Virus record (IMG/VR): IMGVR_UViG_3300008735_000002
Location: 1-64,000 of that record
DNA length: 64,000 bases
Source: a virus
Strand: one strand, 5' to 3'
This document shows, in pieces, positions 1 to 64,000 of the stretch (positions are counted from its first letter, which is position 1; the number at the start of each line of letters is the position of its first letter). Below the pieces are notes generated by a model. That model did no database searches and was not told the origin of the DNA. It worked only from the letters and a program-made list of their open reading frames with translations. A program made the translations under genes and the position numbers.

Positions 1-605
1 TCTTTCGGAATGCCGTCGGGTTTCGTGTGTTTCGTTTGGTCATCAAAGACCAAGTCACCCATTTCCACCCATGCATGAACGATAGGTTTCGGTGGCTTCT
101 CCCACTTGTCAGTTACCTTTCCATGCACAACCTTGAACTTACCCACGTTATTAAGATCCGGATGTCTTTTTGGCTTGCGACCAGGGCCGCCCTTCGTGAA
201 ATGATCGTCGAACCATTCTTCGGCTTTCTGAATTGCGAACGGAAAGCACATCCCTTGAGCTAGAACCTTCTGCTCGTGCAGCCCTTCTCGTAAACCCAAT
301 TCTCTCTCACGGTCTTCAACTTCTATTCTACCCATTTCTGCCCATTCTTTGGACGTTATGCCAATTTTGGCAAGCTCTCTATTAATGAGACTGGGACGGC
401 TCTGAGTAGACCCAACCGTGTCGTGAAGATATTTAGTTATTGAATTATTGTCCCATGGTAAGTCTTGAGGTTGAAGACCGAGACTGTCGGCTAGTTCCAT
501 TGCTTGCTTGATACCGTCAGGGCCTGAATCCATCAACTCTTTGAATTTATCATCGTACTCGGTGGATTCAATTAGAGCTCTTATGTATTCGCGGAGGAGG
601 TTCAT
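1..605 (-). CDS. LREYI-tagged protein with papain/transglutaminase-like C-terminal domain (3' end runs off window; not in ORF track)
   Basis: Hand translation from ATG at 605 is open to base 1: MNLLREYIRALIESTEYDDKF...QGMCFPFAIQKAEEWF...KFKVVHGKV...IVHAWVEMGDLVFDDQT. The G-x-C ... VVHG ... HAWVE pattern is typical of Cys-His-acid papain-like folds. Confidence 0.7.
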   Translation of the reverse strand, partial: MNLLREYIRALIESTEYDDKFKELMDSGPDGIKQAMELADSLGLQPQDLPWDNNSITKYLHDTVGSTQSRPSLINRELAKIGITSKEWAEMGRIEVEDRERELGLREGLHEQKVLAQGMCFPFAIQKAEEWFDDHFTKGGPGRKPKRHPDLNNVGKFKVVHGKVTDKWEKPPKPIVHAWVEMGDLVFDDQTKHTKPDGIPK

Positions 606-606
606 T

Positions 607-1152
607 TCATAATCCTATAAAGATAACGTCACCAGACGACGTGTAGTCTCGAACTAATGATTTCCAAACGCGTTTGGCAGCTTCTGAGGTACCTGAACCT
701 ATTGTACAGTGATGTGCTCCGATAAACACTCCGCCATTTCTTTTTGCGTACTCGCTGGCTTTATCTATGAATGCCTTGTAGATTTCTTTACCGTGGCCTT
801 TGCCGCGATTATCTTCATCATGGATCCATGCGTTTGCTACATCATAGAATGGAGGCGCGAACGGAGTACTTTCACCGGTTTCTTTCATAACCCACTCCCC
901 ATTTTCATCTCGTACTATTTCTGTTCTTGGCTTGGCATTTTTCATCCATTTCTCTTCGGCTTCAAGATACTCAGGCGTTTGCTTGATTTTATCAACGTCA
1001 GCTTGACATGCTTTGAAGCGAAGATTGCGACTGCCTTGGGCGTATCCAATTCTTCCCAGTTCAACTCGGAAATAATGCTCATCTCCTTTGTAGCTAAGAG
1101 AAGGAGCCTCAGCTAGTAGCTCTCTTATGTACTCACGCAGAGGATTCATCAC
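607..1152 (-). CDS. LREYI-tagged GNAT-like acetyltransferase
   Basis: N-terminus MNPLREYIRELLAE; acetyl-CoA motif A-like NRGKGHGKEIY near the C-terminus. Confidence 0.6.
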   Translation of the reverse strand: MMNPLREYIRELLAEAPSLSYKGDEHYFRVELGRIGYAQGSRNLRFKACQADVDKIKQTPEYLEAEEKWMKNAKPRTEIVRDENGEWVMKETGESTPFAPPFYDVANAWIHDEDNRGKGHGKEIYKAFIDKASEYAKRNGGVFIGAHHCTIGSGTSEAAKRVWKSLVRDYTSSGDVIFIGL

Positions 1153-1711
1153 AGTCTCCCGCTTTTACCAGCTCTTCAATCCCTTTCTGATCCCAGATAC
1201 AGCCTGATGCTACATCCCAGCCGTAATACCAAAAAAAATCATCATCGTTTCGTTTGCTCGAAAGGTATGGACATATCTCTATTCCCGAATAGTGTTCAGC
1301 AACCTTCGGCCAGTCGATCATCTTATCGAGTCCCTTGGTACCGTCAGGATCAGCAGGGTGGTTTACACTATACATCTTATTGAATTTTTCAAGGTGTTGC
1401 TCGTCTGGGATATGGAGTATGTGGTAGCCATCATCTTTAAGAACGACATTGTAGGTGCTGTCATATTTGTCATAGCCACCCGTCAGTCCAACCGTACAAA
1501 ACTCTTCCCATGTCTCCGAACTTCCGTCTTGGCACTCATACCAGAGGCCTTTTGGCTTGGAGCCGATCTTCTGAGAAAATCCACTCACCTGCGGTTTGGT
1601 ACCTGAACGAGTACCTCCTCGAGAATGGTGGATCCTCATCTTGTCTTGCGCATAAATCGGGAAATGAGATTCATTAAGAATTTCTCTTATGTATTCGCGG
1701 AGTGGGTTCAT
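1133..1711 (-). CDS. LREYI-tagged hypothetical protein (start moved to 1711)
   Basis: MNPLREYIREILNE begins at ATG 1711, which overlaps the upstream stop (ATGA). Contains KPKGLWY and WDVASGCIW motifs of unknown function. Confidence 0.65.
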   Translation of the reverse strand: MNPLREYIREILNESHFPIYAQDKMRIHHSRGGTRSGTKPQVSGFSQKIGSKPKGLWYECQDGSSETWEEFCTVGLTGGYDKYDSTYNVVLKDDGYHILHIPDEQHLEKFNKMYSVNHPADPDGTKGLDKMIDWPKVAEHYSGIEICPYLSSKRNDDDFFWYYGWDVASGCIWDQKGIEELVKAGDCDESSA

Positions 1712-2403
1712 AGTTCTACCCATCGGCCCATGTGCTGGATAGCAGCTATATTGTCCGGACCTTTCCACCGGTACATCTTTGTCTGTGGACTTTTTAGAAG
1801 AACATCTTTACCGTACGGATCCCAAGGAGTCTCTTCATTGTCTTCATCCCAAAAAGTCCCACCCTTGATACCTCTTACATACGCCTGCTGTTGCGAGCAA
1901 TTATCATTGCTGTTGCCTGGGGTGAGGTGGTCTTCTAAATCGTCGAGCTGAACCGGTTCGACGTCTGCACGATTCGTAAAGTAATAATTCCATACCTTGT
2001 TAGCTTCATATGAAACGCTACCCCTGTCTGGTGTTAACCCACTCCCTTTACTTGTAGCAACCTCCATCGCCAAATCATAAAGAAGTGGACCCCAGCCGCT
2101 TTCGGAAACGCTTACCCAGGTAACAGTGTAAGCACCCAAACATTCTCCCATCTCATTGCCGGTGGCGATCGTAGCTGATATTAAGCCAAGAGCTTTATCC
2201 GGGAACTTAGACTCGGTCCCGGCGGGACTAGTTACCTGAGGTGTCCCTGGCTCAGAGCCTTGTGGATTGAAATCATATAACTTTATCTCGAATGCATCTC
2301 CATAGTCTTCTATGGCGATATAATAACCACGCTTCTCAAATTCAGATAGACCTTGAGCGGCTTCTATCAACAGCTCTCTTATGTATTCGCGGAGTAGGTT
2401 CAT
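1708..2403 (-). CDS. LREYI-tagged GNAT-like protein
   Basis: MNLLREYIRELLIE; GWGPLLYDLAMEVA...SVSYEANKVWNYY resembles divergent phage GNAT folds. Confidence 0.55.
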   Translation of the reverse strand: MNLLREYIRELLIEAAQGLSEFEKRGYYIAIEDYGDAFEIKLYDFNPQGSEPGTPQVTSPAGTESKFPDKALGLISATIATGNEMGECLGAYTVTWVSVSESGWGPLLYDLAMEVATSKGSGLTPDRGSVSYEANKVWNYYFTNRADVEPVQLDDLEDHLTPGNSNDNCSQQQAYVRGIKGGTFWDEDNEETPWDPYGKDVLLKSPQTKMYRWKGPDNIAAIQHMGRWVEL

Positions 2404-3224
2404 CCTGGGCTCCAGAGTTCATTACGGCCTCTATCAAAAATAGGGATGCCAAGCTCTGTGGCCAGCTTAAAGATTTTCCCTATAACACCAGGAGCGTTGA
2501 CTCCTGCATTATCTTTAAACTTCTTGTCGCTTAAGCTTTGAACGCTTAACTTTATTGGCTCTACCCACTTACCGACAACAATTCCTATAGGCTTCCAGTT
2601 ATCTACAAGCGCTTCGTTTGTTTCACCGGCGATGCCCTTGTGCCATGTGGATTGATCTAACACATACGGCATATTCCTCGCCATCTTCTCAGCAAACTCA
2701 TCTCCACGCTTAAGTTGCCCATAGCGGCTAAAATCTTTTGATACGTGTGGAAGCTTATTCACACCCGATGATTTCTGTCTCTGTTCTTGCTCCTCCTCCG
2801 TATAGTCTGCATGCGGACCTGTATAGTCTGGCCACTTTCCACTAAAGAGTTGATCATGATCATTTGCGGCAAGTGTAATCCTACCTTTCACCCACAATCC
2901 TATTAGCATACCTGGAGGGTTTTGGAGTTTATCACCTGGTAAAGTCATAGTAGTTGATAGCTCATCTTTGCTTTTTCCTACGAGATATTCAAGACTATAG
3001 GCATCCTCTACCCAGTGAACGGTGTCCAGAGTAGAAAGCCACTGATGATCTGCATTTGCATTGAACGCGCGCTTGATCGCTTTACCCCCGCCCTTACCAG
3101 GATCACCACCAAAGAACATCTCTCCAGGCTCGCCGAATTCTTCTGAGGCAGCTGCAAGATCATGGACAAAACCCATGGGGTCTTCTTTTAGAATTTCTTT
3201 TATGTATTCGCGGAGAAGTTTCAT
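2400..3224 (-). CDS. LREYI-tagged protein, possible ADP-ribosyltransferase-like fold (start moved to 3224)
   Basis: MKLLREYIKEILKE at ATG 3224 (ATGA overlap). TVHW ... ELST ... NEALV spacing recalls an ART H-S-E arrangement (weak evidence). Confidence 0.4.
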   Translation of the reverse strand: MKLLREYIKEILKEDPMGFVHDLAAASEEFGEPGEMFFGGDPGKGGGKAIKRAFNANADHQWLSTLDTVHWVEDAYSLEYLVGKSKDELSTTMTLPGDKLQNPPGMLIGLWVKGRITLAANDHDQLFSGKWPDYTGPHADYTEEEQEQRQKSSGVNKLPHVSKDFSRYGQLKRGDEFAEKMARNMPYVLDQSTWHKGIAGETNEALVDNWKPIGIVVGKWVEPIKLSVQSLSDKKFKDNAGVNAPGVIGKIFKLATELGIPIFDRGRNELWSPG

Positions 3225-3694
3225 TTTGGATCCCTCCACCACTCGCCGCCTCGCGCCCTGTTGGGTTTGAAGCCGGCTCTTTTGTACCAAGACTTAAGAT
3301 CTTTGACACCAAGCTTTTCTGACCCGAAGGGGTGAGGGTCGAGGGACATAGGAACCTGATGTTTATCTGCCAATGCCACCAACTGATTCATGACTTTTGA
3401 AGCGAATCCTTTTCCTTCGCAAAGGCCGGGAGGCACGGTATGGATCGATCCGAAATGAATGGCACCATCCCAGATCGAAATATTGGTCATGACAAGACAC
3501 CACGTTCCCTCGATTTCTTCCATGGGCCAGTATCTATCACCCCGAAAGCCAATAGGGTTTTCTTTAGACATCGACTCGTACTCAGACATAAAAGCATCAA
3601 ACTGTTTTTTCAATTCTGGGCTCGGGCCTCTTTGTATGTTGATGGCCGCCTCTTCAGCAAGGAGTGCTTTTATGTACTGACGTAGTAAATTCAT
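3221..3694 (-). CDS. LREYI-tagged GNAT N-acetyltransferase (start moved to 3694)
   Basis: MNLLRQYIKALLAEE; EGKGFASKVMNQLVALADK (motif A) and LKSWYKRAGF (motif B). Confidence 0.8.
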   Translation of the reverse strand: MNLLRQYIKALLAEEAAINIQRGPSPELKKQFDAFMSEYESMSKENPIGFRGDRYWPMEEIEGTWCLVMTNISIWDGAIHFGSIHTVPPGLCEGKGFASKVMNQLVALADKHQVPMSLDPHPFGSEKLGVKDLKSWYKRAGFKPNRARGGEWWRDPK

Positions 3695-3695
3695 G

Positions 3696-4274
3696 CTAAG
3701 CAAAGCTCCCATAAATACGTTTGGTGACGATCGCAGAGGCCATTGCTAATTTTCTCTCGTAATAACAATCATCTAAAAATCTAATAAATTTTGGACCCAA
3801 AAATTCTTTTATCTTTTCCTCATCGCATACTGGTGGTACGCTAGAAGAACGTAAGATCTCTTCTATTTTCTCACCTGCCTCAATGAAGAATCCACCACCG
3901 TTTAGCAAGTCGAACATTTTGCCAACAAGCGCGCTCTTGGCTTCGCGTTTGCCCAGGCATCGCTCTTCCTGGCACGTTCCCAATAGTGCCATTTTATTTC
4001 CAAACGCAGTGGGTTTGTAAATGATGAATGCATCTGGAACTCCGTCGGGAGGAGTGTCGACATCAATCAAAAAGACACCCTTATACTTTTTGAGCCCGGC
4101 TGCGTTGGGCGCGCTCAAGTCCATGCCCAGGCTCAAGTAGGTGTTTGTGTACATGTCCCAAATCCGATCAAGCACATCAGCATCAAGTGATGCCAAGTCC
4201 GTATCCATCCATTGCATGCTAGGTAATGCTAATTCGATTAACAACTCTCTTATGTATTCACGGAACGGATTCAT
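3696..4274 (-). CDS. LREYI-tagged hypothetical protein, paralog of the C-terminal domain of 6261-7229
   Basis: MNPFREYIRELLIE; shares D-x-D..PD, K..I..I..VP.V..E..LG and Y.R...K..G patterns with the second domain of 6261-7229. Confidence 0.7.
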   Translation of the reverse strand: MNPFREYIRELLIELALPSMQWMDTDLASLDADVLDRIWDMYTNTYLSLGMDLSAPNAAGLKKYKGVFLIDVDTPPDGVPDAFIIYKPTAFGNKMALLGTCQEERCLGKREAKSALVGKMFDLLNGGGFFIEAGEKIEEILRSSSVPPVCDEEKIKEFLGPKFIRFLDDCYYERKLAMASAIVTKRIYGSFA

Positions 4275-5452
4275 TAGAAATACTTGGCTCCGATAGTCTT
4301 GACCTCTGGATGCTCCTCTGCCATCTTATCTTTCAAGTGACCGATCTCTTTTCGCATCATCTTTCCAAAATTCACGTTATCTCCTGGCTGGGCGACTGTT
4401 TCATAAAACTGGTCCATCAGCTTGCTAGCGACCCCTTGTCCTGTGGAATCTCCTCGAGTCTTCATATAATCGATGTACCACATGGTATTACCATCGCCGG
4501 ACTTACCTTGACTGTGATAATCTAAAAACCCAATAACACAGACATCGCTGACTCCCGGCACGATTTCTTCAAGAACTGGCTTCTTTAATCGCTTCCCGCT
4601 CTTTGAGTGCTTTCGCCAGTTTTCCCATTCCTTAAAATAAGCGTCACGGTGCGCTGGGGGTTCGGTTACTGAGGAGTCACAATAAGCAATACGTTTAACG
4701 TTGCTCGCGCGACTGTAGGTAAGCGGAGAATCGACCTCACGAAACTCGACAGACTCGTTTAGAAGGTCCATCGCTTCCATCAGGCCCAATGATCTCAAGT
4801 ACTGGTGGACGTTATCTTTATCCGACTTTGCCATGCCCTTCTTGTCAAGAAGCATGCTCTTGCGACTTCCTTTATCCCACCTGTATTCATTGACTTCTAT
4901 CAAGAGGTTCCTGATATAAGAGCGTAAAATAGACTCCATAACTGGATCTTCGAGTTCACAAGGTGTATCAAGAGCCTCTGCAACGAAATGTGGGATCGCC
5001 TCTAAGCCCAGTCCCTCGATCGTCTTTACAAAAGCTTCTAAGTGATTTGCTCTATCGTCCCAAACTTGCACAACCTCTAGATCAGGCATACCTTCTATAA
5101 ACTGCTTCATCATAGATGATTTCCACGGCTCGGTTCCACCGCCGGGCTTCAAGTGGACTTCGTCAAAAGACAAGCCTGCGCCAGCTATCAGTTCTTCCAC
5201 TCGGGCCGACAATTCGGGTGAAGCACCCCGGCCAGTCATAAGAACAGTGTACACTTCAGGATTCCCTATACTCTCCATCGCAGCTGATACGGTGCTACTA
5301 ATCCACATCCCGCTTGGGTCAACAACACAGGGCGGAGTGAGAGACTGAAGCGTATCGTACCACGAACCAATGTGACCTTCCCAGTCATCCGGATGCATCG
5401 GGCTCATAAATAAAGTAGCATCAAAATCGAATATGTGTAATTCTCTAATCAT
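4274..5452 (-). CDS. HAD-superfamily phosphatase fused through an internal LRSYIR tag to a GNAT domain
   Basis: HAD motif I IFDFDATLF, LMTGR, motif IV WDDR; internal MESILRSYIRNLLIE; C-terminal GQGVASKL GNAT motif A. Confidence 0.75.
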   Translation of the reverse strand: MIRELHIFDFDATLFMSPMHPDDWEGHIGSWYDTLQSLTPPCVVDPSGMWISSTVSAAMESIGNPEVYTVLMTGRGASPELSARVEELIAGAGLSFDEVHLKPGGGTEPWKSSMMKQFIEGMPDLEVVQVWDDRANHLEAFVKTIEGLGLEAIPHFVAEALDTPCELEDPVMESILRSYIRNLLIEVNEYRWDKGSRKSMLLDKKGMAKSDKDNVHQYLRSLGLMEAMDLLNESVEFREVDSPLTYSRASNVKRIAYCDSSVTEPPAHRDAYFKEWENWRKHSKSGKRLKKPVLEEIVPGVSDVCVIGFLDYHSQGKSGDGNTMWYIDYMKTRGDSTGQGVASKLMDQFYETVAQPGDNVNFGKMMRKEIGHLKDKMAEEHPEVKTIGAKYF

Positions 5453-6261
5453 CGTGCTTCCGCCAAAAGTAATTCACGAACGTAAAGCCTGACGTATTCT
5501 TCATTCTTCGACCTTTCACCCGGAAGTGCCGAACCGTATTCTTCCTCGTACCATCCTATTTCATCAGGTAACTCTTCGACAGACTCATCAGCGCCCACTG
5601 CGCTGATCACAATCGGGTTAATAATTTCACCCACGCCAATCGGGAGCGGAGGAATTGGAATACCTGTAAGCGAGAAAAATGCCATCGGAATAATAAAGTT
5701 ATCGAGAGCCTCTCCCACAACTATCCCTATCGCAATCGGCAAACCCTTCTTCAGTCCTCCAGCCAAGCCTTCTGCCTCAACAGCATTCCAAATTGCATCT
5801 TTGGCTTTACCTAAAAGCTTTATAGGATTAACTTTTTCATTAGCAGTCTCTAAAGCAGCAATTACCATTTGCTCAGAAATCTGATCTTCAAATTCTATGA
5901 TCTGTCTTTCGACGGCTTCTTTTCGTGCTTCAGTAGGAAGATCATTACCATCCCATGTTTTTGCGTTATCCCAGCCCCACGTATACCCCAATGCATAGTC
6001 CGCGGAATCTGCGCTATGGCCGACCTGCTGAGGACTTGGGTCTTGCGCTGACCAGTCAGCACGACGCTCAAACCTTCCTTCAATCGCGCCATCCAAAAAT
6101 TCCACCATGTCTTCATTAACTTCACGCTCTAGAACATGCCGCACCAAGTTTGGAGCCAGCCGTGTAAACACATCATCCATCATATCATCATAATCGTGTG
6201 TCTCAACATAGTCAGTAACACTACTCATAAGCGATTGTTTTTCTAACAGAAGACTTCTCAT
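5449..6261 (-). CDS. hypothetical protein with hydrophobic segment and C-terminal YVRLYVRELLLAE tag (start moved to 6261)
   Basis: ATG 6261 overlaps the upstream stop (TGATG); tag-like motif at the C-terminus. Confidence 0.6.
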   Translation of the reverse strand: MRSLLLEKQSLMSSVTDYVETHDYDDMMDDVFTRLAPNLVRHVLEREVNEDMVEFLDGAIEGRFERRADWSAQDPSPQQVGHSADSADYALGYTWGWDNAKTWDGNDLPTEARKEAVERQIIEFEDQISEQMVIAALETANEKVNPIKLLGKAKDAIWNAVEAEGLAGGLKKGLPIAIGIVVGEALDNFIIPMAFFSLTGIPIPPLPIGVGEIINPIVISAVGADESVEELPDEIGWYEEEYGSALPGERSKNEEYVRLYVRELLLAEAR

Positions 6262-7229
6262 CAACCACCACCCAAAAGAATCTTCATGTGGTCTCCACCA
6301 CAAGCACCGGAGATTCCGCGGCAATACCACGCTTCATAATCAGGCCCATAACGATCTGCGTACTTGGCTTCAGGATGTTTACCAACCCAGTCCACAGTCT
6401 TCCCCAGCGCTGCCTCTACAGCTTCTTTTGTGGGTACTGCTGGTACTCCATAGCGGGTTATCATAATATGCGCAATCTTTCCAGACATTTCACCGATTCC
6501 GCCAGCTTTTAAGTCCTCAGCGGTTTCTTCAAGATATCGATCAATTGCAGCTTGAGTACCGTCATGGCCCACAATACCCAGCTTAAATCGACCACCGCGC
6601 ATTTTACCACCACGAAAGTAATCCGGCTCAGGGTCTTCATCTATGTCTGCGCCCTTCATGATTGTATATTTCCCTGGGAGATCTGCGGGAGATTGAACCT
6701 TTATATTGCCATATGTCGCGGAAGTTTCGCCGTCAGAGGGCGTGAGCATAACATCTTTATACGCATTCTGTATCAGGTCGAATATTTCGTCATCTAAATC
6801 ACGAACTTCAGGAGGAGCATCTTCAGCAAAGTCTTCAGGTGAAAGAGGAACCGTCTTACCCTTCGGGGCGCCAAGATCTGCCCACGTCTTTTCCAAAATT
6901 ACATCCCTTATGTGCGCGCGTAAATCAGCTTCTTGCATCCGCACGTTATACGTACGTAAAGCAGCACCTGGGTGGGGTGCCAACTGATCCATCGTCTTTT
7001 TTAGAACGTCGCCTTCATTCCAGGTAGGCCCAGAATTTGTGCACTTATACTCGACGGTCTTTCCTTGATCGTCAGGTAATTCTTCTATCGAAAGAACGAC
7101 ACCCTCGCTGCCTTTATGCTTACAATTCGGGTTTACATTAACAATCGATTCCCCGACAACGGGCTCGTCTGTGTGACTTTGAAAAGTCTCATGCAGTACA
7201 TCTCGAATATACTCTCTTAAAAGATCCAT
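6261..7229 (-). CDS. two-domain LREYI-tagged protein
   Basis: MDLLREYIRDVLHE, a small beta-rich domain, then a second tag LRAHIRDVILE, then a domain paralogous to 3696-4274. Confidence 0.7.
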   Translation of the reverse strand: MDLLREYIRDVLHETFQSHTDEPVVGESIVNVNPNCKHKGSEGVVLSIEELPDDQGKTVEYKCTNSGPTWNEGDVLKKTMDQLAPHPGAALRTYNVRMQEADLRAHIRDVILEKTWADLGAPKGKTVPLSPEDFAEDAPPEVRDLDDEIFDLIQNAYKDVMLTPSDGETSATYGNIKVQSPADLPGKYTIMKGADIDEDPEPDYFRGGKMRGGRFKLGIVGHDGTQAAIDRYLEETAEDLKAGGIGEMSGKIAHIMITRYGVPAVPTKEAVEAALGKTVDWVGKHPEAKYADRYGPDYEAWYCRGISGACGGDHMKILLGGG

Positions 7230-7233
7230 CCAC

Positions 7234-7980
7234 TTATCCCCACAATACTGACATAAGTATTTCGTGGAGACGATGTTTTATCCCTTCTTTGCAGGTTTCT
7301 GGCGTCGCAGCACCACCATTTGACACTCTATATGCTGATATCTTCACATCTGGGGAATATTGCTTACAAAGTTGAGCAACTGCTTTGACATTTCTTTCAC
7401 TATCATCGTAAAAAATTAACTCTTCGGGCTGGTGCTGATCTAAGTAACCGGATAGGACCGATGCTTTTCCTTGGGGCGTTTCGCCATCCATATCACCCAC
7501 TGTATGTAACTGATCAGGTGATATGCTGATTCCATTATCATTCAAAAACTGAATGATCTGTTCCCTGTTCTGGGGCGCAACGTTCGCACCCTGCGCGGGG
7601 CTAAACATCGCTTTTTCTCCAGCTCTAGCTGTTACCACTAGCGCGATGGACTCTGGGTCTGCTTGCGCTTCGGCAAGCTTCGACAACATTGACCCAATTC
7701 CCTTCGAAAGCTCCATATCTATAGACGCCGTCTCTGAATAGTCGATCTCATCTTCGGTCCCTTGTGGGGTCGGCAAATCTTCAAAGAGTGCAAAATTTGC
7801 AGAGTCTAACCACCAAAATCCCTGATCTTTTCTGACATATTGAATATTATTGTCTAGAAGAAAGTCTTCAAACCCGAGGTCTTCAGAACCATCAGGTAAA
7901 AGACGCCTAATACCGATCGTAGAAACGGTATGAGCCAATGTGTCATCAAAATCAAAGGCTATGATTCTCTTAATAGGCAT
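7234..7980 (-). CDS. HAD-superfamily phosphatase
   Basis: AFDFDDTL (motif I), VVTAR (II), K, FYDDS (IV). Confidence 0.75.
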   Translation of the reverse strand: MPIKRIIAFDFDDTLAHTVSTIGIRRLLPDGSEDLGFEDFLLDNNIQYVRKDQGFWWLDSANFALFEDLPTPQGTEDEIDYSETASIDMELSKGIGSMLSKLAEAQADPESIALVVTARAGEKAMFSPAQGANVAPQNREQIIQFLNDNGISISPDQLHTVGDMDGETPQGKASVLSGYLDQHQPEELIFYDDSERNVKAVAQLCKQYSPDVKISAYRVSNGGAATPETCKEGIKHRLHEILMSVLWG

Positions 7981-8022
7981 ATCCTTAACTATATTGTAAG
8001 AAAACTGTGTTGCTTGTACAGA

Positions 8023-8907
8023 TCAGCTCTCTGGTCGCTCTACAACACGAATATTGATTATTGGCTCATGATCATCTGGTGTTTTGTCAACAACTCCTTC
8101 AAAATCACACTCGCTGGGGAAATAATAGAAAACAAACTCACGGTCTGGAAGGTGCATTGCCACCTGTGAGGTGGTCATCATCCCTGTATCTGGAATTGTA
8201 CGGCGAAGCATGTTGTTATTAGACTCTGGCTCAAGATGCTGCTGAGCTAGCGCCGGAGCGATTTCTTCGAAGTCACTGATATCCGCTAACTCCACTTCGG
8301 CTTGAGCTTTCCTAATTTTCGACGACATGTAGTCTTCTGGGCGCCGGTCTGGGGAATATCCAGCACCATCGTGCTCTTGACCATGATTTGTGCGCACATC
8401 ATACCCAGTCGTGGGATCTAATTTGTTAATAACTGGTGTGTGCTCAGAAGACATTTCAATGCTATACAAAGATGTAGGGTTACCTACGAATGTATGTCCC
8501 TTAATACCGCCCATAAAGCCGACAAGAGATTTTATAGCTTCATCTATGTCTTGAAACTGCAATGCATTTATCATTCTAGGACCGTCGTCAGAGGAGACCT
8601 TCCCCTTTGTTTTGTCTTTAATAGCTTTTTCATCATCTGAAATTGAAAGAGCGGAGTTAATGACGCCAAGGCCGTGAGAATTCATTCCCTCAGCATATCC
8701 CGTATCTAAATCTTCAAAATAAACGATTTCTGTGCCATCGTCTAAAAGGTCTCGAATTATCTCGACTCTTGCATGATAATTCCTGTCTCGAGACTTCGCA
8801 AGAACGTGCTTACCGTCAGCCTCACCGGCGACGATAATACATTCATCTATCTTTTGATAAGTTGCCAATCTTCTTAACACAGCGTGAAGTAATTTATGTT
8901 CGTTCAC
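8023..8907 (-). CDS. Ntn-hydrolase (acid ceramidase/C45/choloylglycine hydrolase-like) with a short propeptide
   Basis: CIIVAG...LAKSRDRNY and EGMNSHGLGVINSAL, RTNHG; nucleophile Cys preceded by a 22-aa leader ending KIDE. Confidence 0.65.
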   Translation of the reverse strand: MNEHKLLHAVLRRLATYQKIDECIIVAGEADGKHVLAKSRDRNYHARVEIIRDLLDDGTEIVYFEDLDTGYAEGMNSHGLGVINSALSISDDEKAIKDKTKGKVSSDDGPRMINALQFQDIDEAIKSLVGFMGGIKGHTFVGNPTSLYSIEMSSEHTPVINKLDPTTGYDVRTNHGQEHDGAGYSPDRRPEDYMSSKIRKAQAEVELADISDFEEIAPALAQQHLEPESNNNMLRRTIPDTGMMTTSQVAMHLPDREFVFYYFPSECDFEGVVDKTPDDHEPIINIRVVERPES

Positions 8908-8972
8908 AAGAAACCCCGATGCTAGAATCTAACTTCTCTAAATATGGCGTAAAAAAGCTTGGTTCTGTCCGA

Positions 8973-8978
8973 TATAAT
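8973..8978 (+). promoter_or_regulatory. -10 box (TATAAT) of the putative tmRNA promoter
   Basis: Consensus TATAAT 12 nt upstream of the tmRNA 5' end; no clear -35. Confidence 0.5.
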
Positions 8979-8990
8979 AGTTAATCCAAC

Positions 8991-9334
8991 GGGGGTGTAA
9001 CGGCTTCGACAGGGTAACGAAGGAGTATAAGAGTGCAAGTGGTCTCACGAAACAGCAGACCTAAATCGCGGTTTCAAAAAGATAGTTGCAAATAACAACA
9101 ATCACTTCGAATACGCCTTAGCTGCGTAATTGGGTGGTTGCCTAAAACCATCTATCCAATTTAGGCTAAGTGAAGTAGCATCACTGAAATAAAAGAATGC
9201 TCGAATTTCATCTCCGCGGATGGAAGGGTTTAACAAGCGGAAATTTTGGGAGTTTAGAAAAACTTCCTAAACTTGTGAATGACTTGATCCCTGAATTTCT
9301 TTGGACGCGGGTTCGACTCCCGCCGCCTCCACCA
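8991..9334 (+). ncRNA. ssrA: tmRNA (SsrA); tag peptide ANNNNHFEYALAA
   Basis: 5' GGGGGTGTAACGGCTTCGAC; 3' T-arm GCGGGTTCGACTCCCGC plus CGCCTCCACCA. Acceptor stem has the G3:U alanine identity pair. Resume context ATAGTT-GCA; tag ORF 9088-9129 ends ALAA-stop. Confidence 0.97.
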
Positions 9335-9367
9335 TTTATCTTTAACTACGATTGGATAAAATATTGC

Positions 9368-9637
9368 ATGACAGAAAAGGCAAAGACAAAATATCTGTGC
9401 AGTATTTATAACGATCGCCCAGAAACCTGTAGGAAATACCCCTGGAATCATGCAAACCAGATATTTCCAGAATGCATTTTTTTCGATAAGGAAAATCAAA
9501 AATTACGAACGCATGATGAACAGCTAAAGCTTAATACTGAAAAAGAAATTAGTGATTATTGCGTTGACTGTGGGCGATGCTGTTTCTTTGGCCCAGCTGC
9601 GTGTTCTATGTTACGTATAGTAACCGCAGACAATTAA
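9368..9637 (+). CDS. YkgJ/CxxCxxCC-family cysteine-cluster protein, circularly permuted (start moved to 9368)
   Basis: CSIYNDRPETCRKYP precedes CVDCGRCC; the 5' extension in the ORF track lies inside the tmRNA. Confidence 0.7.
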   Translation: MTEKAKTKYLCSIYNDRPETCRKYPWNHANQIFPECIFFDKENQKLRTHDEQLKLNTEKEISDYCVDCGRCCFFGPAACSMLRIVTADN

Positions 9638-9693
9638 CGGCAAACCGCATATTTAATATAGGAATGCGGGCTGGGTATGCTGGAGAGTAAAAC

Positions 9694-10905
9694 ATGGCTT
9701 CGGGAACCTGGGCCCTTAGAGGAACAAAATTTAATGACTATTCGGGATTATCAGAATTAGATTTACTGTATATTCTTGAAACTCTCGTCCCAGACGAGAA
9801 ACAAAAAGAGGAAAACAAAATGTCAACTATTGATGAAAAAAATGACGATACATACATCAACACCCCAGACGCTGGTGATGATTTTGATTTTGTGATGGCT
9901 TATGATGATGATCCCGCCGAAGCAGATGAAAGACTTCTACCCGACAACGAAGCAAGATCAGCTATTTCTTGTGGGTTCGTGGGCGTCGGAGGAGGCGGAG
10001 GAAAACTTGCAAAGGCTTTTCTTGATATCGGCTTCAGCAAAACAATATTAGTCAACACCACTGAAAAAGATCAACCTGGTGGACTAGATCAAAATCACTT
10101 TGTACTAGTGCCGGGTGCAGACGGTGTCGGAAAAGACATAACTCTTGGCAAGCAGGTTCTCCAAGAAAATAGCGCGTTTGTCGAAGACGCCGTTCGTACA
10201 CGACTCGGGCATGTCGACTGGCTGTTCGTTCTTGCTGGCGGTGGCGGGGGAACAGGAAGCGCTTCTCATGAATTGCATGGTTCTCTTAGCAGATATCTTT
10301 CTTCGATTGAAGCGTCTGGAAAAGTGGTTTATATCGTGACGAAACCCACAGCCCAGGAAATGCTAAACCCTACAATTTCTAAAAACTACAAATCCCTTTC
10401 AGAAGATATTGCAGGAACCCCCCACATCATCATCGATAATGAAAAACAATTACAGCTGTTAAGAGGGAAAGTGGGAATGATGAACATGTTCCCATCCGCT
10501 AATAGAAACTTTGCAAAACTTCTAGCGCAAGTCCTCAAGCTGGCTGATGAGCATACTGAAATCCAAACATTCGACAGCAAAGATCTTGAAAAGTGTCTTA
10601 GCACTGATGGTCGGATGGTGATTGGTAGTACAGTGGTTCGTGATGTAACAAGAAATGACTTAGGTTCCTTAGTTTTCCAGGGGTGCTTACGCTCTTCCCC
10701 GTGTCCTGTTCCATCAGGCGGTGGTGAGACGGGTACCTTACTGCTTATAGTTGACGGCAACATGGCATGCGACCCTGACGTTAGTAGAAGACTCGAGTCC
10801 GCGTTCTCTTATGTGGGGGGGCGAGCAAATACGCTGTTCTCAGGAGTGTATGTAAAAGAAGGAATCCCTGGCTTAATCGCGATTACGTTACTCGGCGGAC
10901 TGTAA
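9694..10905 (+). CDS. Tubulin/FtsZ-family GTPase (TubZ/PhuZ/CetZ-like)
   Basis: GVGGGGGKL, GADGVGKD, signature GGGGGTGS, IIIDNEK, T7-like FDSKDL. SD-preceded starts at both 9694 and 9820. Confidence 0.9.
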   Translation: MASGTWALRGTKFNDYSGLSELDLLYILETLVPDEKQKEENKMSTIDEKNDDTYINTPDAGDDFDFVMAYDDDPAEADERLLPDNEARSAISCGFVGVGGGGGKLAKAFLDIGFSKTILVNTTEKDQPGGLDQNHFVLVPGADGVGKDITLGKQVLQENSAFVEDAVRTRLGHVDWLFVLAGGGGGTGSASHELHGSLSRYLSSIEASGKVVYIVTKPTAQEMLNPTISKNYKSLSEDIAGTPHIIIDNEKQLQLLRGKVGMMNMFPSANRNFAKLLAQVLKLADEHTEIQTFDSKDLEKCLSTDGRMVIGSTVVRDVTRNDLGSLVFQGCLRSSPCPVPSGGGETGTLLLIVDGNMACDPDVSRRLESAFSYVGGRANTLFSGVYVKEGIPGLIAITLLGGL

Positions 10906-10908
10906 AAA

Positions 10909-11784
10909 ATGGCGCTCACAGAGCAAAGACTACTACAAATAATCAAAGAAGAAGTTCTGCACCATCAAGAACAAAAGATAAATGAAGCGATGGCCGGACT
11001 TGTCCTCGAGGGTATCTATGACCCCGGAATCCTAAAAGCTGTCTTCATGGCAGGTGGTCCAGGAAGCGGAAAAAGTAAAACCGCGGAAATAATTTTTGGT
11101 GGTGGTGCGATTGAAAAAGCCGCCTTTCAGGCAGGAACGACAACGGGTCTTCGTGTCATTAATAGCGACCCTGCATTTGAAGAATTTCTTAGACAAGCTG
11201 GTATATCTCCTTCTGATCTAAAAGATATGACTGATGAAGAGTTTGAGGCTATCACGGACCCACCCGACTCGCCTCGTGGGAGAGCAAAGAAATTAAAGTC
11301 AACAGCTCAGCGAGCAGCGGGAATTGGAAGAATCGGAATGATCGTTGATGGCACCGGTCAGGACTTCAAGAAAATGTCGGCTAAGAAAGAAGCTGCCGAA
11401 ACGTTGGGCTATGACACGTATATGGTTTTTGTAAACACCACGTTAGAAAAATCCCAAGAACGAAACCTGAATAGAGACAGGAAACTAAAACCTGAAACAG
11501 TAGAAGAGATCTGGACGAATGTCCAAGCGAATATGGGAGCCTACCAAAGCCTCTTCGGGGTCGGAAACTTCATTATCATTGATAATACAGAGTACACGTG
11601 GGACGATGCGGCATCATCAGCAGCTGCGGCGGCGCAAGCGTTTATCGATGCTCCGGTCCAAAACCCGATTGGTAGACAATGGGTCGAAGATGCAATCACA
11701 GCAAAAGGCGCAGACCCCGATGACCCATGGGTTGCAAAGAAGATTTCTGCGTTGTTAGACACTCCAGCTAGCCGACAAGCTTAG
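10909..11784 (+). CDS. P-loop kinase (zeta-toxin/AAA_33-like) with tag-like N-terminus
   Basis: KAVFMAGGPGSGKS Walker A, INSD, MIVDGTG; N-terminal RLLQIIKEEVL...INE. Confidence 0.75.
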   Translation: MALTEQRLLQIIKEEVLHHQEQKINEAMAGLVLEGIYDPGILKAVFMAGGPGSGKSKTAEIIFGGGAIEKAAFQAGTTTGLRVINSDPAFEEFLRQAGISPSDLKDMTDEEFEAITDPPDSPRGRAKKLKSTAQRAAGIGRIGMIVDGTGQDFKKMSAKKEAAETLGYDTYMVFVNTTLEKSQERNLNRDRKLKPETVEEIWTNVQANMGAYQSLFGVGNFIIIDNTEYTWDDAASSAAAAAQAFIDAPVQNPIGRQWVEDAITAKGADPDDPWVAKKISALLDTPASRQA

Positions 11785-12363
11785 CTTTTCCAGGTGTTCC
11801 CTCACAAGAAGGCGAAGCGCTCGCTTCTCAGAAGATTCGGCAAGCGTAGTTAATTCATCCCAATGACGATGATCGATACCGCCTGGAATTCCACCAGCAC
11901 TATCAGACGCAACAGCTAGCGCGTCTTCGTACTTCTTCTTTTGCTTGAGCGAGGGTGATGTCGAAAGATTATGCAGCATGTCAGCCAGCTTAACTTTTAA
12001 AGCTAGCGGCTTTTCTAGCAATGAAACGATATATGCGCCGTAATCAGCTCCTGATTCATGTGTTAAATTTCGAACAGCATCAATAACTTCTTGACCAGCG
12101 TTAGAATCTGAAATTGACCCCCGAATAAATGACTCCATTTCTTCTATAGAGCTGACTGTTGATCCGGGAGCATCCTCAAGCGAATCATGTAAAAGCGCTA
12201 CCATCTGAGCAGCGTAGTCATCTGGATAATAACGACGCACTATATTTCTTACCTCGGAAGGATGCAAAAAATATTCGCTGCCATCCCTACGCTTTTGACC
12301 CATATGAGCCATTTGAGCAGTAGAATATACGTCTTCGAAATCTTCCCTAGTAAACGTGGACAT
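11755..12363 (-). CDS. HD-domain (p)ppGpp hydrolase-like small alarmone hydrolase (SpoT/Mesh1 family; start moved to 12363)
   Basis: AHMGQKRRDGSEYFLHP, ALLHDSLED, VKLADMLHN match RelA/SpoT HD motifs. Confidence 0.85.
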   Translation of the reverse strand: MSTFTREDFEDVYSTAQMAHMGQKRRDGSEYFLHPSEVRNIVRRYYPDDYAAQMVALLHDSLEDAPGSTVSSIEEMESFIRGSISDSNAGQEVIDAVRNLTHESGADYGAYIVSLLEKPLALKVKLADMLHNLSTSPSLKQKKKYEDALAVASDSAGGIPGGIDHRHWDELTTLAESSEKRALRLLVREHLEKLSLSASWSV

Positions 12364-12374
12364 AGCTATAAATA

Positions 12375-12722
12375 TCACATAAAAAGCTGGATAGCTAGAA
12401 TAGCAAATGATAATGTAATACACAACATCGTCTTAAGGGTAAACATCGATTCACCTAAAAAGTAATATGTCATGAAAGGAAAAGTTAAGTAAGACAATGA
12501 GAATGCCAAGAATCTTACACCCCATGCGGAATCCCCAAGCGCAGTGTAGCCGAATCTAGCTCCAAAATAAGCTAGCACTGATATTGGCATCGCCAGCGTC
12601 AAAGAAACCCATAAACTTTTTTCAGACCACGCTGAATCCATAAATTGTAGGTTTGTCCCAAACCATACCATTACGTGCAACCCGACAAAACACAAGGCTG
12701 AATATAGAATATTAACACTCAT
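12375..12722 (-). CDS. small four-TM membrane protein (DMT/SMR-like)
   Basis: Four hydrophobic segments in 115 aa. Confidence 0.55.
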   Translation of the reverse strand: MSVNILYSALCFVGLHVMVWFGTNLQFMDSAWSEKSLWVSLTLAMPISVLAYFGARFGYTALGDSAWGVRFLAFSLSYLTFPFMTYYFLGESMFTLKTMLCITLSFAILAIQLFM

Positions 12723-12901
12723 TCGTCACCAGCATCCCTAGTCACGATGCGCGCAATCTGTGACTTGTTAATTTCTCTTACTTCACCCGCAACCATCACT
12801 GTATAAAATATTCCAAGCAGGTCGGCGTCTGTAATTTGTACAACAACAGCCGTTGTATCATCGTTCAACTTCAAAACCGTTCCCACTTCTATGATACCCA
12901 T
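12719..12901 (-). CDS. small hypothetical beta-barrel-like protein (start moved to 12901)
   Basis: MGIIEVGTVLKL; packs between neighbours. Confidence 0.5.
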   Translation of the reverse strand: MGIIEVGTVLKLNDDTTAVVVQITDADLLGIFYTVMVAGEVREINKSQIARIVTRDAGDE

Positions 12902-13080
12902 ACTGCTAAGTATTCTTTCGCGATGGTGAACAACTCTCCGCAATAAAATACTTTTGCAAACCCTAAACGTTCTTGTATGCACAGGACAATTTCTCCACCA
13001 GAAAAATTATGAGGGTAAAAAAGAGAAACCTGTTCAGTACCAGCGCCGGCTAATTTCACATAACATAATTTATTAGCCAT
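12889..13080 (-). CDS. small hypothetical protein
   Basis: Short overlaps with both neighbours. Confidence 0.45.
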   Translation of the reverse strand: MANKLCYVKLAGAGTEQVSLFYPHNFSGGEIVLCIQERLGFAKVFYCGELFTIAKEYLAVWVS

Positions 13081-13372
13081 CTTGCTTTACCTCTACGAAA
13101 GCCTTGACGTCACAGGGGCCGAACCACTTACCATCGCACACTACATCTATAGACCTTTTGAGTGCTATTAACCCTGATTTCGAGTTGTAATACCTGTCGT
13201 GTGTACTTAGGTCTCTTTCTTTTGGAGCTCCTAAAACAACACACAATGAATGCTCGGGTGGATAAAGCTCTGCAAGCTTGTCGAGTCTTAGAGCACAGGT
13301 GACGGCACAAAACTCATTTGAATTACGTCTTACGAGAGTACCTTTCTTAATCACAGCTCTATCTCCTCCCAC
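13073..13372 (-). CDS. hypothetical protein
   Basis: Co-oriented and tightly packed; IKKGTLVRR start motif. Confidence 0.55.
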   Translation of the reverse strand: MGGDRAVIKKGTLVRRNSNEFCAVTCALRLDKLAELYPPEHSLCVVLGAPKERDLSTHDRYYNSKSGLIALKRSIDVVCDGKWFGPCDVKAFVEVKQDG

Positions 13373-13707
13373 TCACCGTCCCAATTCGTGTATTTAACTC
13401 TCTTTATTCCAGCTTTTCTAATTTCCTGCATGCATAAAGGACATGGTCTAGCCATGGTCCTTTCATGATCACATTTCTTAAATCTGATAACCTCTAATTC
13501 ATCACCGGGCTGAGCAAATCTCAAAACATTCATCTCTGCGTGCATATGAGAAGCCCACGTTCCGTCAGCATATTGTCTCTTAAAGCGAGGGTGCGTTTTG
13601 TCAGTATTTTCACCAACCCTAACGACTTTCCCGTTACGCTTCAAAATTGCAGCAAGATGATAATGTCTACCATTATTGAGCGCGAGATTCTTAGCTCGAT
13701 AGTACAC
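13351..13707 (-). CDS. zinc-dependent cytidine/deoxycytidylate deaminase-fold protein
   Basis: HAE (HMHAEMN) and PCxxC (RPCPLC). Confidence 0.8.
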   Translation of the reverse strand: MYYRAKNLALNNGRHYHLAAILKRNGKVVRVGENTDKTHPRFKRQYADGTWASHMHAEMNVLRFAQPGDELEVIRFKKCDHERTMARPCPLCMQEIRKAGIKRVKYTNWDGEWEEIEL

Positions 13708-13715
13708 TTGACATT

Positions 13716-14063
13716 TTATTTTCCTATATCTGAAACTTTGTTGACATCGCCAGTTACGAGTTCATCAATAACCTTGCCAATGTCTTTATATTCCTGTGAA
13801 CACGACTCACAAAAATCACGAACCCAATATTTGTAAACTGATGCTTGATATGTTGTGTTATTATCTTTCTTTTGAGTAAGTTTAATGACCCAATCCCTGA
13901 TGGATTCTCTATCATTACCAGAAAGCTTCACTGGACATTTCCCTGCGGGAATTACTAGCTTGATATGAGGGTGGCTAGTCTTTACCGGACCAGCAGGGCG
14001 GCCCCACTTCGAAGTATTTGACTTTTTAACCCTGCTTCTTCGCTTTTTAGCCATTCTTTTCAA
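13716..14063 (-). CDS. hypothetical basic protein
   Basis: ORF track; K/R-rich N-terminus. Confidence 0.55.
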   Translation of the reverse strand: MKRMAKKRRSRVKKSNTSKWGRPAGPVKTSHPHIKLVIPAGKCPVKLSGNDRESIRDWVIKLTQKKDNNTTYQASVYKYWVRDFCESCSQEYKDIGKVIDELVTGDVNKVSDIGK

Positions 14064-14304
14064 CCCAAACGACCATCATCTGAGCGGGGCCGTATTGGTC
14101 TTCAGCTGCGAATACATCAGTAGGAACCTGGAACGCCGTGTAGTTATCACGGTCGTGCCATCCGACCTGGTGCTCTGCAATGCAGTCCTTATGCACCATC
14201 ATTCGTCGCCCATTGATATCAGGATAAAAAAACCCTTTCGCGCCCGCGATCGAACGTCGTACGACATCACCGCGCTTTAGCTTTACCTCATGTGCCATTG
14301 TCAT
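14047..14304 (-). CDS. hypothetical protein
   Basis: Packed ORF; LKRGDVVRR start motif. Confidence 0.55.
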   Translation of the reverse strand: MTMAHEVKLKRGDVVRRSIAGAKGFFYPDINGRRMMVHKDCIAEHQVGWHDRDNYTAFQVPTDVFAAEDQYGPAQMMVVWVEKNG

Positions 14305-14605
14305 TTCTCCAATAAATTAATTCTACTGTGTTTCCATCAGGGTCGCACTTATAAACATAACAGCTTCCATCGCGATGTTCACGATAATCGGGGCCTAATT
14401 CTTCAATGTCATTTACTGCAAACGCAACATGGGGAGGGTGCTGTATCGGTACGGTCAGCGCTAGTTTTGCTCCACCCACATCAAGCATCGCCCACGTATC
14501 GTCTTGATACACAACAGATGCTTGCAAAAAATTCTCGTACCAAGCAACCGATGCTGAAATATCCTCAACGCTTAAAGCAATATGATCTAAATTAAGCTTG
14601 CTCAT
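14288..14605 (-). CDS. VOC/glyoxalase-family protein
   Basis: LDHIALSVEDI...S.AWY, HVAFAV, DPDGNTVEL. Confidence 0.85.
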   Translation of the reverse strand: MSKLNLDHIALSVEDISASVAWYENFLQASVVYQDDTWAMLDVGGAKLALTVPIQHPPHVAFAVNDIEELGPDYREHRDGSCYVYKCDPDGNTVELIYWRNDNGT

Positions 14606-14930
14606 CTCCTTCCTTCGCTAAAACTAGCTCCTCTGGTAAGAAAAAATTAACATCGCCACCCGACTCTAAAACAGCCATAATTCTTACAGACGGGAAAGAA
14701 CCAGATATAAAATCCCCAACTTTCCCAAGCTCTTTAGACTCAGCATTGCCCAAACAAAGATAAACTTTCCCGTCATTTTCGTCAACAAGCAATGCATCCT
14801 CAACGATGGAGCTATAGATGACTATATCTCCAGCGGATAAAACGTTACCTGCCTCGTGAACGAGACTTTCGTCTTTTCTTAAGCTTCCTCTTTTTCGAGT
14901 ACGTTGTTTTTTTAATCGTTTTTTGGCCAT
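14592..14930 (-). CDS. hypothetical protein (start uncertain)
   Basis: Fills the gap between def and the VOC gene; the 5' part overlaps def. Confidence 0.45.
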   Translation of the reverse strand: MAKKRLKKQRTRKRGSLRKDESLVHEAGNVLSAGDIVIYSSIVEDALLVDENDGKVYLCLGNAESKELGKVGDFISGSFPSVRIMAVLESGGDVNFFLPEELVLAKEGDEQA

Positions 14931-15495
14931 CGTAAGACATCCGCAATTCCGCGTGATCTCTTTCAAAATCCGCGGCAGCTTCTTTTTCAATTCGCTCAAT
15001 TTCTTTACGAACTTTAGAGAGCTTCTTTTTCAGAATCTGACGCTTTAGTCTAGAAAGTCTATCTAAAAAAAGCTTACCGTCCAAATGATCCACCTCATGC
15101 TGGACGCAAGCAGATGAAAGACCCTCTAGTTCTAATTCACACTTCTCCCAATCTTCATTATAGAAGGTTATCTTACAATGTGAATATCGGGGCACGAAAC
15201 TAGAGACCTGAGGAATTGAAAAACACGCTTCTTCTGAAGCGTATATTTCTCCTGACATGTCGAGGGCTGGATTGATCATCACTAGCTGTTCTTCTTCTGA
15301 TATCTCAAGCAATGACGGATTGATAACTAGCGCTCGTTTCTCAATCCCGATTTGAGTTGCAGCTAGACCAAGACCTCCAGTCACAGTGAAAGAGTCTTTA
15401 AGATCTGCTACGACCTCCAAGCTGTCTTCTTTGCTGAGGTCGGTTGCTATATTTTTTAGCCTCTTATTAGGCCACGTAAGAACTTTCCGATACAC
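14845..15495 (-). CDS. def: peptide deformylase
   Basis: GLGLAATQIG, EACFS (EGCLS variant), QHEVDHLDG; basic C-terminal tail. Confidence 0.92.
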   Translation of the reverse strand: MYRKVLTWPNKRLKNIATDLSKEDSLEVVADLKDSFTVTGGLGLAATQIGIEKRALVINPSLLEISEEEQLVMINPALDMSGEIYASEEACFSIPQVSSFVPRYSHCKITFYNEDWEKCELELEGLSSACVQHEVDHLDGKLFLDRLSRLKRQILKKKLSKVRKEIERIEKEAAADFERDHAELRMSYDGQKTIKKTTYSKKRKLKKRRKSRSRGR

Positions 15496-15507
15496 GGTAG
15501 CCCCCTA

Positions 15508-15696
15508 TCAGGAATCAAGATCTATCTCTGTATACCATACGCCGAAGCATAGAAGCGATGTAACAATACAGAGTACTCCCTGTAGATGAAAATTATTGGA
15601 AATAAAAAAAGTTGCTAACCCAACGTTAACAAACGTAAGACCACAAAAAAGAAAGCCCCTAAACGAGAGAGGGAATATCTTCTTCAGCTTCCTCAT
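15508..15696 (-). CDS. small two-TM membrane protein
   Basis: Two hydrophobic segments. Confidence 0.5.
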   Translation of the reverse strand: MRKLKKIFPLSFRGFLFCGLTFVNVGLATFFISNNFHLQGVLCIVTSLLCFGVWYTEIDLDS

Positions 15697-16028
15697 TTTC
15701 TAGTGCTCTTTTTTCGTGGTACAGACCGAGTGGCCTTCTTTCCAGCTTTTGAAGACTTCCTTAACGGGCGCTCGGCGGCTGGAACGTGCCAGATCTCTGG
15801 GTCTGATTCCTCAACAGAATTGGCCTTGGTCCGTGGTTTCTCTGTTGGTGCACTTTGTTCAGGGTGAACAGTCACATCAGAGCTGAAATAATTGGCGAGC
15901 GGCGGCTCTACGTTTTGGGATAAGCACCAGGCTCGTACATCCTCATCAGAAGCAAGACCCCTGTCTTGCAGATACTTCTTGATATCTGTTACCTTCTTCC
16001 GGTTTATATATCTCTCAAAAGTTCTCAT
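15693..16028 (-). CDS. hypothetical protein
   Basis: Packed ORF. Confidence 0.55.
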   Translation of the reverse strand: MRTFERYINRKKVTDIKKYLQDRGLASDEDVRAWCLSQNVEPPLANYFSSDVTVHPEQSAPTEKPRTKANSVEESDPEIWHVPAAERPLRKSSKAGKKATRSVPRKKSTRK

Positions 16029-16370
16029 TTAATTCCACTCCGAATTATTGGGGTTATTTTTAGAAAATGGTAGAGCGAAACGACTCTTTTCCTTTATAGC
16101 AATCTCAGCTTTTACATCCTGCTCTAGAGAGCGAATAAGCTTCTCCACGACATAGTAGACCTGCGGCGTCATCTTTTTATCTTCAAAACAATCCCATGGG
16201 GTATTTCGTAACCAAAATAGCGCTTTATCCACGTTCGGTGGCGCAGCAATGAGTAGCGTCTTTAATTCATCGATAAATTCAGCGGTTAATTCTTCATCCC
16301 AGTTCATTACCTCAAGCAATTCAGTGTGAGCTCGTAAGTCTCCAAGATAACCGAGAATGATGTTTATCAC
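16029..16370 (-). CDS. hypothetical protein
   Basis: Packed ORF. Confidence 0.55.
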   Translation of the reverse strand: MINIILGYLGDLRAHTELLEVMNWDEELTAEFIDELKTLLIAAPPNVDKALFWLRNTPWDCFEDKKMTPQVYYVVEKLIRSLEQDVKAEIAIKEKSRFALPFSKNNPNNSEWN

Positions 16371-16648
16371 AACTGGATTCCCTCCTCTTCAATAATGTCT
16401 GCAATGCTTTCTTGGAACCGTGGATCTAGTGCAATCCTATCTACTTCATCTTTTGAAAGACCGTGCATCTCGCATATCGGCGCAGCTAGCTTTCGCATCC
16501 CAGATAGAAAGTAATTTCTTGCAGCTGAATGCTTCATAGGATAACCGTCATTCGTCATGATTTCTGCAATCTCACGATAACCTTTTCCGCCACGATCACC
16601 AACAGTTGCGTAACCATTGTCTGCCTTAAAGCCTTTGGGCATGCTCAT
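16367..16648 (-). CDS. small HTH-like DNA-binding protein
   Basis: GYREIAEIM...MKHSAARNYF; translationally coupled to the sigma gene. Confidence 0.55.
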   Translation of the reverse strand: MSMPKGFKADNGYATVGDRGGKGYREIAEIMTNDGYPMKHSAARNYFLSGMRKLAAPICEMHGLSKDEVDRIALDPRFQESIADIIEEEGIQL

Positions 16649-17403
16649 TTAACACCTCGCTTCTTAAGTTCATTATATTCTTTTTTGTTAATAGGGAAAT
16701 TGACATGGTCTTCGACATCCTCTGTTAGGCCGAACCTAAGCCGAATGATCTTTTCTTCTCTAGACGAGAGATTCCGGAGCGACATGACCAGCGCTTCCCT
16801 AAGCACAACCTTGTCAAGGTCATCACCTGGATCTTTGTCATCTACCCCGCCAACAATCTCAGCGAATGTACGACTGCCGGGATCATCAGAAGAGATCGGC
16901 TTATCAAGAGAAATCTGGGGTGCTCCAGATTTTCGAATAGCCTTTAGAGTCTCAACAGGCACGCCAACAGCGGTTGCGACCTCTTGGGGGGTGGGCTCAC
17001 ATTTGAATTGTTCTAGATATTCTTCTCGAAATTTATACGCCTTATACATGACGGCACGAGCAGAAGTGGGCATCTTGATAGCGCCTGACTGACCTGCAAC
17101 ATGAGACTGAACGGCTTGACGAATCCACCAAACTGCATAGGTGCTAAACTTAAAGCCCTTCCGCCAATCGAAACGATCTACAGCACGAATCAAACCGATG
17201 TTCGACTCTTGGATAAGGTCTTCAAAAGAGCAACCCTTATCTCGAAAATTCTTTGCAATCGAAATTGCGAGCCGAAGATTCGCTTGAATCATACGGTCTC
17301 TTGCAGCATTGTCGCCGGCCTCAATAGCTTTCGCTAGCTCAACTTCTTCTGCGCGGGTGAGAAGGTTATGGTTACCAATTTCTTTGAAATAACTTTCTAG
17401 CAT
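16645..17403 (-). CDS. RNA polymerase sigma70-family factor (RpoD/RpoS-like, regions 1.2-4)
   Basis: LLTRAEEVELA, NLRLAISIAK, DLIQESNIGLIRAVDRFDWRKGFKFSTYAVWWIRQAV, LSSREEKIIRLRFGL; SD GGAG before ATG 17403. Confidence 0.93.
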   Translation of the reverse strand: MLESYFKEIGNHNLLTRAEEVELAKAIEAGDNAARDRMIQANLRLAISIAKNFRDKGCSFEDLIQESNIGLIRAVDRFDWRKGFKFSTYAVWWIRQAVQSHVAGQSGAIKMPTSARAVMYKAYKFREEYLEQFKCEPTPQEVATAVGVPVETLKAIRKSGAPQISLDKPISSDDPGSRTFAEIVGGVDDKDPGDDLDKVVLREALVMSLRNLSSREEKIIRLRFGLTEDVEDHVNFPINKKEYNELKKRGVK

Positions 17404-17466
17404 CAATTATGTCTCCAGGGATGAATGAAAGAATGAAGCGACATAACTGTCCCTACCATCTTTAAT

Positions 17467-17496
17467 ATTATACACTATTTTAGCGTCGATTTGCAC
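17467..17496 (-). promoter_or_regulatory. sigma70-type promoter for the sigma gene
   Basis: GTGCAA-18-TATAAT on the minus strand. Confidence 0.55.
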
Positions 17497-17749
17497 GATT
17501 TCTGAAATTATTATTTTTCTTTCTAAGATATGCAGAGTGAGCAGCTCTACGAGCAGCCCTGCACTCTAATTCACGATAAATATAACAGATGTCAACCTCA
17601 ATAGATGCGACTCTTTCACGAAGAATATCATCCTTTCTATTACGCTTCAACTGCTCCATGAATTTGTCTCTTTTTTGTGCAAGAAAACTCATTTCACGAT
17701 TCAAACGATCATCGCGAGCGTACGGAATATCACTAGCGGTAATTGTCAT
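17480..17749 (-). CDS. hypothetical coiled-coil protein
   Basis: ORF preceded by TGGTATAAT (-10 at 17771-17776). Confidence 0.55.
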   Translation of the reverse strand: MTITASDIPYARDDRLNREMSFLAQKRDKFMEQLKRNRKDDILRERVASIEVDICYIYRELECRAARRAAHSAYLRKKNNNFRNRANRR

Positions 17750-17800
17750 TTTACGTTTACTCCCTTTTTAATTATACCAGCGTACAAAAATTGGCTGCCT

Positions 17801-19381
17801 TTATTCATCATCCCTGACCATTGCGCACCCAATCGATAACAAATTAATAGAAACACTCGACGCATTCTGGAGCGCTAATCGAGTAACCTTCGCAGGGTCT
17901 ACAATTCCAGTCTTCATGAGATTACAAACATCGCCATCAATTCCATTATATCCAAAATTCTTTGGTTTTTCAACAATCTTTTCTAGAATAACCTCAGGAA
18001 CTGACCCGCAATTAGAAGCAATCTGCTTAAGAGGTTCACATGCAGCGCTGAACAAAATCTTGTGACCAATCGAGAGAGAGTCTTTTTTATCAAGCTGCAA
18101 TTTAGCAACTTTTGCGAGCAGTGAACCTCCACCGGCTACGATCCCTTCTTGCATTGCTGCCTTCGTAGCATAGAGCGCATCTTCAACGCGGTCTTTTCTT
18201 TCGCTTATTTCAGCTTCAGTTGCTCCACCTACTCGTAAAATACCGATTCCGCTATTCATCCTCTTCACGCGGCGAGTTAAAACGCTAATCATTTCTGCAT
18301 CGCCTATGTACTCGTTCGCTGCTTCTTTTATCTGCTGAATACGGTCTTCCCTAGACTCGCTATCTCCTGTTGCGTCAATGAAGATGGTGCGGTATCTATA
18401 CGCTGCTATCTTCTTACAGGATCCCAAATCAGTGAGCTTCACATTTCGCCAGCTCGCGGGCTCACCCGTCAAGAGATCGGCTCCCAAAAGAATAGCTAAA
18501 TCATGGAGCGCTTCAAGACGAGAAGTCCCAAATTCTGGAGCAGCTAACACGCATGCCTTGATGAGGTTCTTTGTGTTGTTGAGAATAAGCCCCTGTAGCG
18601 CATCTCCCGTTGTCTCTGGGCCGATGATCACAAATGGTCTATTCTCACGTGCTGCTTCTTCCATAAAATGCATAATGTCGTGTATAGAGCTTATGCGTTG
18701 ATCAGTGACCAAAATTGCTGGATTGAAAAGTTCACAAGACATCCGAGCAGGTTTGTTCACAAAATATGGAGAAACATATCCTCTATCCAATTCACACCCG
18801 TCGACAACTTCAAGCGAAGAATCGAAACCCTTGGCTTCATCAACAGTTACTGTGCCATGATCCCCTACTGCCTTTATCGCCTCTACAATCAATTCAGCTA
18901 GATCTGGCTCATTATTAACAGAGATATTAGCGACCCTCCTTAAGTCTTCATCAGACTTTACAGGGACAGCGTTCTTTTCGATTTCATGGCAGAGAAGAGT
19001 TGTTGCCTCCCTTATACCGTCTCGAATCGCTCTTAATTCGTGCCCTCCAGCAAGAGCCTTCAACCCTTCTTGAAATATTGCGCAAGCCAAAACCGTCGCA
19101 GTTGTAGTTCCATCACCGGCTTCTTCTGCCGTACGCTGTGCAGCTTCTCTCACAATCTGAACGCCCAAATTTGCAAAACGATCTTTTAAATTGATGGCCC
19201 GAGCTACTGTCACCCCATCTTTGGTCAAGACAGGGGCGGAACCAGGGTGTTCAATCAAAACATTTTTCCCAGATGGGCCCATCGTTACACGGACAGCATC
19301 AGCCAATTGCTCAACACCGACCCTAACTAAATCTCGGGACTCTTCTGAAAATGTTATAACACGATTTTCTTGCTCAATCAT
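17801..19381 (-). CDS. groEL: GroEL-like group I chaperonin
   Basis: VTMGPSGKNV, TKDGVTVA, AGDGTTTATVLA, VGGATEAE, GIVAGGG, GIVDPAKVTR; no GGM tail. Confidence 0.95.
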   Translation of the reverse strand: MIEQENRVITFSEESRDLVRVGVEQLADAVRVTMGPSGKNVLIEHPGSAPVLTKDGVTVARAINLKDRFANLGVQIVREAAQRTAEEAGDGTTTATVLACAIFQEGLKALAGGHELRAIRDGIREATTLLCHEIEKNAVPVKSDEDLRRVANISVNNEPDLAELIVEAIKAVGDHGTVTVDEAKGFDSSLEVVDGCELDRGYVSPYFVNKPARMSCELFNPAILVTDQRISSIHDIMHFMEEAARENRPFVIIGPETTGDALQGLILNNTKNLIKACVLAAPEFGTSRLEALHDLAILLGADLLTGEPASWRNVKLTDLGSCKKIAAYRYRTIFIDATGDSESREDRIQQIKEAANEYIGDAEMISVLTRRVKRMNSGIGILRVGGATEAEISERKDRVEDALYATKAAMQEGIVAGGGSLLAKVAKLQLDKKDSLSIGHKILFSAACEPLKQIASNCGSVPEVILEKIVEKPKNFGYNGIDGDVCNLMKTGIVDPAKVTRLALQNASSVSINLLSIGCAMVRDDE

Positions 19382-19566
19382 CCTTTAAGTAACCTCTTGC
19401 CGCTGGACGATTCTTGCAGATTCTTGCTTAGAAGCCTTCTTTCGCCAGTAATCACATTGAGAGCAACAATCAAATCGCCCTCTTCTACAGCAATTTCATT
19501 TTCTTGAATTACCCCTTGTGCTCTGAGCTCCTGAAGCTTTTCAGGTGATAAAGTATTTTGTGCCAT
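19378..19566 (-). CDS. small hypothetical protein
   Basis: Coupled to groEL; not GroES-like. Confidence 0.5.
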   Translation of the reverse strand: MAQNTLSPEKLQELRAQGVIQENEIAVEEGDLIVALNVITGERRLLSKNLQESSSGKRLLKG

Positions 19567-20377
19567 CTTTCAACTCCGTAAAAGGTGCCGAATATTTCTT
19601 CCACGCACCATCGCTAATCATACTTTTAAATTTTAGTTGAGTAAAGGCATCACGTAAAGTTTCCAGAGACATTTGAGGATAAGAATATTCTACGCAAGCT
19701 CTGTCTTCTTGACCCATCGTCGTTAGCGAAATCATCGCAAGATTTTCTAAGTATTGAGAGCGATTATCGGGTCGTTTATCAAAAAAATCCTCTAAGTTCG
19801 TGCCCTCGAGCAAAGTTTGAGCCCTTTTGTTCCCAATTCCTCTAAGCCCAGCAATATTGTCTGCAGAATCACCCCTAAGAGCTTTCCATTTAGCATAGGG
19901 ATAATCTGGTATGTCTCTGAACTCTTTCTTTATCGGATTATATAGATATGTGTTTAAAGCGTCTTGACACAACTGAATGAAATCTGTGTCACTGGAAACC
20001 ACAATCTTTTCATCAGCCGAAGGTAACAGCCCAAGAACTAGATCGGCAATCACATCATCAGCCTCTGCCTCTGGGTGACGAGCAACAACAAACGGCACAC
20101 ATTCACGAATTAACGATTCTGCTTTTTTCTTTTGGGCTCTAAAGCCGTCTTTATCATGGTAGACGCGGTTGCCCTTATACGTCGGTTGCATCTCCATTCT
20201 CTTCTTTGGGTATCCGTCAAGTACAAAATAAACGTAGTCTGGTGAAAACTTCTCTACAATTGGTTTTAGACTTCGAAAGAATGTATGAACAATAACATGA
20301 TCATAATTTCGCCTATAGCACGAGTGCCTAGCACGAAAAAGTAAATTATTCGCATCAAGAATTAAGTGCTTCATCAT
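19541..20377 (-). CDS. 5'-3' exonuclease / flap endonuclease (T4 RNase H, PolA N-terminus-like)
   Basis: LILDANNL, YKGNR, EADDVIA, SSDTDFIQL, GDSADNIAGLRGIGNK. Confidence 0.9.
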   Translation of the reverse strand: MMKHLILDANNLLFRARHSCYRRNYDHVIVHTFFRSLKPIVEKFSPDYVYFVLDGYPKKRMEMQPTYKGNRVYHDKDGFRAQKKKAESLIRECVPFVVARHPEAEADDVIADLVLGLLPSADEKIVVSSDTDFIQLCQDALNTYLYNPIKKEFRDIPDYPYAKWKALRGDSADNIAGLRGIGNKRAQTLLEGTNLEDFFDKRPDNRSQYLENLAMISLTTMGQEDRACVEYSYPQMSLETLRDAFTQLKFKSMISDGAWKKYSAPFTELKDGTKYFIT

Positions 20378-20790
20378 TACATCCGCAACTTTGCGACTGT
20401 GCCATCTTCTAAGATTATAGACGCATCCTCGTCTTTTTCAAGCGTAGGAGCAGGTAAATGACTTTCTTGTTGCGGATTCGCAGCAGAAAAAGTTCCAGCT
20501 GCCTCTACAGCTGCTGCAATCAAACCGTCTATCGCCTTTGTGGTGCGAGCTATCATAAACTCTCTGATGTCTTGTGGGGTAGAAAACAAATCTAAAGTAG
20601 CAGGGTCAACTTCAACTGACTTCATAACTTTTCCAGATCGTACTTCTAGAATATAAGTCACCTTAGAAGAATTCGTCAGCGATGTTCTTACAATCTTTTC
20701 TGCGACTAGAGCCGGGATAACTTTCTCATTTTTACTTGAGATAAAATAAACGACTGTCCCAACATCGAACTCGCTATTAGCAGATTTCAT
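20377..20790 (-). CDS. hypothetical protein
   Basis: Packed ORF; FDVGTVVYFI start motif. Confidence 0.6.
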   Translation of the reverse strand: MKSANSEFDVGTVVYFISSKNEKVIPALVAEKIVRTSLTNSSKVTYILEVRSGKVMKSVEVDPATLDLFSTPQDIREFMIARTTKAIDGLIAAAVEAAGTFSAANPQQESHLPAPTLEKDEDASIILEDGTVAKLRM

Positions 20791-21442
20791 TTAGATCCTC
20801 CAGCTGGATTTTATATTGTGATGTTTTATTATACCACATCTCCAATTTTTGTGCAGCTGTTTTTCTCTGTTTTTCAGTAGTTGCTGAAGCGAGCGCGTCA
20901 TTATACTTCTTCATATAAATCATCCGCTTGTCAACAAACGAACCCACGAGGGGAGTACACTTCTTAAATGCTGAACTTTTGTTCAGCCGAGACTTGCCTC
21001 GGGAACCGGGGGATGGATCTTTAAAGTCGTTGGGAGTCAAGCCCCGAAAAAGTAGCAGTCCGACGTTCTCATGTGTTCGATCGAAAAGTAGGTAAAGAAA
21101 ATCACACTCTCCCTTCTTTTCCAGAGTTGCTTTGTCTGCCTGAAGATGCCAAGACCCGGTTTTCCCTTGACATACCACTTTGCACTCTAGTTCTTTATCA
21201 TCCATGCAATTAATGACAATATCTGCCTCGCCGGTGCGACCATCGTTTGCACACGCACCAAAATCCTCATCAATGACCTTCGCAAAGAAATGCTCTTGTG
21301 CTGCAGAAATCAGAATATTCTGACGACCCACGTCACCGGTAATATCAATGCCATAAGAGCTGTACAAGCCTCTGAGGTCTGAAAAAAGCTCTTTTATGTT
21401 TCCGATAGCCTTGAGTGAAGAATCTCTAGTGAGATATTGCAT
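20777..21442 (-). CDS. PD-(D/E)XK restriction-endonuclease-like protein (start moved to 21442)
   Basis: GEADIVIN...ELECK spacing; SD GGAGG; own promoter upstream. Confidence 0.5.
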   Translation of the reverse strand: MQYLTRDSSLKAIGNIKELFSDLRGLYSSYGIDITGDVGRQNILISAAQEHFFAKVIDEDFGACANDGRTGEADIVINCMDDKELECKVVCQGKTGSWHLQADKATLEKKGECDFLYLLFDRTHENVGLLLFRGLTPNDFKDPSPGSRGKSRLNKSSAFKKCTPLVGSFVDKRMIYMKKYNDALASATTEKQRKTAAQKLEMWYNKTSQYKIQLEDLNEIC

Positions 21443-21482
21443 TATAGCCTCCTGTTGGATGATGTGGTTCTCCCACATTTTT

Positions 21483-21511
21483 ATTATACCACCAATCAGG
21501 CTATTTTACAC
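21483..21511 (-). promoter_or_regulatory. sigma70-type promoter
   Basis: GTGTAA-17-TATAAT with TGn extension. Confidence 0.6.
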
Positions 21512-21516
21512 AGTTT

Positions 21517-21882
21517 TCATCCGTTGGGTGTGACATTATTACGCACATTTTCTGTGATCTTCAAGCCCTTAGGGACAGCCTCAGAAAGAGGCTCAAGGCC
21601 GAGCGCAATACGCACAGCATCGTACAGCCCCTGTGTTAACCTCTCTTTAAGAACGTTCATGTCTGCAAATTGGTGCAAATCCAGATCGACTATAGGCATT
21701 GCCTCACCTGTCGGGCCAGGTTCAAACTCACCAGTTTCACGTGCCTCGAATATAAAGAGAATATTCGGCATCTTTTCATTTTTTGGCACTTCTATAAACG
21801 GAATCTTCGAAGTTAAGCCATCATCGGCGTCTTCATAACAAATTTCGGGAACCCAATGGGCGTTCATCTCTTCGATTGACAC
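21517..21882 (-). CDS. hypothetical protein
   Basis: ORF preceded by SD GGAGG and TGATATAAT. Confidence 0.65.
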   Translation of the reverse strand: MSIEEMNAHWVPEICYEDADDGLTSKIPFIEVPKNEKMPNILFIFEARETGEFEPGPTGEAMPIVDLDLHQFADMNVLKERLTQGLYDAVRIALGLEPLSEAVPKGLKITENVRNNVTPNG

Positions 21883-21938
21883 TAATTCCTCCAGTTTGTG
21901 TGATTATATCAAAAATTCGCGAAAAATTAAAAAAATAA

Positions 21939-23156
21939 TCATATTGAAAGCAAATCGTTCTCAAGGCCGATGATCAATTCGGCATATTGCTTCCCAAGAG
22001 GGCCAGTTTTGGCCAATTCCGCTAATTCTTCACGAGTCATTTCAGCGACAAACCCAAGAAGCTGACCTACACTTTGCTCTTTGGCTTTCGTCACTACTTC
22101 TGCAAATGCAGCAGCAAGGACACCTTTGTCTACCAAAGCAAACCAATCTTCTTCTGCCGCGTTGGACGGCATAGACTTACCATCTGGCGTCTTTTTAAGA
22201 TCCTCGATCATCTTGTCTGCTTCTTCGCCGCCCTTCTTAAGAATATCCTTCTGTTCTTGGGCAGCTTTTTCCACCTCTTTAGCTTGCTCAGTCAGATCAA
22301 TACCGCCCTGAGCAACTTTCGGTATCAATGTAGCTAGTTCTTCAAAGCTCTCCACTTTCGCAACAGCGTTTAAAGACTCAATCAACTCTATCCGCTGCTT
22401 TTTGACCTCTTCAACTTCAGCCTTCTTCTGAGTGAGTATACTCTCTGCGTAACCCTTAATGTGGCCACCTGCGCCAGAATCCTCGAGCCATTTGTCTATT
22501 TCTTCTTGAACTTCGCCTTCGGCCGCAGGCTTTTCCTCCTCTTCTTCACCCTCACGAAGGATTCTTTCAAGGTCATCAATCTCATCTAAGCCCTCGGTGG
22601 TATGACCAAAGAACAATTTCTTCATATCATCTAAAATTCCTCGAATAGGACCCTTGTCATCCTGCGCTTTTTGCGCTGGCTCATATCCCATCGCAGCGCC
22701 AATAGGACCTAGCTTACTAGCGATAAATTCTGTAACGGGCTCCGCGGTGTTTTTCACTTCTGTTGCAAGACCAGCACCGAGATAAGCTCCCGGGTTCATC
22801 ATGAACATAATCAATTGAGCGTCAGGAGATGATAAGGCTGCTTTGGAAGATTCCAGAGCTTTTGACATCTCGCTCTTGTACTTGTCACGGTCCTGACGAA
22901 ATTTTCCCAGCAGCTCTTGTTGCTTCTTGGTATCAAACGTTAAAGCAGATTCGATTGTTGTAAGGGTCGCTGAAGCTACATCCTTCACAGCGACCTGCGC
23001 TACTTTGAAAACATCCACAAATGGACCAATAAATGCCTTGTAAAATTGATCCGCAGAGGGTGGAACAATATCTCCAAATGTCACACCAAAAGTCTGCTCA
23101 TTTAGAATCTTTCTGATTTCATTTCTAATAAAAATTTCGTCTAACTCTTCCATCAA
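21939..23156 (-). CDS. acidic helical putative virion/head protein
   Basis: IRNEIRKILNE tag-like N-terminus and internal ILRE site; E/K/A-rich. Confidence 0.5.
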   Translation of the reverse strand: MMEELDEIFIRNEIRKILNEQTFGVTFGDIVPPSADQFYKAFIGPFVDVFKVAQVAVKDVASATLTTIESALTFDTKKQQELLGKFRQDRDKYKSEMSKALESSKAALSSPDAQLIMFMMNPGAYLGAGLATEVKNTAEPVTEFIASKLGPIGAAMGYEPAQKAQDDKGPIRGILDDMKKLFFGHTTEGLDEIDDLERILREGEEEEEKPAAEGEVQEEIDKWLEDSGAGGHIKGYAESILTQKKAEVEEVKKQRIELIESLNAVAKVESFEELATLIPKVAQGGIDLTEQAKEVEKAAQEQKDILKKGGEEADKMIEDLKKTPDGKSMPSNAAEEDWFALVDKGVLAAAFAEVVTKAKEQSVGQLLGFVAEMTREELAELAKTGPLGKQYAELIIGLENDLLSI

Positions 23157-23386
23157 TATCGCCCCTCTATCAATGCCACACCAGTTGCAGAATAATAACT
23201 ATCCAGCAACCTCTCCTCAAATTTATTTAACTGCTGCTTTTTTGTCTTAGGGTCTCTTACAGAAAATTTTGAGCGCGATTCCGAAGGTAAAGTACAAAGC
23301 AGCATTTTTTTCAAATCAATCCAACTGTTTATAAAAAGCATCGGCCCTAGCTGAATGGCTTGTTGCGTTATTTCTTTCTCTGTCAT
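23153..23386 (-). CDS. hypothetical protein
   Basis: Coupled ORF. Confidence 0.5.
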   Translation of the reverse strand: MTEKEITQQAIQLGPMLFINSWIDLKKMLLCTLPSESRSKFSVRDPKTKKQQLNKFEERLLDSYYSATGVALIEGRY

Positions 23387-24177
23387 TTTAGCAATCCTGA
23401 AATTGGAAGTGGCGGAAGATTTGCCTTCTGTTTTGTGCGCTTTACGGAGGACTGAAATTTGCTACTACGAACTGAAAAGACTGACCCGGCAGCAGAAAAA
23501 TAGAAACCTGGGTTCTGGTGAACCGGAATATCAAAATTACTTTCCAGCAATTCATCCACAAATTCCATTTTAGCTTCCATGTATAAACTATCATCTGAAG
23601 ATAATTTGGTAAACACACCAGTGCCCGAAATATTATTTAACTTTAACTTTGGATCAACCCGGAACACAAATTCACCGTCTTCGACATGCTCATTTTGCTG
23701 CTCAATATTCTTACCTAACTTCATGAACATTCTCTCGATAAGCGGGGTCGATGAATGTTTACCCTCAAAATTTAGTCTCACAGCTTTACGAAAAATTACA
23801 GTTGGAAAATTACGCATTCCATTGATTAGAATACTTGGATGTAGAATTTCCAGTAATACCCAGCTAGATGAGCCAGGTGCGAATGGCCAGACCTCTACGC
23901 ATCTTTCTTCCACTGTTGTCAATGCGTCTAAGACAGCTTGCTCACGAGCTGGATTATTCATCCGCAATGATATCTGGCTAGCAGTTATTAATTGCGAGCC
24001 CAGGTCAAGCGGGTGGCGAGCATAAGTAAATTCACTACTCTCATGTAAGCGAACAAAAATTTTCACACACTCAAAAATGGGGCGGACGATTGGACTTTGG
24101 TGACATAAAACATCAGCCATCTCTAAAAGCTCATCATCTCTTAGCTCGATGACTTTTTGTCTTCGTTCGACCAGCAT
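23383..24177 (-). CDS. hypothetical protein
   Basis: 264-aa packed ORF. Confidence 0.6.
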   Translation of the reverse strand: MLVERRQKVIELRDDELLEMADVLCHQSPIVRPIFECVKIFVRLHESSEFTYARHPLDLGSQLITASQISLRMNNPAREQAVLDALTTVEERCVEVWPFAPGSSSWVLLEILHPSILINGMRNFPTVIFRKAVRLNFEGKHSSTPLIERMFMKLGKNIEQQNEHVEDGEFVFRVDPKLKLNNISGTGVFTKLSSDDSLYMEAKMEFVDELLESNFDIPVHQNPGFYFSAAGSVFSVRSSKFQSSVKRTKQKANLPPLPISGLLK

Positions 24178-25125
24178 CTACGCAGAATCCGCCAAGTTTA
24201 ATTTCGATTGTAATTTCTCTTCGTTATCTTGCTTATGAACTTTCTGAGCCGCCCTTAATTTTTGTCTTAGATATTTTAGCGTGCCATTTAGACTTGATCT
24301 ATCTGACGTACCTCGTCTCAAAGAATCACGCTGATCAGCAGTATCGTCTATTCGTGAAGAAATATCTTGCACACACTCAGAGCTTCCAAAATCCACTATC
24401 TGCCCGCCCATGCAACGATGCTGGTCAGAAGAGGATAGATTTTCTAAAAGTGCAATTAACTCGGGATACTTATCAGCTACCTCACCTACGATTATAGGCG
24501 CCTCGCCTGGTGGTAGACCCAGCGGTTCTGGTTCGCCAGCTGGAGTCTTATTCTCTTCCTCTGCTTCGGGTCGATCAATCTTTATCCCCAATTGGGAAGG
24601 ACGAGGGGCCTCTGAGGCTGACGTACCACCTGTCAGAATGGCACCCAGAGATGCAAGATACGTAAACAAAGCGTCACGCTCTCCCTTACCGAGCTCATCA
24701 AAATAATCCTCAAGAGCGCCAGATATCTCTTCATCCTTCAAGCTCTTTCCTGCTCGGAGATTGTTTATCTGTTTCTCGATTTGCTTATAGGAAAGTTCAG
24801 CAGGAATCACATCAGGTGCTTGGACTTCAAAGCCCCCGGTGCTTTCTTCTTCTTCACCCTCTGCGTCAGGCTTGGGCTTCGCCTCGATATCTTCCTCCTC
24901 CTCCTCTTCTTCTTCTGCGTCAGCTACTTCTTCCTCTTCCACCTCATCATCTTCTGCTTCATCAGTAATCGTTTCTTTCTTTTGCTTCGCAGGAGCCCTT
25001 AGGTCTTGCGACTCAATCTCTTTAGATTTTTCTGCCTGCTTGGATTCTTCATCGGCTAGCTTAAAGTCTTCTCGTAAAATTGTGCTAGCGATAATGTCAG
25101 CAATCTTATTTAGATTTCTTTTCAT
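24178..25125 (-). CDS. acidic low-complexity putative virion/scaffold protein
   Basis: ILRE site near the N-terminus; poly-E tract. Confidence 0.5.
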   Translation of the reverse strand: MKRNLNKIADIIASTILREDFKLADEESKQAEKSKEIESQDLRAPAKQKKETITDEAEDDEVEEEEVADAEEEEEEEEDIEAKPKPDAEGEEEESTGGFEVQAPDVIPAELSYKQIEKQINNLRAGKSLKDEEISGALEDYFDELGKGERDALFTYLASLGAILTGGTSASEAPRPSQLGIKIDRPEAEEENKTPAGEPEPLGLPPGEAPIIVGEVADKYPELIALLENLSSSDQHRCMGGQIVDFGSSECVQDISSRIDDTADQRDSLRRGTSDRSSLNGTLKYLRQKLRAAQKVHKQDNEEKLQSKLNLADSA

Positions 25126-25297
25126 TTCCCCCCCGATTCCACCTTACACGATTCTGCCATTTTTCAGCGTATAAACGAACGCGGTGTCGTTGCGGATGAT
25201 TGCTTTCATCGGTCTGAGCGCGCTCTTGCGCTTGCTTCTTTGCTGCCTGCTTCTGCTCAAGGTCTTTCATGAATTTATCAAAATACGACATTGTCAC
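25106..25297 (-). CDS. small hypothetical protein
   Basis: Packed ORF. Confidence 0.5.
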   Translation of the reverse strand: MTMSYFDKFMKDLEQKQAAKKQAQERAQTDESNHPQRHRVRLYAEKWQNRVRWNRGGNEKKSK

Positions 25298-25733
25298 TCC
25301 TAAATGTAATGTTAAGAAGATAGTGACGAGGTGCTATCTTCATAAGTTGCCAGTCTTTCAACGTGCTATCTTCGCACGAAAAACCACACTCTCCCTTTAG
25401 CGTCAAATTAACTTTCTTATCGAGGTGCATCGACTTATGAAGCCGTTGCAGCATTTCTTGCGCTACAGCGGTTACTTCAAAAGATATTGCCATATCTTGA
25501 CTGGTTTGTGAAGTAATGGTGTGAATACCCCCAGAGATTTTTGCAATGTCTAAGGGATCATCGGCACTGGATATAAAGAGCTCATGGCTGTCTGCGCTGG
25601 GTTGCTCGTCAAGATACTCAGACGAGACACCCATCATCTCTAAAAGGTCATCCGACATGATAATATTGCCCATGTCCTTTTGAGCACGTTCGTACTCCTC
25701 ATTTATTACTGTCATATTATTATCGGTGCTCAT
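25278..25733 (-). CDS. hypothetical protein
   Basis: Packed ORF. Confidence 0.55.
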   Translation of the reverse strand: MSTDNNMTVINEEYERAQKDMGNIIMSDDLLEMMGVSSEYLDEQPSADSHELFISSADDPLDIAKISGGIHTITSQTSQDMAISFEVTAVAQEMLQRLHKSMHLDKKVNLTLKGECGFSCEDSTLKDWQLMKIAPRHYLLNITFRSDNVVF

Positions 25734-26118
25734 ACCCTAACTCTCCCAACAAAGCAACATCATCGAAAATATCATCGCATCTCGCAGCATACTCTACATC
25801 AAGCTCAGTAACTGCGTCAAGATCATGCGTCCAGACCTCTATTAACATTTCCATGCCGTCGATGGTGATTTTTCCGTTATGACCGGATTGCGCTTCATCT
25901 TCTAGCAATTCTTTCAAAAACCAATTACGGGTTTCAACATCTTCAAATATAAATTTTCTTGCAAGTCGCTCGGGGGCAGCGACAATCGTCCATTCACTCT
26001 TTTCAGGAACTAAGGGCACATCAGCAGATTCTCTAACTAACCCGAATAATTCAAATTCAGGACCAGCGGTAGTTTCCTTTTCCTTCAAGTAATCTTTCAT
26101 TAGAGAATTTAGCATCAT
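25720..26118 (-). CDS. pterin-4a-carbinolamine dehydratase (PCD/PhhB)-fold protein
   Basis: RLARKFIFED, AQSGHNGKITI, VWTHDLDAVTELDVEYAARCD. Confidence 0.75.
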   Translation of the reverse strand: MMLNSLMKDYLKEKETTAGPEFELFGLVRESADVPLVPEKSEWTIVAAPERLARKFIFEDVETRNWFLKELLEDEAQSGHNGKITIDGMEMLIEVWTHDLDAVTELDVEYAARCDDIFDDVALLGELGYEHR

Positions 26119-26121
26119 TAT

Positions 26122-27174
26122 CTATTCATCGCTAGCTAAAGCTGTTATAACACCTTGCACTTTCTTTCCATGAGGTAGACCATCAAAATATGCGACTGCT
26201 CGATCATAGAGCCCTGGCTCCAGTTGATCGAGGTCTTCCTCTGCAATGCCCTGACTCGTAGCATCTCTTAACATTTTCTTATAAACGTTATTTAGAAATG
26301 TGTCCCACATAAATGTTCTCAACGCGGGCCACGCATTGATTTCTGGATTTGATCCATACTCTGAATTAAATGCAGCGGCGTCGTCTTGATCGATCAAGTC
26401 TAAGTCGAGCATTGTATCCATCATAAATTTCAAAGCAACGCCCTTTAACTTATCTATTTCCCCAGGAAACGTCTCCATTGATAACCGCATTTTTTTCAGA
26501 GCTTCACCCTCAATTTTTTTGACACCGCTTACACTAAGTCCCATGTCTTGTGCAACATCTTCGAGAGTTGCTTCATCTCCTCTTTGCCACTCGCCAGTGC
26601 GGGTGTCTCCAGACGCTATAGCACGCAGCTCTTCGTCTGTTGGCTCTCCGTACTCACCCTCTTCGTCTTCATCGTAGTGGACACCGAGCTTAAAATCATC
26701 CCAACCTTCTGCCAAAAGCGACATTAGCAGTTGGTTCCTAATAATCGCTCTTGCCTCTTGGACTTCTTCTGGTTCATTCATACCAGCTTGATCAACCACT
26801 TCTACACTGACACGCTCATGATCATCAACAAACTTCTTAAATTTCTCGTATGTCTTTTCAACGACATCCGCTTCATCGGGAAGACGTTGCGCAAGAGTGT
26901 ATAGAGATCGAGCAAGCTGTTGATTATTTATGGGTGTATATTCGGGATCATCAACCGGCGGCTCATCCTCGCTTAACTGGGTAGCCATCTGCGGTTGTGG
27001 GTTGATAGGCATATCCAACGGATCATCTTCTTCAGGACCGTCATCGGGCCACTGAGTACCTGCACGATCTCCGTCTGCCCATGACGAATTACTGTACTCT
27101 GGGTACGTGTCTTCAAAGAGCAATCTTCTTGCTTCTTTTCTAAAATTATTAAAGTTCGCTTTCATTGCAACCAC
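26122..27174 (-). CDS. acidic protein with an embedded sigma70 region-4-like HTH
   Basis: TLEDVAQDMGLSVSGVKKIEGEALKKMR; RLLFE and LLAE sites. Confidence 0.6.
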   Translation of the reverse strand: MVAMKANFNNFRKEARRLLFEDTYPEYSNSSWADGDRAGTQWPDDGPEEDDPLDMPINPQPQMATQLSEDEPPVDDPEYTPINNQQLARSLYTLAQRLPDEADVVEKTYEKFKKFVDDHERVSVEVVDQAGMNEPEEVQEARAIIRNQLLMSLLAEGWDDFKLGVHYDEDEEGEYGEPTDEELRAIASGDTRTGEWQRGDEATLEDVAQDMGLSVSGVKKIEGEALKKMRLSMETFPGEIDKLKGVALKFMMDTMLDLDLIDQDDAAAFNSEYGSNPEINAWPALRTFMWDTFLNNVYKKMLRDATSQGIAEEDLDQLEPGLYDRAVAYFDGLPHGKKVQGVITALASDE

Positions 27175-27210
27175 CTCATCTACTAAATATGATGAAGATC
27201 AGTAGTTTTT

Positions 27211-27660
27211 CTAAGGACCTGCAGCTTGATTCATTGCAACGCCAGCTCCGATGGTAATTCCGACGCCGGCCAAAATACCAATTACCAAAACAAGCTCAGG
27301 AGCAAGTTTGGGCTTTGTCAATCTATCTTCTAAAAAAACACTGTAGTCTTGGTACGCCGCCAATTGCGTGTCATAAAGAGTTGTCCGAATCTCAAAATTG
27401 GAATTACACGTATCAAGTTCAAGCTGCTTAGCTGCTATAGCTGTCGTAACTGCTAAATCAATATTTGATTGACAACGTGCCTGCTGCTGCTCAAGGGTCA
27501 CAAGAAGTTCTGCTGCGTCTTCTGTCGTGAGAATTACACCATCAAACGGAGCTGGATCCCCTTCTTTAATCGGAATAGGATCATCAGCGTAAGAGATCGT
27601 TGGGTAAAATATAAGGAATGCGCAAATCCATGCACACATAATGGTCTGGATAATTTTCAT
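27211..27660 (-). CDS. exported coiled-coil protein with C-terminal TM (spanin-like candidate)
   Basis: Signal peptide (ISYA-DD), coiled-coil middle, C-terminal hydrophobic helix. Confidence 0.45.
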   Translation of the reverse strand: MKIIQTIMCAWICAFLIFYPTISYADDPIPIKEGDPAPFDGVILTTEDAAELLVTLEQQQARCQSNIDLAVTTAIAAKQLELDTCNSNFEIRTTLYDTQLAAYQDYSVFLEDRLTKPKLAPELVLVIGILAGVGITIGAGVAMNQAAGP

Positions 27661-27677
27661 ACCAAATTGTATGAAGA

Positions 27678-28673
27678 CTAGTCAGTTAGTAAACCAGCAA
27701 GTTTACGCCAGCGCTCAAGAACAAGATCACCCTCAACATGCTGTGACTCTTTCGTTGTGCTGCCGCTTTTCATGGCCCATCCTGTATCTTCTTCTGAACC
27801 GTAGGGTTCATTTACGTCAACCTCACCTGCCGAGAGAGCCGCCACCGCTTCAGGAACATCGGGCTCATCAATAACGGGCATGTCTTCACGAGAGGGCGCG
27901 CCTGAAGGAAGATCAAACTTCACTGCACCAAGATTCTCAACGAACTTAGTGACAGCGGCGTCAACGGCAGCCTCGCCGGTCTCCTCGGTGAACTTTTCAA
28001 TCGTTGACTGGACAGCTGCAGGATCCATCTGGTATGCGCCATTTGCAAGATACTTTTCTAGCTGGGCGCGGATCGGCGCTTCCTTAAACTGATCAAAGCC
28101 ACCAGTCGCCGGTTTACCGGATGTGACACCAAACCGTCCAACAGTCAAAGCATTCAAAACGGGAATTAACTTATCAGCTGGAAAATCAACACCATACCCA
28201 CCAATCTCAGCAGAGGGATCTACCATAGCGGTTGCAACCCATCGATGATGGCCATCCATAATGTGCTTATCGCTAGAAATAAATGCGCCTAAGTCACCGC
28301 CGGCTTTGTCGTCTCTGATCATACCAAGTGCCATGCTAAGTGCCTTCTCAATATTCATACTTGACTGGGAAGGCTTCAGGTCGGACACGGAAAAAGAAGC
28401 ACCACCGACTCCAATAACATCGTCTGCGGATCCACCATCGGTCTGGTCCTTACCGGACGAAGTAATCGCGTGGGCCTTTTCCTGGTCGCCAGCAACCGAT
28501 GAGAGCGGAAGCGGAAAACGATCTGTATCGACTTTCTTAGGGTCAGCATCTTCTAACAGCACTGTCTTTATTTCACTTAAGATAACACTCTTAAGCTGAT
28601 CGCTGGAAAGCTTGCGATTTCTCTTAGTCCGAGGATCAAAGCCAAAAACTTCTTTTAACGTTCTATTTTTCAT
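27678..28673 (-). CDS. ParB/Srx-like domain protein
   Basis: LKPSQ...FISSDKHIMDGHHRW; N-terminal VLLE and C-terminal LERWRKLAGL motifs. Confidence 0.7.
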   Translation of the reverse strand: MKNRTLKEVFGFDPRTKRNRKLSSDQLKSVILSEIKTVLLEDADPKKVDTDRFPLPLSSVAGDQEKAHAITSSGKDQTDGGSADDVIGVGGASFSVSDLKPSQSSMNIEKALSMALGMIRDDKAGGDLGAFISSDKHIMDGHHRWVATAMVDPSAEIGGYGVDFPADKLIPVLNALTVGRFGVTSGKPATGGFDQFKEAPIRAQLEKYLANGAYQMDPAAVQSTIEKFTEETGEAAVDAAVTKFVENLGAVKFDLPSGAPSREDMPVIDEPDVPEAVAALSAGEVDVNEPYGSEEDTGWAMKSGSTTKESQHVEGDLVLERWRKLAGLLTD

Positions 28674-28719
28674 TGTAAATCCTTAAAGGGTAGCAACGGT
28701 ACTTGATTAAATATCCCGT

Positions 28720-29121
28720 TTAATCCAAATATTCCCTTAACTTTAGCGCAATCTCATCTTCAGGGGACTCTAGAGATAAGATCTCCCTAATTCTTTCTTT
28801 CTTTTCAGCGTCTAGCGATTCGAGCGTCTCTTCAAACTCGCTCTTAGCCTGCTCATTCGTCGCCAGAAATTTTTCTAGATTGCGCTCCATAGCTTCACGC
28901 TCTTGTTCGGTCGCAGCGGCCTCTGCATCAAGAAGCGTATCCATCAATATTTGTTTCTTTTCTAGTGCCGCGGCTGCGTCGCGAGAAGACTTTGTAAATG
29001 TCAAGACCCCCAGCACACCTACAACAACACCGACTAAAAGCTCCCATCGTTCCTTACACCAGGAAATGAAAGACTTCCATGCAGAAACAACACACGCCTT
29101 TGCCGCCAACCACGTCAGCAT
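28720..29121 (-). CDS. N-terminally anchored coiled-coil membrane protein (i-spanin-like candidate)
   Basis: TM LLVGVVVGVLGVLTF followed by a coiled coil. Confidence 0.45.
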   Translation of the reverse strand: MLTWLAAKACVVSAWKSFISWCKERWELLVGVVVGVLGVLTFTKSSRDAAAALEKKQILMDTLLDAEAAATEQEREAMERNLEKFLATNEQAKSEFEETLESLDAEKKERIREILSLESPEDEIALKLREYLD

Positions 29122-29361
29122 CTACTTACCGTGTTTCCAAGCAATCGCTGCGTCTATTACAGATTGACCACCGATATATATCATCGCGATCATTCCCCAT
29201 GTCTCACTATCCAAGCTAGCCCAAGCAAGAAGACCGGTAGCTGTTAAGAAAACAAAAAACTTTCTAGAGATTATCCTACCGATAATCTTATCAACGATAC
29301 CAAGCTTTTCGCCATCGATGAGAGCTTGCGCTTCTTTTAAGTCTATTTCATTATCGTTCAT
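29122..29361 (-). CDS. small two-TM holin-like protein
   Basis: RKFFVFLTATGLLAW...GMIAMIYIGGQ; basic C-terminus. Confidence 0.5.
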   Translation of the reverse strand: MNDNEIDLKEAQALIDGEKLGIVDKIIGRIISRKFFVFLTATGLLAWASLDSETWGMIAMIYIGGQSVIDAAIAWKHGK

Positions 29362-29412
29362 CGTAACTCCAAGATTATATCATTAAGTATGGTGAAGTTA
29401 AAGATGGTGATT

Positions 29413-29685
29413 CTAATTCATCGAGTCATCGTCGTCTTTCGCTGTTGAAAAACCGTACAACAGTTGTGCTGGATCTATATCATGAAGAAAGTGCGCGACC
29501 ATCTCTTGAATATTTCTGACGTCATTGGCAACAAGATCATTATTTCTAGAGAGCGCAATGATGGCGCTCTGTAGATTTTGAAGTGTAAGGTAGAGCGTCT
29601 GGTAATCACCCTCAAGCTGCTCGATGCGTCTCTTGGCATCAGCCAACTCTTTCTTAGTATCCTTACTTGAAAATGGCCACCACAC
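29413..29685 (-). CDS. coiled-coil hypothetical protein
   Basis: Heptad pattern. Confidence 0.55.
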   Translation of the reverse strand: MWWPFSSKDTKKELADAKRRIEQLEGDYQTLYLTLQNLQSAIIALSRNNDLVANDVRNIQEMVAHFLHDIDPAQLLYGFSTAKDDDDSMN

Positions 29686-29973
29686 TTATTTTTCCCCAGA
29701 CGAATCTTTCAAGGTATCATACGTCTCTATTACGTCAAAAACACTTTCTGCGTCCGTGCCCATAACTTTGCGTAATTCTCCATCACGCTTTTCAACAGAT
29801 ATCTTATCCACTATTTTAACTAGCGCGGGCTCACCGTTAACCAGCCTCGAAATTAAGCCCTCTACAATATCTTGCATGGAAAGCTTCTTCCGAAAAGCCA
29901 GCACACGAAATTCTGCGTGTGTTTCTGTCAAGAAATTAAAATGAACCGACTTTTTGCGCATCCAGCGGCTCAT
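29686..29973 (-). CDS. ribbon-helix-helix-like DNA-binding protein
   Basis: KKSVHFNF beta strand, then two helices (ETHAEFRVLAF, SMQDIVEGLI). Confidence 0.55.
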   Translation of the reverse strand: MSRWMRKKSVHFNFLTETHAEFRVLAFRKKLSMQDIVEGLISRLVNGEPALVKIVDKISVEKRDGELRKVMGTDAESVFDVIETYDTLKDSSGEK

Positions 29974-30623
29974 GGACCACCAGCGCCAGCGGAGGCACCA
30001 ACAGCAATAGGAACTTGGTCTTCATACTCTTCACGCGTTGCTTCAAGGTCCTCTTTACGAGTGATGTCATGACGGGTCGATAATAGCTCTGCGACTTCAT
30101 CGGCAACTTCCTCACCGTACTTGTCAAGAAGAAAACTTCTTGATTTTGACATAATCATCTCTTCGATATCAAAAAACGCATCGAAATTTAAGATTAACCG
30201 GGCAGTTTCAGCTGCAAATCTATCAACGTCAATCGAGACATCTACGCCTTCATCTTGTTCTCTTAAAAATATCTGCTTAAGAGAATAACTCTCTTCTTGC
30301 ACTTGAGCACTTTTAATAGAGTCAGATTCAATATCGATAAATATCGCCTGTAACTGGTCATCTAATGATTTTTCAAAACGAACCTTGTCTTCTTCTTCTG
30401 CCTTGGGGCCTTCTTCTTCACCTTCTTCTTCTTCGGCGGCTTCTTCGTCTCCACCCTCTTCGTCTCCACCCTCTTCTTCGTCTCCACCTTCATCAGCAAA
30501 GGGATCATCGCCGGCTTCTTCATCGCCACCTTCTTCATCGCCACCTTCATCAGCAAAGGGATCATCCTGCTCGGATAGAATATACGCTTTTCGAAAAAAC
30601 TCTTTAAGATCATCTCTTTTCAT
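29970..30623 (-). CDS. acidic repeat-containing putative virion protein
   Basis: ILSE-QDDPFADEGGDEE repeats; IFLRE site. Confidence 0.55.
   Translation of the reverse strand: MKRDDLKEFFRKAYILSEQDDPFADEGGDEEGGDEEAGDDPFADEGGDEEEGGDEEGGDEEAAEEEEGEEEGPKAEEEDKVRFEKSLDDQLQAIFIDIESDSIKSAQVQEESYSLKQIFLREQDEGVDVSIDVDRFAAETARLILNFDAFFDIEEMIMSKSRSFLLDKYGEEVADEVAELLSTRHDITRKEDLEATREEYEDQVPIAVGASAGAGGP
30445..30566 (-). repeat. coding tandem repeats (DDPFADEGGDEE and GGDEE units)
   Basis: CCACCTTCATCAGCAAAGGGATCATC at 30484-30509 and 30541-30566, plus CTCTTCGTCTCCACC repeats. Confidence 0.85.
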
Positions 30624-31345
30624 TGTTCACTCCCGAGGCCCTCTGATAGTATTTTTGCGAGCTTATCAGCACGACGAATTCTCATTTCGACCAAATTCCA
30701 ATTTAGCTCTTTCATCATTGCAAAAATATACTTGCGTCGATCATTTAGATAATCTCTAAAATATGCGCGTTGCTGAACAGACAGAACAATGACTGGGTAG
30801 CAGTTCATCGGAATGCCCACCTCATTACCATCAACAAAGATGTTGATATAGCGGTTAATAAATCCATTATAGACGGTGCATACCCACCCATCACGAGCTG
30901 CCATTCCGCATGCAATAAAATCTTTCTGCCAATCTTCAAACGTCCCAAAATCACGAGCCAACCTCATGTAGGCTAAACTATCCATCGTAATTTTTGAAGT
31001 AGGGTCGGCAATGTTGTCGAAATAATAGGCTGTCAGAAACGAACCATTTATGTTATAGGCTTCCTCTTGCTTGATACCACGGAACGAAGAGTCTTTATCA
31101 TTCGCCTCTGACCGATCTACGGAATCAAGCTTCGCAGATACGTCATTAAGAGCTTCAACATAAGAGTGGAGATTCTCTATATTCGCTTCAATAGCTTTAT
31201 CACTAAGCATGTCAGTGTTGATGTCGTACTTCTTAGCTTGGACGACATAAGATTCCGAAAGCTGCTTGGTATCCTCCCTAGAAGGAGTCCCCCTCTGCAG
31301 CGTTTCACTTATCACTTTCAATATTTCTTTTTCATCAATGGGCAT
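30620..31345 (-). CDS. Fe/Mn superoxide dismutase-fold protein lacking metal ligands
   Basis: HSYVEALN, RDFGTFEDWQKDF, DGWV, PVIVLSVQQRAYFRDYLNDRRKYI, LNWNLVE; canonical DVWEHAYY is replaced. Confidence 0.75.
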   Translation of the reverse strand: MPIDEKEILKVISETLQRGTPSREDTKQLSESYVVQAKKYDINTDMLSDKAIEANIENLHSYVEALNDVSAKLDSVDRSEANDKDSSFRGIKQEEAYNINGSFLTAYYFDNIADPTSKITMDSLAYMRLARDFGTFEDWQKDFIACGMAARDGWVCTVYNGFINRYINIFVDGNEVGIPMNCYPVIVLSVQQRAYFRDYLNDRRKYIFAMMKELNWNLVEMRIRRADKLAKILSEGLGSEQ

Positions 31346-31845
31346 TAGTCCACCTCGTATTCTTTTTCAAATTCTTCTTGGTCTATAACAAAGACAACCT
31401 CATCCTCATCCGGCTCGTCTGTCAGGGCAGCAACAGCCTGAACCCTGCTATCGATATCAACCTCAGGAGAGGGGTCGAGCAACTCAGGAATCCTGGGATC
31501 TGCTGTAACCTCATCATCTTCATTCAGCGCGCCGAGCTCATCGGGCCCTCCCAATACTTCTTCTCCCTCTGGGGGAGCATCGAAACGTGGTTCTTCTGGT
31601 TCACGTAAAACTATCTGAACTTCGCCAGGTTTATCCCCTTTTACATGAGCGATTGTATACTCATATCCAGATTTCTTGTGACGTACCTTTAGATCGGGAG
31701 AAAGAATTAAATTACCTCTATCATCGAAAACGTCAGATTCACCCATCACCTCATGAAGGCGCTGGCGGTATTCATGTCTTAAGACGTCTAAAAGAAATGT
31801 AGTGTCCGTCATTTGGATCTCCGTATTCCTGCTAATACTTCCCAC
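31345..31845 (-). CDS. acidic hypothetical protein
   Basis: Packed ORF. Confidence 0.6.
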   Translation of the reverse strand: MGSISRNTEIQMTDTTFLLDVLRHEYRQRLHEVMGESDVFDDRGNLILSPDLKVRHKKSGYEYTIAHVKGDKPGEVQIVLREPEEPRFDAPPEGEEVLGGPDELGALNEDDEVTADPRIPELLDPSPEVDIDSRVQAVAALTDEPDEDEVVFVIDQEEFEKEYEVD

Positions 31846-33842
31846 CTCGCAGACTCCACTATTACTCTATCTGTTCGGAACTTCTTGTCTAAATAATTGT
31901 AAACTGATTTGTGAACCACTCCGCGAGTTAATCGAGTATTATTTTCAGAGGTCATCTTTAACATGGCTGAAGCGATTTGTGGGATCAAGTCTGAAAGCGT
32001 ATCAAAGTTTTTCTTTGCGAAGCGCTTGCTCTTGATAAGAGTCTCTTCATGCTCTCCCCTCCACTTCTGTATCGCTTTTGCCACTTCTTTCTCAACAGCT
32101 TTCGAAGCCCCATCCAAAGCTACATTCACCAAATCCTTCAGTCCAGTCATTCGCTTCTTAGCAGTTAAAGAACTTTGTGATGTCTTTGAAAGGCCGGCTG
32201 CCCAGTTGTCTAAAGCGTTGGCAACAGCCACACTTGGTGCCTCTGGTTCTGCAGCTGCTTCTTGTGCAGCGGTCTCAAGTTCTGCCTGAGCGGTCTCTTG
32301 CTCTTCTGCAGCTTCTTCTTCAGAAGCCGGCGCGCCCTCTTCACCCTCAGCGGCTTCATCCTCACCAACTGCGATCTTTTTATCTAGCAGCTCTGCATCG
32401 TTAACAGCTGTTGCCCATGCTGTAACAGCCTTTTCATCAGGGGCGGCGCCAATAGGTTTTCCAACATCTGCAAATGCTGTCACAATATCTTCAATCGCAA
32501 TCGCTTCCTCTTCTTGTTCAAATAGAAGCGAAGAAAGACTTGACTCGTGCATCTTGGTTCCGGTCGGTTCGTGGTGCGCAGCAAAAAGCTTGGAAGCATC
32601 AGGGTCTGATAACAATGTTTTTACTAGTTCGCCACCCGTATCTCCAAGATGCTCATCACCAAGATCTGCTAAAGCGTCTAAATTCTTAAAGGCGCTAGCG
32701 ACCCTCTCATCAGCTGCTTCTTCTGCTGTGTTTGCCATATCAGCGACTTGTTCAGGAGTAGCACCATCTGGTCCAGAAGTGTAAAGAGCAAGAATCTGTG
32801 CAACAATTTCCTGCTGTCTAACAGCCAGGTCAGCTAATTTTCCAGCCAAGCCTTGCTTTAAAGCTTCAGCATCAGCGGGCTCAAGCTCGCCGCTTGCTGC
32901 ATCGAATACATCTTTCGCAACCTCAGGAGACTTTTGCAACGCAGCAGCTCCTTGCTCGGCTGCCTTCATGTCTACCTTACCGCTCTTTGCTTGCTCAGCG
33001 CCAGCTTGTGCAGCAGCAGCTGCGGCAGACGCCTCACCTGTCTCTTCACCAACCTGCTCGACCGCACCGGTCAGTTTCTGCTGAGCTGTTGACATATTGA
33101 GAGCAACAAACTCTTCGAAGGGAGAAGCCATGATAGCTTCGACCACAAGATCACCCTCAACAAGATTCCCGGTTTTGTCACCGCTGAATAATGCAGCGAT
33201 GAATCCGACTACCTTACTAAAGAACCCGCCGCCCTCAGCTTCGGCAGCTTTAGTTCCAGCTTCCCATGCACCGTTGAACCAGTCTGGAACCTTATAGGTC
33301 TTCTCGACTGCTTTTGCAATATCCTCAGTTGTAGGAAAGTCAGGGGCATCATCACCGCCCTCATCAGCAGCTTTTGCCAATTCACCAATTGGCTTTGTTG
33401 AGTCTTCAGGTTTATATTTTTGTAGCTCTGCCTTCACTTGCTCTATACAAGTGATCAAAGCAGCAAACTCACCAGAGGCATCTTGAATTTGCTTAGTGAT
33501 ATCTGATGCGGTTTTTGCTCGAGCTTTTCCATCTGTCCCTTCGTCATAAAGCGAGTCAACATTTGCGGCAATATCATTGTACAGTGACTTAATCGGCTCG
33601 AGAGCTGACTGCCATTCCGACTTCGCGGCGCCCGCTGCCAGCTGGGCTTCTACTTCACCAATGGTCGCTTCAAATTCTTTAATCGTGGCGTCCATCTCCT
33701 TTGCGTCTTCATCATTTAGCTCTTCCAAAAGGAGAGCAGCCATGTTACCTTCACGAAGGAGGTCTTCAGTCAAGGCGTTGGTATATGTCCTAACAAAGGC
33801 TCGCCCGGAGGTGACACCTGCTTTATAAATAATTCCGCTCAT
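31809..33842 (-). CDS. large A/E-rich helical putative virion (internal/ejection) protein
   Basis: 677 aa; LLRE and LLFE sites; C-terminal ARWEVLAGI; two ATANTTA-like boxes upstream. Confidence 0.55.
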   Translation of the reverse strand: MSGIIYKAGVTSGRAFVRTYTNALTEDLLREGNMAALLLEELNDEDAKEMDATIKEFEATIGEVEAQLAAGAAKSEWQSALEPIKSLYNDIAANVDSLYDEGTDGKARAKTASDITKQIQDASGEFAALITCIEQVKAELQKYKPEDSTKPIGELAKAADEGGDDAPDFPTTEDIAKAVEKTYKVPDWFNGAWEAGTKAAEAEGGGFFSKVVGFIAALFSGDKTGNLVEGDLVVEAIMASPFEEFVALNMSTAQQKLTGAVEQVGEETGEASAAAAAAQAGAEQAKSGKVDMKAAEQGAAALQKSPEVAKDVFDAASGELEPADAEALKQGLAGKLADLAVRQQEIVAQILALYTSGPDGATPEQVADMANTAEEAADERVASAFKNLDALADLGDEHLGDTGGELVKTLLSDPDASKLFAAHHEPTGTKMHESSLSSLLFEQEEEAIAIEDIVTAFADVGKPIGAAPDEKAVTAWATAVNDAELLDKKIAVGEDEAAEGEEGAPASEEEAAEEQETAQAELETAAQEAAAEPEAPSVAVANALDNWAAGLSKTSQSSLTAKKRMTGLKDLVNVALDGASKAVEKEVAKAIQKWRGEHEETLIKSKRFAKKNFDTLSDLIPQIASAMLKMTSENNTRLTRGVVHKSVYNYLDKKFRTDRVIVESARWEVLAGIRRSK

Positions 33843-33900
33843 TTACGAGCCCCCTAAATACTTCTGCTTAGAACTAAATATGGAGTAAAGACGGATGGTA

Positions 33901-34320
33901 CTACGTTGTGTAGCGCCTAACTGAAACTCCTGCTGACCGTAATAGCTCGATACCAGACAAATCGCGGTATTCTTCATCAAAAACTACCTCTTTTACGCCA
34001 CCGTTAATAATAGCCTTCGCGCACATCTTGCAAGGGCTTAAGGTAATATACATTATCTTTTTACCGCGATTATTATAGTCGCACTTAAGCAGTGCGTTAA
34101 TCTCTGCATGAATCATCCCTGAATTTCCTGGCTCAGCAGACTCAACCTCATTTGGTCCGCCTGAATAATTTCCATTATAACCGACAGCGAGTACTTGAGT
34201 ATTTTCATCTGTCACGATCACTGCACCTACCTGGTACCGTGGGTCATACGATCTACGAGCTATGGAGTGAGCAAAACCCATCCATATTTCATCCCAATGT
34301 GGTCTACCATCCGAGCTCAT
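33901..34320 (-). CDS. dCMP deaminase
   Basis: VGAVIV, GYNG, IHAEINAL, TLSPCKMCAKAII. Confidence 0.92.
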   Translation of the reverse strand: MSSDGRPHWDEIWMGFAHSIARRSYDPRYQVGAVIVTDENTQVLAVGYNGNYSGGPNEVESAEPGNSGMIHAEINALLKCDYNNRGKKIMYITLSPCKMCAKAIINGGVKEVVFDEEYRDLSGIELLRSAGVSVRRYTT

Positions 34321-34990
34321 TCAAGTACCCCTTAAGGCTATCACAGCTTTCGACTTCATCTCCCCAAACTGACCATCCAGGTAACTGGTGGCGAGCAAAC
34401 AGTTCAACCTTCGTCTGGTCTGGAAACATCTGCTCAATGCGAGTTCGAACTTCATCTGGTTTCTTACTATGCTCTTCACGGAGGTGCTCTAAATATTGTC
34501 GTACATTTCTGGCACCTCGAGGTCGAGGAATTTTTCCATTTTTTCCAACAAGACAAAGCTCACACTGCGACATGGTATAAAATCCGGGATTAACTCTCAT
34601 CTTATTCCAAACGAATGCAACGGTAGAATATTTTAGCCCCCAGCTTTTTAGAAGCTCAATCCCCTGATCAAGATGAGGGTTTGTTACCCACATAAAGACA
34701 AGAGAATCTTCGTTGAGAAGCTTCTGCATTGGAAACTGCTTTAGCTGCTTTAGCTTGAGTGTACCATAATGCTTGCGAGCCCCACCTGTATCACCCATTC
34801 CAGGTTTAGAATGTTGTAGCTGGCCCTTGTAATCCCATGGTGGATCCAAATAGACAATGTCAAACCTCGGCTTCGGTTGTGTCAAAAAGTTCTTCAATGT
34901 GTTTCTCCTTAGGTAAAGTAAATCCAGCAGCTTTCTTGTGGCCACCGCCACCAAAGCTCTTAGCAATTTCTGATACGTCAACGCTCTCAT
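34304..34990 (-). CDS. MT-A70-family amino-methyltransferase (true start probably near 34885)
   Basis: YLDPPW catalytic motif, FMWVT, WGLKY, HSKKP, ELFAR, WGDE. Confidence 0.9.
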   Translation of the reverse strand: MRALTYQKLLRALVAVATRKLLDLLYLRRNTLKNFLTQPKPRFDIVYLDPPWDYKGQLQHSKPGMGDTGGARKHYGTLKLKQLKQFPMQKLLNEDSLVFMWVTNPHLDQGIELLKSWGLKYSTVAFVWNKMRVNPGFYTMSQCELCLVGKNGKIPRPRGARNVRQYLEHLREEHSKKPDEVRTRIEQMFPDQTKVELFARHQLPGWSVWGDEVESCDSLKGYLNELGW

Positions 34991-35705
34991 GAAAAGCTCG
35001 TAAGCTGACTTTCGTTATTTCATCTTCATGATCCCAATACCAGATCAAAGCAAAATCGCAATCAGGAGAAAGCCGTGCTCCGATTTCTGACATCCAGTGA
35101 GAAGCATTTACTACCAGCACTTCCTTCCCATCCATCATGCGGGGCTGCGCTTTTTCACAGACCTTTTTGACAACAGTCTTACTGTACGCCAGGATGTAAG
35201 ATCCTCGCTTACATGCATCATCAAACACAGAGTCATCTTCAAACTTTTCGAACTCTTCAAACTCAAACGGTACCATATCGAATGCTGCACTAAACTCTTT
35301 TGAATACTCAAGTTCCCACTTCCACAGGTCTCGATCCTGAATATATTTGATAAACTTCGGTGGCTCCTTACCCGGGTGGAAATATTCCCACGCCAGTATT
35401 GCACCGCTCTTTGTCATATCAAAATGAGTGTTAGAGATATCATGAAGTTCAACCATCGCAGACTTGTGATGATCGATAATCATAAGATTTTTGGCTTTCT
35501 TTATCATCTTCTTCGTTGTAGATTTATCATAAGAGAAATCCAGAATAACTACATTTTTTCCTTTAACATCGGGTGGCGGGGTACCATGCTTACAAGCGTA
35601 ATACTCTGCTCTATTCCCTAACTGCTTCCATGCAGAATATGCCGCCCCGAAACCGTCTGTGCAGTCAGCATGATAGATTACGACATTAACTGAATTTGGG
35701 TCCAT
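34860..35705 (-). CDS. DHH/DHHA1 phosphoesterase (NrnB/Pde2-like)
   Basis: YHADCTDG, LDFS, IDHH, SGA, DRDLW, SLR, GGGGHKKAAGF. A TATAAT at 35713-35718 overlaps the first ATG, which favours the Met at 35705. Confidence 0.88.
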   Translation of the reverse strand: MDPNSVNVVIYHADCTDGFGAAYSAWKQLGNRAEYYACKHGTPPPDVKGKNVVILDFSYDKSTTKKMIKKAKNLMIIDHHKSAMVELHDISNTHFDMTKSGAILAWEYFHPGKEPPKFIKYIQDRDLWKWELEYSKEFSAAFDMVPFEFEEFEKFEDDSVFDDACKRGSYILAYSKTVVKKVCEKAQPRMMDGKEVLVVNASHWMSEIGARLSPDCDFALIWYWDHEDEITKVSLRAFHESVDVSEIAKSFGGGGHKKAAGFTLPKEKHIEELFDTTEAEV

Positions 35706-35734
35706 TGTACTCATTATACCCTCGCGATAGAAAT

Positions 35735-36175
35735 TTAATTATGTTTTTTCGGATGAACAAAAGTATATTTTTTGTCCTCTGTTGTGTCCCTTCCATAATC
35801 ATCTTCCAGCCGTATCGGTTCGCCACAATTGCCATCAGAAATTTCAAATACCACACTATCATCTTGAGCAGTCAATCGATACGCGCAACCTGCCTGAATA
35901 TTCAGAATGTCTCCCTTTTTTAGGGTGACCAAGCGCGCTGGCTCTTGAATTGAATTATGAAAGTGTCTTTCATCTGCGATTTCTGCAAGGATCTCTCCAT
36001 GTTGAATATACAGAACTTCATTTTTAGTAGGATGGAACTTAAGACTCGTGCGATGACCTGCTCGAAGGTGAATTTCTTTTCCATGAAACAAGCCGTTCCA
36101 CTGAATTTCATAGCCCCAAGGCTTCTCTTCTGAAGAAGATGTACTGGCCCATACGCATCTATTCATCTGTCTCAA
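35735..36175 (-). CDS. cupin protein (mannose-6-phosphate isomerase type II C-terminal-like)
   Basis: EEKPWGYE, TSLKFHPTKNEVLYIQHG, RLEDDYGR. Confidence 0.75.
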   Translation of the reverse strand: MRQMNRCVWASTSSSEEKPWGYEIQWNGLFHGKEIHLRAGHRTSLKFHPTKNEVLYIQHGEILAEIADERHFHNSIQEPARLVTLKKGDILNIQAGCAYRLTAQDDSVVFEISDGNCGEPIRLEDDYGRDTTEDKKYTFVHPKKHN

Positions 36176-37184
36176 TCAACTCCCACCATCTTAATGTTTG
36201 ATTTAGACCATCCCAGAATTTAACCTGAGGGATCCATCCAAGTTCTTCACTAATCTTATTTATACACCCGAGAGTGTGCTTGACATCGCCCTGTCTTTCT
36301 GGTGCGTGAGCAATGGAAAGTTCAGAAAATTGCTCATTAAGTGTTGCAAGAATTTGGTTATTCGAAACAGCTGTGCCAGTTGCGACGTTGTACATCTCAA
36401 ATCCCAGAATAGCCGGGTAATCAGCAGCAACTAACATCGCATTTGCTACGTCTTTTACATACACCATGTCCCTAGTTTGTTCACCATCACCATCACTTCG
36501 AAGCGGTTCACCGTTCTTTAGTCGTGTACACCACGCAGCAACAGCAGTTGAATAGGGAGAATCCCCCAACTGTCCCGGACCGTACACATTAAAGAACCTT
36601 AGCGCAACAAAATCCATCCCATACAGGCGATTGTACATTTCTCCAAACTGCTCTACCACCAACTTCTGCAACCCGTAGGGAGATGTCGGATCTTCTGCTT
36701 CATTCTCATTTGTGGGAAGTCTAGAAACTTCGCCATAACATGCAGACGAGGACGCGAAAACAAAACGATCGATCTTATCAATGGCAGCAGACATTAATTC
36801 AATTGTTTTTTGAACATTCGTATGCGTCGTAAGAGCTGGAAATTTAACTGAATACTCTACACGAGGATTTGCGGCCAGGTGAAAAATCACATCATACCTT
36901 CCGGCTGCGACGCGCTGTAGAATGGGTCCTGCAGCGAAATCTGATGTAATAACAAGCAATGAACCCGGTTCTTCTACTATCGACGGACCAGTATTGTTTT
37001 GATCATACAGGTGTAGAACGTGCTCAGTAACCGTTCTAAATTCAAGTCCGCTTAAAGTTGCCAGGTCTCCATTCGATAAATCATCAACCCCCTCGACACT
37101 CCATCCGGCAGCAACAAGCTGACGTGTTACATGACTACCAATAAAGCCACAGCAACCTGTGACTAATGCTTTACGTGTATGCAC
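36159..37184 (-). CDS. NAD-dependent NDP-sugar epimerase (GalE/WbpP-like extended SDR)
   Basis: GCCGFIGS, HLAA, ASSSACYG, YGLQK (YxxxK), LRFFNVYGP, RDMVYV. Confidence 0.92.
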   Translation of the reverse strand: MHTRKALVTGCCGFIGSHVTRQLVAAGWSVEGVDDLSNGDLATLSGLEFRTVTEHVLHLYDQNNTGPSIVEEPGSLLVITSDFAAGPILQRVAAGRYDVIFHLAANPRVEYSVKFPALTTHTNVQKTIELMSAAIDKIDRFVFASSSACYGEVSRLPTNENEAEDPTSPYGLQKLVVEQFGEMYNRLYGMDFVALRFFNVYGPGQLGDSPYSTAVAAWCTRLKNGEPLRSDGDGEQTRDMVYVKDVANAMLVAADYPAILGFEMYNVATGTAVSNNQILATLNEQFSELSIAHAPERQGDVKHTLGCINKISEELGWIPQVKFWDGLNQTLRWWELIETDE

Positions 37185-37728
37185 AAAAATCCTCCGCGTT
37201 TAAGTCTTTACTGATTCCTAAAAACATTTTAATCTTCTTTACCTGTTTGTTCAAGTCCATATCATCGGTTTCCAAAATAAGACATTCACATGTCGTCGTT
37301 TCATAAAACGTTCGATAATGTTTATCCAGGACTTTCAGCATTTCCGGTGGTAACTGATCTGGATACTGGTCATCAACCAAACCAGAGTAATCTTTTCGTA
37401 AACAAAGAATGAATTTGCCGTTTACCTCTGCAAACTTATCATCCATCCATGTAATTGCGTCAAGATCAGTAGGACGCTCGAATGCGCTAGCATAAACAAG
37501 CTCACAAGGATAAAAGCGGTCTAAGATAACTGACGCATCTGTTTGGTGCATGAAATCCATCAAAAACGGACCGCCGTACCGCAAAAGGTTAAGAAAGTAA
37601 TCTGGGCTGTCCAATTGTGTTTTCCATTCCCCGGAATTCTTAAAAACAGGAATACCAGTCTGGCGAGAAAGCTCAGCAGCGATATTCGACTTTCCAGTCA
37701 TATCAGGTCCGATGAATGCTATCTTCAT
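37171..37728 (-). CDS. deoxynucleotide monophosphate kinase (thymidylate-kinase-like P-loop)
   Basis: GPDMTGKS Walker A and ILDRFYPCELVY (DR motif). Confidence 0.75.
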   Translation of the reverse strand: MKIAFIGPDMTGKSNIAAELSRQTGIPVFKNSGEWKTQLDSPDYFLNLLRYGGPFLMDFMHQTDASVILDRFYPCELVYASAFERPTDLDAITWMDDKFAEVNGKFILCLRKDYSGLVDDQYPDQLPPEMLKVLDKHYRTFYETTTCECLILETDDMDLNKQVKKIKMFLGISKDLNAEDFCAYT

Positions 37729-38780
37729 GCCCTATAATCACTCAGAATGTGTTCAAGCAAATCAGTCCTATATTCAGGCCTGGGATCGATCACGGTCCTC
37801 AGAGCCTCCTCTTGTGCATCAACAAGAGCTTTCCGTTCGGTAGCGTCCAGCGTCGCGATCCACTTAGTTTTTTCTACAACATCCAACCAGGTTTCAACCA
37901 GCAAAGACTTATCAGCAAGTCCTACCGGAATAGCGTGCTGAAACTCGATCGGAACGAGAGCAGGTACATTACTCTTAATCGCTTCAAAGAATCGACCAGT
38001 GATATTTCCGTAAGGAGTGTAAGCCGGCTTTGTAATATGAGTTACAGTAATTGATTCGTTCAGCACTTTGAAGATATCTTTATAAGCCAGCCGGGGACCG
38101 AATGCCACATTCGGTGTCTGAGCCAGCAAAACGGCGGGATCGATTCTCTCAGGTGATTTATTCAACCAGTTTCCATAAATCATAGTCTGAATACCAGCTT
38201 CTCTGAGGACAGGGCTGGGGGTCGTATAGTATTTCGCGAATTGCTCTTCACGCTCGTAGTTATTCCCAACGTAAGTATAGTTGTAAGAGTACTCGACTGG
38301 CTCGAAATACCTCTTCATATAATTGCACCATGGAATCGTAATTCGCTTACGGGTCTGATGACGAGGAGAAACACACGCGTCTGCTAAGACGGCGTTAGGC
38401 CAACGAAGCTCTTCTTCGGGAGTCATCTTAAGGTCACCATCGACAATAACAATTGGAATACCCTGCCCATGGTAATAATCAAGAACCTCACACTGACGAT
38501 TGTAGTCCGGCTCAGCGGGATTTTCTCCGCTATTTTTCCAAGTTGGCCAACGCCATTCGACATACAAGATATCACCATCCGGAAATCCAGCGTCATCATA
38601 TTCTACGCCGGGATATTGCTCATCATCCCGCATACGCTGTAGCTGAACAGGGGTATGACCACGCTTTAGTAATTCATTTACCCAATCCACACGATTGCCA
38701 CGCTCACCGTCTGGTGTGTTGACAACGCTGTTCTTTTCAAGGGGAGTAATAAACCCCCAAAAACTGTAAAGTACTCTCAT
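37725..38780 (-). CDS. GT-B glycosyltransferase resembling T4 DNA beta-glucosyltransferase
   Basis: By-eye match to T4 BGT as remembered: VIVDGDLK (TDIRL), YVGNNYERE (YGGSFRSGQRE), MIYGN (EFFGN), NITGRFFEAIKS...IEF (FITLRVWETMAS...EEF). Confidence 0.7.
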   Translation of the reverse strand: MRVLYSFWGFITPLEKNSVVNTPDGERGNRVDWVNELLKRGHTPVQLQRMRDDEQYPGVEYDDAGFPDGDILYVEWRWPTWKNSGENPAEPDYNRQCEVLDYYHGQGIPIVIVDGDLKMTPEEELRWPNAVLADACVSPRHQTRKRITIPWCNYMKRYFEPVEYSYNYTYVGNNYEREEQFAKYYTTPSPVLREAGIQTMIYGNWLNKSPERIDPAVLLAQTPNVAFGPRLAYKDIFKVLNESITVTHITKPAYTPYGNITGRFFEAIKSNVPALVPIEFQHAIPVGLADKSLLVETWLDVVEKTKWIATLDATERKALVDAQEEALRTVIDPRPEYRTDLLEHILSDYRA

Positions 38781-38801
38781 TATTTCTCCGAGTTACTATT
38801 C

Positions 38802-38830
38802 ATTATAGCAAGTCTAAGCATTGTTTTCAA
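38802..38830 (-). promoter_or_regulatory. sigma70-type promoter for the glycosyltransferase operon segment
   Basis: TTGAAA-17-TATAAT with TGn extension. Confidence 0.75.
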
Positions 38831-39932
38831 GCTCACGCTTAGCTTTTACAAGAGCAGAACCAATCACCTGATGCATATCATAGTACTTGTACTCTGCCAA
38901 TCTTCCACCAAAAATTATCCCATCTTGTTCAGCAGCGAGGGCTGCATACTTCTTAAACATAGCACCGTTCTTCTCATCATTGATCGGATAATAGGGCGTC
39001 TTACCCCTGCTATATTCGTCAGAGTACTCTCTTGTAATGATTGTATTCTTAAGCTTACCCGCTGTTGCTGGTAAAAAATGCTTGTGCTCTACAATTCTTG
39101 TGAATGGAACATCTGGGTGTGTATAGTTCACTACAGCGTTTCCTTGAAAATCACCCTCGAGCTCTTCATGCTCAAACCGCAACGTCCGATACTCTAGCTC
39201 ACCATAGCGAAATCCGAAGTATTCATCGATCTTTCCAGTAAACACAACCTTGTCAGCAAGAGAATCAAACTCCTCCTTATCTGAAAAGTAATCAACACCC
39301 GTCCATACTGAAACACCTTTCAGCATATTTGCCACCATTGAAGTATAACCGTCAATCGGGATACCCTGATATTTGTCAAAGAAATAATTCTCTTCAAATA
39401 CCATCCTAATCGGTAGACGCTTAATAATAGAAGCCGGTAGTTCTTTCGGATCACGCTGCCACTGCTTCATTGTATAACCCTTGATAAACGTCTCATACAC
39501 CTCACGTCCAACCTGGGATAAGATCCAGTCCTCAAGGTTGTCTGGATTCTCGCATGGGATCCTGACTTCTTCTAACTTCTTCTCAGCTTCTGCTGGTGTC
39601 ATAACACCCCAAAGCTGGTGTAGAGTCATCAGATTAATTGGGAATGAAAAGATCCGATCATTGAAGCGAATTTTTGGCTTGTTTACATAATTGTTAAACG
39701 TAGCAAAACGATTAACATAATCCCAGATCCTCTCATTATTCGTGTGAAAAATATGAGCACCATAGACATGAACGTCTACACCGTTCCGCTTTTCGGAATA
39801 AACGTTCCCACCGATGTGAGGGCGTTTATCAATTACCAGACACTCTTTACCAGCATCAGTCATCTCTCTAGCGAATGTCGCTCCAAAGATGCCTGCTCCT
39901 ACAATCAGATAGTCGTACTTTCGACGGCTCAT
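38814..39932 (-). CDS. glf: UDP-galactopyranose mutase
   Basis: IVGAGIFG, HIGGNVY, YGAHIFHT, YQGIP, YRTLRFE, TRIVEHKHF, PYYP, GRLAEYKYYDMHQ. Confidence 0.95.
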   Translation of the reverse strand: MSRRKYDYLIVGAGIFGATFAREMTDAGKECLVIDKRPHIGGNVYSEKRNGVDVHVYGAHIFHTNNERIWDYVNRFATFNNYVNKPKIRFNDRIFSFPINLMTLHQLWGVMTPAEAEKKLEEVRIPCENPDNLEDWILSQVGREVYETFIKGYTMKQWQRDPKELPASIIKRLPIRMVFEENYFFDKYQGIPIDGYTSMVANMLKGVSVWTGVDYFSDKEEFDSLADKVVFTGKIDEYFGFRYGELEYRTLRFEHEELEGDFQGNAVVNYTHPDVPFTRIVEHKHFLPATAGKLKNTIITREYSDEYSRGKTPYYPINDEKNGAMFKKYAALAAEQDGIIFGGRLAEYKYYDMHQVIGSALVKAKRELENNA

Positions 39933-40960
39933 TGCCTTCTCCTAATATTGAAACGATAACCGCTAAATTTCAAATTTTCAAGCATTTCTTTAGCTAACTC
40001 TTTATCTCCAAGCTTTCTCATTCTATCAGCCGCTAAGATAATACCCCAATCGTGCCACATAAATGCGTCCCTTGACGAATACGCAAAGGCTCTTCGAAAG
40101 CCATGCTCAACGGCAGATGAGCTGTTGCACTTACGAAGGTCTTCTTCAAAACTCATCAGCTTCTCAATAAAGAAATTTCTTTGATCTGAACAGTCACACT
40201 CAATCGGTGGCATCGGTCCATTCCGCTTGTACAGCTCAAACTGTGATCGATTTACATTCGATGTTTTAAGAATCGTCTCGGCCATCTCAAAATGTCGTTC
40301 ATAGATATGCAGAGAATTGCTCATATGAGTGTACGACCCGAGCTCGACCCCGAGTTCATTGGCAAGAAGCTCTTGAAAAAGAGTAAAAGCTGGAATGTCA
40401 TAAGCGATTCCAAAAATTACATCAGAACTTCTCATATTAACAATCTGGTGCAGCTTTCCATCACGGATAAAAAATTGAAGTGCAAGTGTACAGGGGACAT
40501 CTAGCTTCGCATCTACGCTATCATCAGGAACACGAAGATGCATGACTGCCCGACGCGAATCAGGATCCCTCTGCAATTCTTCTATGATATATTCCCACTG
40601 ACTAAATCGTCCTTGAGCGATTTTGTGGTGAGGCTGAAACAGTCTTGCGCCGTACGCAGAGTTTGCTGTTACTCCATCATCAGAAATATCGCGCCAAAAA
40701 TTAGAATAATTCGCAATCCACTCCGTCTTATTGCTTCCTGACAAATACCAGATAAGCTCGGCGACCATATAAGTCATGCTAAACTTTCTACCGGTAACGT
40801 AAGGAATACGATCACGTGGATTTGTAATCGTAAAAGAAGCTCCTAAGAGTTCTTTGACCCTCTGCCCGCGTGGAGCAGATTCGTAAGTCGGATTTTCATA
40901 AACATGTCTTACCAAAGACAAGTAACAGTGAGTGAATGATTGATATGTGCCAATATGCAT
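39929..40960 (-). CDS. thymidylate-synthase-fold dCMP-modifying enzyme (T4 gp42 hydroxymethylase-like)
   Basis: GASF, AELIWY, NSAYG, DPDSRR, catalytic PC, MRSSDVIFGIAYD (Asp in place of the dUMP-specifying Asn), SLHIYERH. Confidence 0.88.
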   Translation of the reverse strand: MHIGTYQSFTHCYLSLVRHVYENPTYESAPRGQRVKELLGASFTITNPRDRIPYVTGRKFSMTYMVAELIWYLSGSNKTEWIANYSNFWRDISDDGVTANSAYGARLFQPHHKIAQGRFSQWEYIIEELQRDPDSRRAVMHLRVPDDSVDAKLDVPCTLALQFFIRDGKLHQIVNMRSSDVIFGIAYDIPAFTLFQELLANELGVELGSYTHMSNSLHIYERHFEMAETILKTSNVNRSQFELYKRNGPMPPIECDCSDQRNFFIEKLMSFEEDLRKCNSSSAVEHGFRRAFAYSSRDAFMWHDWGIILAADRMRKLGDKELAKEMLENLKFSGYRFNIRRRQ

Positions 40961-41013
40961 GTTACAAATTTACTCCAATTAGGTTTAGATGTAGACTTTT
41001 TGTACCAAGCTAA

Positions 41014-44000
41014 TCATATACGAAGAAGCTTAATTTTTCTCATAGAAGTTTGATATCCGAAATCATTTTTCTTGATCTCAGCAACGCAAAGGCTGTACAA
41101 CGGTAGATCCGTCTCCCCATCCCAACCCCAACAGAACATTCTATAATTCTTACCATCGAGCCCTGTAGCTGTCACAAGCAGATAAGGACGCTTATTCTTC
41201 GTAAGCTTCGGCTTAACATCTGACACCAAGAACCAGTAGAGATCATGTCCCCTGGCATCGATTTCATCAATGCATCTGATTTCTTTTGAAGCAAGCCGTT
41301 CCTGCACGTCTTCGCTAATCAATGTCGAGGCGTTGAACGACCCAAAGTGCTTTACACTGTTTTCGACCATCTCTCGCCGGGACCACCCACCAATACCTGC
41401 TGTATCGAGCAGCGCTTCGTTGAAGTTATTACGGCCCCGATTAGGGTCACGCTTGGTCCACTTTTTAATGTCTGTGTTGTGGTTAATCAGTACTTCATGC
41501 ATGTGCTTGTAGCTTTCGAACATTTTATCCGAACCGACAACGTCCATCGATTTGAACGCACGAATGTTAATTAACGCTTCAAGCGCCCGCTTGTTGAACT
41601 TCGAATGCTTCCACTTACCGTCCTCATCCCAGAGCAAGTCTTCAATGGACTGATATGGCCTGTTCCTAACTAGCTCATCAATAGCAGCTTCACCGATCCC
41701 CTTACAAGAAAGCAGAGATGGCATAAACTTCTTGCCCTCAAGAATCGTCCACTTCTTAGTAGCGTAGTTGATATCAATGGGAACAACCCGATGACCAAGC
41801 GCCTTCACTTCTGCAAATGCTTTTGCGCGCTTCTTATCGTTACCAGACATAGCCTCCAAATAAGCGCAAAGCCACTCTTCCTCGAAATATGTCAGCAGCC
41901 ACGCGCAGTAGTACGAGTCAATAGCATAACAGACTGCATGAGATTTATTGAAGCCGTAACCAGCGAAAAACAAGATCTTTTCGTATAGGTCATCGGCCAA
42001 CTGGCGATCGACGCCATTCTTAACCGAGCCAGCAACAAACTGCTCCTTAATAGCTCTCGCTTTCGCGAGACTTTCCGCGGCTTCCGAAGCTTTTCGCTTC
42101 ATAATGCTACGACGGACAGTGTCTGTTTCTTCTTCCGGGAAACCCGCGACCACAGAACAGAGCTTCATGATCTGCTCCTGGAAGACGATTAGACCGTATG
42201 TCTCCTCCAGCACTTCCTTGATCAAGGGGTGACCGTAGTCAACAGCTTCAGGATTATTCTTTGCCTTAATATAGAGACGGTCAACTTTCGCAGTTAACGG
42301 TCCAGGGCGATAAATAGACGTCAGCGTTGCAATGTCAACAATACTCTTTGGCTTAGCTTTCTTAAAAAGATTTTGAGCGCCGCGTCCCGCCAACTGAAAA
42401 ATGCCAGCCCATCGACCAGAAGCATAAACATGTTCGTAGACATGTTGATCATCCATATCCAAAACTTTAGGGTTCATATTATTGTCAAACCACTCGTAAA
42501 CCTGCGAGAACGTGGGCTCTTCAATTCCTTCTCTCCGCTGGAGAATCAGCTCAATAGTTCGTTGGATAATACGAAGCGTTTCAAGACCGAGAAGATCGAA
42601 CTTGATCCACCCGAAGGTCTCAAGGTGCTTATAGTTCATGCCTTCGACCCATGGGGTCTGGAGCTCACCACGAGCTTTGATCAACGGCATCCTTTCCGCA
42701 ATATCCTCTGCGACAATACAACCCCCAGCATGACGACCAAGAGCCTTGTTCTGCTTGAACAAAACCTGAATCGGCGCAGCTACTTCTGGATGGGCTTCGA
42801 TAAACGCCCTGAATGTCTTTGAGTGAGCTAGGGCATCTTCGTAAAGTAAAACAAACAGATTTTTATCTGTCCCCTGCTTAAACACAGCACGCTTTACATC
42901 TTCTTCAACAGGAGCCAACGCCTTATTTACCTCGTTAAACGGGATACCATAAAAGCGAGAAATATCCTTGACAAGAGACTTTAACTTGAAAGTGTTGTAA
43001 TTCGAGATGGGAACAATATTTTCGTCACCCCACTTATCTTTCATCATATTGATAAGTAAATCACGATCACCTACGTCAGTATCGATATCGGGAGCACCCT
43101 CACGAGACGGATTCAGAAAACGGCCGAACATAAGATCGTATTCAAACGGATCAACGTCTGTTAACTTAAGAACATAAGCGACCAAGCTTCCGGCGGCAGA
43201 ACCGCGACCGGGACCGACAAGCATTGCTTTTTTTGCAATACCGATAATCGCAGCCATAGTCAAGAAATAACGAGAGAAATTCTTGTCTTTGATAATCTTT
43301 AGCTCGTACTTTAGCCTCTCAATGTACTTAGGGTCGTTCGCCAAACCGCGTTCGACAAGCCCCTTCTTACAAGCTTCAAGAAGCGCTTTATCATCTGTCT
43401 GTCCCTCGGGAACGACGTAAGATGGAAGCTTCATGGTACGATCAGGAATAATTTCACTGATTTCTTCATGCACAATCTGGTGCGGCCGCTCAATCGCTGC
43501 CTTCATAACCTCATCATTGTAGAAGTCCATGCCTTCAGTGCTTTCTAGATATGTATCCCATACCTGCTGGGCGTTCTTAGGATATAGCTCGCACTTAAGC
43601 TCTTCTTTCGACTGTGGAAGCTTTGACGGATCAAAATCACGGTAGTTCAGCCACCCAAGCTTCTTATAAAGCTCACGCTCGCGCCAATGTTCTGGGCGAG
43701 CATAATGAGAATCAGTCGTTACGACAAGCTTATCATTCAAACCGTTGTTGTTGGCAAATTCAATAATTGCACGATTAACGAGATGTTGAGCAGGAAGCTT
43801 ATTAAATTGAAGCTCAAGATGCACATCATCAATACCGACTGCATCGACCAGACCCTGGTACGCATTTCCAACACCAGTCATAACGCTATTTCGAAATGAC
43901 GGGTCATTCATGAGCTTATAACTCAAATCATCAAATTCTACCTGCTGAGCATGTCTAAACACCTCATAAGCAATCGGGCCACCGATACAAGCTGTTGAGA

Positions 44001-44634
44001 CCATCAAGTGGCCACCCTCAGCTGCTTCCCTTAGCATTTTATAATCGATTCGTGGGAAGCGATAGAAGCCCTCTCTGTAACCACGGCTGACAAGATGAAA
44101 TAAACGCTGAAGGCCTTCGCTTGTCTTGGGAAGAACAACTAGATGATGGCGGCGCTTGATCGGATCATAGAATTTTGATGACTTCGTTTCCTCTTCATTT
44201 TCGATAGTCAACCCTGCTTCTTCTTTTCCAATATCGATAATCTCATCATCACCATCCACAACAGCAGTCAGCGGGGTCGCAATCGCTTCACGACGAGTCC
44301 GAAGATCGAATAGAGCTTCTTTATCACCCTTCTTCGCAGCTTGACGAATCTCATAGTCTAATTGCCATGCATCCAAATCTGGGTGCACATACATCTCACA
44401 ACCGGGAACAAACCTAAATTTTCCTCCCCGCTTTTGAACTTTTTCAGCATGCAAAAAAGCATGACCAAAAGAATTCATGTGACCATGATTCGTGAGGCAC
44501 CAACCATCCATACCATTTTCAATAACAAAATCTATATGTTCTTGAGGGTAGCCAAGGCCATCGAATGTGCTAAACCCATCATGTGAATGAAGGGAAATAA
44601 ACTTACTGGGTGGAGCAAGTGAGGTCTTTCGCAT
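41014..44634 (-). CDS. dnaE: DNA polymerase III alpha subunit (family C)
   Basis: PHP LHSH...DG, TNHG, GCE, TDSHY; GPGRGSAAGSLVAY; PDIDTD; GRHAGG; KFDLLGL; YGFNKSHA. Confidence 0.97.
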   Translation of the reverse strand: MRKTSLAPPSKFISLHSHDGFSTFDGLGYPQEHIDFVIENGMDGWCLTNHGHMNSFGHAFLHAEKVQKRGGKFRFVPGCEMYVHPDLDAWQLDYEIRQAAKKGDKEALFDLRTRREAIATPLTAVVDGDDEIIDIGKEEAGLTIENEEETKSSKFYDPIKRRHHLVVLPKTSEGLQRLFHLVSRGYREGFYRFPRIDYKMLREAAEGGHLMVSTACIGGPIAYEVFRHAQQVEFDDLSYKLMNDPSFRNSVMTGVGNAYQGLVDAVGIDDVHLELQFNKLPAQHLVNRAIIEFANNNGLNDKLVVTTDSHYARPEHWRERELYKKLGWLNYRDFDPSKLPQSKEELKCELYPKNAQQVWDTYLESTEGMDFYNDEVMKAAIERPHQIVHEEISEIIPDRTMKLPSYVVPEGQTDDKALLEACKKGLVERGLANDPKYIERLKYELKIIKDKNFSRYFLTMAAIIGIAKKAMLVGPGRGSAAGSLVAYVLKLTDVDPFEYDLMFGRFLNPSREGAPDIDTDVGDRDLLINMMKDKWGDENIVPISNYNTFKLKSLVKDISRFYGIPFNEVNKALAPVEEDVKRAVFKQGTDKNLFVLLYEDALAHSKTFRAFIEAHPEVAAPIQVLFKQNKALGRHAGGCIVAEDIAERMPLIKARGELQTPWVEGMNYKHLETFGWIKFDLLGLETLRIIQRTIELILQRREGIEEPTFSQVYEWFDNNMNPKVLDMDDQHVYEHVYASGRWAGIFQLAGRGAQNLFKKAKPKSIVDIATLTSIYRPGPLTAKVDRLYIKAKNNPEAVDYGHPLIKEVLEETYGLIVFQEQIMKLCSVVAGFPEEETDTVRRSIMKRKASEAAESLAKARAIKEQFVAGSVKNGVDRQLADDLYEKILFFAGYGFNKSHAVCYAIDSYYCAWLLTYFEEEWLCAYLEAMSGNDKKRAKAFAEVKALGHRVVPIDINYATKKWTILEGKKFMPSLLSCKGIGEAAIDELVRNRPYQSIEDLLWDEDGKWKHSKFNKRALEALINIRAFKSMDVVGSDKMFESYKHMHEVLINHNTDIKKWTKRDPNRGRNNFNEALLDTAGIGGWSRREMVENSVKHFGSFNASTLISEDVQERLASKEIRCIDEIDARGHDLYWFLVSDVKPKLTKNKRPYLLVTATGLDGKNYRMFCWGWDGETDLPLYSLCVAEIKKNDFGYQTSMRKIKLLRI

Positions 44635-44656
44635 AGAGTCTCCAGATTAGTTTATT

Positions 44657-44872
44657 CTAAAGGAAATCTGGAATATTTTCAGGATGGGTGGGCATTTTCT
44701 GTAAAGAAAGTGTTTCTACGTAGACTATTGTATTTGATATTAAAAGGGCAGTTGTTTCATGGTCTACAGAAATAACCAGACCAGAATCGCCAGGGGTCAA
44801 CACATAGCTTCGCATCTCATCATCTATGCCTACATGCGAATCCATTATCACAGCAATATCACCCGGTAACAT
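44657..44872 (-). CDS. small hypothetical protein
   Basis: MLPGDIAVI start motif. Confidence 0.5.
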   Translation of the reverse strand: MLPGDIAVIMDSHVGIDDEMRSYVLTPGDSGLVISVDHETTALLISNTIVYVETLSLQKMPTHPENIPDFL

Positions 44873-45581
44873 TTAGCTTTTCTCTTTCAGAAATTAACGC
44901 GATTAGATCTTCCTTAGAAAAAGTATACCCTCTTTGCTTCAAGACACGATCAAGCATATGGACGCGGACTCCGGGGAGACCTAACGATTCTCCCCAAGTC
45001 CACTCGACAGTATTTTCTATAGTCGCGATATCATACTTTATCTTTCTTACACGCGTTTCAAGCAAGGGGATCAATGCTCGATCCTCTAAACCAGAATCCA
45101 ATTTAAGCTCAACTGCGGCGCCGACGAGGTCTTCAAAATTTCCAGATTCAAGAGCTGTACTAGCCCTAAGAAAAATCTTCTGTAATTCTTCTCTCATACC
45201 TTCATCGCTTACTCGATCAGGATGGGTCATCAACGCAATCTTTTTGAATAATTTTTTTGCCCACTCTGGTATCTCTTGTTTTGTATCTTCGGATTGACCG
45301 ATTTCATCTTCAACTTCTTCGAATCCGTCTTGCGTCTTCGTATATTCTTGAAATTTCTTAGCTAGATCAATCTCAAGCGAATCGGGGGCTGGTGGGGTTT
45401 TGTCTTCAATTTGTGAAAAAAACTCTTCAGCTTTCGTAGTAAAAAAATCTAAATCTTTAGAATACTCGTGTTGATAATCGTCAAATAATTCAGAAATCTC
45501 AAAATAATAATGTTGCAACATCTGTAGCTCAGATTGCAATATTCGAATTTTTCGGCGAGTTATTCTTGAAGGCACGTGCAT
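44859..45581 (-). CDS. J-domain-like (HPD) protein
   Basis: WAKKLFKKIALMTHPDR...F..A..A resembles DnaJ helix II-HPD-helix III. Confidence 0.65.
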   Translation of the reverse strand: MHVPSRITRRKIRILQSELQMLQHYYFEISELFDDYQHEYSKDLDFFTTKAEEFFSQIEDKTPPAPDSLEIDLAKKFQEYTKTQDGFEEVEDEIGQSEDTKQEIPEWAKKLFKKIALMTHPDRVSDEGMREELQKIFLRASTALESGNFEDLVGAAVELKLDSGLEDRALIPLLETRVRKIKYDIATIENTVEWTWGESLGLPGVRVHMLDRVLKQRGYTFSKEDLIALISEREKLNVTG

Positions 45582-45592
45582 AGTGTTACTAA

Positions 45593-45979
45593 CTATGCAT
45601 TAAGACGCTCACAAATAATCCCATGTTTCTTTACATAGGCATCAAAAAATTCCTTATGATCCACGCCAGCCAAAACAACAATCGCCAAAAAATAATTGAA
45701 CGCATCAATCATTTCTTCTAAAAATTCCTCACGATCGAATTCTGGCACACCGTAAGTCGCTTCACGATGATTCTTCCAATTCTTTAAGTGAAGTAAGGCC
45801 TCAAACAGTTCTTCCATTCCCCGGAATGCAAATTCCCGAATAGCCTGTTGGTTCTTTTTCTTGCTAAGATCCACTGGCCAGGGAGGATACGCATCAGGAA
45901 TGCGCTCGTTGATTAAGCTCATGAATTCTTCTCGTAATGAGAATACTTCTTCCAGCTTATTGTTCGACAACTTCTTCAT
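45593..45979 (-). CDS. all-alpha NTP pyrophosphatase (T4 gp56 dCTPase/dimeric dUTPase/MazG-like; start moved to 45979)
   Basis: MEELFEAL...KNWK...EEFLEEMIDAFNYF (two ExxE/ExxD clusters). Confidence 0.8.
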   Translation of the reverse strand: MKKLSNNKLEEVFSLREEFMSLINERIPDAYPPWPVDLSKKKNQQAIREFAFRGMEELFEALLHLKNWKNHREATYGVPEFDREEFLEEMIDAFNYFLAIVVLAGVDHKEFFDAYVKKHGIICERLNA

Positions 45980-46247
45980 CCGTTGCGTTCGTAATATTCT
46001 CGTTAACCTCAGCCAACATACGCTCAAGATTATTATTAAAATTTTCCGCGTACTGGGGGTGAACTTCTATTTTGCCATCATTCGCATTAATCGTAAAACT
46101 CACTGCTCGAAAATGATCAATGATATCAGTCCCTGTAAGAATGGCAAGCTGTAGTAGTTGCGCGACATGACCGATCGCATTGTCGGATAGATTGTGAACG
46201 ACCCCGGTAACATCCAGGTCATCTGATACTTCAGAAGTAATTTCCAT
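45957..46247 (-). CDS. hypothetical protein
   Basis: SD GGAG and promoter upstream. Confidence 0.6.
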   Translation of the reverse strand: MEITSEVSDDLDVTGVVHNLSDNAIGHVAQLLQLAILTGTDIIDHFRAVSFTINANDGKIEVHPQYAENFNNNLERMLAEVNENITNATDEEVVEQ

Positions 46248-46277
46248 TTTCTTTCTCCTTGTAGAAATTCATTAAGC

Positions 46278-46306
46278 ATTATAGTTCTATGAACGCTAGG
46301 TGTACA
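46278..46306 (-). promoter_or_regulatory. sigma70-type promoter
   Basis: TGTACA-17-TATAAT. Confidence 0.65.
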
Positions 46307-46314
46307 CTAAAAAA

Positions 46315-46743
46315 TCAGCCATACTCTTTAGTCAATAAAAAACCATAATAATCATTAAGAGCATGATCTTCAGGGTAAGTGCTCTTCCACTTTCCCTTTA
46401 TAAAAATTTCATAGGTGTCATCGGCATATTTCCCGCAACCATAAAGCTCTGCGGCTCTATCCCATTTTTTAGTTACAAATTCCTCGCTAAATCTTTTAAG
46501 CGTCTTTGCGCGGCGATTTGCTAGCCCAAGAGGTCGGATCAAATTCTTCAAATCATTTTCATCACACTCAACCAGGGATTCCGGATTTGGGAACTTTTCG
46601 AAAAATTCCGCTATGATGGGTTCCACTTGTTTACGAGATGTTTGATTCAAAAGTAAACAGACAATGAGTATCTTCCACCCGTCAGGCCAGAACCGCTCTT
46701 GTAATAAATCATACGGAGACTCGGGAGGGATCCATGTTACCAT
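46315..46743 (-). CDS. MBD4-like HhH-GPD mismatch DNA glycosylase
   Basis: LLNQT, PLGL..RRA, LYGCGKYADDTYEIF, YPEDHALNDY (human MBD4: HPEDHKLNKY). Confidence 0.88.
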   Translation of the reverse strand: MVTWIPPESPYDLLQERFWPDGWKILIVCLLLNQTSRKQVEPIIAEFFEKFPNPESLVECDENDLKNLIRPLGLANRRAKTLKRFSEEFVTKKWDRAAELYGCGKYADDTYEIFIKGKWKSTYPEDHALNDYYGFLLTKEYG

Positions 46744-46771
46744 ATGTTATGATAACAGTTTTCTCTGTTTT

Positions 46772-47092
46772 TTACAGATAATTCATAGCCCAAGCAAAGG
46801 CAGCCATAGCAAATTGGACCACTGCAAAAACAGTGACTGCCTTCGTCTTAAAAACCTTGAGGTCTTCCACTTCTCTGACCATTGTGCTCAGCTGCGTTGG
46901 GGACGCCACTTCGTCGATCTTCTCTTTCCAAGCCTTGAGATCATCAACACGATCTTCTCTTTCACGCATTCTAGCAATTTCTTGCTTAAGCTCTTGAATT
47001 TCGGAATTTAGTGCCGTAATACTGGTAGCTAGCGTCTCGAGCTCTTTAAGGACTAATCGCGAGTATTCACTCCATCCACTATCTTCAGGCAT
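46772..47092 (-). CDS. coiled-coil protein with C-terminal TM (start probably 47092)
   Basis: MPEDSGWSEY..., coiled coil, hydrophobic C-terminus. Confidence 0.55.
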   Translation of the reverse strand: MPEDSGWSEYSRLVLKELETLATSITALNSEIQELKQEIARMREREDRVDDLKAWKEKIDEVASPTQLSTMVREVEDLKVFKTKAVTVFAVVQFAMAAFAWAMNYL

Positions 47093-47093
47093 A

Positions 47094-47348
47094 TCATTCT
47101 CCAGTTGGTTCGATTTCAGGAACAGATAAAAGCTCACCAAGAATATGCTCTACCTTTTCCTTACACCACTCTGGAGTTGCAGATGAATCGGGCTTACTTA
47201 AGTGTTCATGCATGTTCTGTAATTCACAAACCACAAAATCCCTCACTTCAAATCCAACTTTCCATTCAGCAGAGTTGCTACATAATTTATCTCTTAAACT
47301 ACGAAGCTTCGCCACCCTAACTTGAAAACAATCAGAATCACTAGACAT
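47094..47348 (-). CDS. hypothetical protein
   Basis: Packed ORF. Confidence 0.45.
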   Translation of the reverse strand: MSSDSDCFQVRVAKLRSLRDKLCSNSAEWKVGFEVRDFVVCELQNMHEHLSKPDSSATPEWCKEKVEHILGELLSVPEIEPTGE

Positions 47349-47406
47349 ACAGGCACCCCAAACAAACGCTAAGCAGAATGTGCATTTTTAATTATGCATT
47401 TATCCG

Positions 47407-47967
47407 CTATTTTCTCGATGTACCCTCTAAAATACGCTGTTTAATTTCAGTTGTGCTTATGCCGCCTGTGTAGGGAATATAGACAAGCACCATCCCGTTT
47501 TTTTCAATCCATTCTTGTGTAAATTGCATTTGAGAATAATAGTCTTTTTTTGCCCAATCATCACCAATCGCGATGATGTGCGGATTAACTTTCATGATTG
47601 TCTGCTTGCTGTCTTCCCCAGACAAATTGGGAACAACTGCTGATACATACTCGCAATTTAATAGCGACTTTTCTCTTTCTTCGTACGTCATGATAGGGGG
47701 TGAGCCCTTAAACTTGGCGATAAAACCATCTAGATTAAGCGCCACAATAACTTCATCTGCGAGATGACTACATTGTCTCAAAAAATTAATGTGTCCATAA
47801 TGGAATAAATCGAATGTTCCACCCGTGTACAACACTCTTTTTTTCGCTGGCTCATCACTCATCTTACCACCGTATATTTGAAACAGAACGCAACCATTTC
47901 TGAGAGTGGTTTGTTGGGTCGACACAGCATTCGAAACCACTCGCCAGTGACTGCCTCTCCATAACAC
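47407..47967 (-). CDS. cytidylyltransferase (TagD/RfaE-like HxGH nucleotidyltransferase)
   Basis: YTGGTFDLFHYGH, GDDW, YTGGISTT; true start probably MSDEP. Confidence 0.88.
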   Translation of the reverse strand: MLWRGSHWRVVSNAVSTQQTTLRNGCVLFQIYGGKMSDEPAKKRVLYTGGTFDLFHYGHINFLRQCSHLADEVIVALNLDGFIAKFKGSPPIMTYEEREKSLLNCEYVSAVVPNLSGEDSKQTIMKVNPHIIAIGDDWAKKDYYSQMQFTQEWIEKNGMVLVYIPYTGGISTTEIKQRILEGTSRK

Positions 47968-48620
47968 CTGGTAACGCCAAGTGCCGATGCTATTTCTTTT
48001 TCGTGATCGTGTTGGCTACATATCTCATGAAAATTCTTGCCTGTGCTCAACCAAACCATCTCGTTCATAGGTTGGTTTCGTCGCAGCTGTTTCTCGCCAT
48101 GCTGTAATCGAGCTGGGCCCACGGGACATTGGTGTTGGTGCGTCTCAATAATCGCAATCGAATCGCTTAATCCTGATAACGTATCGCTTGCAGGAAAATC
48201 ATCGAACGTTACATCGGACCGCATTCGAACATAAATGCCGTCCGTGGTTGCGGGAGGGTATTGATCAACTACCCTTTTTATTTTATAGTATTGACAACTT
48301 AGATTCGTTTTCGAAGATGTAAAAGGAGTGGCCTTGTCGACCTTCGGCTCTACCTCTCCAAGTACTGAAACTGCTCCAAGCGACAGAAAAAAAGCATCAA
48401 TATTCTTAAGGCTGACATCTTCTTTTGAAAGCTCATAATCCTCAGCACGAATTTCATTTGGAAAGAATCGCGTTGAACGCTCTATAGAGTCCCAAAATGA
48501 ATACCGAACATGGATCGAACAATCAGGTAATTGATTTTTTATTGTTTCGAAAACCTTGGGCGTCGTAACGAATAGAGTTCGTACATCACCCGAATAATAC
48601 AAAAATATTTCTTCAGACAT
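47859..48620 (-). CDS. putative glycosyltransferase-like protein
   Basis: SFWD...QYYKI...DGIYVRMRSDV pattern; adjacent to the nucleotidyltransferase. Confidence 0.4.
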   Translation of the reverse strand: MSEEIFLYYSGDVRTLFVTTPKVFETIKNQLPDCSIHVRYSFWDSIERSTRFFPNEIRAEDYELSKEDVSLKNIDAFFLSLGAVSVLGEVEPKVDKATPFTSSKTNLSCQYYKIKRVVDQYPPATTDGIYVRMRSDVTFDDFPASDTLSGLSDSIAIIETHQHQCPVGPARLQHGEKQLRRNQPMNEMVWLSTGKNFHEICSQHDHEKEIASALGVTRCYGEAVTGEWFRMLCRPNKPLSEMVAFCFKYTVVR

Positions 48621-48660
48621 ATCAGTATTTCTCCAGAGTGTGAAGCTTTACTAAGTATGT

Positions 48661-49368
48661 CTACGTCATTTTACGTTCTCGATAAGCCGATATTGTTTCA
48701 GGCCAGATTTCTTCGGCAATTTGTAAGCACGCTTTAGCTAGCTGCTGTATCTCCCACTGGGCACTTTCATGCAAACGCAGCTCGATAAATTTTAATAAAT
48801 TATTGAGATTAACGGTTCCGTAATACTCTGTATATAAACTTTGCGGAAGCACAGCACGAGCCTGTTCACGACACACTCCGGAAGACATTAGTCTATGGTA
48901 AAGAGTAAGACATGTCTTGTTATGCGTCCTGACCACGCTTGACGCAGAAGTGCCATAATCGGGATCGCTTAAATCAGGGATCATCACAGGATCAATTTTC
49001 TTATTTAAATTAGAGGCTTGACGATTGGACTTGTGCTGTGTTCTAAACTCTTGAGGTTCATAAAAGCGAATGTCTACGTCAGTGTATCTTCGAGATATCT
49101 CATTATAAGACCAAGTTCTATGACGATGGTGCTGGCTACGCACAAAGAGAGGTACAGTAAAGCGAAAAGTGATAACGTTGTGCTCAAGCGTTGACGTATG
49201 CTTGTGATTGATGAGATAACGAATAAGCTTCTTATCTTTTCCATCTAACTCTTCCCTAACTTTTCCAAAAGAAACCCTAGCGCTGTTCACCACTGTTAAA
49301 TCGGATCCCATATGCTCCACGTATTCGACTGCGCCAATGGCGTCATCATAAAGTTCGATTCTTTTCAC
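48661..49368 (-). CDS. thyX: flavin-dependent thymidylate synthase
   Basis: VNSARVS, HTSTLEH, RHRTWSYNEISRRY, REQARAVLP, FIELR...AQWEI. Confidence 0.95.
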   Translation of the reverse strand: MKRIELYDDAIGAVEYVEHMGSDLTVVNSARVSFGKVREELDGKDKKLIRYLINHKHTSTLEHNVITFRFTVPLFVRSQHHRHRTWSYNEISRRYTDVDIRFYEPQEFRTQHKSNRQASNLNKKIDPVMIPDLSDPDYGTSASSVVRTHNKTCLTLYHRLMSSGVCREQARAVLPQSLYTEYYGTVNLNNLLKFIELRLHESAQWEIQQLAKACLQIAEEIWPETISAYRERKMT

Positions 49369-49800
49369 TCAGTACTCCATGTCTTTTCGAATTTCTTCTT
49401 CGCTCTTCGTTCTTTTATCTTGGTACTCTTTCTTTATATTGATAATTGGAACGGGTTCACCGTCACCATCTATTCTTACAAACGTCATTTCAACTTCACA
49501 TACCGGGCGTTGAGAACCGTTCACAACGCTGTGTCGTCTGGCTTGAAGCGCCACTGTGATAGAAGAGCTCCCAATTTTGACAACATCACCGTACACCTTT
49601 ATAATCTGACCTGGGCGGACTGGACGCTGAAACACTACTTGCGAAATGCATTTAGTCACCATCCTTGGAGAACCACACACTTGAGCAGTAAATGCAGCGC
49701 CGGCTTCGTCCAGCCAAGAGAGCATAACACCCCCAAAGAGATTACCATGCACCCCGATATTCTGTCCTTTGCAAATATGAGTAGAGATTAATTGCATCAT
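49369..49800 (-). CDS. HotDog-fold acyl-CoA thioesterase (YciA-like)
   Basis: HGNLFGGVMLSWLDEAG, F.RPV, MTFVRID. Confidence 0.85.
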   Translation of the reverse strand: MMQLISTHICKGQNIGVHGNLFGGVMLSWLDEAGAAFTAQVCGSPRMVTKCISQVVFQRPVRPGQIIKVYGDVVKIGSSSITVALQARRHSVVNGSQRPVCEVEMTFVRIDGDGEPVPIINIKKEYQDKRTKSEEEIRKDMEY

Positions 49801-49811
49801 TTTATTTTTCT

Positions 49812-50822
49812 CTACAAAATAAATCTACAAATTTGTAGCGCAACTCGATATGGATCACAACCCGATGATGGACGCCGGTCCTCAAGATATCCGCGCCATC
49901 CAGCTGTTGGAACTGAATTAGGGATCCGGACTGACGCTCCCCTGGAGGCGATTCCGCAACTAAATTCTTCCATGCTTGCTGTCTCAAATCCGCCTGTTAA
50001 CCTCAAGGCGTTATCTGGTCCATACTCACGAATCGATTCATCATGATATTTTTCCATGTTGGCGATAACCCTATCAAAGATTTCTTTTTCACCGGATTCG
50101 CGCATTGATTTTGTAGAAAAATTAGTATGACATCCTGACCCATTCCATCCAGCATGTGGCTTAGGGTGCCAATCTATCCCGAGTACTAAGTCTTCTGCCA
50201 TTAGCTCCAGCAAATAGCGGCTTACCCAAAGGGCGTCTGATGCTTCTAGCGGATCTGCGCCAAAACACTGGTATTCCCATTGACCTGGCGAAACCTCTGC
50301 GTTGTAACCCACAACTCGAATCCCTAGTGAATTACAAAAAGATGCATGTTCGCGAACGAGCTTCCGATACTTCACACTTCCACCCGATGAGCAGTAATAG
50401 CGAGAATCTTTTATAGGCTCACCCTGGTCTGGCCAAAAAACGTTCTTGCCTTCTGACGTGATAAAGTACTCTTGCTCAAACCCTATCCACAACTCTTTTG
50501 TAGCAATGCCATCTTCGACCAATTTACGTAGCTTGGCTCGATAATTTGTTTCATGTGGTGTTCTTTCCTCATCTGGTAAACACACTTCACAAATAGCCAC
50601 GTAATGATTATCTGCTACTTGATATACTCGGTGAGGCTTTAAAATTCTTTCTGAATCTTCTGTCGGAGCCTGTCCTGTGGAAGAACCGTCAAAATTCCAC
50701 TCAGGTACTTTTAGCTCTACTTCACCACCCTCATTAGGCGTAAGCTGGACCATTTTTGTTTTTGACCGGAGTGCGGGATGATCAAACCCGTCAACCCAGA
50801 GATAATCTAGATGAACTAACAA
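49812..50822 (-). CDS. glnII: glutamine synthetase type II
   Basis: WNFDGSSTGQA, GFEQEY, NAEVSPGQWEYQ, HPKP...WNGSGCHTNFST, RLTG..ET, RGASVRIP, GYLEDRRP. Confidence 0.93.
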   Translation of the reverse strand: MLVHLDYLWVDGFDHPALRSKTKMVQLTPNEGGEVELKVPEWNFDGSSTGQAPTEDSERILKPHRVYQVADNHYVAICEVCLPDEERTPHETNYRAKLRKLVEDGIATKELWIGFEQEYFITSEGKNVFWPDQGEPIKDSRYYCSSGGSVKYRKLVREHASFCNSLGIRVVGYNAEVSPGQWEYQCFGADPLEASDALWVSRYLLELMAEDLVLGIDWHPKPHAGWNGSGCHTNFSTKSMRESGEKEIFDRVIANMEKYHDESIREYGPDNALRLTGGFETASMEEFSCGIASRGASVRIPNSVPTAGWRGYLEDRRPSSGCDPYRVALQICRFIL

Positions 50823-50824
50823 AG

Positions 50825-51736
50825 CTATTCCTCCATCTCTTTTAGCATCTTGGCGATATCAAGATTCGCGCAATCAATCTTCTTTGACGTTTGGTGATAA
50901 TGGCTTACAAACCCGTTGAACCTGCCATTTCTAACAGAGGAATCTTGCTCCCTACTTGTCATGAAATCCTCATCACCTGATTCAGGGGCCTCGAATGGAA
51001 TCCCATAAGCTTCATGACACGCAACCCAAAGCGCTTTAAGCGCTTCCATCTGAACGTCATAAAACCCCAGAAAATCTTCCATTTCACGCCCATGACATTC
51101 TCCATCTGTCACCACAGGCCTTTCACCAAACCCGTGTTTAATATACCAACTCTGGTATTTCGTATAATAAGCGTTACTAATTTCAACACCAACAGCACAG
51201 CGGTTAACAGCCCCGGCATGCCATGCGCCGTGTTGAGTGTCTAACATCTGATATATTGTGCCGTCATTATCAATCAAAAAATGGACCGATATACCGCGGC
51301 GATTGAGTACTTTCGCGCAGGACTCTGAGCTTAGACAAACATCCCAATGGTTCACAAACATAGTTGGCTTACGATCAGGCTTCCCTGAGTAATCATAGTA
51401 CGTTCCAGAATTCGACTTAAATCCGCCCTCTTCATCCCATAAAACAACCTTTGGCCAATTAATTGTAATCGGGTGACCATTACAGATGATATAGCTTTGG
51501 TCTTTCTCTTGAGGGCATGTATAAATGAAATCGCTTATTTCCGATTCTCTTTCAGTCCATATACGACGATACGTTGTTGGTCCGCAAAGTCCGTCCGCAG
51601 TTAGACCCCTCTCTTTCTGCCATTTTCTAATAGCACTGACTAGCTTCTCATCGTGATATATCGCGCCGAACCATTCGGGTGTCCACCCCAATGAATCAGC
51701 CGAGCTCTTGTTATAAAAAACCTTGTCAATTGGCAT
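50825..51736 (-). CDS. endolysin: peptidoglycan-binding domain plus Amidase_2
   Basis: IRKWQKERGLTADGLCGPTT; VNHWD, SVHFLIDNDG, AWHAG, VGVEI, SHYH...KIDC. Confidence 0.85.
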   Translation of the reverse strand: MPIDKVFYNKSSADSLGWTPEWFGAIYHDEKLVSAIRKWQKERGLTADGLCGPTTYRRIWTERESEISDFIYTCPQEKDQSYIICNGHPITINWPKVVLWDEEGGFKSNSGTYYDYSGKPDRKPTMFVNHWDVCLSSESCAKVLNRRGISVHFLIDNDGTIYQMLDTQHGAWHAGAVNRCAVGVEISNAYYTKYQSWYIKHGFGERPVVTDGECHGREMEDFLGFYDVQMEALKALWVACHEAYGIPFEAPESGDEDFMTSREQDSSVRNGRFNGFVSHYHQTSKKIDCANLDIAKMLKEMEE

Positions 51737-51744
51737 TTGCCTTC

Positions 51745-52347
51745 CTACTCAAAATCTATGTCAACGCTTACTTTAATAGACAGCTTTGGGACGCGGAGTT
51801 GATTAGCCAGCCCGTGCTTTTTTGCTGCAGGAGCATCTAAAAACCAGTCAGCATGTCCCTTCTTGTGCACGAGTTTTAGAAAGTAGTCATCCTTCTTTCC
51901 ACAGTTTCTAGCCATCATTGTATACACAATCTGGTTGAGTCTATCAGTTTCTTCCGCGCTGACTTTCACTTCTTCAACTTTACCCCATGCCATACTTGAA
52001 ACATCATGAATCATAATGGTCGCATCAGGATCCATAAATCGAAGCCCTTGCTCGCCAAAAGAAAAAAGAATTGCACCGCACGACATAGCTTTTCCCTCTA
52101 CTATCGTAGCGACCGGGAGTTCTGCATGTTTTATCGCAGAGATCATAGCCATTAAGCTGTATACTTGTCCCCCATACGAGTCAATGATTACGGGGATAAC
52201 TTTTTGTCCTGTATTGTGAGCTGTTCCCATTTCAAGCATAAACTTCTTCGCCGAATCTTCGTCAAACTTATTTACCCTAATAATCACAGGCGGCTTTCTC
52301 AGCTCAACCTCTTTTAACTTGGGATCTAATTCAGATGTCCAGTGCAT
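51745..52347 (-). CDS. clpP: ClpP-family protease subunit
   Basis: IDSYGG, GKAMSCGA (Ser), IMIHD (His), DWFLDA. Confidence 0.88.
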   Translation of the reverse strand: MHWTSELDPKLKEVELRKPPVIIRVNKFDEDSAKKFMLEMGTAHNTGQKVIPVIIDSYGGQVYSLMAMISAIKHAELPVATIVEGKAMSCGAILFSFGEQGLRFMDPDATIMIHDVSSMAWGKVEEVKVSAEETDRLNQIVYTMMARNCGKKDDYFLKLVHKKGHADWFLDAPAAKKHGLANQLRVPKLSIKVSVDIDFE

Positions 52348-52362
52348 TTTTTCTCCTGTAGA

Positions 52363-54858
52363 TTATCCACATTTCGCCATTCCGCAGTTCACACAAGTTG
52401 CGCAACCTTCCTGATATATGATATTCGGATTGTCGCAACATGCTGTATCGAAAACTCCGTTGCTCGCTTTTGTTCCATCAGCTATATACTTCTTGAGACA
52501 ACGAGCTGTTACTTTTGCAAAACTAAATAGGTCGGCATCTTTATCTTTTTGTAATTGCTCGACCATATATTGAACGGGAACTCCATGTCGAAGCGCCAAC
52601 GAAATTGTTCTAGTGAATGCAGAATGATTTGGGTTATCAAAAACTTTCACGATATCCTTGATCACAAATTCGTCTCCATTGGTACCAACAATAAGATCAT
52701 ATTTAGAAGGAACAGACTTTCGAGATCGACGCCTTATCATACCAGACTGGTGCTTTCGTGGAATTTCTACATACTCAGACAATCCCCCAATAACCTCATA
52801 AGGCTTTCCGTCCATCAGACCTACTAGAATTGTCCAGGCTTCGCCCTTGATGTTCGCCTGATGAATATCACACTCCATAACTTCTGGACGACGCGGAGCT
52901 GACCTTGTAATAATCTCACCAGATTCTCGAGGGTTTGCTTCTTTCTTATTAGAAACCAGAACTCCTGTTCTGCTTCCATCTCGATAAACAGTAATTCCCT
53001 TACAACCCAATTCCCAGCCTGTCATATAAACTTGCTTTACTGTCTCAACATCAATATCTGAAGGAAGGTTGGTCGTATTTGATATTGCGTGGCACACCCA
53101 TTCTTGCGCCGCTGCTTGCATCTTCACTTTTGCGACCCAATCGATCTCCTTAGCAGTGGAATATTTATACGGACTTAATTCAACCATCTCGTCGATGGGA
53201 TTAGTATTTTGAAATATCGATTGCTCGATCCACTTTCTAAAACCATGGTGATAGACTGTATATTCCTGCCATCGATCGCCACTCTCGTCAACAAAGTCTA
53301 CCCTAGCATCTTCATCCTGACCCGTTAATTTTTTTCTACGAGTATAGTGGAGCATAAATGCGGGCTCAATACCAGATGTGGTCTGGGTCAATACTGACAC
53401 GGACCCAGCTGGGGCAGTCGTCGTTAATGCAATGTTTCTACGACCGTACTTTTTATTCATGCTCTTCAACTCTGGATCTTCACTCCATATCCGCTCCAGA
53501 AACGGGTGATCTTTTTCTTTTGAAGCGTCAAAAATTTCAAAAGCACCACGCTCTTTCGCCATTACGATTGAAGACCGATAAGCGTTTAACGCAAGAGCCC
53601 TGTATATCTTCCCTGTTAATTCAACACTCGCATCAGAACCATACTGAATATTCAACATTGCAAGAGCGTCGCCAAGTCCTGTTATTCCAAGACCAGTTCT
53701 ACGCCCAAGAAGTGCTTGTTGTTTTATTTTCGTCCATAACCCAAGCTCGATCGCCTTTGTGGAGGTAGACTCAGGATCTGTCTCAATTTTAGAAATAATC
53801 TTGTCTACTTGCTCAATCTCAAGATCAATCATATTGTCCATAAGGCGCTGCGCTTTCTGCGTCATCTCACCAAATTTCTTAAAATTAAATTTGCCCTTTT
53901 TCCAAGGTGACTTAACGAAACTCGTAAGATTAAGAAGCATAAGCCTGCAGCTATCGTACGGTGAAAGAATAATTTCCCCGCAAGGGTTAGTTGAAACAGA
54001 TCCAAAGCCGTCGCTTGAATAAGCATCCGTTGGTGTATATTTCTTTGCTGTATCCCAAAATAACACGCCTGGCTCAGCTGCTGCATGCGCTCCCTCGATA
54101 ATCTCGTGCCAAATATCTGAAGCAGAAACGCGTTCACTAATCGCCGGGTCGCTGGAGTCAACTGGCCAGCGCAGCTCGACATCTTCATCCTCACGAACTG
54201 CATTCATAAATTCATCAGAAACCCTAACAGAAATATTGGCCCCTGTTACTCTTGCAAGATTCTGTTTAATCTTAATAAAATCTCTAATCTGCGGATGATG
54301 GATGGATATCGTTAACATCAGGGCTCCCCGGCGGCCGCCCTGAGCTACTTCTCTACATGAATTAGAGAACCTATCCATAAACACTTCGATACCGTCTGTC
54401 GTACGAGCAGCGTTCGCGGTGGAAAGACCCTTCGGGCGGATAGTACTTAAGTCAAATCCGACGCCGCCGCGGCGCTTGGCGATCTGCACAAGCTCTTGGT
54501 CGGCTTTCAAGATCCCACCGTAACTATCCTCCGGTGCCGGAATAACAAAACAGTTCGAAAGACTTTGCACTCTCTCTTTATTACCGATTCCAGACATAGG
54601 AGACCCTTGAGGGACTACGTACTTAAAGCGATCAAGCATCTCAAAGATTTCATCATATGACATTGGATTGGGATACTTTTGCTCTATGCGGTAGAGCTCA
54701 GATGCGATTCTTTCGTGCATTTCACTTGGCGATTTTTCTAGATAATTGCCGTGCTTATCAGTTAAAAGATATTTCGTCGTCACCACGTTAGCAGCTAATT
54801 CATCACCCGAAAAATATTCTAGTGATGCGTTATATGCATCCTGATAATCATACTTCAT
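52363..54858 (-). CDS. nrdJ: class II (adenosylcobalamin-dependent) ribonucleotide reductase
   Basis: SNCFV, RRGGVG, TNPCGE, SCRL, TAPAGSVS, KGITVYRDGSR; TSCPD and C-terminal Zn-ribbon domains. Confidence 0.93.
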   Translation of the reverse strand: MKYDYQDAYNASLEYFSGDELAANVVTTKYLLTDKHGNYLEKSPSEMHERIASELYRIEQKYPNPMSYDEIFEMLDRFKYVVPQGSPMSGIGNKERVQSLSNCFVIPAPEDSYGGILKADQELVQIAKRRGGVGFDLSTIRPKGLSTANAARTTDGIEVFMDRFSNSCREVAQGGRRGALMLTISIHHPQIRDFIKIKQNLARVTGANISVRVSDEFMNAVREDEDVELRWPVDSSDPAISERVSASDIWHEIIEGAHAAAEPGVLFWDTAKKYTPTDAYSSDGFGSVSTNPCGEIILSPYDSCRLMLLNLTSFVKSPWKKGKFNFKKFGEMTQKAQRLMDNMIDLEIEQVDKIISKIETDPESTSTKAIELGLWTKIKQQALLGRRTGLGITGLGDALAMLNIQYGSDASVELTGKIYRALALNAYRSSIVMAKERGAFEIFDASKEKDHPFLERIWSEDPELKSMNKKYGRRNIALTTTAPAGSVSVLTQTTSGIEPAFMLHYTRRKKLTGQDEDARVDFVDESGDRWQEYTVYHHGFRKWIEQSIFQNTNPIDEMVELSPYKYSTAKEIDWVAKVKMQAAAQEWVCHAISNTTNLPSDIDVETVKQVYMTGWELGCKGITVYRDGSRTGVLVSNKKEANPRESGEIITRSAPRRPEVMECDIHQANIKGEAWTILVGLMDGKPYEVIGGLSEYVEIPRKHQSGMIRRRSRKSVPSKYDLIVGTNGDEFVIKDIVKVFDNPNHSAFTRTISLALRHGVPVQYMVEQLQKDKDADLFSFAKVTARCLKKYIADGTKASNGVFDTACCDNPNIIYQEGCATCVNCGMAKCG

Positions 54859-54878
54859 CCGATCCCCAATTCTTAAGC

Positions 54879-56288
54879 TTATACGCTTCTTAATTCATTC
54901 CACTTTTTTCTTATCAACGCTTTTGTCTCTTTCTCTTCATCTTCTAAAGCCTCTGACAAAGTCGACATATCTTCATCTAACACCTTAATAGTAGAACATG
55001 CGGTGTCGATGTGAATAGGAAAAACGATACCATCCTTGCCAGCCCTGTTTTTTGCGATGTAAAGTCTACCTGCACCGGTAGCTTTTTCTGTAGCTTTTCT
55101 AGATATCGAAACAACAAGGTCAGCGACCATCGCCTTTCCATACGCCTCTGACATATTCTCTAGACCAACGATATCCGAATTCGCAGAATCTCTATTGGCT
55201 TGAGAAGCTGTCCAAATTGGAATTCGAATCTCCATCGCAAGATTTCTTAGCTCTTCATAGATCAACTTTAATTCATGACGTAAAGAATCATATGACCTTG
55301 TTGAGCGCATAATGTCTGCATAATCGATGATCAACACGCTCGGCTTAAATCCTCTTAAAGCTAATTTCTCGATGTGGTTTCTAAGCGTCGTAACAGACGG
55401 ATATCCTGTAGGATATTCTTTGATAATCAACCTACCAAGATCAGAATTTCCTTCATAAAATTTCTTTACCTGTTCCTTATTACTCACGACGTCAGACGAA
55501 GAAATCCCGCACAGATTTGAATCATATCTAATTCCCACAGCTTGTTCTGTTAATTCAAATGTATAATGCAAGACGTTCTTTCCTCGTCGCATCGCATTCG
55601 CACCCATCTGAACTAAATAATGGGATTTACCGACACCGGTATTCGCGGTGACGACACCAATCTCTCCCCTGCCCAATCCACCAGCTAAAACATCTTTTGC
55701 ATCCAGCTCTGGTATTCCAGTAGGGCAAACGCAACGATTTGCGACGACAAAGCGCGCCTCCATGTCTTCAAAGAAATCATGACCAACAGTGTTTGAAAGC
55801 CCGATTGAAACAGCGTTTTTCATAAGAGAAATAACCGATTCGAAATTATCACCCGCTATTAATTCTACAGACTTTTCTAATGCTTCTTTAAAAGCCTGCC
55901 TCTTACAAAAGTCTAAAGACTTCTCTTTAACATACGCAATATCACCGGGGTGGGGATTCTCTTTTGCTCGAATAAGATAGCTTACGATCTGATCACGCAA
56001 TAAAACATCTCCATCTTCGCTTAAAGAATCTTTGATAATGCTGATCAGCAAACCCTGCGTAGGGAAACATCGATATTCTAAAAAATACTTGAAATATTTC
56101 TCGCATAGATACTCAAGATATCGCAACTCAAAAAAATCAGGCCTCATCACCTCGACCATTTGAGCGGCCCATTGATGATCAGTTAAAAGTCCTTGTAAGA
56201 TTTTCTCTTGAAAAGACTTGTTATATTGTCGAAATTGCCCTCCCGGGATTTCGTTTAGTATGTCGTGGCTAAGAGCGCCCATTCTCAC
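54879..56288 (-). CDS. replicative helicase (DnaB/T4 gp41-like)
   Basis: ANTGVGKS, FEL, IIDYAD, WTASQANR, KNRAG. Confidence 0.9.
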   Translation of the reverse strand: MRMGALSHDILNEIPGGQFRQYNKSFQEKILQGLLTDHQWAAQMVEVMRPDFFELRYLEYLCEKYFKYFLEYRCFPTQGLLISIIKDSLSEDGDVLLRDQIVSYLIRAKENPHPGDIAYVKEKSLDFCKRQAFKEALEKSVELIAGDNFESVISLMKNAVSIGLSNTVGHDFFEDMEARFVVANRCVCPTGIPELDAKDVLAGGLGRGEIGVVTANTGVGKSHYLVQMGANAMRRGKNVLHYTFELTEQAVGIRYDSNLCGISSSDVVSNKEQVKKFYEGNSDLGRLIIKEYPTGYPSVTTLRNHIEKLALRGFKPSVLIIDYADIMRSTRSYDSLRHELKLIYEELRNLAMEIRIPIWTASQANRDSANSDIVGLENMSEAYGKAMVADLVVSISRKATEKATGAGRLYIAKNRAGKDGIVFPIHIDTACSTIKVLDEDMSTLSEALEDEEKETKALIRKKWNELRSV

Positions 56289-56289
56289 C

Positions 56290-57246
56290 TCATCCTAATG
56301 CTCGTAGTGTCATGAACAATTTATCATAATCAAAATTGCGAATTCCAAGTTTCATCAAAGACCGAATAAATCCTAGTTTGTCTCTCTTTGTATCTTCCAG
56401 TTCTAGCGCGCCATCGATTTTCTGGACCTGGGTTCCAGATAAGTTTCCGTGTCCTAGATACATAAGCTTCCAATTTCTGCGAATCGTGACTTCGTGATTG
56501 ATGATGCTATCATAAAGCTTCAAGCTCTTTTGTTTTCGAAGTTTTCTACATTTTGTAAGTATGTCGTCGACAGCCAGACTTTCTGGTTCTTTCAGGGTAC
56601 CGAAGCGCTTTGCAAGACTCTTAAACCCAGCGCCAGGGACACCTTTTAGCCCGTCTGATCCGTCACCAACAAAGCATCTGGCTAAACAAAAATTTTTGGG
56701 ATGAATGTTAAACTCATCGACAACTTTTGTAGCAGTCCACTCCCTTTTGCTACCGGGGGACCACACCGAAATTCGATCATCGATCAATTGGTAAAAATCT
56801 TTGTCTGTGGAAATTATAACACATCTCTCATCGCTGAAGTTAACGCTAACAAGTCTCGCTATAACATCATCAGCTTCACAATCTGATATATAAATTTGCG
56901 GAACACTTGCTTTCCTCAATAGGCTCACGAGCTGGGCTACTTGCTCGTTTCTATTTGAAACAGTGTTTGGTAAATCATCACCGGAATAAAATCGGTTTAG
57001 TTTCTCAGGACGTCTACCTGCCTTATACGTCGGGTCAATCGATCGCCTCCGAGGAGAGCCGCCACCCTCCCAAACAACAACGATATCCTGTGGTGTATAC
57101 CTCTCAGAAAGTAACTGTAGACCTTTCAAGAATCCAACAATTCCTCCCACAGCATTTCCATTTTCCCCCATTGAAGGATTTGCGGCAAAGTGTCTATAGA
57201 AGCAATTCAGTCCATCGATTATTAGAACGGGCTTAACTGGCATCAT
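56290..57246 (-). CDS. 5'-3' exonuclease (PolA N-terminal/FEN-like), second copy
   Basis: IIDGLN, YKAGR, EADDVIA, STDKDFYQL, GDGSDGLKGVPGAGFK. Confidence 0.9.
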   Translation of the reverse strand: MMPVKPVLIIDGLNCFYRHFAANPSMGENGNAVGGIVGFLKGLQLLSERYTPQDIVVVWEGGGSPRRRSIDPTYKAGRRPEKLNRFYSGDDLPNTVSNRNEQVAQLVSLLRKASVPQIYISDCEADDVIARLVSVNFSDERCVIISTDKDFYQLIDDRISVWSPGSKREWTATKVVDEFNIHPKNFCLARCFVGDGSDGLKGVPGAGFKSLAKRFGTLKEPESLAVDDILTKCRKLRKQKSLKLYDSIINHEVTIRRNWKLMYLGHGNLSGTQVQKIDGALELEDTKRDKLGFIRSLMKLGIRNFDYDKLFMTLRALG

Positions 57247-58433
57247 TCATTTAGATCAGGCAGATCATCAAGGTTAATTTCCATTGCAGCTGCTCGCACC
57301 TCTTCGTAAGACTCAGTGTCAAGCGTCGCATGCTCATCATCAGACATTTTTCTAATCATACACGCGCTAAGAAGAGAATCGATATAACGTCTATATGCAG
57401 TGTCTTTCCACACACCACCAAAATCAGCCTTGTAGAATTTCTTTTCTATCTCTATTTCACCAGTCTTTGTGTCGGTCACTGTTAGATTCTTCCACGCGCT
57501 GGTTCCCTTTACACAAATTTCTTTTCCATCGATAATTTCAGGACCGTGTTTTCTTAGCTCGTCAAATACTTGCTCATGTTCCACAATCCCTTTGCCGAAG
57601 TGTATCTCGAAATTACACTCTCTGAAGGGCGGCGCAACCTTATTCTTAATAGTCTTAGCACGAACGTGAATGCCAATAACCTCTTTATTTTTATTGGTGA
57701 TCTGCTGTCCTGCTCCCAGCTTGATTCGTACTGATGAATGGAAAGGTATCGCCTTACCACCGGGGGTTGTAGTGGGGTCACCGTACATGACTCCGATCTT
57801 TGTTCGAATTTGGTTTAGACAAATGAATAGCACGTTCTGGTTCGCAATAACCCCCGTAATTTTTCGCATTCCCTTAGAAATAGCTCTAGCCTGTAGGCCT
57901 ATAGAATTTTGTTCATAAGTTCCATCTAGCTCAGCCTTTGGAGATGAAGCCGCAACAGAATCCCAAATAATCGTAACGGGAACGTCTTTATCCATCGCTT
58001 TTGCTTTTAGTATCGTTGATTCCGCGATGCCTAAAACCTCTTCTGTGCAGTGCGTGTCGACATACACAAAACGCTTTGTGATGTCAACCCCAAGCAACCC
58101 AAGATTTTCAACAGACGTTGCATTTTCAGTATCGATGTAAACAACAATACCGCCCAACTGTTGGGTTGAGCGAGCTATCTGAATTGCAATATGAGATTTT
58201 CCTATTGAAGGAGGACCGAATATCTCTATGATTCTTCCTTCTGGTAAGCCGCCATCACTGCGATTTGCGATGATGTAATCAAGCTGTTCTGAGCCAGTGC
58301 TAATCCATCGATTAACATGAGTTGGTGACTCATCGGTTGAAAGATTATACGCCACTCTAGAACCATGCTCTTTATTAAGAGACTTGATTAGGTCAGAAGT
58401 GAAATCATCGCCGCCACCTTTTTTCTTTGCCAT
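57243..58433 (-). CDS. recA: RecA/UvsX recombinase (start moved to 58433)
   Basis: ISTGS, GRIIEIFGPPSIGKS, YIDTE, WDSVAA, NQIR, TPGGKAIPF, KNKVAPPF; SD GAGG. Confidence 0.93.
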   Translation of the reverse strand: MAKKKGGGDDFTSDLIKSLNKEHGSRVAYNLSTDESPTHVNRWISTGSEQLDYIIANRSDGGLPEGRIIEIFGPPSIGKSHIAIQIARSTQQLGGIVVYIDTENATSVENLGLLGVDITKRFVYVDTHCTEEVLGIAESTILKAKAMDKDVPVTIIWDSVAASSPKAELDGTYEQNSIGLQARAISKGMRKITGVIANQNVLFICLNQIRTKIGVMYGDPTTTPGGKAIPFHSSVRIKLGAGQQITNKNKEVIGIHVRAKTIKNKVAPPFRECNFEIHFGKGIVEHEQVFDELRKHGPEIIDGKEICVKGTSAWKNLTVTDTKTGEIEIEKKFYKADFGGVWKDTAYRRYIDSLLSACMIRKMSDDEHATLDTESYEEVRAAAMEINLDDLPDLNE

Positions 58434-58451
58434 ATTATTACCTCGTAAAAG

Positions 58452-58480
58452 ATTATAGGAAAAAAAGCTGTAGTGTTCAA
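58452..58480 (-). promoter_or_regulatory. sigma70-type promoter for recA
   Basis: TTGAAC-17-TATAAT. Confidence 0.7.
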
Positions 58481-58512
58481 ATAAAAAGGGAAGAGGCAAC
58501 GCCTCTTCCCTT
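58481..58512 (-). terminator. intrinsic terminator after the SSB gene
   Basis: Perfect 12-bp stem AAGGGAAGAGGC/GCCTCTTCCCTT with 3-nt loop, followed by a T-rich run on the minus strand. Confidence 0.85.
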
Positions 58513-58539
58513 GGGTGAGATGATCTCGTAGACTACAGA

Positions 58540-59334
58540 CTAAAAGTCGTCATCCTCAAGATCGGCGAACGCGTCATCAAGGCTCTTGAACTTAGACTCG
58601 ATATTTTTTGGTGCGGAGCTAGTGGTAGTATTACCGTTGAATCCGCGGCTCGTTCCACCCTCATCTGTTTCAGCGTCATCACCTTCTAGCCAATCGTTGA
58701 TAATCTTCGCTAGCGCTTCATACGCCTTCGCTTCATAAAGATCGTCGATTACTGGAATCGATTCTGTCCATGTTGCAGCCTGCTTATTATCCTTAGAAAG
58801 AGGTGATTGCTTTCCTCGTGGACGGACTTCAGTCGTCGCCCACATGCGTCCCGGCGCCTTGGTACAGATTACCTTAACATCACGACCATCAGTCGGGTCA
58901 GTAATATCGCCGTAATCTTCATCGAGCATAATGTTCAGCAAGGACTGATAAACTGTCTTACCGAAAGACCAGACTCGAACACCCTTATCTTCTTCGCCGC
59001 GAACGATTACCGGGGCATAATAGCGAGCCTTAGGATATAGCTTCTTACAAAGCTCGTAAGACTCCTTTGTGCCCTCATCCCTAAGCTTGGTAATCAACTC
59101 CTGAACAGGGTCTGGATTACCGAACTGGTAAGGTGCTAGAAGACCGGGATTATTTCCGATGTTATAATAAAACCAACGCTCTGAGAATGGAAGTCCATCA
59201 TCATTATCGCTGAATGCCATAAGACGAACTACGCTTTCTTCGCCTTCTTGGGGACGCCAAAGTACATTTCGACGTGAGTTATTGCCAGATAGCTGGCCAA
59301 GCTTCTTACGAAGCGCTTCCATATCAATTGCCAT
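58540..59334 (-). CDS. single-stranded DNA-binding protein (T4 gp32-like)
   Basis: LWRP, PFSERWFYYNIG, KLYPKARYY, WSFGK, ITDPTDGRD; acidic tail ending DDDF. Confidence 0.8.
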   Translation of the reverse strand: MAIDMEALRKKLGQLSGNNSRRNVLWRPQEGEESVVRLMAFSDNDDGLPFSERWFYYNIGNNPGLLAPYQFGNPDPVQELITKLRDEGTKESYELCKKLYPKARYYAPVIVRGEEDKGVRVWSFGKTVYQSLLNIMLDEDYGDITDPTDGRDVKVICTKAPGRMWATTEVRPRGKQSPLSKDNKQAATWTESIPVIDDLYEAKAYEALAKIINDWLEGDDAETDEGGTSRGFNGNTTTSSAPKNIESKFKSLDDAFADLEDDDF

Positions 59335-59394
59335 TTTTTCTCCAAATGTTTAGTGTGCAATGTTTAATTGTCATGTGTCCGTAAGGACATTTAT

Positions 59395-59423
59395 AGTATA
59401 ATAGTTGGTAGTCAGTTTTTCAA
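59395..59423 (-). promoter_or_regulatory. sigma70-type promoter for SSB
   Basis: TTGAAA-17-TATACT. Confidence 0.65.
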
Positions 59424-59424
59424 A

Positions 59425-59673
59425 TTATTTTTTAGCTATTTTTGCGCCGCCAAAAGCTGAAGCGTTTGCCTTCTCGGCATCCTTACGCCTTTTCCTTCTT
59501 TCTCCAGAAGGACCGCGACCTAAGGGAACCATAGGCCCCGGGACGCCACCAGAACTTTGCTCATCATGGTGGCTCTCATCATCATCTTCCCTCTCATCCT
59601 CTGCACTTAGATCAGGTTCACCCAGAACTTCTTCTTCAATCAAGAGTCGTATGTATTCCCGAAGGCTATCCAT
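59425..59673 (-). CDS. small LREYI-tagged protein
   Basis: MDSLREYIRLLIEE, then an acidic and a basic segment. Confidence 0.65.
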   Translation of the reverse strand: MDSLREYIRLLIEEEVLGEPDLSAEDEREDDDESHHDEQSSGGVPGPMVPLGRGPSGERRKRRKDAEKANASAFGGAKIAKK

Positions 59674-59681
59674 ACTTTTAA

Positions 59682-60521
59682 TTATTCAGAAAAACGATGT
59701 TTGGGCTCTATTTCGAAATATTGCGGCTCAACTTTAGAAAGATTTTCAACGAGCCATTGACACTCACGTTCTGCGGCGTCTTTCGTGTTCGTGGCTTTCC
59801 ACCAACAAACAAGATCAGGATTCCAACGATATCGACCCTGCTTTAAGATTACATTCTCTTCCCGCAAAGATCCAGCTGCAAATACATGATAATCTGGAGC
59901 TACAGCATTCTCAAGAAGCTCTTTCATGTAATGTTTCTTTCGTAGGAGATGAAGAGTCGCATCAACATCTGACTCTGCGTTATGGGAATCGTAATAGAAG
60001 CCGTGCCATGCACACAAGACCTCTAAAGCCTTAGAGCACCGAACCGTACCAGTCCAATCAACTTGAGACATCGAACAACCCCAGATGGCATCTTCGGGCA
60101 CGGAGCATCCGTTATTTCTTATGGCTTGCTCTATCCACTTTCTATCAAAAGAAGCATTATGAGCGATGATGAATTGACACCGTCCAAGGATAGATGAAAT
60201 GCGATCCCATGGGATTGACTTACCCTCCAAGTCTTCATCCACAAACCCGGTTATCTCTGTAATAATCGAAGGTAGTGGAGAGGAGGGCTGTTGCATTTCG
60301 ACGAGCGTTTTCTTTAGTCCGGAGACTTCACCCGTTTTAAGGCTTACAAAAAATGGACGGACCGCAATTTGGATCACTTCATCTTTCTGGTGGTTAAGCC
60401 CGGTTGTCTCAACATCTACAATAGCAGCAACTACGTCACCATCTTCCGGGGTTCGATCTGGTGGCCTTAAAGCATCCAGCTTACTTAAGATAATCTGTCC
60501 GTCTTGTTCTAAATGCTTCAT
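59682..60521 (-). CDS. DEDDh 3'-5' exonuclease (DnaQ/epsilon-like)
   Basis: VDVETTG, IAHNASFD, HNAESD. Confidence 0.88.
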   Translation of the reverse strand: MKHLEQDGQIILSKLDALRPPDRTPEDGDVVAAIVDVETTGLNHQKDEVIQIAVRPFFVSLKTGEVSGLKKTLVEMQQPSSPLPSIITEITGFVDEDLEGKSIPWDRISSILGRCQFIIAHNASFDRKWIEQAIRNNGCSVPEDAIWGCSMSQVDWTGTVRCSKALEVLCAWHGFYYDSHNAESDVDATLHLLRKKHYMKELLENAVAPDYHVFAAGSLREENVILKQGRYRWNPDLVCWWKATNTKDAAERECQWLVENLSKVEPQYFEIEPKHRFSE

Positions 60522-60545
60522 TAACGCTCCACAAATGCTATTAAA

Positions 60546-60574
60546 ATAATAGAGCCAACTTGCAAAGTGTACAA
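60546..60574 (-). promoter_or_regulatory. sigma70-type promoter
   Basis: TTGTAC-17-TATTAT. Confidence 0.5.
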
Positions 60575-60581
60575 CCTAAAG

Positions 60582-61091
60582 TTACCAGCTCCCCTTTATT
60601 TCTGAAGCGTAAACAACTACACCTTCACCGTCCACTTGGATCTGAAGCGGTTCATTCGATTTTAGTAAGCCAGCTTTCATAGCTCCCATCAAAGTATGGT
60701 GAAGAAACTTCGCTCCATTCCGGGCGTTTAATTCGCCCATTGAAATACGAAGGCCAGGATTACCACCCTTCGAAACTTTCTTAACGCCGCCGTAGGCTAA
60801 CTGCATTACCTCTGCACCCCCGATGGCTTGCTGGATAATCTTTCCAGCACCGTCGAAGTTAGAACCACCGCTCGATACCTCGAGGTTCTTCATCAACTGC
60901 TTGGGGTCCTTTGTCGCCAACGCACCAGCATCCGCGACAGCTTTGGTGAACGCGCCTCCGCCAACTGACAAACCGATCTCACCCGCTTTTATCTTTACAA
61001 CTTTCTTCTTATTACCACGCCCTTTCGGTTTTTCTTCTTCACCCTCGGTGAGGACTTGTTGAATAATTTGTCTTATCTGTTGCTCATTCAT
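60582..61091 (-). CDS. hypothetical protein with tag-like N-terminus
   Basis: IRQIIQQVLTE. Confidence 0.6.
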   Translation of the reverse strand: MNEQQIRQIIQQVLTEGEEEKPKGRGNKKKVVKIKAGEIGLSVGGGAFTKAVADAGALATKDPKQLMKNLEVSSGGSNFDGAGKIIQQAIGGAEVMQLAYGGVKKVSKGGNPGLRISMGELNARNGAKFLHHTLMGAMKAGLLKSNEPLQIQVDGEGVVVYASEIKGSW

Positions 61092-62280
61092 AATGGTTAA
61101 ACTCTTTTATCTTAAGTGGAAAATTTCCTAATCCCGGTACGCTGTACCCTATATCTACATATCTTTTAATATCGTCTAAATGCTCATTATTAACATCAAT
61201 AATCAACGCATCGTGAATTACGAAAAGTGGACGGCACTGTTTCGAAAACTTCTGCACAAAATGACTAAACCCCGCAATCGCGACATCAGCAGCAGTCGAC
61301 TGAAGATAATTATTGATTAGAATACTTTCTCTTGCATTATCGACATCAATTGGCCGACCAAAATAATTCTGTATAATACCTTCTTTTGCTTGCTGAAACA
61401 AATGCCTCTTTAACGCTGATAGCTTGAAATATTCACTCACAGCACGTACAAGTTGTCTAGCAGTTATATCGACAGTCTCGGTAGCCAACAGTTTATTAAG
61501 CCTGGAATTACCTGCCCCATAAAGCGAACAAAGCACCGCGAGCTTCGCAGTGTCCCTTGATACTTTGACCCCCGTAGTTTCGAGGAAAGAAAGATACACG
61601 TCATTTGACGCATGCACATTCGCAAAGTTTAAAGCGACTCTTGGTTCGAGAGAAACAAAGTCAATTTCGAATAATCTCGAATTAGATTTTCTTGGTGCGA
61701 AAATACTTCGAAATTCTTTCTTAAGCGTCAAAACTTGCGGACCTGATTTGATGGTCAACCTGCCCGTCTTTGTAGAAACCCTATCATAGAATGGTACGTT
61801 TAGCAAGGAATCATGAGAACCAGACAACATATGACGAAGCACATGAGAATCGTTAGTTCGAATGAGTTTCTGTAATAAGACTTTGTCCACCTTCGCGCGC
61901 TCAAGTCTTGAAAACAATCGATTCGAATCTACAAAGAACGATGGATATTTGCTTTCAACAAAAAGCTCTTCTATCTTCGCCAGGTCTTCGACATAACTCC
62001 TAAAATTTTCCTTAAAGACTTCCCGCGGTAGAACAAATCTCCATGGAATTATCTTGGGGCCGTTTAGGTCTAAAAAGCTCTTTCGAAATTTTGCAGGTAC
62101 AAAGTCTGGCATTTCTATACCATACAAACGTAATAGCGGCTCAAGAGAATCTGGTCGACCCTCACATCCCAGCACAAAATACTCACCGACCCCAATATCG
62201 CTAGTCCACCTAACCTGATTACCGCTAATGACCATGTGAGTCTCGGTCCCTAGATAATTTTTATGTAAGAGAATCGGCAT
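61084..62280 (-). CDS. family A DNA polymerase, polymerase domain only
   Basis: TKTGRL, motif A IDFVSLEPRV, motif B AKLAVLCSLYG, NYLQSTAAD, motif C IHDAL. Confidence 0.85.
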   Translation of the reverse strand: MPILLHKNYLGTETHMVISGNQVRWTSDIGVGEYFVLGCEGRPDSLEPLLRLYGIEMPDFVPAKFRKSFLDLNGPKIIPWRFVLPREVFKENFRSYVEDLAKIEELFVESKYPSFFVDSNRLFSRLERAKVDKVLLQKLIRTNDSHVLRHMLSGSHDSLLNVPFYDRVSTKTGRLTIKSGPQVLTLKKEFRSIFAPRKSNSRLFEIDFVSLEPRVALNFANVHASNDVYLSFLETTGVKVSRDTAKLAVLCSLYGAGNSRLNKLLATETVDITARQLVRAVSEYFKLSALKRHLFQQAKEGIIQNYFGRPIDVDNARESILINNYLQSTAADVAIAGFSHFVQKFSKQCRPLFVIHDALIIDVNNEHLDDIKRYVDIGYSVPGLGNFPLKIKEFNHYE

Positions 62281-62314
62281 CCTTTAATTTAAGAAGAAGA
62301 ATGCTATTGTTCAG

Positions 62315-64000
62315 CTAATCAGCTTCGGAAAGAGCCGACAAGGCAGTTTTCACATTTCCAAACATACTGATGTATTTACCAAACGCATCAACCTGAGTCA
62401 TCTTCAATTTCGTCTCAAATTTCCCTTGCTCTATAGTATGATCGATACCTGTCACAACAAACACGTTGTCGATTGTCGTGCCAGTTCCAAAATCGACAAA
62501 AAACTGCTGGCCATAACTCACCATCGGACAGCCATACGTCGACAATGAAAGCGAAACAGGGGTTGTCTGCAACGGAAGTCCTGCATCACGCGATCCTTGT
62601 GGACCATCGCCACCACCCTGACCGGCGCGCAGCATATTAACAGAAGCTAATTTAGAATTATTCATTGATGATAGATCAGCGCTCAATACAGCAGAGTTTG
62701 AACTACCGTAAATTATCGACGGCATGCTACTCATCATAAAGTTTTTCAAGGCTGGAAAACCACCTTTCATCCTAAAATATGTTTCATCTAAATCAATGTC
62801 TGATAGCTGTGGAGGATCTGTTGTTGTAGTCGGAACTGGCTCCATAATACCCGCATCCATTGCGGCCTGTAGGCCTTCGTAGAAAGCTGTCGTGTGATCC
62901 ACACTCGCTCCTTCAGTACTAGAATCCGCATCCTCAACTTCGCCTGGGACGCCGCCGGCGGCTGATGAAAGCAAACCGATAGAATCGCTCCTTGCAGCGG
63001 TCATCATTTTCATGAGGGACGGATAGGCACCACAAGTGGTGTCATAAACATGGATGCGTAATATCGTGCCCCTCTTTCCTCGGGGATGAGTACCGACTTT
63101 ACAAGGTACCGCTTGCATCTCCATCTTGATACGTGGCATCTTGAATTCAATGTCTGCATCTTCTCCATAGGCATCTTCTAAACGCTTTTTCTTTTCATCA
63201 TTTAGCGCAGTAGCATCCTCTGAAAATTCTTCCTTCATCGACGTCTCGCCCTCATCATCAGTTTCATAAAGGGCCGTGAGACCGTAAACATAAGATGCCT
63301 GATTGTGAATAAATTCTTTCGAAACAAAGCTCAAAAAAGCGCTAAGAGGAATATTGACAGTCGTCTGTGTCCGCTCTTCGAACTTTGCCTCAAAATCTTC
63401 AATTCTTATCGGGATCTGGGCAATATTCAATATTGATAAATAACTTGATTTATCGTTGACAGGATAAAAGACAAACTGAATCTCGTCAAAGCGCCTGGTC
63501 GATGCCAGCGGTTTTCCAACCATATACAACAACATTGCCCCAAAAGAAACAAATTTTGGATCGTTATATCTCGCATTCACATACTTGGTACTACCATGAG
63601 CGCCCCGAACAGTGAAGGCAAATGGATCCTTACCGTTTTGGCGCATACTCTTTAAGTGCTGGATCTTTGACGCGACGGCATCTGCAATTGTTTGTTTTGC
63701 TGCTTCCGCTACACCACCCGTCCCGCTAGACCCGAACATTTCTTCTAAAGTGTCTCGTAGATCCGCTGTCGCTGGATCAGTTGTATTTCTCTTGGCAGCA
63801 ATAAAGGCTTTTATGGCGTCAGCAGTCTCTTGATCAACAGTCATTGCAGAACTAGTATCAGAAGCTGCTGTCATAAAAGACGACCCAAACATGTCTTTAG
63901 CTGCCGCTGTATCACCCGTTGCTTCAGCATCATCCATAATCTGCTCTTTAATAACCGCAATCGCTTCAGTCAACTCTTTCATAACCTCTAATACGTTATC
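62315..64000 (-). CDS. 3' part of a large putative tail/baseplate-hub protein (5' end outside window)
   Basis: Frame stays open past 63982 to the window edge; the C-terminal FVVTGIDHTIEQGKFETKLK resembles gpD/gp27-type hub ends. Confidence 0.5.
   Translation of the reverse strand, partial: DNVLEVMKELTEAIAVIKEQIMDDAEATGDTAAAKDMFGSSFMTAASDTSSAMTVDQETADAIKAFIAAKRNTTDPATADLRDTLEEMFGSSGTGGVAEAAKQTIADAVASKIQHLKSMRQNGKDPFAFTVRGAHGSTKYVNARYNDPKFVSFGAMLLYMVGKPLASTRRFDEIQFVFYPVNDKSSYLSILNIAQIPIRIEDFEAKFEERTQTTVNIPLSAFLSFVSKEFIHNQASYVYGLTALYETDDEGETSMKEEFSEDATALNDEKKKRLEDAYGEDADIEFKMPRIKMEMQAVPCKVGTHPRGKRGTILRIHVYDTTCGAYPSLMKMMTAARSDSIGLLSSAAGGVPGEVEDADSSTEGASVDHTTAFYEGLQAAMDAGIMEPVPTTTTDPPQLSDIDLDETYFRMKGGFPALKNFMMSSMPSIIYGSSNSAVLSADLSSMNNSKLASVNMLRAGQGGGDGPQGSRDAGLPLQTTPVSLSLSTYGCPMVSYGQQFFVDFGTGTTIDNVFVVTGIDHTIEQGKFETKLKMTQVDAFGKYISMFGNVKTALSALSEAD

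Follow-up and report, generated by a model that had tools for sequence, protein, structure and literature searches.

An array of leader-tagged genes in an uncultured T4-like phage and its putative capsid-targeting propeptide

The window analyzed here, positions 1 to 64,000 of IMG/VR record IMGVR_UViG_3300008735_000002, comes from a 119-kb record that is part of a ~290-kb genome, that of a distant T4-like myovirus of an uncultured lineage. A minus-strand operon at one end of the window and an isolated gene near the other carry copies of the same short leader:

3..605, minus: leader-tagged gene, truncated at its 3′ end by the contig boundary; leader, ~110-aa spacer domain and Cys...His...Asp/His domain
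607..1149, minus: leader-tagged gene, 180 aa; GNAT-type R-x-x-G-x-G motif by eye
1133..1711, minus: leader-tagged gene, 192 aa; body belongs to phrog_8582, a function-unknown family
1708..2403, minus: leader-tagged gene, 231 aa; most widespread cargo family, leader a detached N-terminal helix
2400..3224, minus: leader-tagged gene, 274 aa; leader match
3221..3694, minus: leader-tagged gene, 157 aa; GNAT-like motif by eye
3696..4274, minus: leader-tagged gene, 192 aa; leader match
4274..5452, minus: fusion protein; untagged HAD phosphatase domain, V-M-E-S, internal leader (4895-4936), GNAT-like domain
5449..6261, minus: 270-aa acidic protein; hydrophobic stretch, leader-like end at 5458-5496, ATGA overlap with the HAD start
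6261..7229, minus: fusion of two tagged modules; leader and ~85-aa module, M-Q-E-A, degenerate leader (6891-6929), ~220-aa module
7234..7980, minus: HAD-like gene that opens the operon, without a tag; DxD motif FDFDDTL, ATAGTTA 12 nt upstream (7986-7992)
59428..59673, minus: single leader-tagged protein of 82 aa, surrounded by replication genes; acidic first part, basic second part

The first-pass annotation had described seven consecutive, translationally coupled genes with a common tag, and both points hold. The tag heads the minus-strand genes starting at 605, 1149, 1711, 2403, 3224, 3694 and 4274, and a survey of the junctions between the HAD gene start at 7980 and position 3 found 4-nt ATGA overlaps, 1-nt overlaps, one 17-nt overlap and gaps of 1-4 nt. 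An exact 16-mer, CTCCGCGAATACATAA, is indeed common to four of these starts (605, 1711, 2403 and 3224), and in three of the four the identity extends to 19 nt. The proposed recurrences are likewise real: an eighth gene start at 7229 reads MDLLREYIRDVLHE, and a ninth, at 59673, opens the 82-aa ORF with MDSLREYIRLLIEE (leader HMM 12.4 bits, E 0.005). The window thus contains nine N-terminal copies, eight at 3-7229 and one at 59428-59673, all on the minus strand, together with three further copies inside or at the end of proteins. A search of the whole 119-kb record returned no copies beyond those at 3-7229 and 59428-59673. A weak tubulin/FtsZ-like gene adjoins the array.

The N-terminal copies follow the pattern M-[NKD]-[LPS]-[LF]-R-[EQ]-Y-I-[RK]-x-[LIV]-[LI]-x-E, with the 14-residue consensus M-N-L-L-R-E-Y-I-R-E-L-L-x-E; in the gene starting at 605 the leader E stands at position 13. 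A comparison of 75 unique leaders shows near-invariance over positions 1-14 and a loss of conservation from position 15 onward. This sharp end at Glu14 is repeated in a single cargo family, that of 1708..2403, when the best 120 of its 1645 homolog clusters are compared; 109 of the 120 carry the leader pattern and the other 11 close variants of it. When the first 16 residues of 72 unique leaders are compared, [LIVM]-x-E occurs at positions 8-16 in all 72, with L12-x-E14 in 62 and I8-x-E10 in 43. The leader therefore ends in the recognition motif of the gp21 protease family, which in T4 is L/I-x-E. In AF2 models it forms a short amphipathic helix, modeled with low confidence, that precedes the domain and is separate from it.

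The first-pass annotation was right about the N-terminal tags and missed the internal and fused copies, as well as the second leader class described below. An internal copy, E-S-ILRSYIRNLLIE, lies at 4895-4936 between the HAD and GNAT-like domains; a degenerate one, E-A-DLRAHIRDVILE, is found at 6891-6929; and a C-terminal copy at 5458-5496 reads YVRLYVRELLLAE-AR-stop. Across ~15 internal copies, leader position 1 is E rather than M, with V, L, M, I or Y two residues earlier, such that the residues ahead of the internal leader spell h-x-E-[SA]. The HAD-GNAT-like architecture of 4274..5452 (HAD_SAK_1 at E 2.6e-13 and weak GNAT matches in Pfam) is found also in L010 and L024. The two modules of 6261..7229 occur as stand-alone proteins elsewhere, the ~85-aa module in L010, L011 and L024 and the ~220-aa module in L007.

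The bodies behind the tag were said to be unrelated, and body-against-body BLASTP gave nothing better than E 0.1. A short N-terminal leader common to otherwise unrelated proteins is also a feature of the T4-type capsid-targeting sequence (CTS) system. Most of the cargo proteins are acidic (pI 4.2-5.8). As to the functions first guessed for them, a GNAT-like fold is a likely one and a HAD domain can be added, while papain/transglutaminase-like and ART functions are no more than weak leads. The product of 1708..2403 has no Pfam match; in its AF2 model (pTM 0.81, helix 3-12) the body looks like a GNAT fold, and nearly all of the best 50 VIA matches are GNAT-superfamily acyltransferases, with Z scores of 4.3-6.0 that fall short of the range in which the tool is confident. 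The product of 3..605 contains QGMCFPFA ... HAWVE.GD, with the Cys, two His and two Asp invariant across 9 homologs; Foldseek matches to NTAQ1, TglA and NlpC/P60 peptidases are weak (E about 0.4), from a poor model of pLDDT 64. For the body of 1133..1711, which has homologs without a leader in actinophages, the nearest named ESM Atlas clusters are ART-PolyVal and AcrIF11 (0.84), a weak lead toward an ART. Orthologs of 607..1149 are present in 13 loci, and a Pfam search with its product gave no match. That of 2400..3224 had no match in Pfam, PHROG or GenBank phages, and that of 7234..7980 stays below the cut-off of every Pfam family.

Arrays of up to 10 genes with this leader occur in 25 IMG/VR stretches. 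These came from a search of IMG/VR contigs with a degenerate DNA pattern of ~40 bits, to which many stretches gave several tandem matches; with the confinement of the leader to these places in the 119-kb record, this speaks against a chance pattern. Over 26 loci, about 38-47 cargo families follow the leader. The domain families represented are HAD, RNase_T, PolyA_pol, zeta-toxin kinase, PS decarboxylase, DUF192 and ART, and cargo in relatives includes a CCA/poly(A) nucleotidyltransferase, DEDD exonucleases, a zeta-toxin-like kinase and an ART. Three cargo families had no match among GenBank phages, and no cultured relative was found there. An invariant array would have spoken against a cassette system; instead, content and order differ between relatives, with cassette order permuted and breakpoints at the leader. 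As expected from the proposed shuffling by recombination, the blocks of homology that relatives share start at the leader ATG, and they extend ~30 nt into the leader that follows. The codons TAC-ATA-AGA for Y7-I8-R9 are used in 84-90% of N-terminal copies versus 23-34% genome-wide, and internal copies are relaxed. This strong bias shows a nucleotide-level constraint, added to what the peptide model alone would predict.

The phage possesses the machinery that a T4-type CTS system needs, namely a T4-type prohead and a gp21-family maturation protease. The 119-kb record encodes a Gp23 capsid protein (PF07068, E 1.3e-75), a Portal_T4 protein (gp20; PF07230, E 1.5e-77) and a gp21-like prohead protease, Peptidase_S77 (PF03420, E 5.9e-27). 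The protease was found in all three relatives estimated to be 40-100% complete, and not in two fragments of 25-32% completeness. Its own N-terminus, MSDLKLLTE, holds LLTE; the counterpart in T4 gp21 is LIE-9. Proteins of the portal-to-capsid module hold 17 copies of [LI][LIV]-x-E where 5.1 would be expected (3.3-fold), while the remaining 109 proteins contain 68 against 69.8 expected, so that the enrichment is confined to head-core proteins. At the scaffold position, p496 begins with MSTNLYREAIAE, and of 130 genes only one other outside the array matches leader positions 2-10 better; its likeness to the leader, like that of the T4 CTS, amounts to 5-6 identities in 9-10 residues. The leader HMM scored significantly in none of the head proteins. 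An ATAGTTA element lies upstream of both sheath genes, the adaptor, other virion genes and the leader-gene operon; 8 of its 12 coding-strand copies fall within 60 nt of a start (expectation 6%), and it may be a late promoter.

In T4, the CTS of IPI, IPII and IPIII and the Alt propeptide are removed by the prohead protease gp21 (PMC9026906, PMC3012670, PMC8442874), with residues 4 and 7 of the CTS driving targeting and residues 8 and 10 processing (PMC9026906). Aligned with MNLLREYIRE, the IPIII CTS, MKTYQEFIAE (PMC8442874), agrees at M1, E6, F/Y7, I8 and E10, that is, at 5 of 10 positions in register in a peptide too short for a statistical test. Such likeness may reflect convergence on an amphipathic helix plus a cleavage site. 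The two systems share a short N-terminal leader on unrelated proteins, a gp23/gp20/gp21-type head, an [L/I]-x-E end and a non-conserved cargo that varies between relatives, and Alt is a precedent for a packaged enzyme. They differ in several respects. The T4 CTS has 10 residues, the present leader 14 with two nested candidate sites (E10 and E14); T4 has three scattered tagged genes, as opposed to ~10 per genome in one coupled operon; and IPI-III are small and basic, whereas the cargo here consists mostly of acidic enzymes. Unlike the CTS, the present leader also links the modules of fusion proteins, in which a second site precedes it, and the complete relatives G001 and G004 have a second leader class. 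Packaging and cleavage, known for T4, are here predicted from the genes.

With the T4-type head, the gp21-family protease and the L/I-x-E leader end all in place, the first-pass reading of the tag as a capsid-targeting and cleavage signal gains in silico support. To judge from sequence, the 14-residue leader is probably a CTS-type capsid-targeting propeptide, and we infer that the tagged proteins are packaged, cleaved and injected, an idea already voiced in the T4 literature (PMC9026906, PMC3012670). The operon would be made late, together with the virion genes, and the amphipathic leader helix would dock each protein onto the scaffolding core of the prohead under assembly. The gp21-like Peptidase_S77 would then cleave L-L-x-E behind Glu14, and perhaps I-R-E behind Glu10 as well, freeing the cargo within the head. 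In fused modules, with the leader in between and the second h-x-E-[S/A] site ahead of it, both halves would be released. The cargo would be ejected together with the DNA and would immediately act on the host, its presumed effectors being GNAT-like acyltransferases, HAD phosphatases and the Cys-His hydrolase-like domain.

Counting against capsid targeting are the acidic cargo, the distance of the array from the head genes (~80 kb in this record, ~120 kb in a complete relative), the leader-HMM result for the head proteins, the few identities behind the likeness to p496 and the T4 CTS, and the codon bias at Y7-I8-R9. The first two of these would suit a leader that is a docking helix for a partner other than the prohead, such as a host protein or a cytoplasmic phage scaffold or hub, which would gather many enzymes at one place in the infected cell, uncleaved and unpackaged. 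A short amphipathic helix, detached from its domain and borne by many unrelated enzymes, would fit this arrangement, as would cargo that is enzyme-like rather than DNA-coating and the neighboring tubulin/FtsZ-like gene. It is nonetheless unlikely, as it leaves unexplained the invariant Glu at the leader end, with [LIVM]-x-E in every unique leader compared, the h-x-E-[SA] ahead of internal copies, the motif enrichment specific to head-core proteins and the positional match to the T4 CTS.

The codon bias and the boundaries of the homology blocks, with the permuted order between them, could also mean that the element acts mainly as DNA or RNA, either as a recombination boundary or as a translation-initiation element of the coupled operon, the peptide being a passenger. 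However, the Leu, Glu and Arg5 codons vary freely while their amino acids are fixed, the peptide is kept in internal copies where there is no initiation, and the search for a conserved RNA fold found none, the folding energy being that of shuffles. A mainly nucleotide-level role is hence improbable; such a role is compatible with capsid targeting and would more probably supplement it than take its place. Common descent would account for tandem genes, several of whose bodies are GNAT-like by eye or fold, if they were diverged paralogs in which the N-terminus alone was conserved, without a shared signal function. Yet the leader is followed by distinct Pfam domain families, and one body family is found without it in unrelated phages (the actinophages). 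The bodies lack pairwise similarity, and so abrupt a change at residue 14/15, where near-invariance gives way to no conservation, is unlike paralog decay. Together these points make this descent very improbable.

A second leader class, MKITKRQLRRIIKE (the MKITKRQL leader; MKITKRQLRRIIKEE), is carried by 26-32 genes in the complete relatives G001 and G004 and resembles the N-terminus of the head protein p175. It has the same 14-residue layout as LLREYIRELLxE in a different sequence, and the LLREYIRELLxE cargo set is different from its own and enzyme-rich. This shows two apparent leader classes of one layout coexisting in a single genome. With LLREYIRELLxE on ~10 enzymes and MKITKRQLRRIIKE on ~30 small proteins, it is possible, if rather doubtful, that two loading leaders address different prohead-core sites, amounts or times, the leader combining a head address, a protease-cut linker and a DNA crossover site. 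If so, the cut linker would let two cargos ride one leader, the crossover site would exchange cargo cassettes between phages, and the injected proteome of a whole uncultured jumbo-phage clade could be readable from its sequences alone.

The polyvalent proteins (Iyer et al. 2017, PMC5512222) offer another parallel to the capsid-targeting reading, with a similar repertoire (ART-PolyVal-type ART, HAD, kinase, nucleases and peptidases) and predicted packaging, injection with the DNA and proteolytic release. Polyvalent proteins are multi-domain and predicted to be released by an in-built peptidase domain, whereas here the cargo is mostly encoded by separate small genes, each with its own leader and occasionally fused two at a time, and the head protease would effect release at leader-encoded sites. 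The leader array is most likely a larger, shuffled version of a known T4 trick. Were this true, the T4 CTS principle would be old and widespread across the T4 superfamily, scaled up here into shuffling cassettes that include cleavable polyproteins. Such a 14-residue tag, portable and cut at a defined position, might also be used to load proteins into T4-type capsids. Should the leader prove to be a head address, sequence alone could assign ~10% or more of the genes of such ~290-kb phages, counting both leader classes, to an injected arsenal. Candidate enzymes of first-minute host takeover and anti-defence (acyltransferases, phosphatases, RNA-repair-type nucleotidyltransferases, nucleases, a kinase and an ART) would thereby be listed for a lineage without a cultured member.

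The window forms the initial 64 kb of a 119-kb record whose minus strand carries nearly all genes. For the head, it encodes a gp23-type capsid protein, a portal of the T4 type and a Peptidase_S77 prohead protease (the T4 gp21 family). It also has genes for a large terminase, a DnaE-type polymerase and two paralogous tail sheath proteins. The closest GenBank matches to its capsid protein, from Microcystis phage Mel-JY01, Flavobacterium phage immuto, uncultured megaphages and Rhodothermus RM378, are 35–50% identical, and its complete IMG/VR relatives measure 284–293 kb; the record is therefore a piece of a distant T4-like jumbo phage genome. The two sheath paralogs are full-length and lie in tandem (L001:13016–19410, genome 77016–83410), and the complete relative G001 has two gp23-like capsid genes in tandem (176269–180147).

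Positions 3–7980 of the window hold a single minus-strand operon of eleven genes in which each stop overlaps or almost abuts the next start, through ATGA, 1-nt overlaps or gaps of 1–4 nt. Eight of the eleven open with the 14-residue leader M-[NKD]-[LP]-[LF]-R-[EQ]-Y-I-[RK]-x-[LIV]-[LI]-x-E, and the exact 16-mer CTCCGCGAATACATAA is common to four of these starts. Body-versus-body BLASTP among the tagged proteins of the window gave no match better than E 0.1. The array described in the first-pass annotation, namely tagged starts with a shared 16-mer and unrelated bodies, recurring at 7229 and 59673, is thus confirmed. Three further leader copies had escaped that annotation.

Leader copies in the window
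605, 1149, 1711, 2403, 3224, 3694, 4274 and 7229, minus strand: gene starts with the leader pattern
59673: ninth N-terminal copy, heading an 82-aa ORF
4895–4936: internal copy, preceded by a HAD domain (Pfam HAD_SAK_1, E 2.6e-13) and followed by one that is GNAT-like; newly found
6891–6929: degenerate internal copy joining two modules, each a tagged gene of its own in relatives; newly found
5449–6261, minus strand: 270-aa protein with a leader-like C-terminus; newly found

The 270-aa protein is acidic, with a long hydrophobic stretch rich in Gly, Pro and Ile. Its leader-like end lies 1 nt out of frame relative to the start of the next gene, and could reflect a frameshift in a fused gene or be a genuine tag at the C-terminus. 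On the opposite strand, adjoining the array, a gene at 9694–10905 (+) weakly matches the Tubulin/FtsZ GTPase family (PF00091, E 1.2e-4, below the cut-off) and is followed by a Zeta_toxin/AAA_33 kinase-like gene (10909–11784, +); a tubulin homolog would merit attention in a jumbo phage of the T4 type.

Neither the array DNA nor any of three cargo proteins had a BLAST match among 50,697 GenBank phage records. A degenerate DNA pattern covering the first ten codons of the leader, searched against IMG/VR, retrieved 25 contig stretches, whose arrays reach ten tagged genes in six-frame reading. In the 293-kb G001, all ten copies of the leader pattern fall in a single array spanning the ends of the record. 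Across 75 unique N-terminal copies, positions 1–14 are near-invariant, and from position 15 on conservation is absent. The 231-aa cargo family (1708–2403) has 1645 homolog clusters in a set of 5.8 billion proteins, none named and none with a Pfam domain; the leader pattern is present in 109 of the 120 best clusters, and the other 11 carry close variants of it.

For three proteins of the window, the evidence on the cargo is as follows.

Cargo proteins
1708–2403: 231-aa family; modelled at pTM 0.81, with GNAT-superfamily acyltransferases making up nearly all structural neighbours (Z 4.3–6.0)
3–605: domain with invariant Cys, His and Asp; weak matches only, to papain/transglutaminase-like hydrolases
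1133–1711, minus strand: 192-aa protein, phrog_8582, function unknown; ART is a language-model lead only

Pfam and PHROG scans of the ten array proteins of the window yielded only a HAD domain, weak GNAT matches and one function-unknown PHROG. Two cargo families searched as profiles had no match among PDB sequences. Leaderless homologs of the phrog_8582 body, 30–41% identical and all annotated as hypothetical, occur in Mycobacterium, Gordonia and Microbacterium phages. Of the enzymes first suggested as cargo, GNATs are candidates from the neighbours of the 231-aa model and from the weak Pfam matches; the papain-like and ART assignments are weak leads. In relatives, Pfam on 66 representative tagged proteins identified HAD_SAK_1 in four, RNase_T in two, and PolyA_pol, DUF192, PS decarboxylase, Zeta_toxin/AAA_33, GNAT and ART-PolyVal in one each. 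Such enzyme types are characteristic both of phage–host conflict and of polyvalent proteins that are packaged (PMC5512222). The internal proteins of T4 are basic, whereas the cargo of the window is mostly acidic.

The cargo was also proposed to be swappable, and the comparison across relatives bears this out: array content and order both vary rather than being invariant, and about half of the 38 cargo families are singletons. Blocks of DNA homology between the window and its relatives begin exactly at a leader ATG and stop 27–31 nt into the following leader, and they occur in permuted order: in the window the 231-aa gene comes before the 192-aa gene, in the relative stretch L010 it comes after it, and in L016 the 180-aa gene lies ahead of the 231-aa gene. 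Within the leader, the codons TAC-ATA-AGA at Y7-I8-R9 are used in 84–90% of N-terminal copies (starts 605–7229 of the window and loci L004–L028), compared to 23–34% genome-wide. N-terminal copies are also biased to CGY at Arg5, their Leu codons are scrambled, and in internal copies the bias is relaxed. No conserved RNA structure was found around the leader start, leaving the bias without an RNA-fold explanation; a hypothetical conserved crossover core would be a reasonable one.

The best-supported explanation of the leader, and a fairly likely one on this sequence evidence, is a putative capsid-targeting and cleavage signal, as originally proposed, by which the cargo would be packaged, cut free and ejected. 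The leader agrees in register with the capsid targeting sequence (CTS) of T4 IPIII, MKTYQEFIAE (PMC8442874), at M1, E6, F/Y7, I8 and E10; in the T4 CTS, targeting depends on residues 4 and 7, and processing on residues 8 and 10 (PMC9026906). An [LIVM]-x-E site falls at positions 8–16 in all 72 unique leaders, as L12-x-E14 in 62 and as I8-x-E10 in 43. Proteins encoded between portal and capsid contain 17 [LI][LIV]-x-E sites versus 5.1 expected from composition; the other 109 proteins contain 68 versus 69.8 expected. The protease, encoded at L002:10721–11341 on the minus strand, itself begins MSDLKLLTE, a start whose LLTE parallels LIE-9 of T4 gp21. In the capsid protein, a conserved [IV]-L-R-E lies ~30 residues ahead of a conserved VRR block, presumably where the cut of the T4 gp23 propeptide would be expected. 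The ~15 unique internal leader copies have Glu in place of the Met of N-terminal copies, and in most of them the residue two places before this Glu is V, L, M, I or Y, producing h-x-E-[S/A] followed by the leader. Such a pattern is as expected if fused modules were cut apart on both flanks of the leader. AF2 models show the leader as a helix of its own, of low confidence (residues 3–12 or 3–14), preceding the folded body.

Other roles for so short a peptide were considered. A Sec/Tat-type signal is rejected, given how short, charged and amphipathic the leader is, and a docking plug for receptor-binding proteins because the bodies are enzyme-like rather than fibre-like. When every ORF of G000 and G001 was searched with an HMM of the leader, no head protein matched significantly. 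Immediately upstream of the capsid gene, in the scaffold position, lies p496, an acidic, coiled-coil-like protein of 496 aa whose N-terminus, MSTNLYREAIAE, resembles the leader and ranks second among non-array matches to leader positions 2–10 (130 genes), a likeness that is suggestive only. The best such match is the N-terminus MMLNSLMKDYLKE of a pterin-4a-carbinolamine dehydratase homolog at 25723–26118 (−) (PF01329, E 1e-10). A complex prediction pairing the leader, as residues 1–40 of the 231-aa family, with the first 130 residues of p496 scored 0.00 without controls and counts neither way. The internal LLREYV of p283 is taken as coincidence, being kept only in the closest relatives.

The LLREYI-leader array is one half of a larger system. 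Genes starting with MKITKRQLRRIIKE-like sequences number 26 in G001, 32 in the complete relative G004 and 16 in the fragment G005, with no matches in controls. This second leader shares the 14-residue layout (hydrophobic at 3, 8, 11 and 12, basic at 5 and 9, Glu at 14) and resembles the conserved N-terminus of the head-module protein p175, here MAKVSREMLKGLVKE. In G001 the class occupies loci L034 and L045–L046, where most of the genes read encode small proteins. The element ATAGTTA, located 12 nt upstream of the first gene of the operon, also precedes both sheath genes, the head–tail adaptor and other genes, lying 12–49 nt upstream of eight gene starts (window 7986–7992, 23196–23202 and 45590–45596; genome 75260–86658). 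Of its 12 copies on the coding strand, eight lie no more than 60 nt from a start, versus ~6% expected. This distribution suggests that the operon is co-regulated with virion genes and would share their timing; the element probably serves as a promoter motif of the virion-gene type.

The underlying principle is already known from T4, where the literature proposes that T4-like phages vary their packaged proteins by means of the CTS (PMC9026906; PMC3012670). New here are a distinct 14-residue leader, the scale of its use and its strict conservation within an uncultured jumbo lineage, enzymes as cargo, the leader as a putative cleavable linker within fusions, the coexistence of two leader classes, and direct evidence of cassette permutation at the leader.

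Follow-up and report, generated by a model that had tools for sequence, protein, structure and literature searches.

An uncultured giant phage most likely encodes a pathway of the T4 type in which 5-hydroxymethyl-dC takes the place of dC and receives a galactose-type sugar. The genes lie in a 64,000-nucleotide stretch of IMG/VR record IMGVR_UViG_3300008735_000002 (here called the window). We consider it very likely that the modified base is 5-hydroxymethylcytosine (5hmC) and likely that it carries a sugar. As a 4-epimerase and a UDP-galactopyranose mutase (Glf) together form a donor branch, galactosyl-5hmC, probably in the furanose form, is the most likely product; galactofuranose (Galf) as the sugar on DNA is plausible but unproven by our comparisons, and we offer the scheme as a whole tentatively. 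Both a furanosyl phage cytosine and a UDP-Galf proposal (for Rhizobium phage RL38J1) are already known, and the system described here is a variant with a hydroxymethyl-type enzyme.

Layout of the module

The original prediction of a T4-like cytosine modification cluster in a co-oriented nine-gene run is borne out, coordinates included: nine ORFs, all on the minus strand, lie directly downstream of dnaE (Table 1). Amid replication genes, the run holds a dCMP-hydroxymethylase-type thymidylate synthase (TS) homologue, a nucleotide kinase, a glycosyltransferase (GT) with the fold of the T4 beta-glucosyltransferase (BGT), and a dCMP deaminase, and Glf and the 4-epimerase do sit among these DNA modification genes, as had been proposed. 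Packing is tight, with overlaps of 4 bases between TS and Glf, 4 between GT and kinase, and 14 between kinase and epimerase, and a gap of 33 bases between Glf and GT. Just upstream of its start, and downstream of Glf, the GT has a strong promoter-like site of its own, a point against the pathway proposed below: a sigma-70-like TTGAAA-17-TATAAT with TG, behind which comes a GGAG ribosome-binding site. With 11 of 12 matches it is the best of 33 such sites in the region, a total that is not above the shuffled expectation.

Table 1. Features of the module and its surroundings (positions in the window)
Feature	Position	Strand	Evidence
Flavin-dependent thymidylate synthase ThyX	48661..49368	(-)	PF02511 168.5 bits, G000:48697-49320
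MazG/PRA-PH-like NTP pyrophosphohydrolase; candidate dCTPase	45593..46027	(-)	PF01503; phrog_12184, phrog_173
DnaE-type DNA polymerase III alpha subunit, 1206 aa	41014..44634	(-)	phrog_405, E 5.5e-226
ThyA-fold dCMP 5-hydroxymethylase (gp42/MilA type), 343 aa	39929..40960	(-)	Thymidylat_synt 133 bits
UDP-galactopyranose mutase (Glf), 372 aa	38814..39932	(-)	GLF 261 bits; TIGR00031
Near-consensus sigma-70-like promoter	38802..38830	(-)	consensus match only
GT-B glycosyltransferase, 351 aa; predicted 5hmC-DNA glycosyltransferase	37725..38780	(-)	fold match to T4 BGT
Thymidylate-kinase-like nucleotide kinase, 185 aa; predicted 5hm-dCMP kinase (gp1 counterpart)	37171..37728	(-)	motifs, fold
Extended-SDR NDP-hexose 4-epimerase (GalE/WbpP type), 341 aa	36159..37184	(-)	Pfam Epimerase 162 bits
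Small cupin protein, 146 aa; possibly sugar tailoring	35735..36175	(-)	weak matches
DHH/DHHA1 phosphoesterase, 284 aa; conserved neighbour	34860..35714	(-)	DHHA1 41 bits; phrog_4771 E 1e-78
MT-A70 family N6-adenine DNA methyltransferase; separate DNA modification	34304..34990	(-)	PF05063 91.8 bits; phrog_359 E 1e-62
dCMP deaminase	33901..34320	(-)	PF00383 (dCMP_cyt_deam_1) 80 bits; phrog_174 E 8e-50

Enzymes predicted to make the base

In an alignment, the signature residues of the ThyA-like enzyme (D143, C146, D169, D177, R126, and S167) are identical to those of T4 gp42, with 29% identity between the two proteins. Where these enzymes read D/C/D/D, the 5-hydroxycytosine synthase of RL38J1 reads E/C/N/D and E. 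coli ThyA reads L/C/D/N. We took our readings of the signature residues from published work, in which Asp177 selects cytosine over uracil (PMC13326640 and PMC5175136). The D169N change that marks 5-hydroxycytosine synthases is absent: Asp occupies position 169 in the window enzyme and in 12 of the 12 relatives examined, and Asn does so in the RL38J1 enzyme. The best solved relative is the CMP hydroxymethylase MilA of mildiomycin biosynthesis (PDB 5jnh and 5b6d; E 5e-47, whereas thymidylate synthases reach 1e-24), which is of similar length and also has Asp at 143 and 177. Ala176 and Lys133 of MilA favour ribo-CMP, whereas the phage enzyme has Ser and Arg, as in deoxy-specific enzymes (PMC5175136).

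A PF00303 search of G000 and of its relative G001 (92% complete) found a single ThyA-like gene in each and no second ThyA. That a separate ThyX makes dTMP, freeing the ThyA-like gene from that task, is well supported. The P-loop and the DR[FY]YP motif of the kinase are invariant across 14 relatives; family searches returned a weak AAA_28 match and a thymidylate kinase phrog, and the top fold matches of its model (pLDDT 90.8) are SPbeta YorR, thymidylate kinases, and deoxynucleoside kinases (Z 14-15.6). The MazG-like protein (PF01503, 25.1 bits against a cut-off of 21.3; phrogs annotated "nucleotide pyrophosphohydrolase") is a candidate dCTPase and a better counterpart for gp56 than the DHH protein.

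Taken together, these assignments outline a possible pathway. The MazG-like pyrophosphohydrolase, encoded upstream of dnaE, may turn dCTP back into dCMP, part of which, going by family assignment, the dCMP deaminase would divert to dUMP, lowering the dCMP/dCTP pool and supplying ThyX for dTMP synthesis. Judging from its active-site signature, the ThyA-like enzyme would hydroxymethylate dCMP; the thymidylate-kinase-like enzyme, by fold and synteny, would phosphorylate 5hm-dCMP, and the DnaE replisome would incorporate the modified nucleotide. The BGT-fold GT-B enzyme would then use a UDP-sugar to glycosylate the hydroxymethyl group in the DNA, its predicted acceptor, a role suggested again by fold and synteny. 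As for the donor, the GalE-type 4-epimerase, which belongs to the family-wide core, would convert UDP-glucose into UDP-galactose, which in the window's clade could be contracted to UDP-galactofuranose by the Glf encoded between hydroxymethylase and transferase.

The glycosyltransferase resembles T4 BGT in fold

When the AlphaFold model of the GT (pLDDT 90.9) was searched with VIA-align, T4 BGT came first (Z 23.5, with 306 residues aligned; next family, Z 21.8). Sequence profiles agree over the C-terminal 100 residues (hhalign, E 1e-4), where R263 and E266 align with the R and E of the UDP-binding ITLRVWE motif of BGT. BGT thus ranks on top in the kind of structure comparison suggested with the original prediction, and the "BGT-like" GT-B label holds by fold. 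It does not hold by family: the T4-BGT family PF09198 gave no match to the window GT, the GT-B C-terminal family PF13524 matched weakly (E 7e-4, below the cut-off), and among characterised DNA glycosyltransferases none matched its sequence significantly. The enzyme, for which 172 metagenome homologues were found, is related to T4 BGT distantly and through structure, and we predict that it glycosylates 5hmC in DNA.

The proposed donor branch and its distribution among relatives

The window Glf exceeds the TIGR00031 equivalog cut-off (374 bits against 303.75) and matches E. coli Glf (1i8t) with an E value of 1.8e-130; on sequence grounds, its identity as a genuine UDP-galactopyranose mutase is well supported. 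It has His63 and Lys171, as in E. coli Glf, in place of the Arg/Arg of the C. jejuni mutase UNGM, so the GalfNAc donor once suggested as an alternative is less likely. The other suggestion, L-Araf, is unsupported, because the window's module has no UGDH or UXS gene. The epimerase scores 153.7 bits with the GalE model TIGR01179, below the equivalog cut-off of 262, and its best solved relatives are the UDP-Glc/UDP-GlcNAc 4-epimerases 4zrm, 6dnt, PelX, WbpP, and WbgU.

We compared the block across 46 related IMG/VR contigs that carry it. GT, kinase, TS, and 4-epimerase form a conserved core that stays together despite shuffled gene order and GT identities of 37-90%; this recurrence shows that the arrangement is not due to chance. 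DnaE anchors the module, being kept in 45 of the 46 loci (44-92% identity) and not found in L045. The 4-epimerase is present in nearly all modules, whereas 30 of the 46 loci lack Glf in the 10 kb to either side of the GT; Glf lies in the module only in the window's clade and, independently, in L045. Large relatives, including G011 (278 kb, 84% complete), lack Glf altogether in the available sequence. Within this phage family, then, the 4-epimerase is core and Glf is accessory. Other sugar-tailoring genes can occupy the same slot: L028 has a DAO-type flavoenzyme and an SDR, and RmlB/UXS-like or GalE-like SDRs lie beside the GT in L026, L029, L034, L045, and L046.

In G004 and G016, Glf lies ~90-105 kb from the DNA module, inside glycan synthesis islands with GT1/GT4-type transferases and UGDH. 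The G004 island also has GMD and a DegT aminotransferase, and that of G016 has GT2 transferases. No Glf found was closer to that of the window than the one in G004 (63% identity). G001, with Glf in its module, also has a glycan island, ~110 kb from this only Glf, whose GT2 and GT4 genes could be users of UDP-Galf. However, the island GT4 pair is equally present in Glf-less genomes and GT2 genes are found there too, so neither tracks Glf, and no GT1, GT2, or GT4 gene was detected in G003 (67% complete), which has Glf in its module. The conserved residues of the GT are the same whether or not a lineage has Glf in its module. Positions 14 and 99 are the only conserved ones that separate the GTs of the window's clade from the other 29, and L045 shares neither; the comparison therefore gives no hint that the donor pocket has changed.

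Glf also neighbours DNA-type transferases in unrelated phages. In Lactobacillus phage ATCCB (MK504445), as in the window, a TS homologue with D/C/D/D signature residues, a GT, and Glf lie in one contiguous run (genes 0045-0047). Unlike in the window, the GT belongs to the T4-BGT family proper (PF09198, 78 bits), the block has no epimerase, and the phage, a small siphovirus, has a Gram-positive host; its isolation paper makes no mention of DNA chemistry. Actinomycetia phage DSL-LC01 has the order GT-Glf-x-MazG near TMPK-TS-dCD, and in Aeromonas phage Aes012 Glf lies beside a phrog_14998 protein related to the DSL-LC01 GT and so probably also adjoins a DNA-type transferase. These cases support the furanose reading. 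The linkage of TS, glf, and GT emphasized in the original prediction therefore stands in part: Glf has joined the module twice and recurs beside such GTs elsewhere, but most loci have none near the GT.

Comparison with known modification systems

T-even phages make glucosyl-5hmC with the gp56 dCTPase, the gp42 dCMP hydroxymethylase, the gp1 kinase, the Cd deaminase, and alpha- and beta-glucosyltransferases. The window shares the logic, the enzyme classes, the gp42-type signature, a BGT-like fold of identical length, and the local order of polymerase, hydroxymethylase, and transferase (polymerase, gp42, and beta-gt in T4). It differs in having DnaE rather than a family-B polymerase, a MilA-like TS homologue with a C-terminal extension of roughly 100 aa, a TMPK-like kinase likened to gp1 by fold and synteny, and a GT with no match to PF09198. 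The donor branch (4-epimerase and Glf) is also phage encoded, implying a sugar other than glucose.

The premise that no galactofuranosyl cytosine derivative was known has been overtaken by recent work: arabinofuranosyl-5-hydroxycytosine is proven by NMR in RB69 and DLP3, and UDP-Galf is proposed as the donor for the hexosyl-5-hydroxycytosine of RL38J1 (Pootjesviridae), in which galactose is the base-proximal sugar of a Gal-Glc-Glc chain (Lee et al., NAR 2026, PMC13326640). RB69 and DLP3 share with the window a furanose on cytosine (predicted here), a UDP-furanose donor from phage enzymes, and GT-B transferases acting on DNA, but they are Straboviridae, their base is 5-hydroxycytosine, and their pentose comes from ribulose-5-phosphate without a mutase. 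RL38J1, too, encodes a Glf (45% identical), GT-B transferases, and a nucleotide kinase, along with a ThyA homologue whose substrate is dCMP. Its D169N enzyme gives 5-hydroxycytosine, with an ether link directly to C5, whereas the window enzyme keeps D169 and the bridge would be a hydroxymethyl; moreover, Glf and the GTs are not neighbours in RL38J1, and those GTs have no detectable similarity to the window GT.

Alternative readings

The earlier claim that the GT takes UDP-Galf is not established, given an accessory Glf, a core epimerase, GT residues constant across lineages, and Glf in the glycan islands of two relatives. The same observations, along with the G001 island far from its only Glf, favour a pyranosyl-5hmC in every lineage (e.g., galactopyranosyl via the 4-epimerase), with Glf feeding a separate virion or cell surface glycan machinery and lying next to TS incidentally. 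We regard this as unlikely, though a serious contender: Glf joined the DNA module on two independent occasions, its gene is packed closely against those of TS and GT, and it recurs beside DNA-type GTs in unrelated phages, while the island GT4 pair and GT2 genes do not follow it and G003 has no detectable GT1, GT2, or GT4. An unchanged GT and a Glf in the DNA module would be reconciled if the GT added a first pyranose to 5hmC and a second putative transferase, confined to Glf-bearing lineages, added Galf on top. The gentiobiosyl-hmC of T2 and T6 is a precedent, and several unannotated ORFs lie nearby, such as that of a 677-aa protein (31809-33842) with no family match. Multisugar chains on phage cytosines are also established (PMC13326640). 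Yet neither the module nor the 119-kb record yielded a further GT-like gene, and the 677-aa ORF is poorly conserved with an unusable Atlas model (pLDDT 0.42), making two steps improbable.

It is also conceivable that the GT has an acceptor other than DNA: TS and kinase would then yield plain 5hmC DNA or none, and a protein, lipid, or small molecule would be glycosylated by way of the GT, epimerase, and Glf. GT4-family enzymes with non-DNA acceptors score only ~2 Z units below T4 BGT, and sequence searches tied the GT significantly to none of the characterised DNA glycosyltransferases. We nevertheless judge this quite improbable, since GT, kinase, and TS adjoin in 46 contigs within a replication and nucleotide metabolism region, BGT is the top structural match with identical length, and T4 itself has the same gene order. 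A base other than 5hmC is very improbable. RL38J1, the closest published Glf-bearing system, does use 5-hydroxycytosine (as does RB69), and the dCMP deaminase could feed a dUMP route to a thymidine derivative from 5hmU; against these stand the uniform Asp169, the cytosine-selecting Asp177, and ThyX, which accounts for dUMP use.

Neighbouring genes

The cupin has weak matches to Cupin_1 (E 8e-4) and phrog_7851, with no useful match in the PDB; it is present in the window's clade and in a Glf-less sister clade and is thus not tied to Glf. In the comparison of related loci, the MT-A70 methyltransferase occurs only in the closest relatives, and the DHH/DHHA1 phosphoesterase is 46-94% identical among relatives.

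The ThyA-like enzyme and its gene block

ORF calls reproduced the originally predicted run of nine genes, all on the minus strand and directly downstream of a 1,206-aa DnaE. Pfam, PHROG, and NCBIfam bore out the identities of the ThyA-fold enzyme (TS), the UDP-galactopyranose mutase (Glf), the SDR epimerase, the DHH/DHHA1 protein, the MT-A70 protein, and the dCMP deaminase. Genes for the transferase, the kinase, and the cupin are also present, with weak matches in these databases in all three cases. Most of the block is tightly packed, with start and stop codons overlapping or at most 33 bases apart. The source record is 119 kb long, the window being its first 64 kb; from its CheckV completeness of 37%, a jumbo-phage genome of ~300 kb is implied.

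The TS has the ThyA fold (PF00303, 133 bits). Alignment with Escherichia coli ThyA and T4 gp42 showed that the catalytic residue Cys146 is retained, as are R126, R127, S167, H207, and Y209, which bind phosphate and ribose. It matched the CMP hydroxymethylase MilA with an E value of 5e-47, against 1e-24 for thymidylate synthases. We extended the alignment to two RL38J1 homologues and 12 relatives and compared four diagnostic positions.

Residues of TS homologues at four aligned positions
Enzyme	143	146	169	177
Window TS and 12/12 relatives	D	C	D	D
T4 gp42	D	C	D	D
E. coli ThyA	L	C	D	N
RL38J1 enzyme (makes 5-hydroxy-dCMP by experiment)	E	C	N	D

According to Lee et al. (PMC13326640), the change of Asn177 to Asp selects for cytosine, an acidic residue at position 143 marks a nonmethyl product, and D169N is diagnostic of 5-hydroxycytosine synthases. 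The residues of the window TS therefore indicate a hydroxymethylase rather than a hydroxylase, and we predict that the enzyme is a dCMP hydroxymethylase. A 5-hydroxy-dCMP synthase of the RB69 gp48 or RL38J1 type was rejected, as Asp169 is retained in the window and in all relatives; the RL38J1 Asn169 served as a positive control for this mark. MilA has Lys133 and Ala176 where the window TS has Arg126 and Ser167. As these two MilA residues set its preference for ribo-CMP (PMC5175136), a deoxy substrate is expected here. The phage also encodes its own ThyX, and no second ThyA was found, which makes the ThyA-like gene dispensable for dTMP. With the gp42 residues in place, a modified base different from 5-hydroxymethylcytosine (5hmC) is extremely improbable.

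The 185-aa kinase has an NMP-kinase fold; its P-loop is invariant, and so is its DR[FY]YP motif (invariant residues G7, D9, G12, K13, D70, and R71). Its confident structural model matched SPbeta YorR, thymidylate kinases, and deoxynucleoside kinases at Z scores of 14 to 15.6. These matches make it a candidate functional counterpart of T4 gp1, with 5hm-dCMP as the predicted substrate. Two genes upstream of dnaE lies a MazG/PRA-PH-like pyrophosphohydrolase gene (phrog_12184) whose product contains the all-alpha NTP pyrophosphohydrolase domain (PF01503, 25.1 bits; cutoff, 21.3). We infer that it is a dCTP pyrophosphatase, specificity for dCTP included. The DHH protein was set aside as a gp56 analogue, the MazG-like gene being the better T4 gp56 counterpart. 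Solved structures offered no informative relatives of the DHH or cupin proteins. The longest MT-A70 ORF shares 131 bases with the DHH gene (34860-34990); as its Pfam domain begins at residue 43, the true start is probably further downstream.

Several other features of the window were recorded. A 677-aa ORF neighboring the block had no family match and an unusable Atlas model. Immediately upstream of both the MazG-like gene and dnaE are genes for an HhH-GPD protein of the base-excision type (54 bits) and for a protein resembling cytidylyltransferases (69 bits). Other products encoded in the window are a sigma-70 region 4 protein, a glutamine-synthetase-like protein, and a chaperonin of the GroEL type (Cpn60_TCP1, 195 bits). 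ARAGORN found a tmRNA gene (tag peptide ANNNNHFEYALAA) where a minus-strand gene block switches to a plus-strand block.

Coordinates of features in the window and in related or cultured phages (L, extracted locus or region; G, whole record)
Feature	Record or locus	Coordinates	Strand
tmRNA	Window	8991-9334	+
GroEL-type chaperonin	Window	17801-19381	-
Sigma-70 region 4 protein	Window	26122-27174	-
677-aa ORF	Window	31809-33842	
dCMP deaminase	Window	33901-34320	-
MT-A70 (longest ORF)	Window	34304-34990	-
DHH	Window	34860-35714	-
Cupin	Window	35735-36175	-
SDR 4-epimerase	Window	36159-37184	-
Kinase	Window	37171-37728	-
Glycosyltransferase (GT)	Window	37725-38780	-
Glf	Window	38814-39932	-
TS	Window	39929-40960	-
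DnaE	Window	41014-44634	-
MazG-like	Window	45593-46027	-
HhH-GPD protein	Window	46315-46743	-
Cytidylyltransferase-like	Window	47407-47967	-
ThyX	Window	48661-49368	
Glutamine-synthetase-like	Window	49812-50822	-
Glycan island	G004 (L048)	99000-116000	
Glycan island	G016 (L049)	137500-154500	
Glycan island	G001 (L050/L051)	30000-66000	
FAD oxidoreductase and short-chain dehydrogenase	L028	7724-9474	
Split dnaE	L029	4496-9466	
Split dnaE	L026	524-5272	
UDP-glucose dehydrogenase	L049	13532-14650	
phrog_14998 protein, Aeromonas phage Aes012	L059	7116-8192	
phrog_14998 protein, Actinomycetia phage DSL-LC01	L060	9285-10331	

A glycosyltransferase with a fold like that of T4 beta-glucosyltransferase

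The 351-aa GT has 172 homologues in metagenomes. A tblastn search with it and a megablast search with the 7-kb block both gave no match in 50,697 phage records, so the family is without a cultured representative in that collection. Phmmer against PDB sequences returned chance matches only. The predicted structure is a GT-B fold (pLDDT, 90.9), and Foldseek placed T4 beta-glucosyltransferase (BGT) among its top matches. With VIA-align, BGT ranked first (Z score, 23.5; rmsd, 3.6; 306 of 351 residues aligned), and the best GT4 enzymes scored about 1.7 Z units lower. By hhalign, similarity to BGT (E = 1e-4; probability, 57%) is confined to the last 100 residues, which pair with BGT at equivalent positions. 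Within this stretch, the invariant R263 and E266 are matched to the Arg and Glu in the BGT motif ITLRVWE, which we take to be R269 and E272. Thus, both the compact two-Rossmann GT-B fold superposing on BGT and the UDP-binding Arg/Glu motif were found. In the model, an N-terminal-domain strand leads into the invariant D114-G-D116, which may hold a candidate for the catalytic base corresponding to BGT Asp100. Membership in the T4 BGT family itself (PF09198, CAZy GT63) was rejected, with no PF09198 match and PF13524 reaching only E = 7e-4, below its cutoff. The original label "BGT-like" thus holds for the fold and not for the family, and the structural model makes the GT, by its fold, a distant BGT-like transferase of predicted DNA type outside PF09198. 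In T4, too, the polymerase gene is followed locally by gp42 and then beta-gt.

Predicted enzymes of sugar donor synthesis

The window Glf exceeds the equivalog-level cutoff of TIGR00031 (374 bits versus 303.75) and has the FAD-binding N terminus (NAD_binding_8, 77 bits). It matches E. coli Glf over its full length (E = 1.8e-130; residues 6 to 366) and is also close to the Campylobacter jejuni enzyme UNGM. At the positions of His63 and Lys171, it follows the E. coli Glf pattern, and the structure 4mo2 has Arg at both. Arg59 and Arg168 of C. jejuni UNGM reportedly relate to its capacity for GalNAc substrates. The residue pattern points to UDP-Gal rather than UDP-GalNAc as the likely substrate of the window Glf.

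The epimerase is an extended SDR with the YxxxK motif (YGLQK in the alignment) and reached 153.7 bits against GalE TIGR01179, short of the equivalog cutoff of 262.3. Its best PDB matches were 4zrm (a UDP-glucose 4-epimerase), 6dnt, 6wjb/6wj9 (PelX), WbpP, and WbgU, so that the closest solved relatives are UDP-Glc and UDP-GlcNAc 4-epimerases. We predict an NDP-hexose 4-epimerase of the Glc/Gal or GlcNAc/GalNAc type.

Conservation and variation across related phages

A profile search yielded 46 viral loci. In nearly all of them, the GT, kinase, TS, and 4-epimerase genes occur together beside dnaE, and this four-gene core is kept despite varied gene order and GT identities of 37 to 90%. Frequent companions are DHH, dCMP deaminase, thymidine kinase, or GMP reductase genes. 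The proposed linkage of TS, glf, and GT was found in the window clade and in the distant locus L045, but the other related loci lack Glf in the module. The clade comprises 16 loci with dnaE 83 to 92% identical, making its Glf gain effectively one event; once L045 is added, two separate origins are needed to explain the GT tree. Only two conserved positions separate the window-clade GTs from the other 29, L045 has neither, and no GT residues tracking in-module Glf were common to the clade and L045.

Other sugar genes occupy neighboring positions. In L028, a DAO-type FAD oxidoreductase gene and a short-chain dehydrogenase gene lie between dnaE and the kinase gene, in the clade's Glf slot, and may represent a different sugar-tailoring route; a BLAST label of "Glf" at this locus was discarded because the protein is a DAO-family flavoenzyme. 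RmlB/UXS-like or GalE-like SDR genes adjoin the GT in L026, L029, L034, L045, and L046. This variety looks like diversification of the GT donor.

We also checked 22 records whole for Glf. It was absent from large relatives among them, such as G011 (278 kb, 84% complete). In G004 and G016, Glf lies ~90 to 105 kb from the DNA module within glycan-synthesis islands that contain GT1/GT4-type transferase and UDP-glucose dehydrogenase (UGDH) genes. The G004 island additionally encodes GMD, a DegT aminotransferase, and a cytidylyltransferase; that of G016 encodes GT2 transferases, a carbamoyltransferase, a methyltransferase, and a radical-SAM enzyme. The closest relative of the window Glf found here is that of G004 (63% identity). 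G001, a close relative of the window phage (92% complete, in-module Glf), has an orthologous island that lacks Glf and carries a GMD orthologue along with GT2 and GT4 genes. These islands are large, and their gene content differs from phage to phage; a GT4 pair adjoining a PD-(D/E)XK nuclease gene is conserved in G001 and G004.

In unrelated cultured phages, Glf also occurs beside DNA-type transferases. In Lactobacillus phage ATCCB, the genes for Glf, a true member of the BGT family, and a TS of the D/C/D/D type adjoin one another. DSL-LC01 has the order GT-Glf-x-MazG close to TMPK-TS-dCD, and in Aes012, Glf adjoins a protein related to the DSL-LC01 GT. Both of these ~350-aa Glf neighbors match phrog_14998; this family, which differs from that of the window GT, is a candidate for a Glf-associated group of transferases. 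Hhalign of our GT profile against the ATCCB BGT, the DSL-LC01 GT, and two Aes012 proteins showed no significant similarity, so the Glf-adjacent transferases of these three phages belong to other families.

The predicted sugar on the DNA

The gp42-type TS signature, the kinase fold, the BGT-like GT fold, and the T4-like gene order agree with the predicted T4-like cytosine modification cluster. The block likely encodes a T4-type pathway in which 5hmC would be made and then glycosylated. Because the 4-epimerase belongs to the core, the donor across the family is more likely to be a sugar of the galactose type than glucose. In the window clade, Glf would then supply galactofuranose (Galf); given its position, Galf ranks as the likeliest individual sugar on the DNA, a reading that we nevertheless hold at a little below an even chance.

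The furanose donor originally proposed for the GT is favored by a Glf gene amid DNA modification genes. However, the GT residues are unchanged and Glf sits in islands in G004 and G016, which suggests no adaptation of the GT to a furanose donor and allows another consumer of UDP-Galf. We judge a pyranosyl-5hmC on the DNA, with Glf serving another glycan, to be the next most probable reading, though a fairly unlikely one. On the other side, no GT1, GT2, or GT4 genes were detectable in G003 (67% complete), which has an in-module Glf, and a search for an island transferase that tracks Glf ended in rejection, as the GT4 pair and GT2 genes are present in Glf-bearing and Glf-less genomes alike. A second, further transferase that adds Galf would account for the unchanged GT, and we consider it improbable. 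Slightly less probable still is an acceptor other than DNA for the GT: the enzyme lies outside PF09198, but its closest structural match is BGT and it travels with the TS and kinase.

Galf on the DNA thus remains our preferred reading for the window clade. More broadly, and with greater reserve, we propose a widespread, uncultured jumbo-phage family in which a conserved BGT-fold GT and the core 4-epimerase would produce galactosyl-5hmC. A swap hot spot beside the GT (two lineages have Glf there, one has a flavin oxidoreductase with an SDR, and several have dehydratase/decarboxylase-like or GalE-like SDRs) may generate a series of DNA sugars, galactofuranosyl-5hmC being the version of the window clade. 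Compared across the family, diversification seems to lie in the sugar donor and not in the transferase.

With sugar-coated cytosines, phage DNA is protected against restriction enzymes and against some CRISPR nucleases. Glycosylated cytosines are also tools in epigenetic chemistry, for which T4 BGT is already used. If the prediction is true, galactosyl-5hmC is a base not described so far, galactose or Galf on 5hmC would be a new entry in the base catalogue, its hydroxymethyl-bridged attachment by this GT family would be new, and the transferase family, lacking a cultured representative in the collection searched, would be new as well. The original remark that no galactofuranosyl base is known needs qualification. 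Alpha-D-Araf on 5-hydroxycytosine was demonstrated by NMR in RB69 and DLP3 (Lee et al. 2026, PMC13326640), the same authors proposed UDP-Galf from phage Glf for RL38J1, and Duerkop et al. (2016) speculated on a Galf-transferase-like gene in Enterococcus phages. With furanosyl cytosines shown in 2025-2026 and UDP-Galf already proposed, the finding is less singular than first held.

Split and possibly interrupted genes in related phages

In some relatives, such as L029 and L026, dnaE is in two ORFs with a 311- to 319-aa ORF between or overlapping them, which may reflect an intein, a homing endonuclease, or an intron-like insertion. The G016 UGDH has a weak intein-splicing match at its C-terminal end, and the gene resumes ~800 bases downstream, which suggests interruption by an intein.
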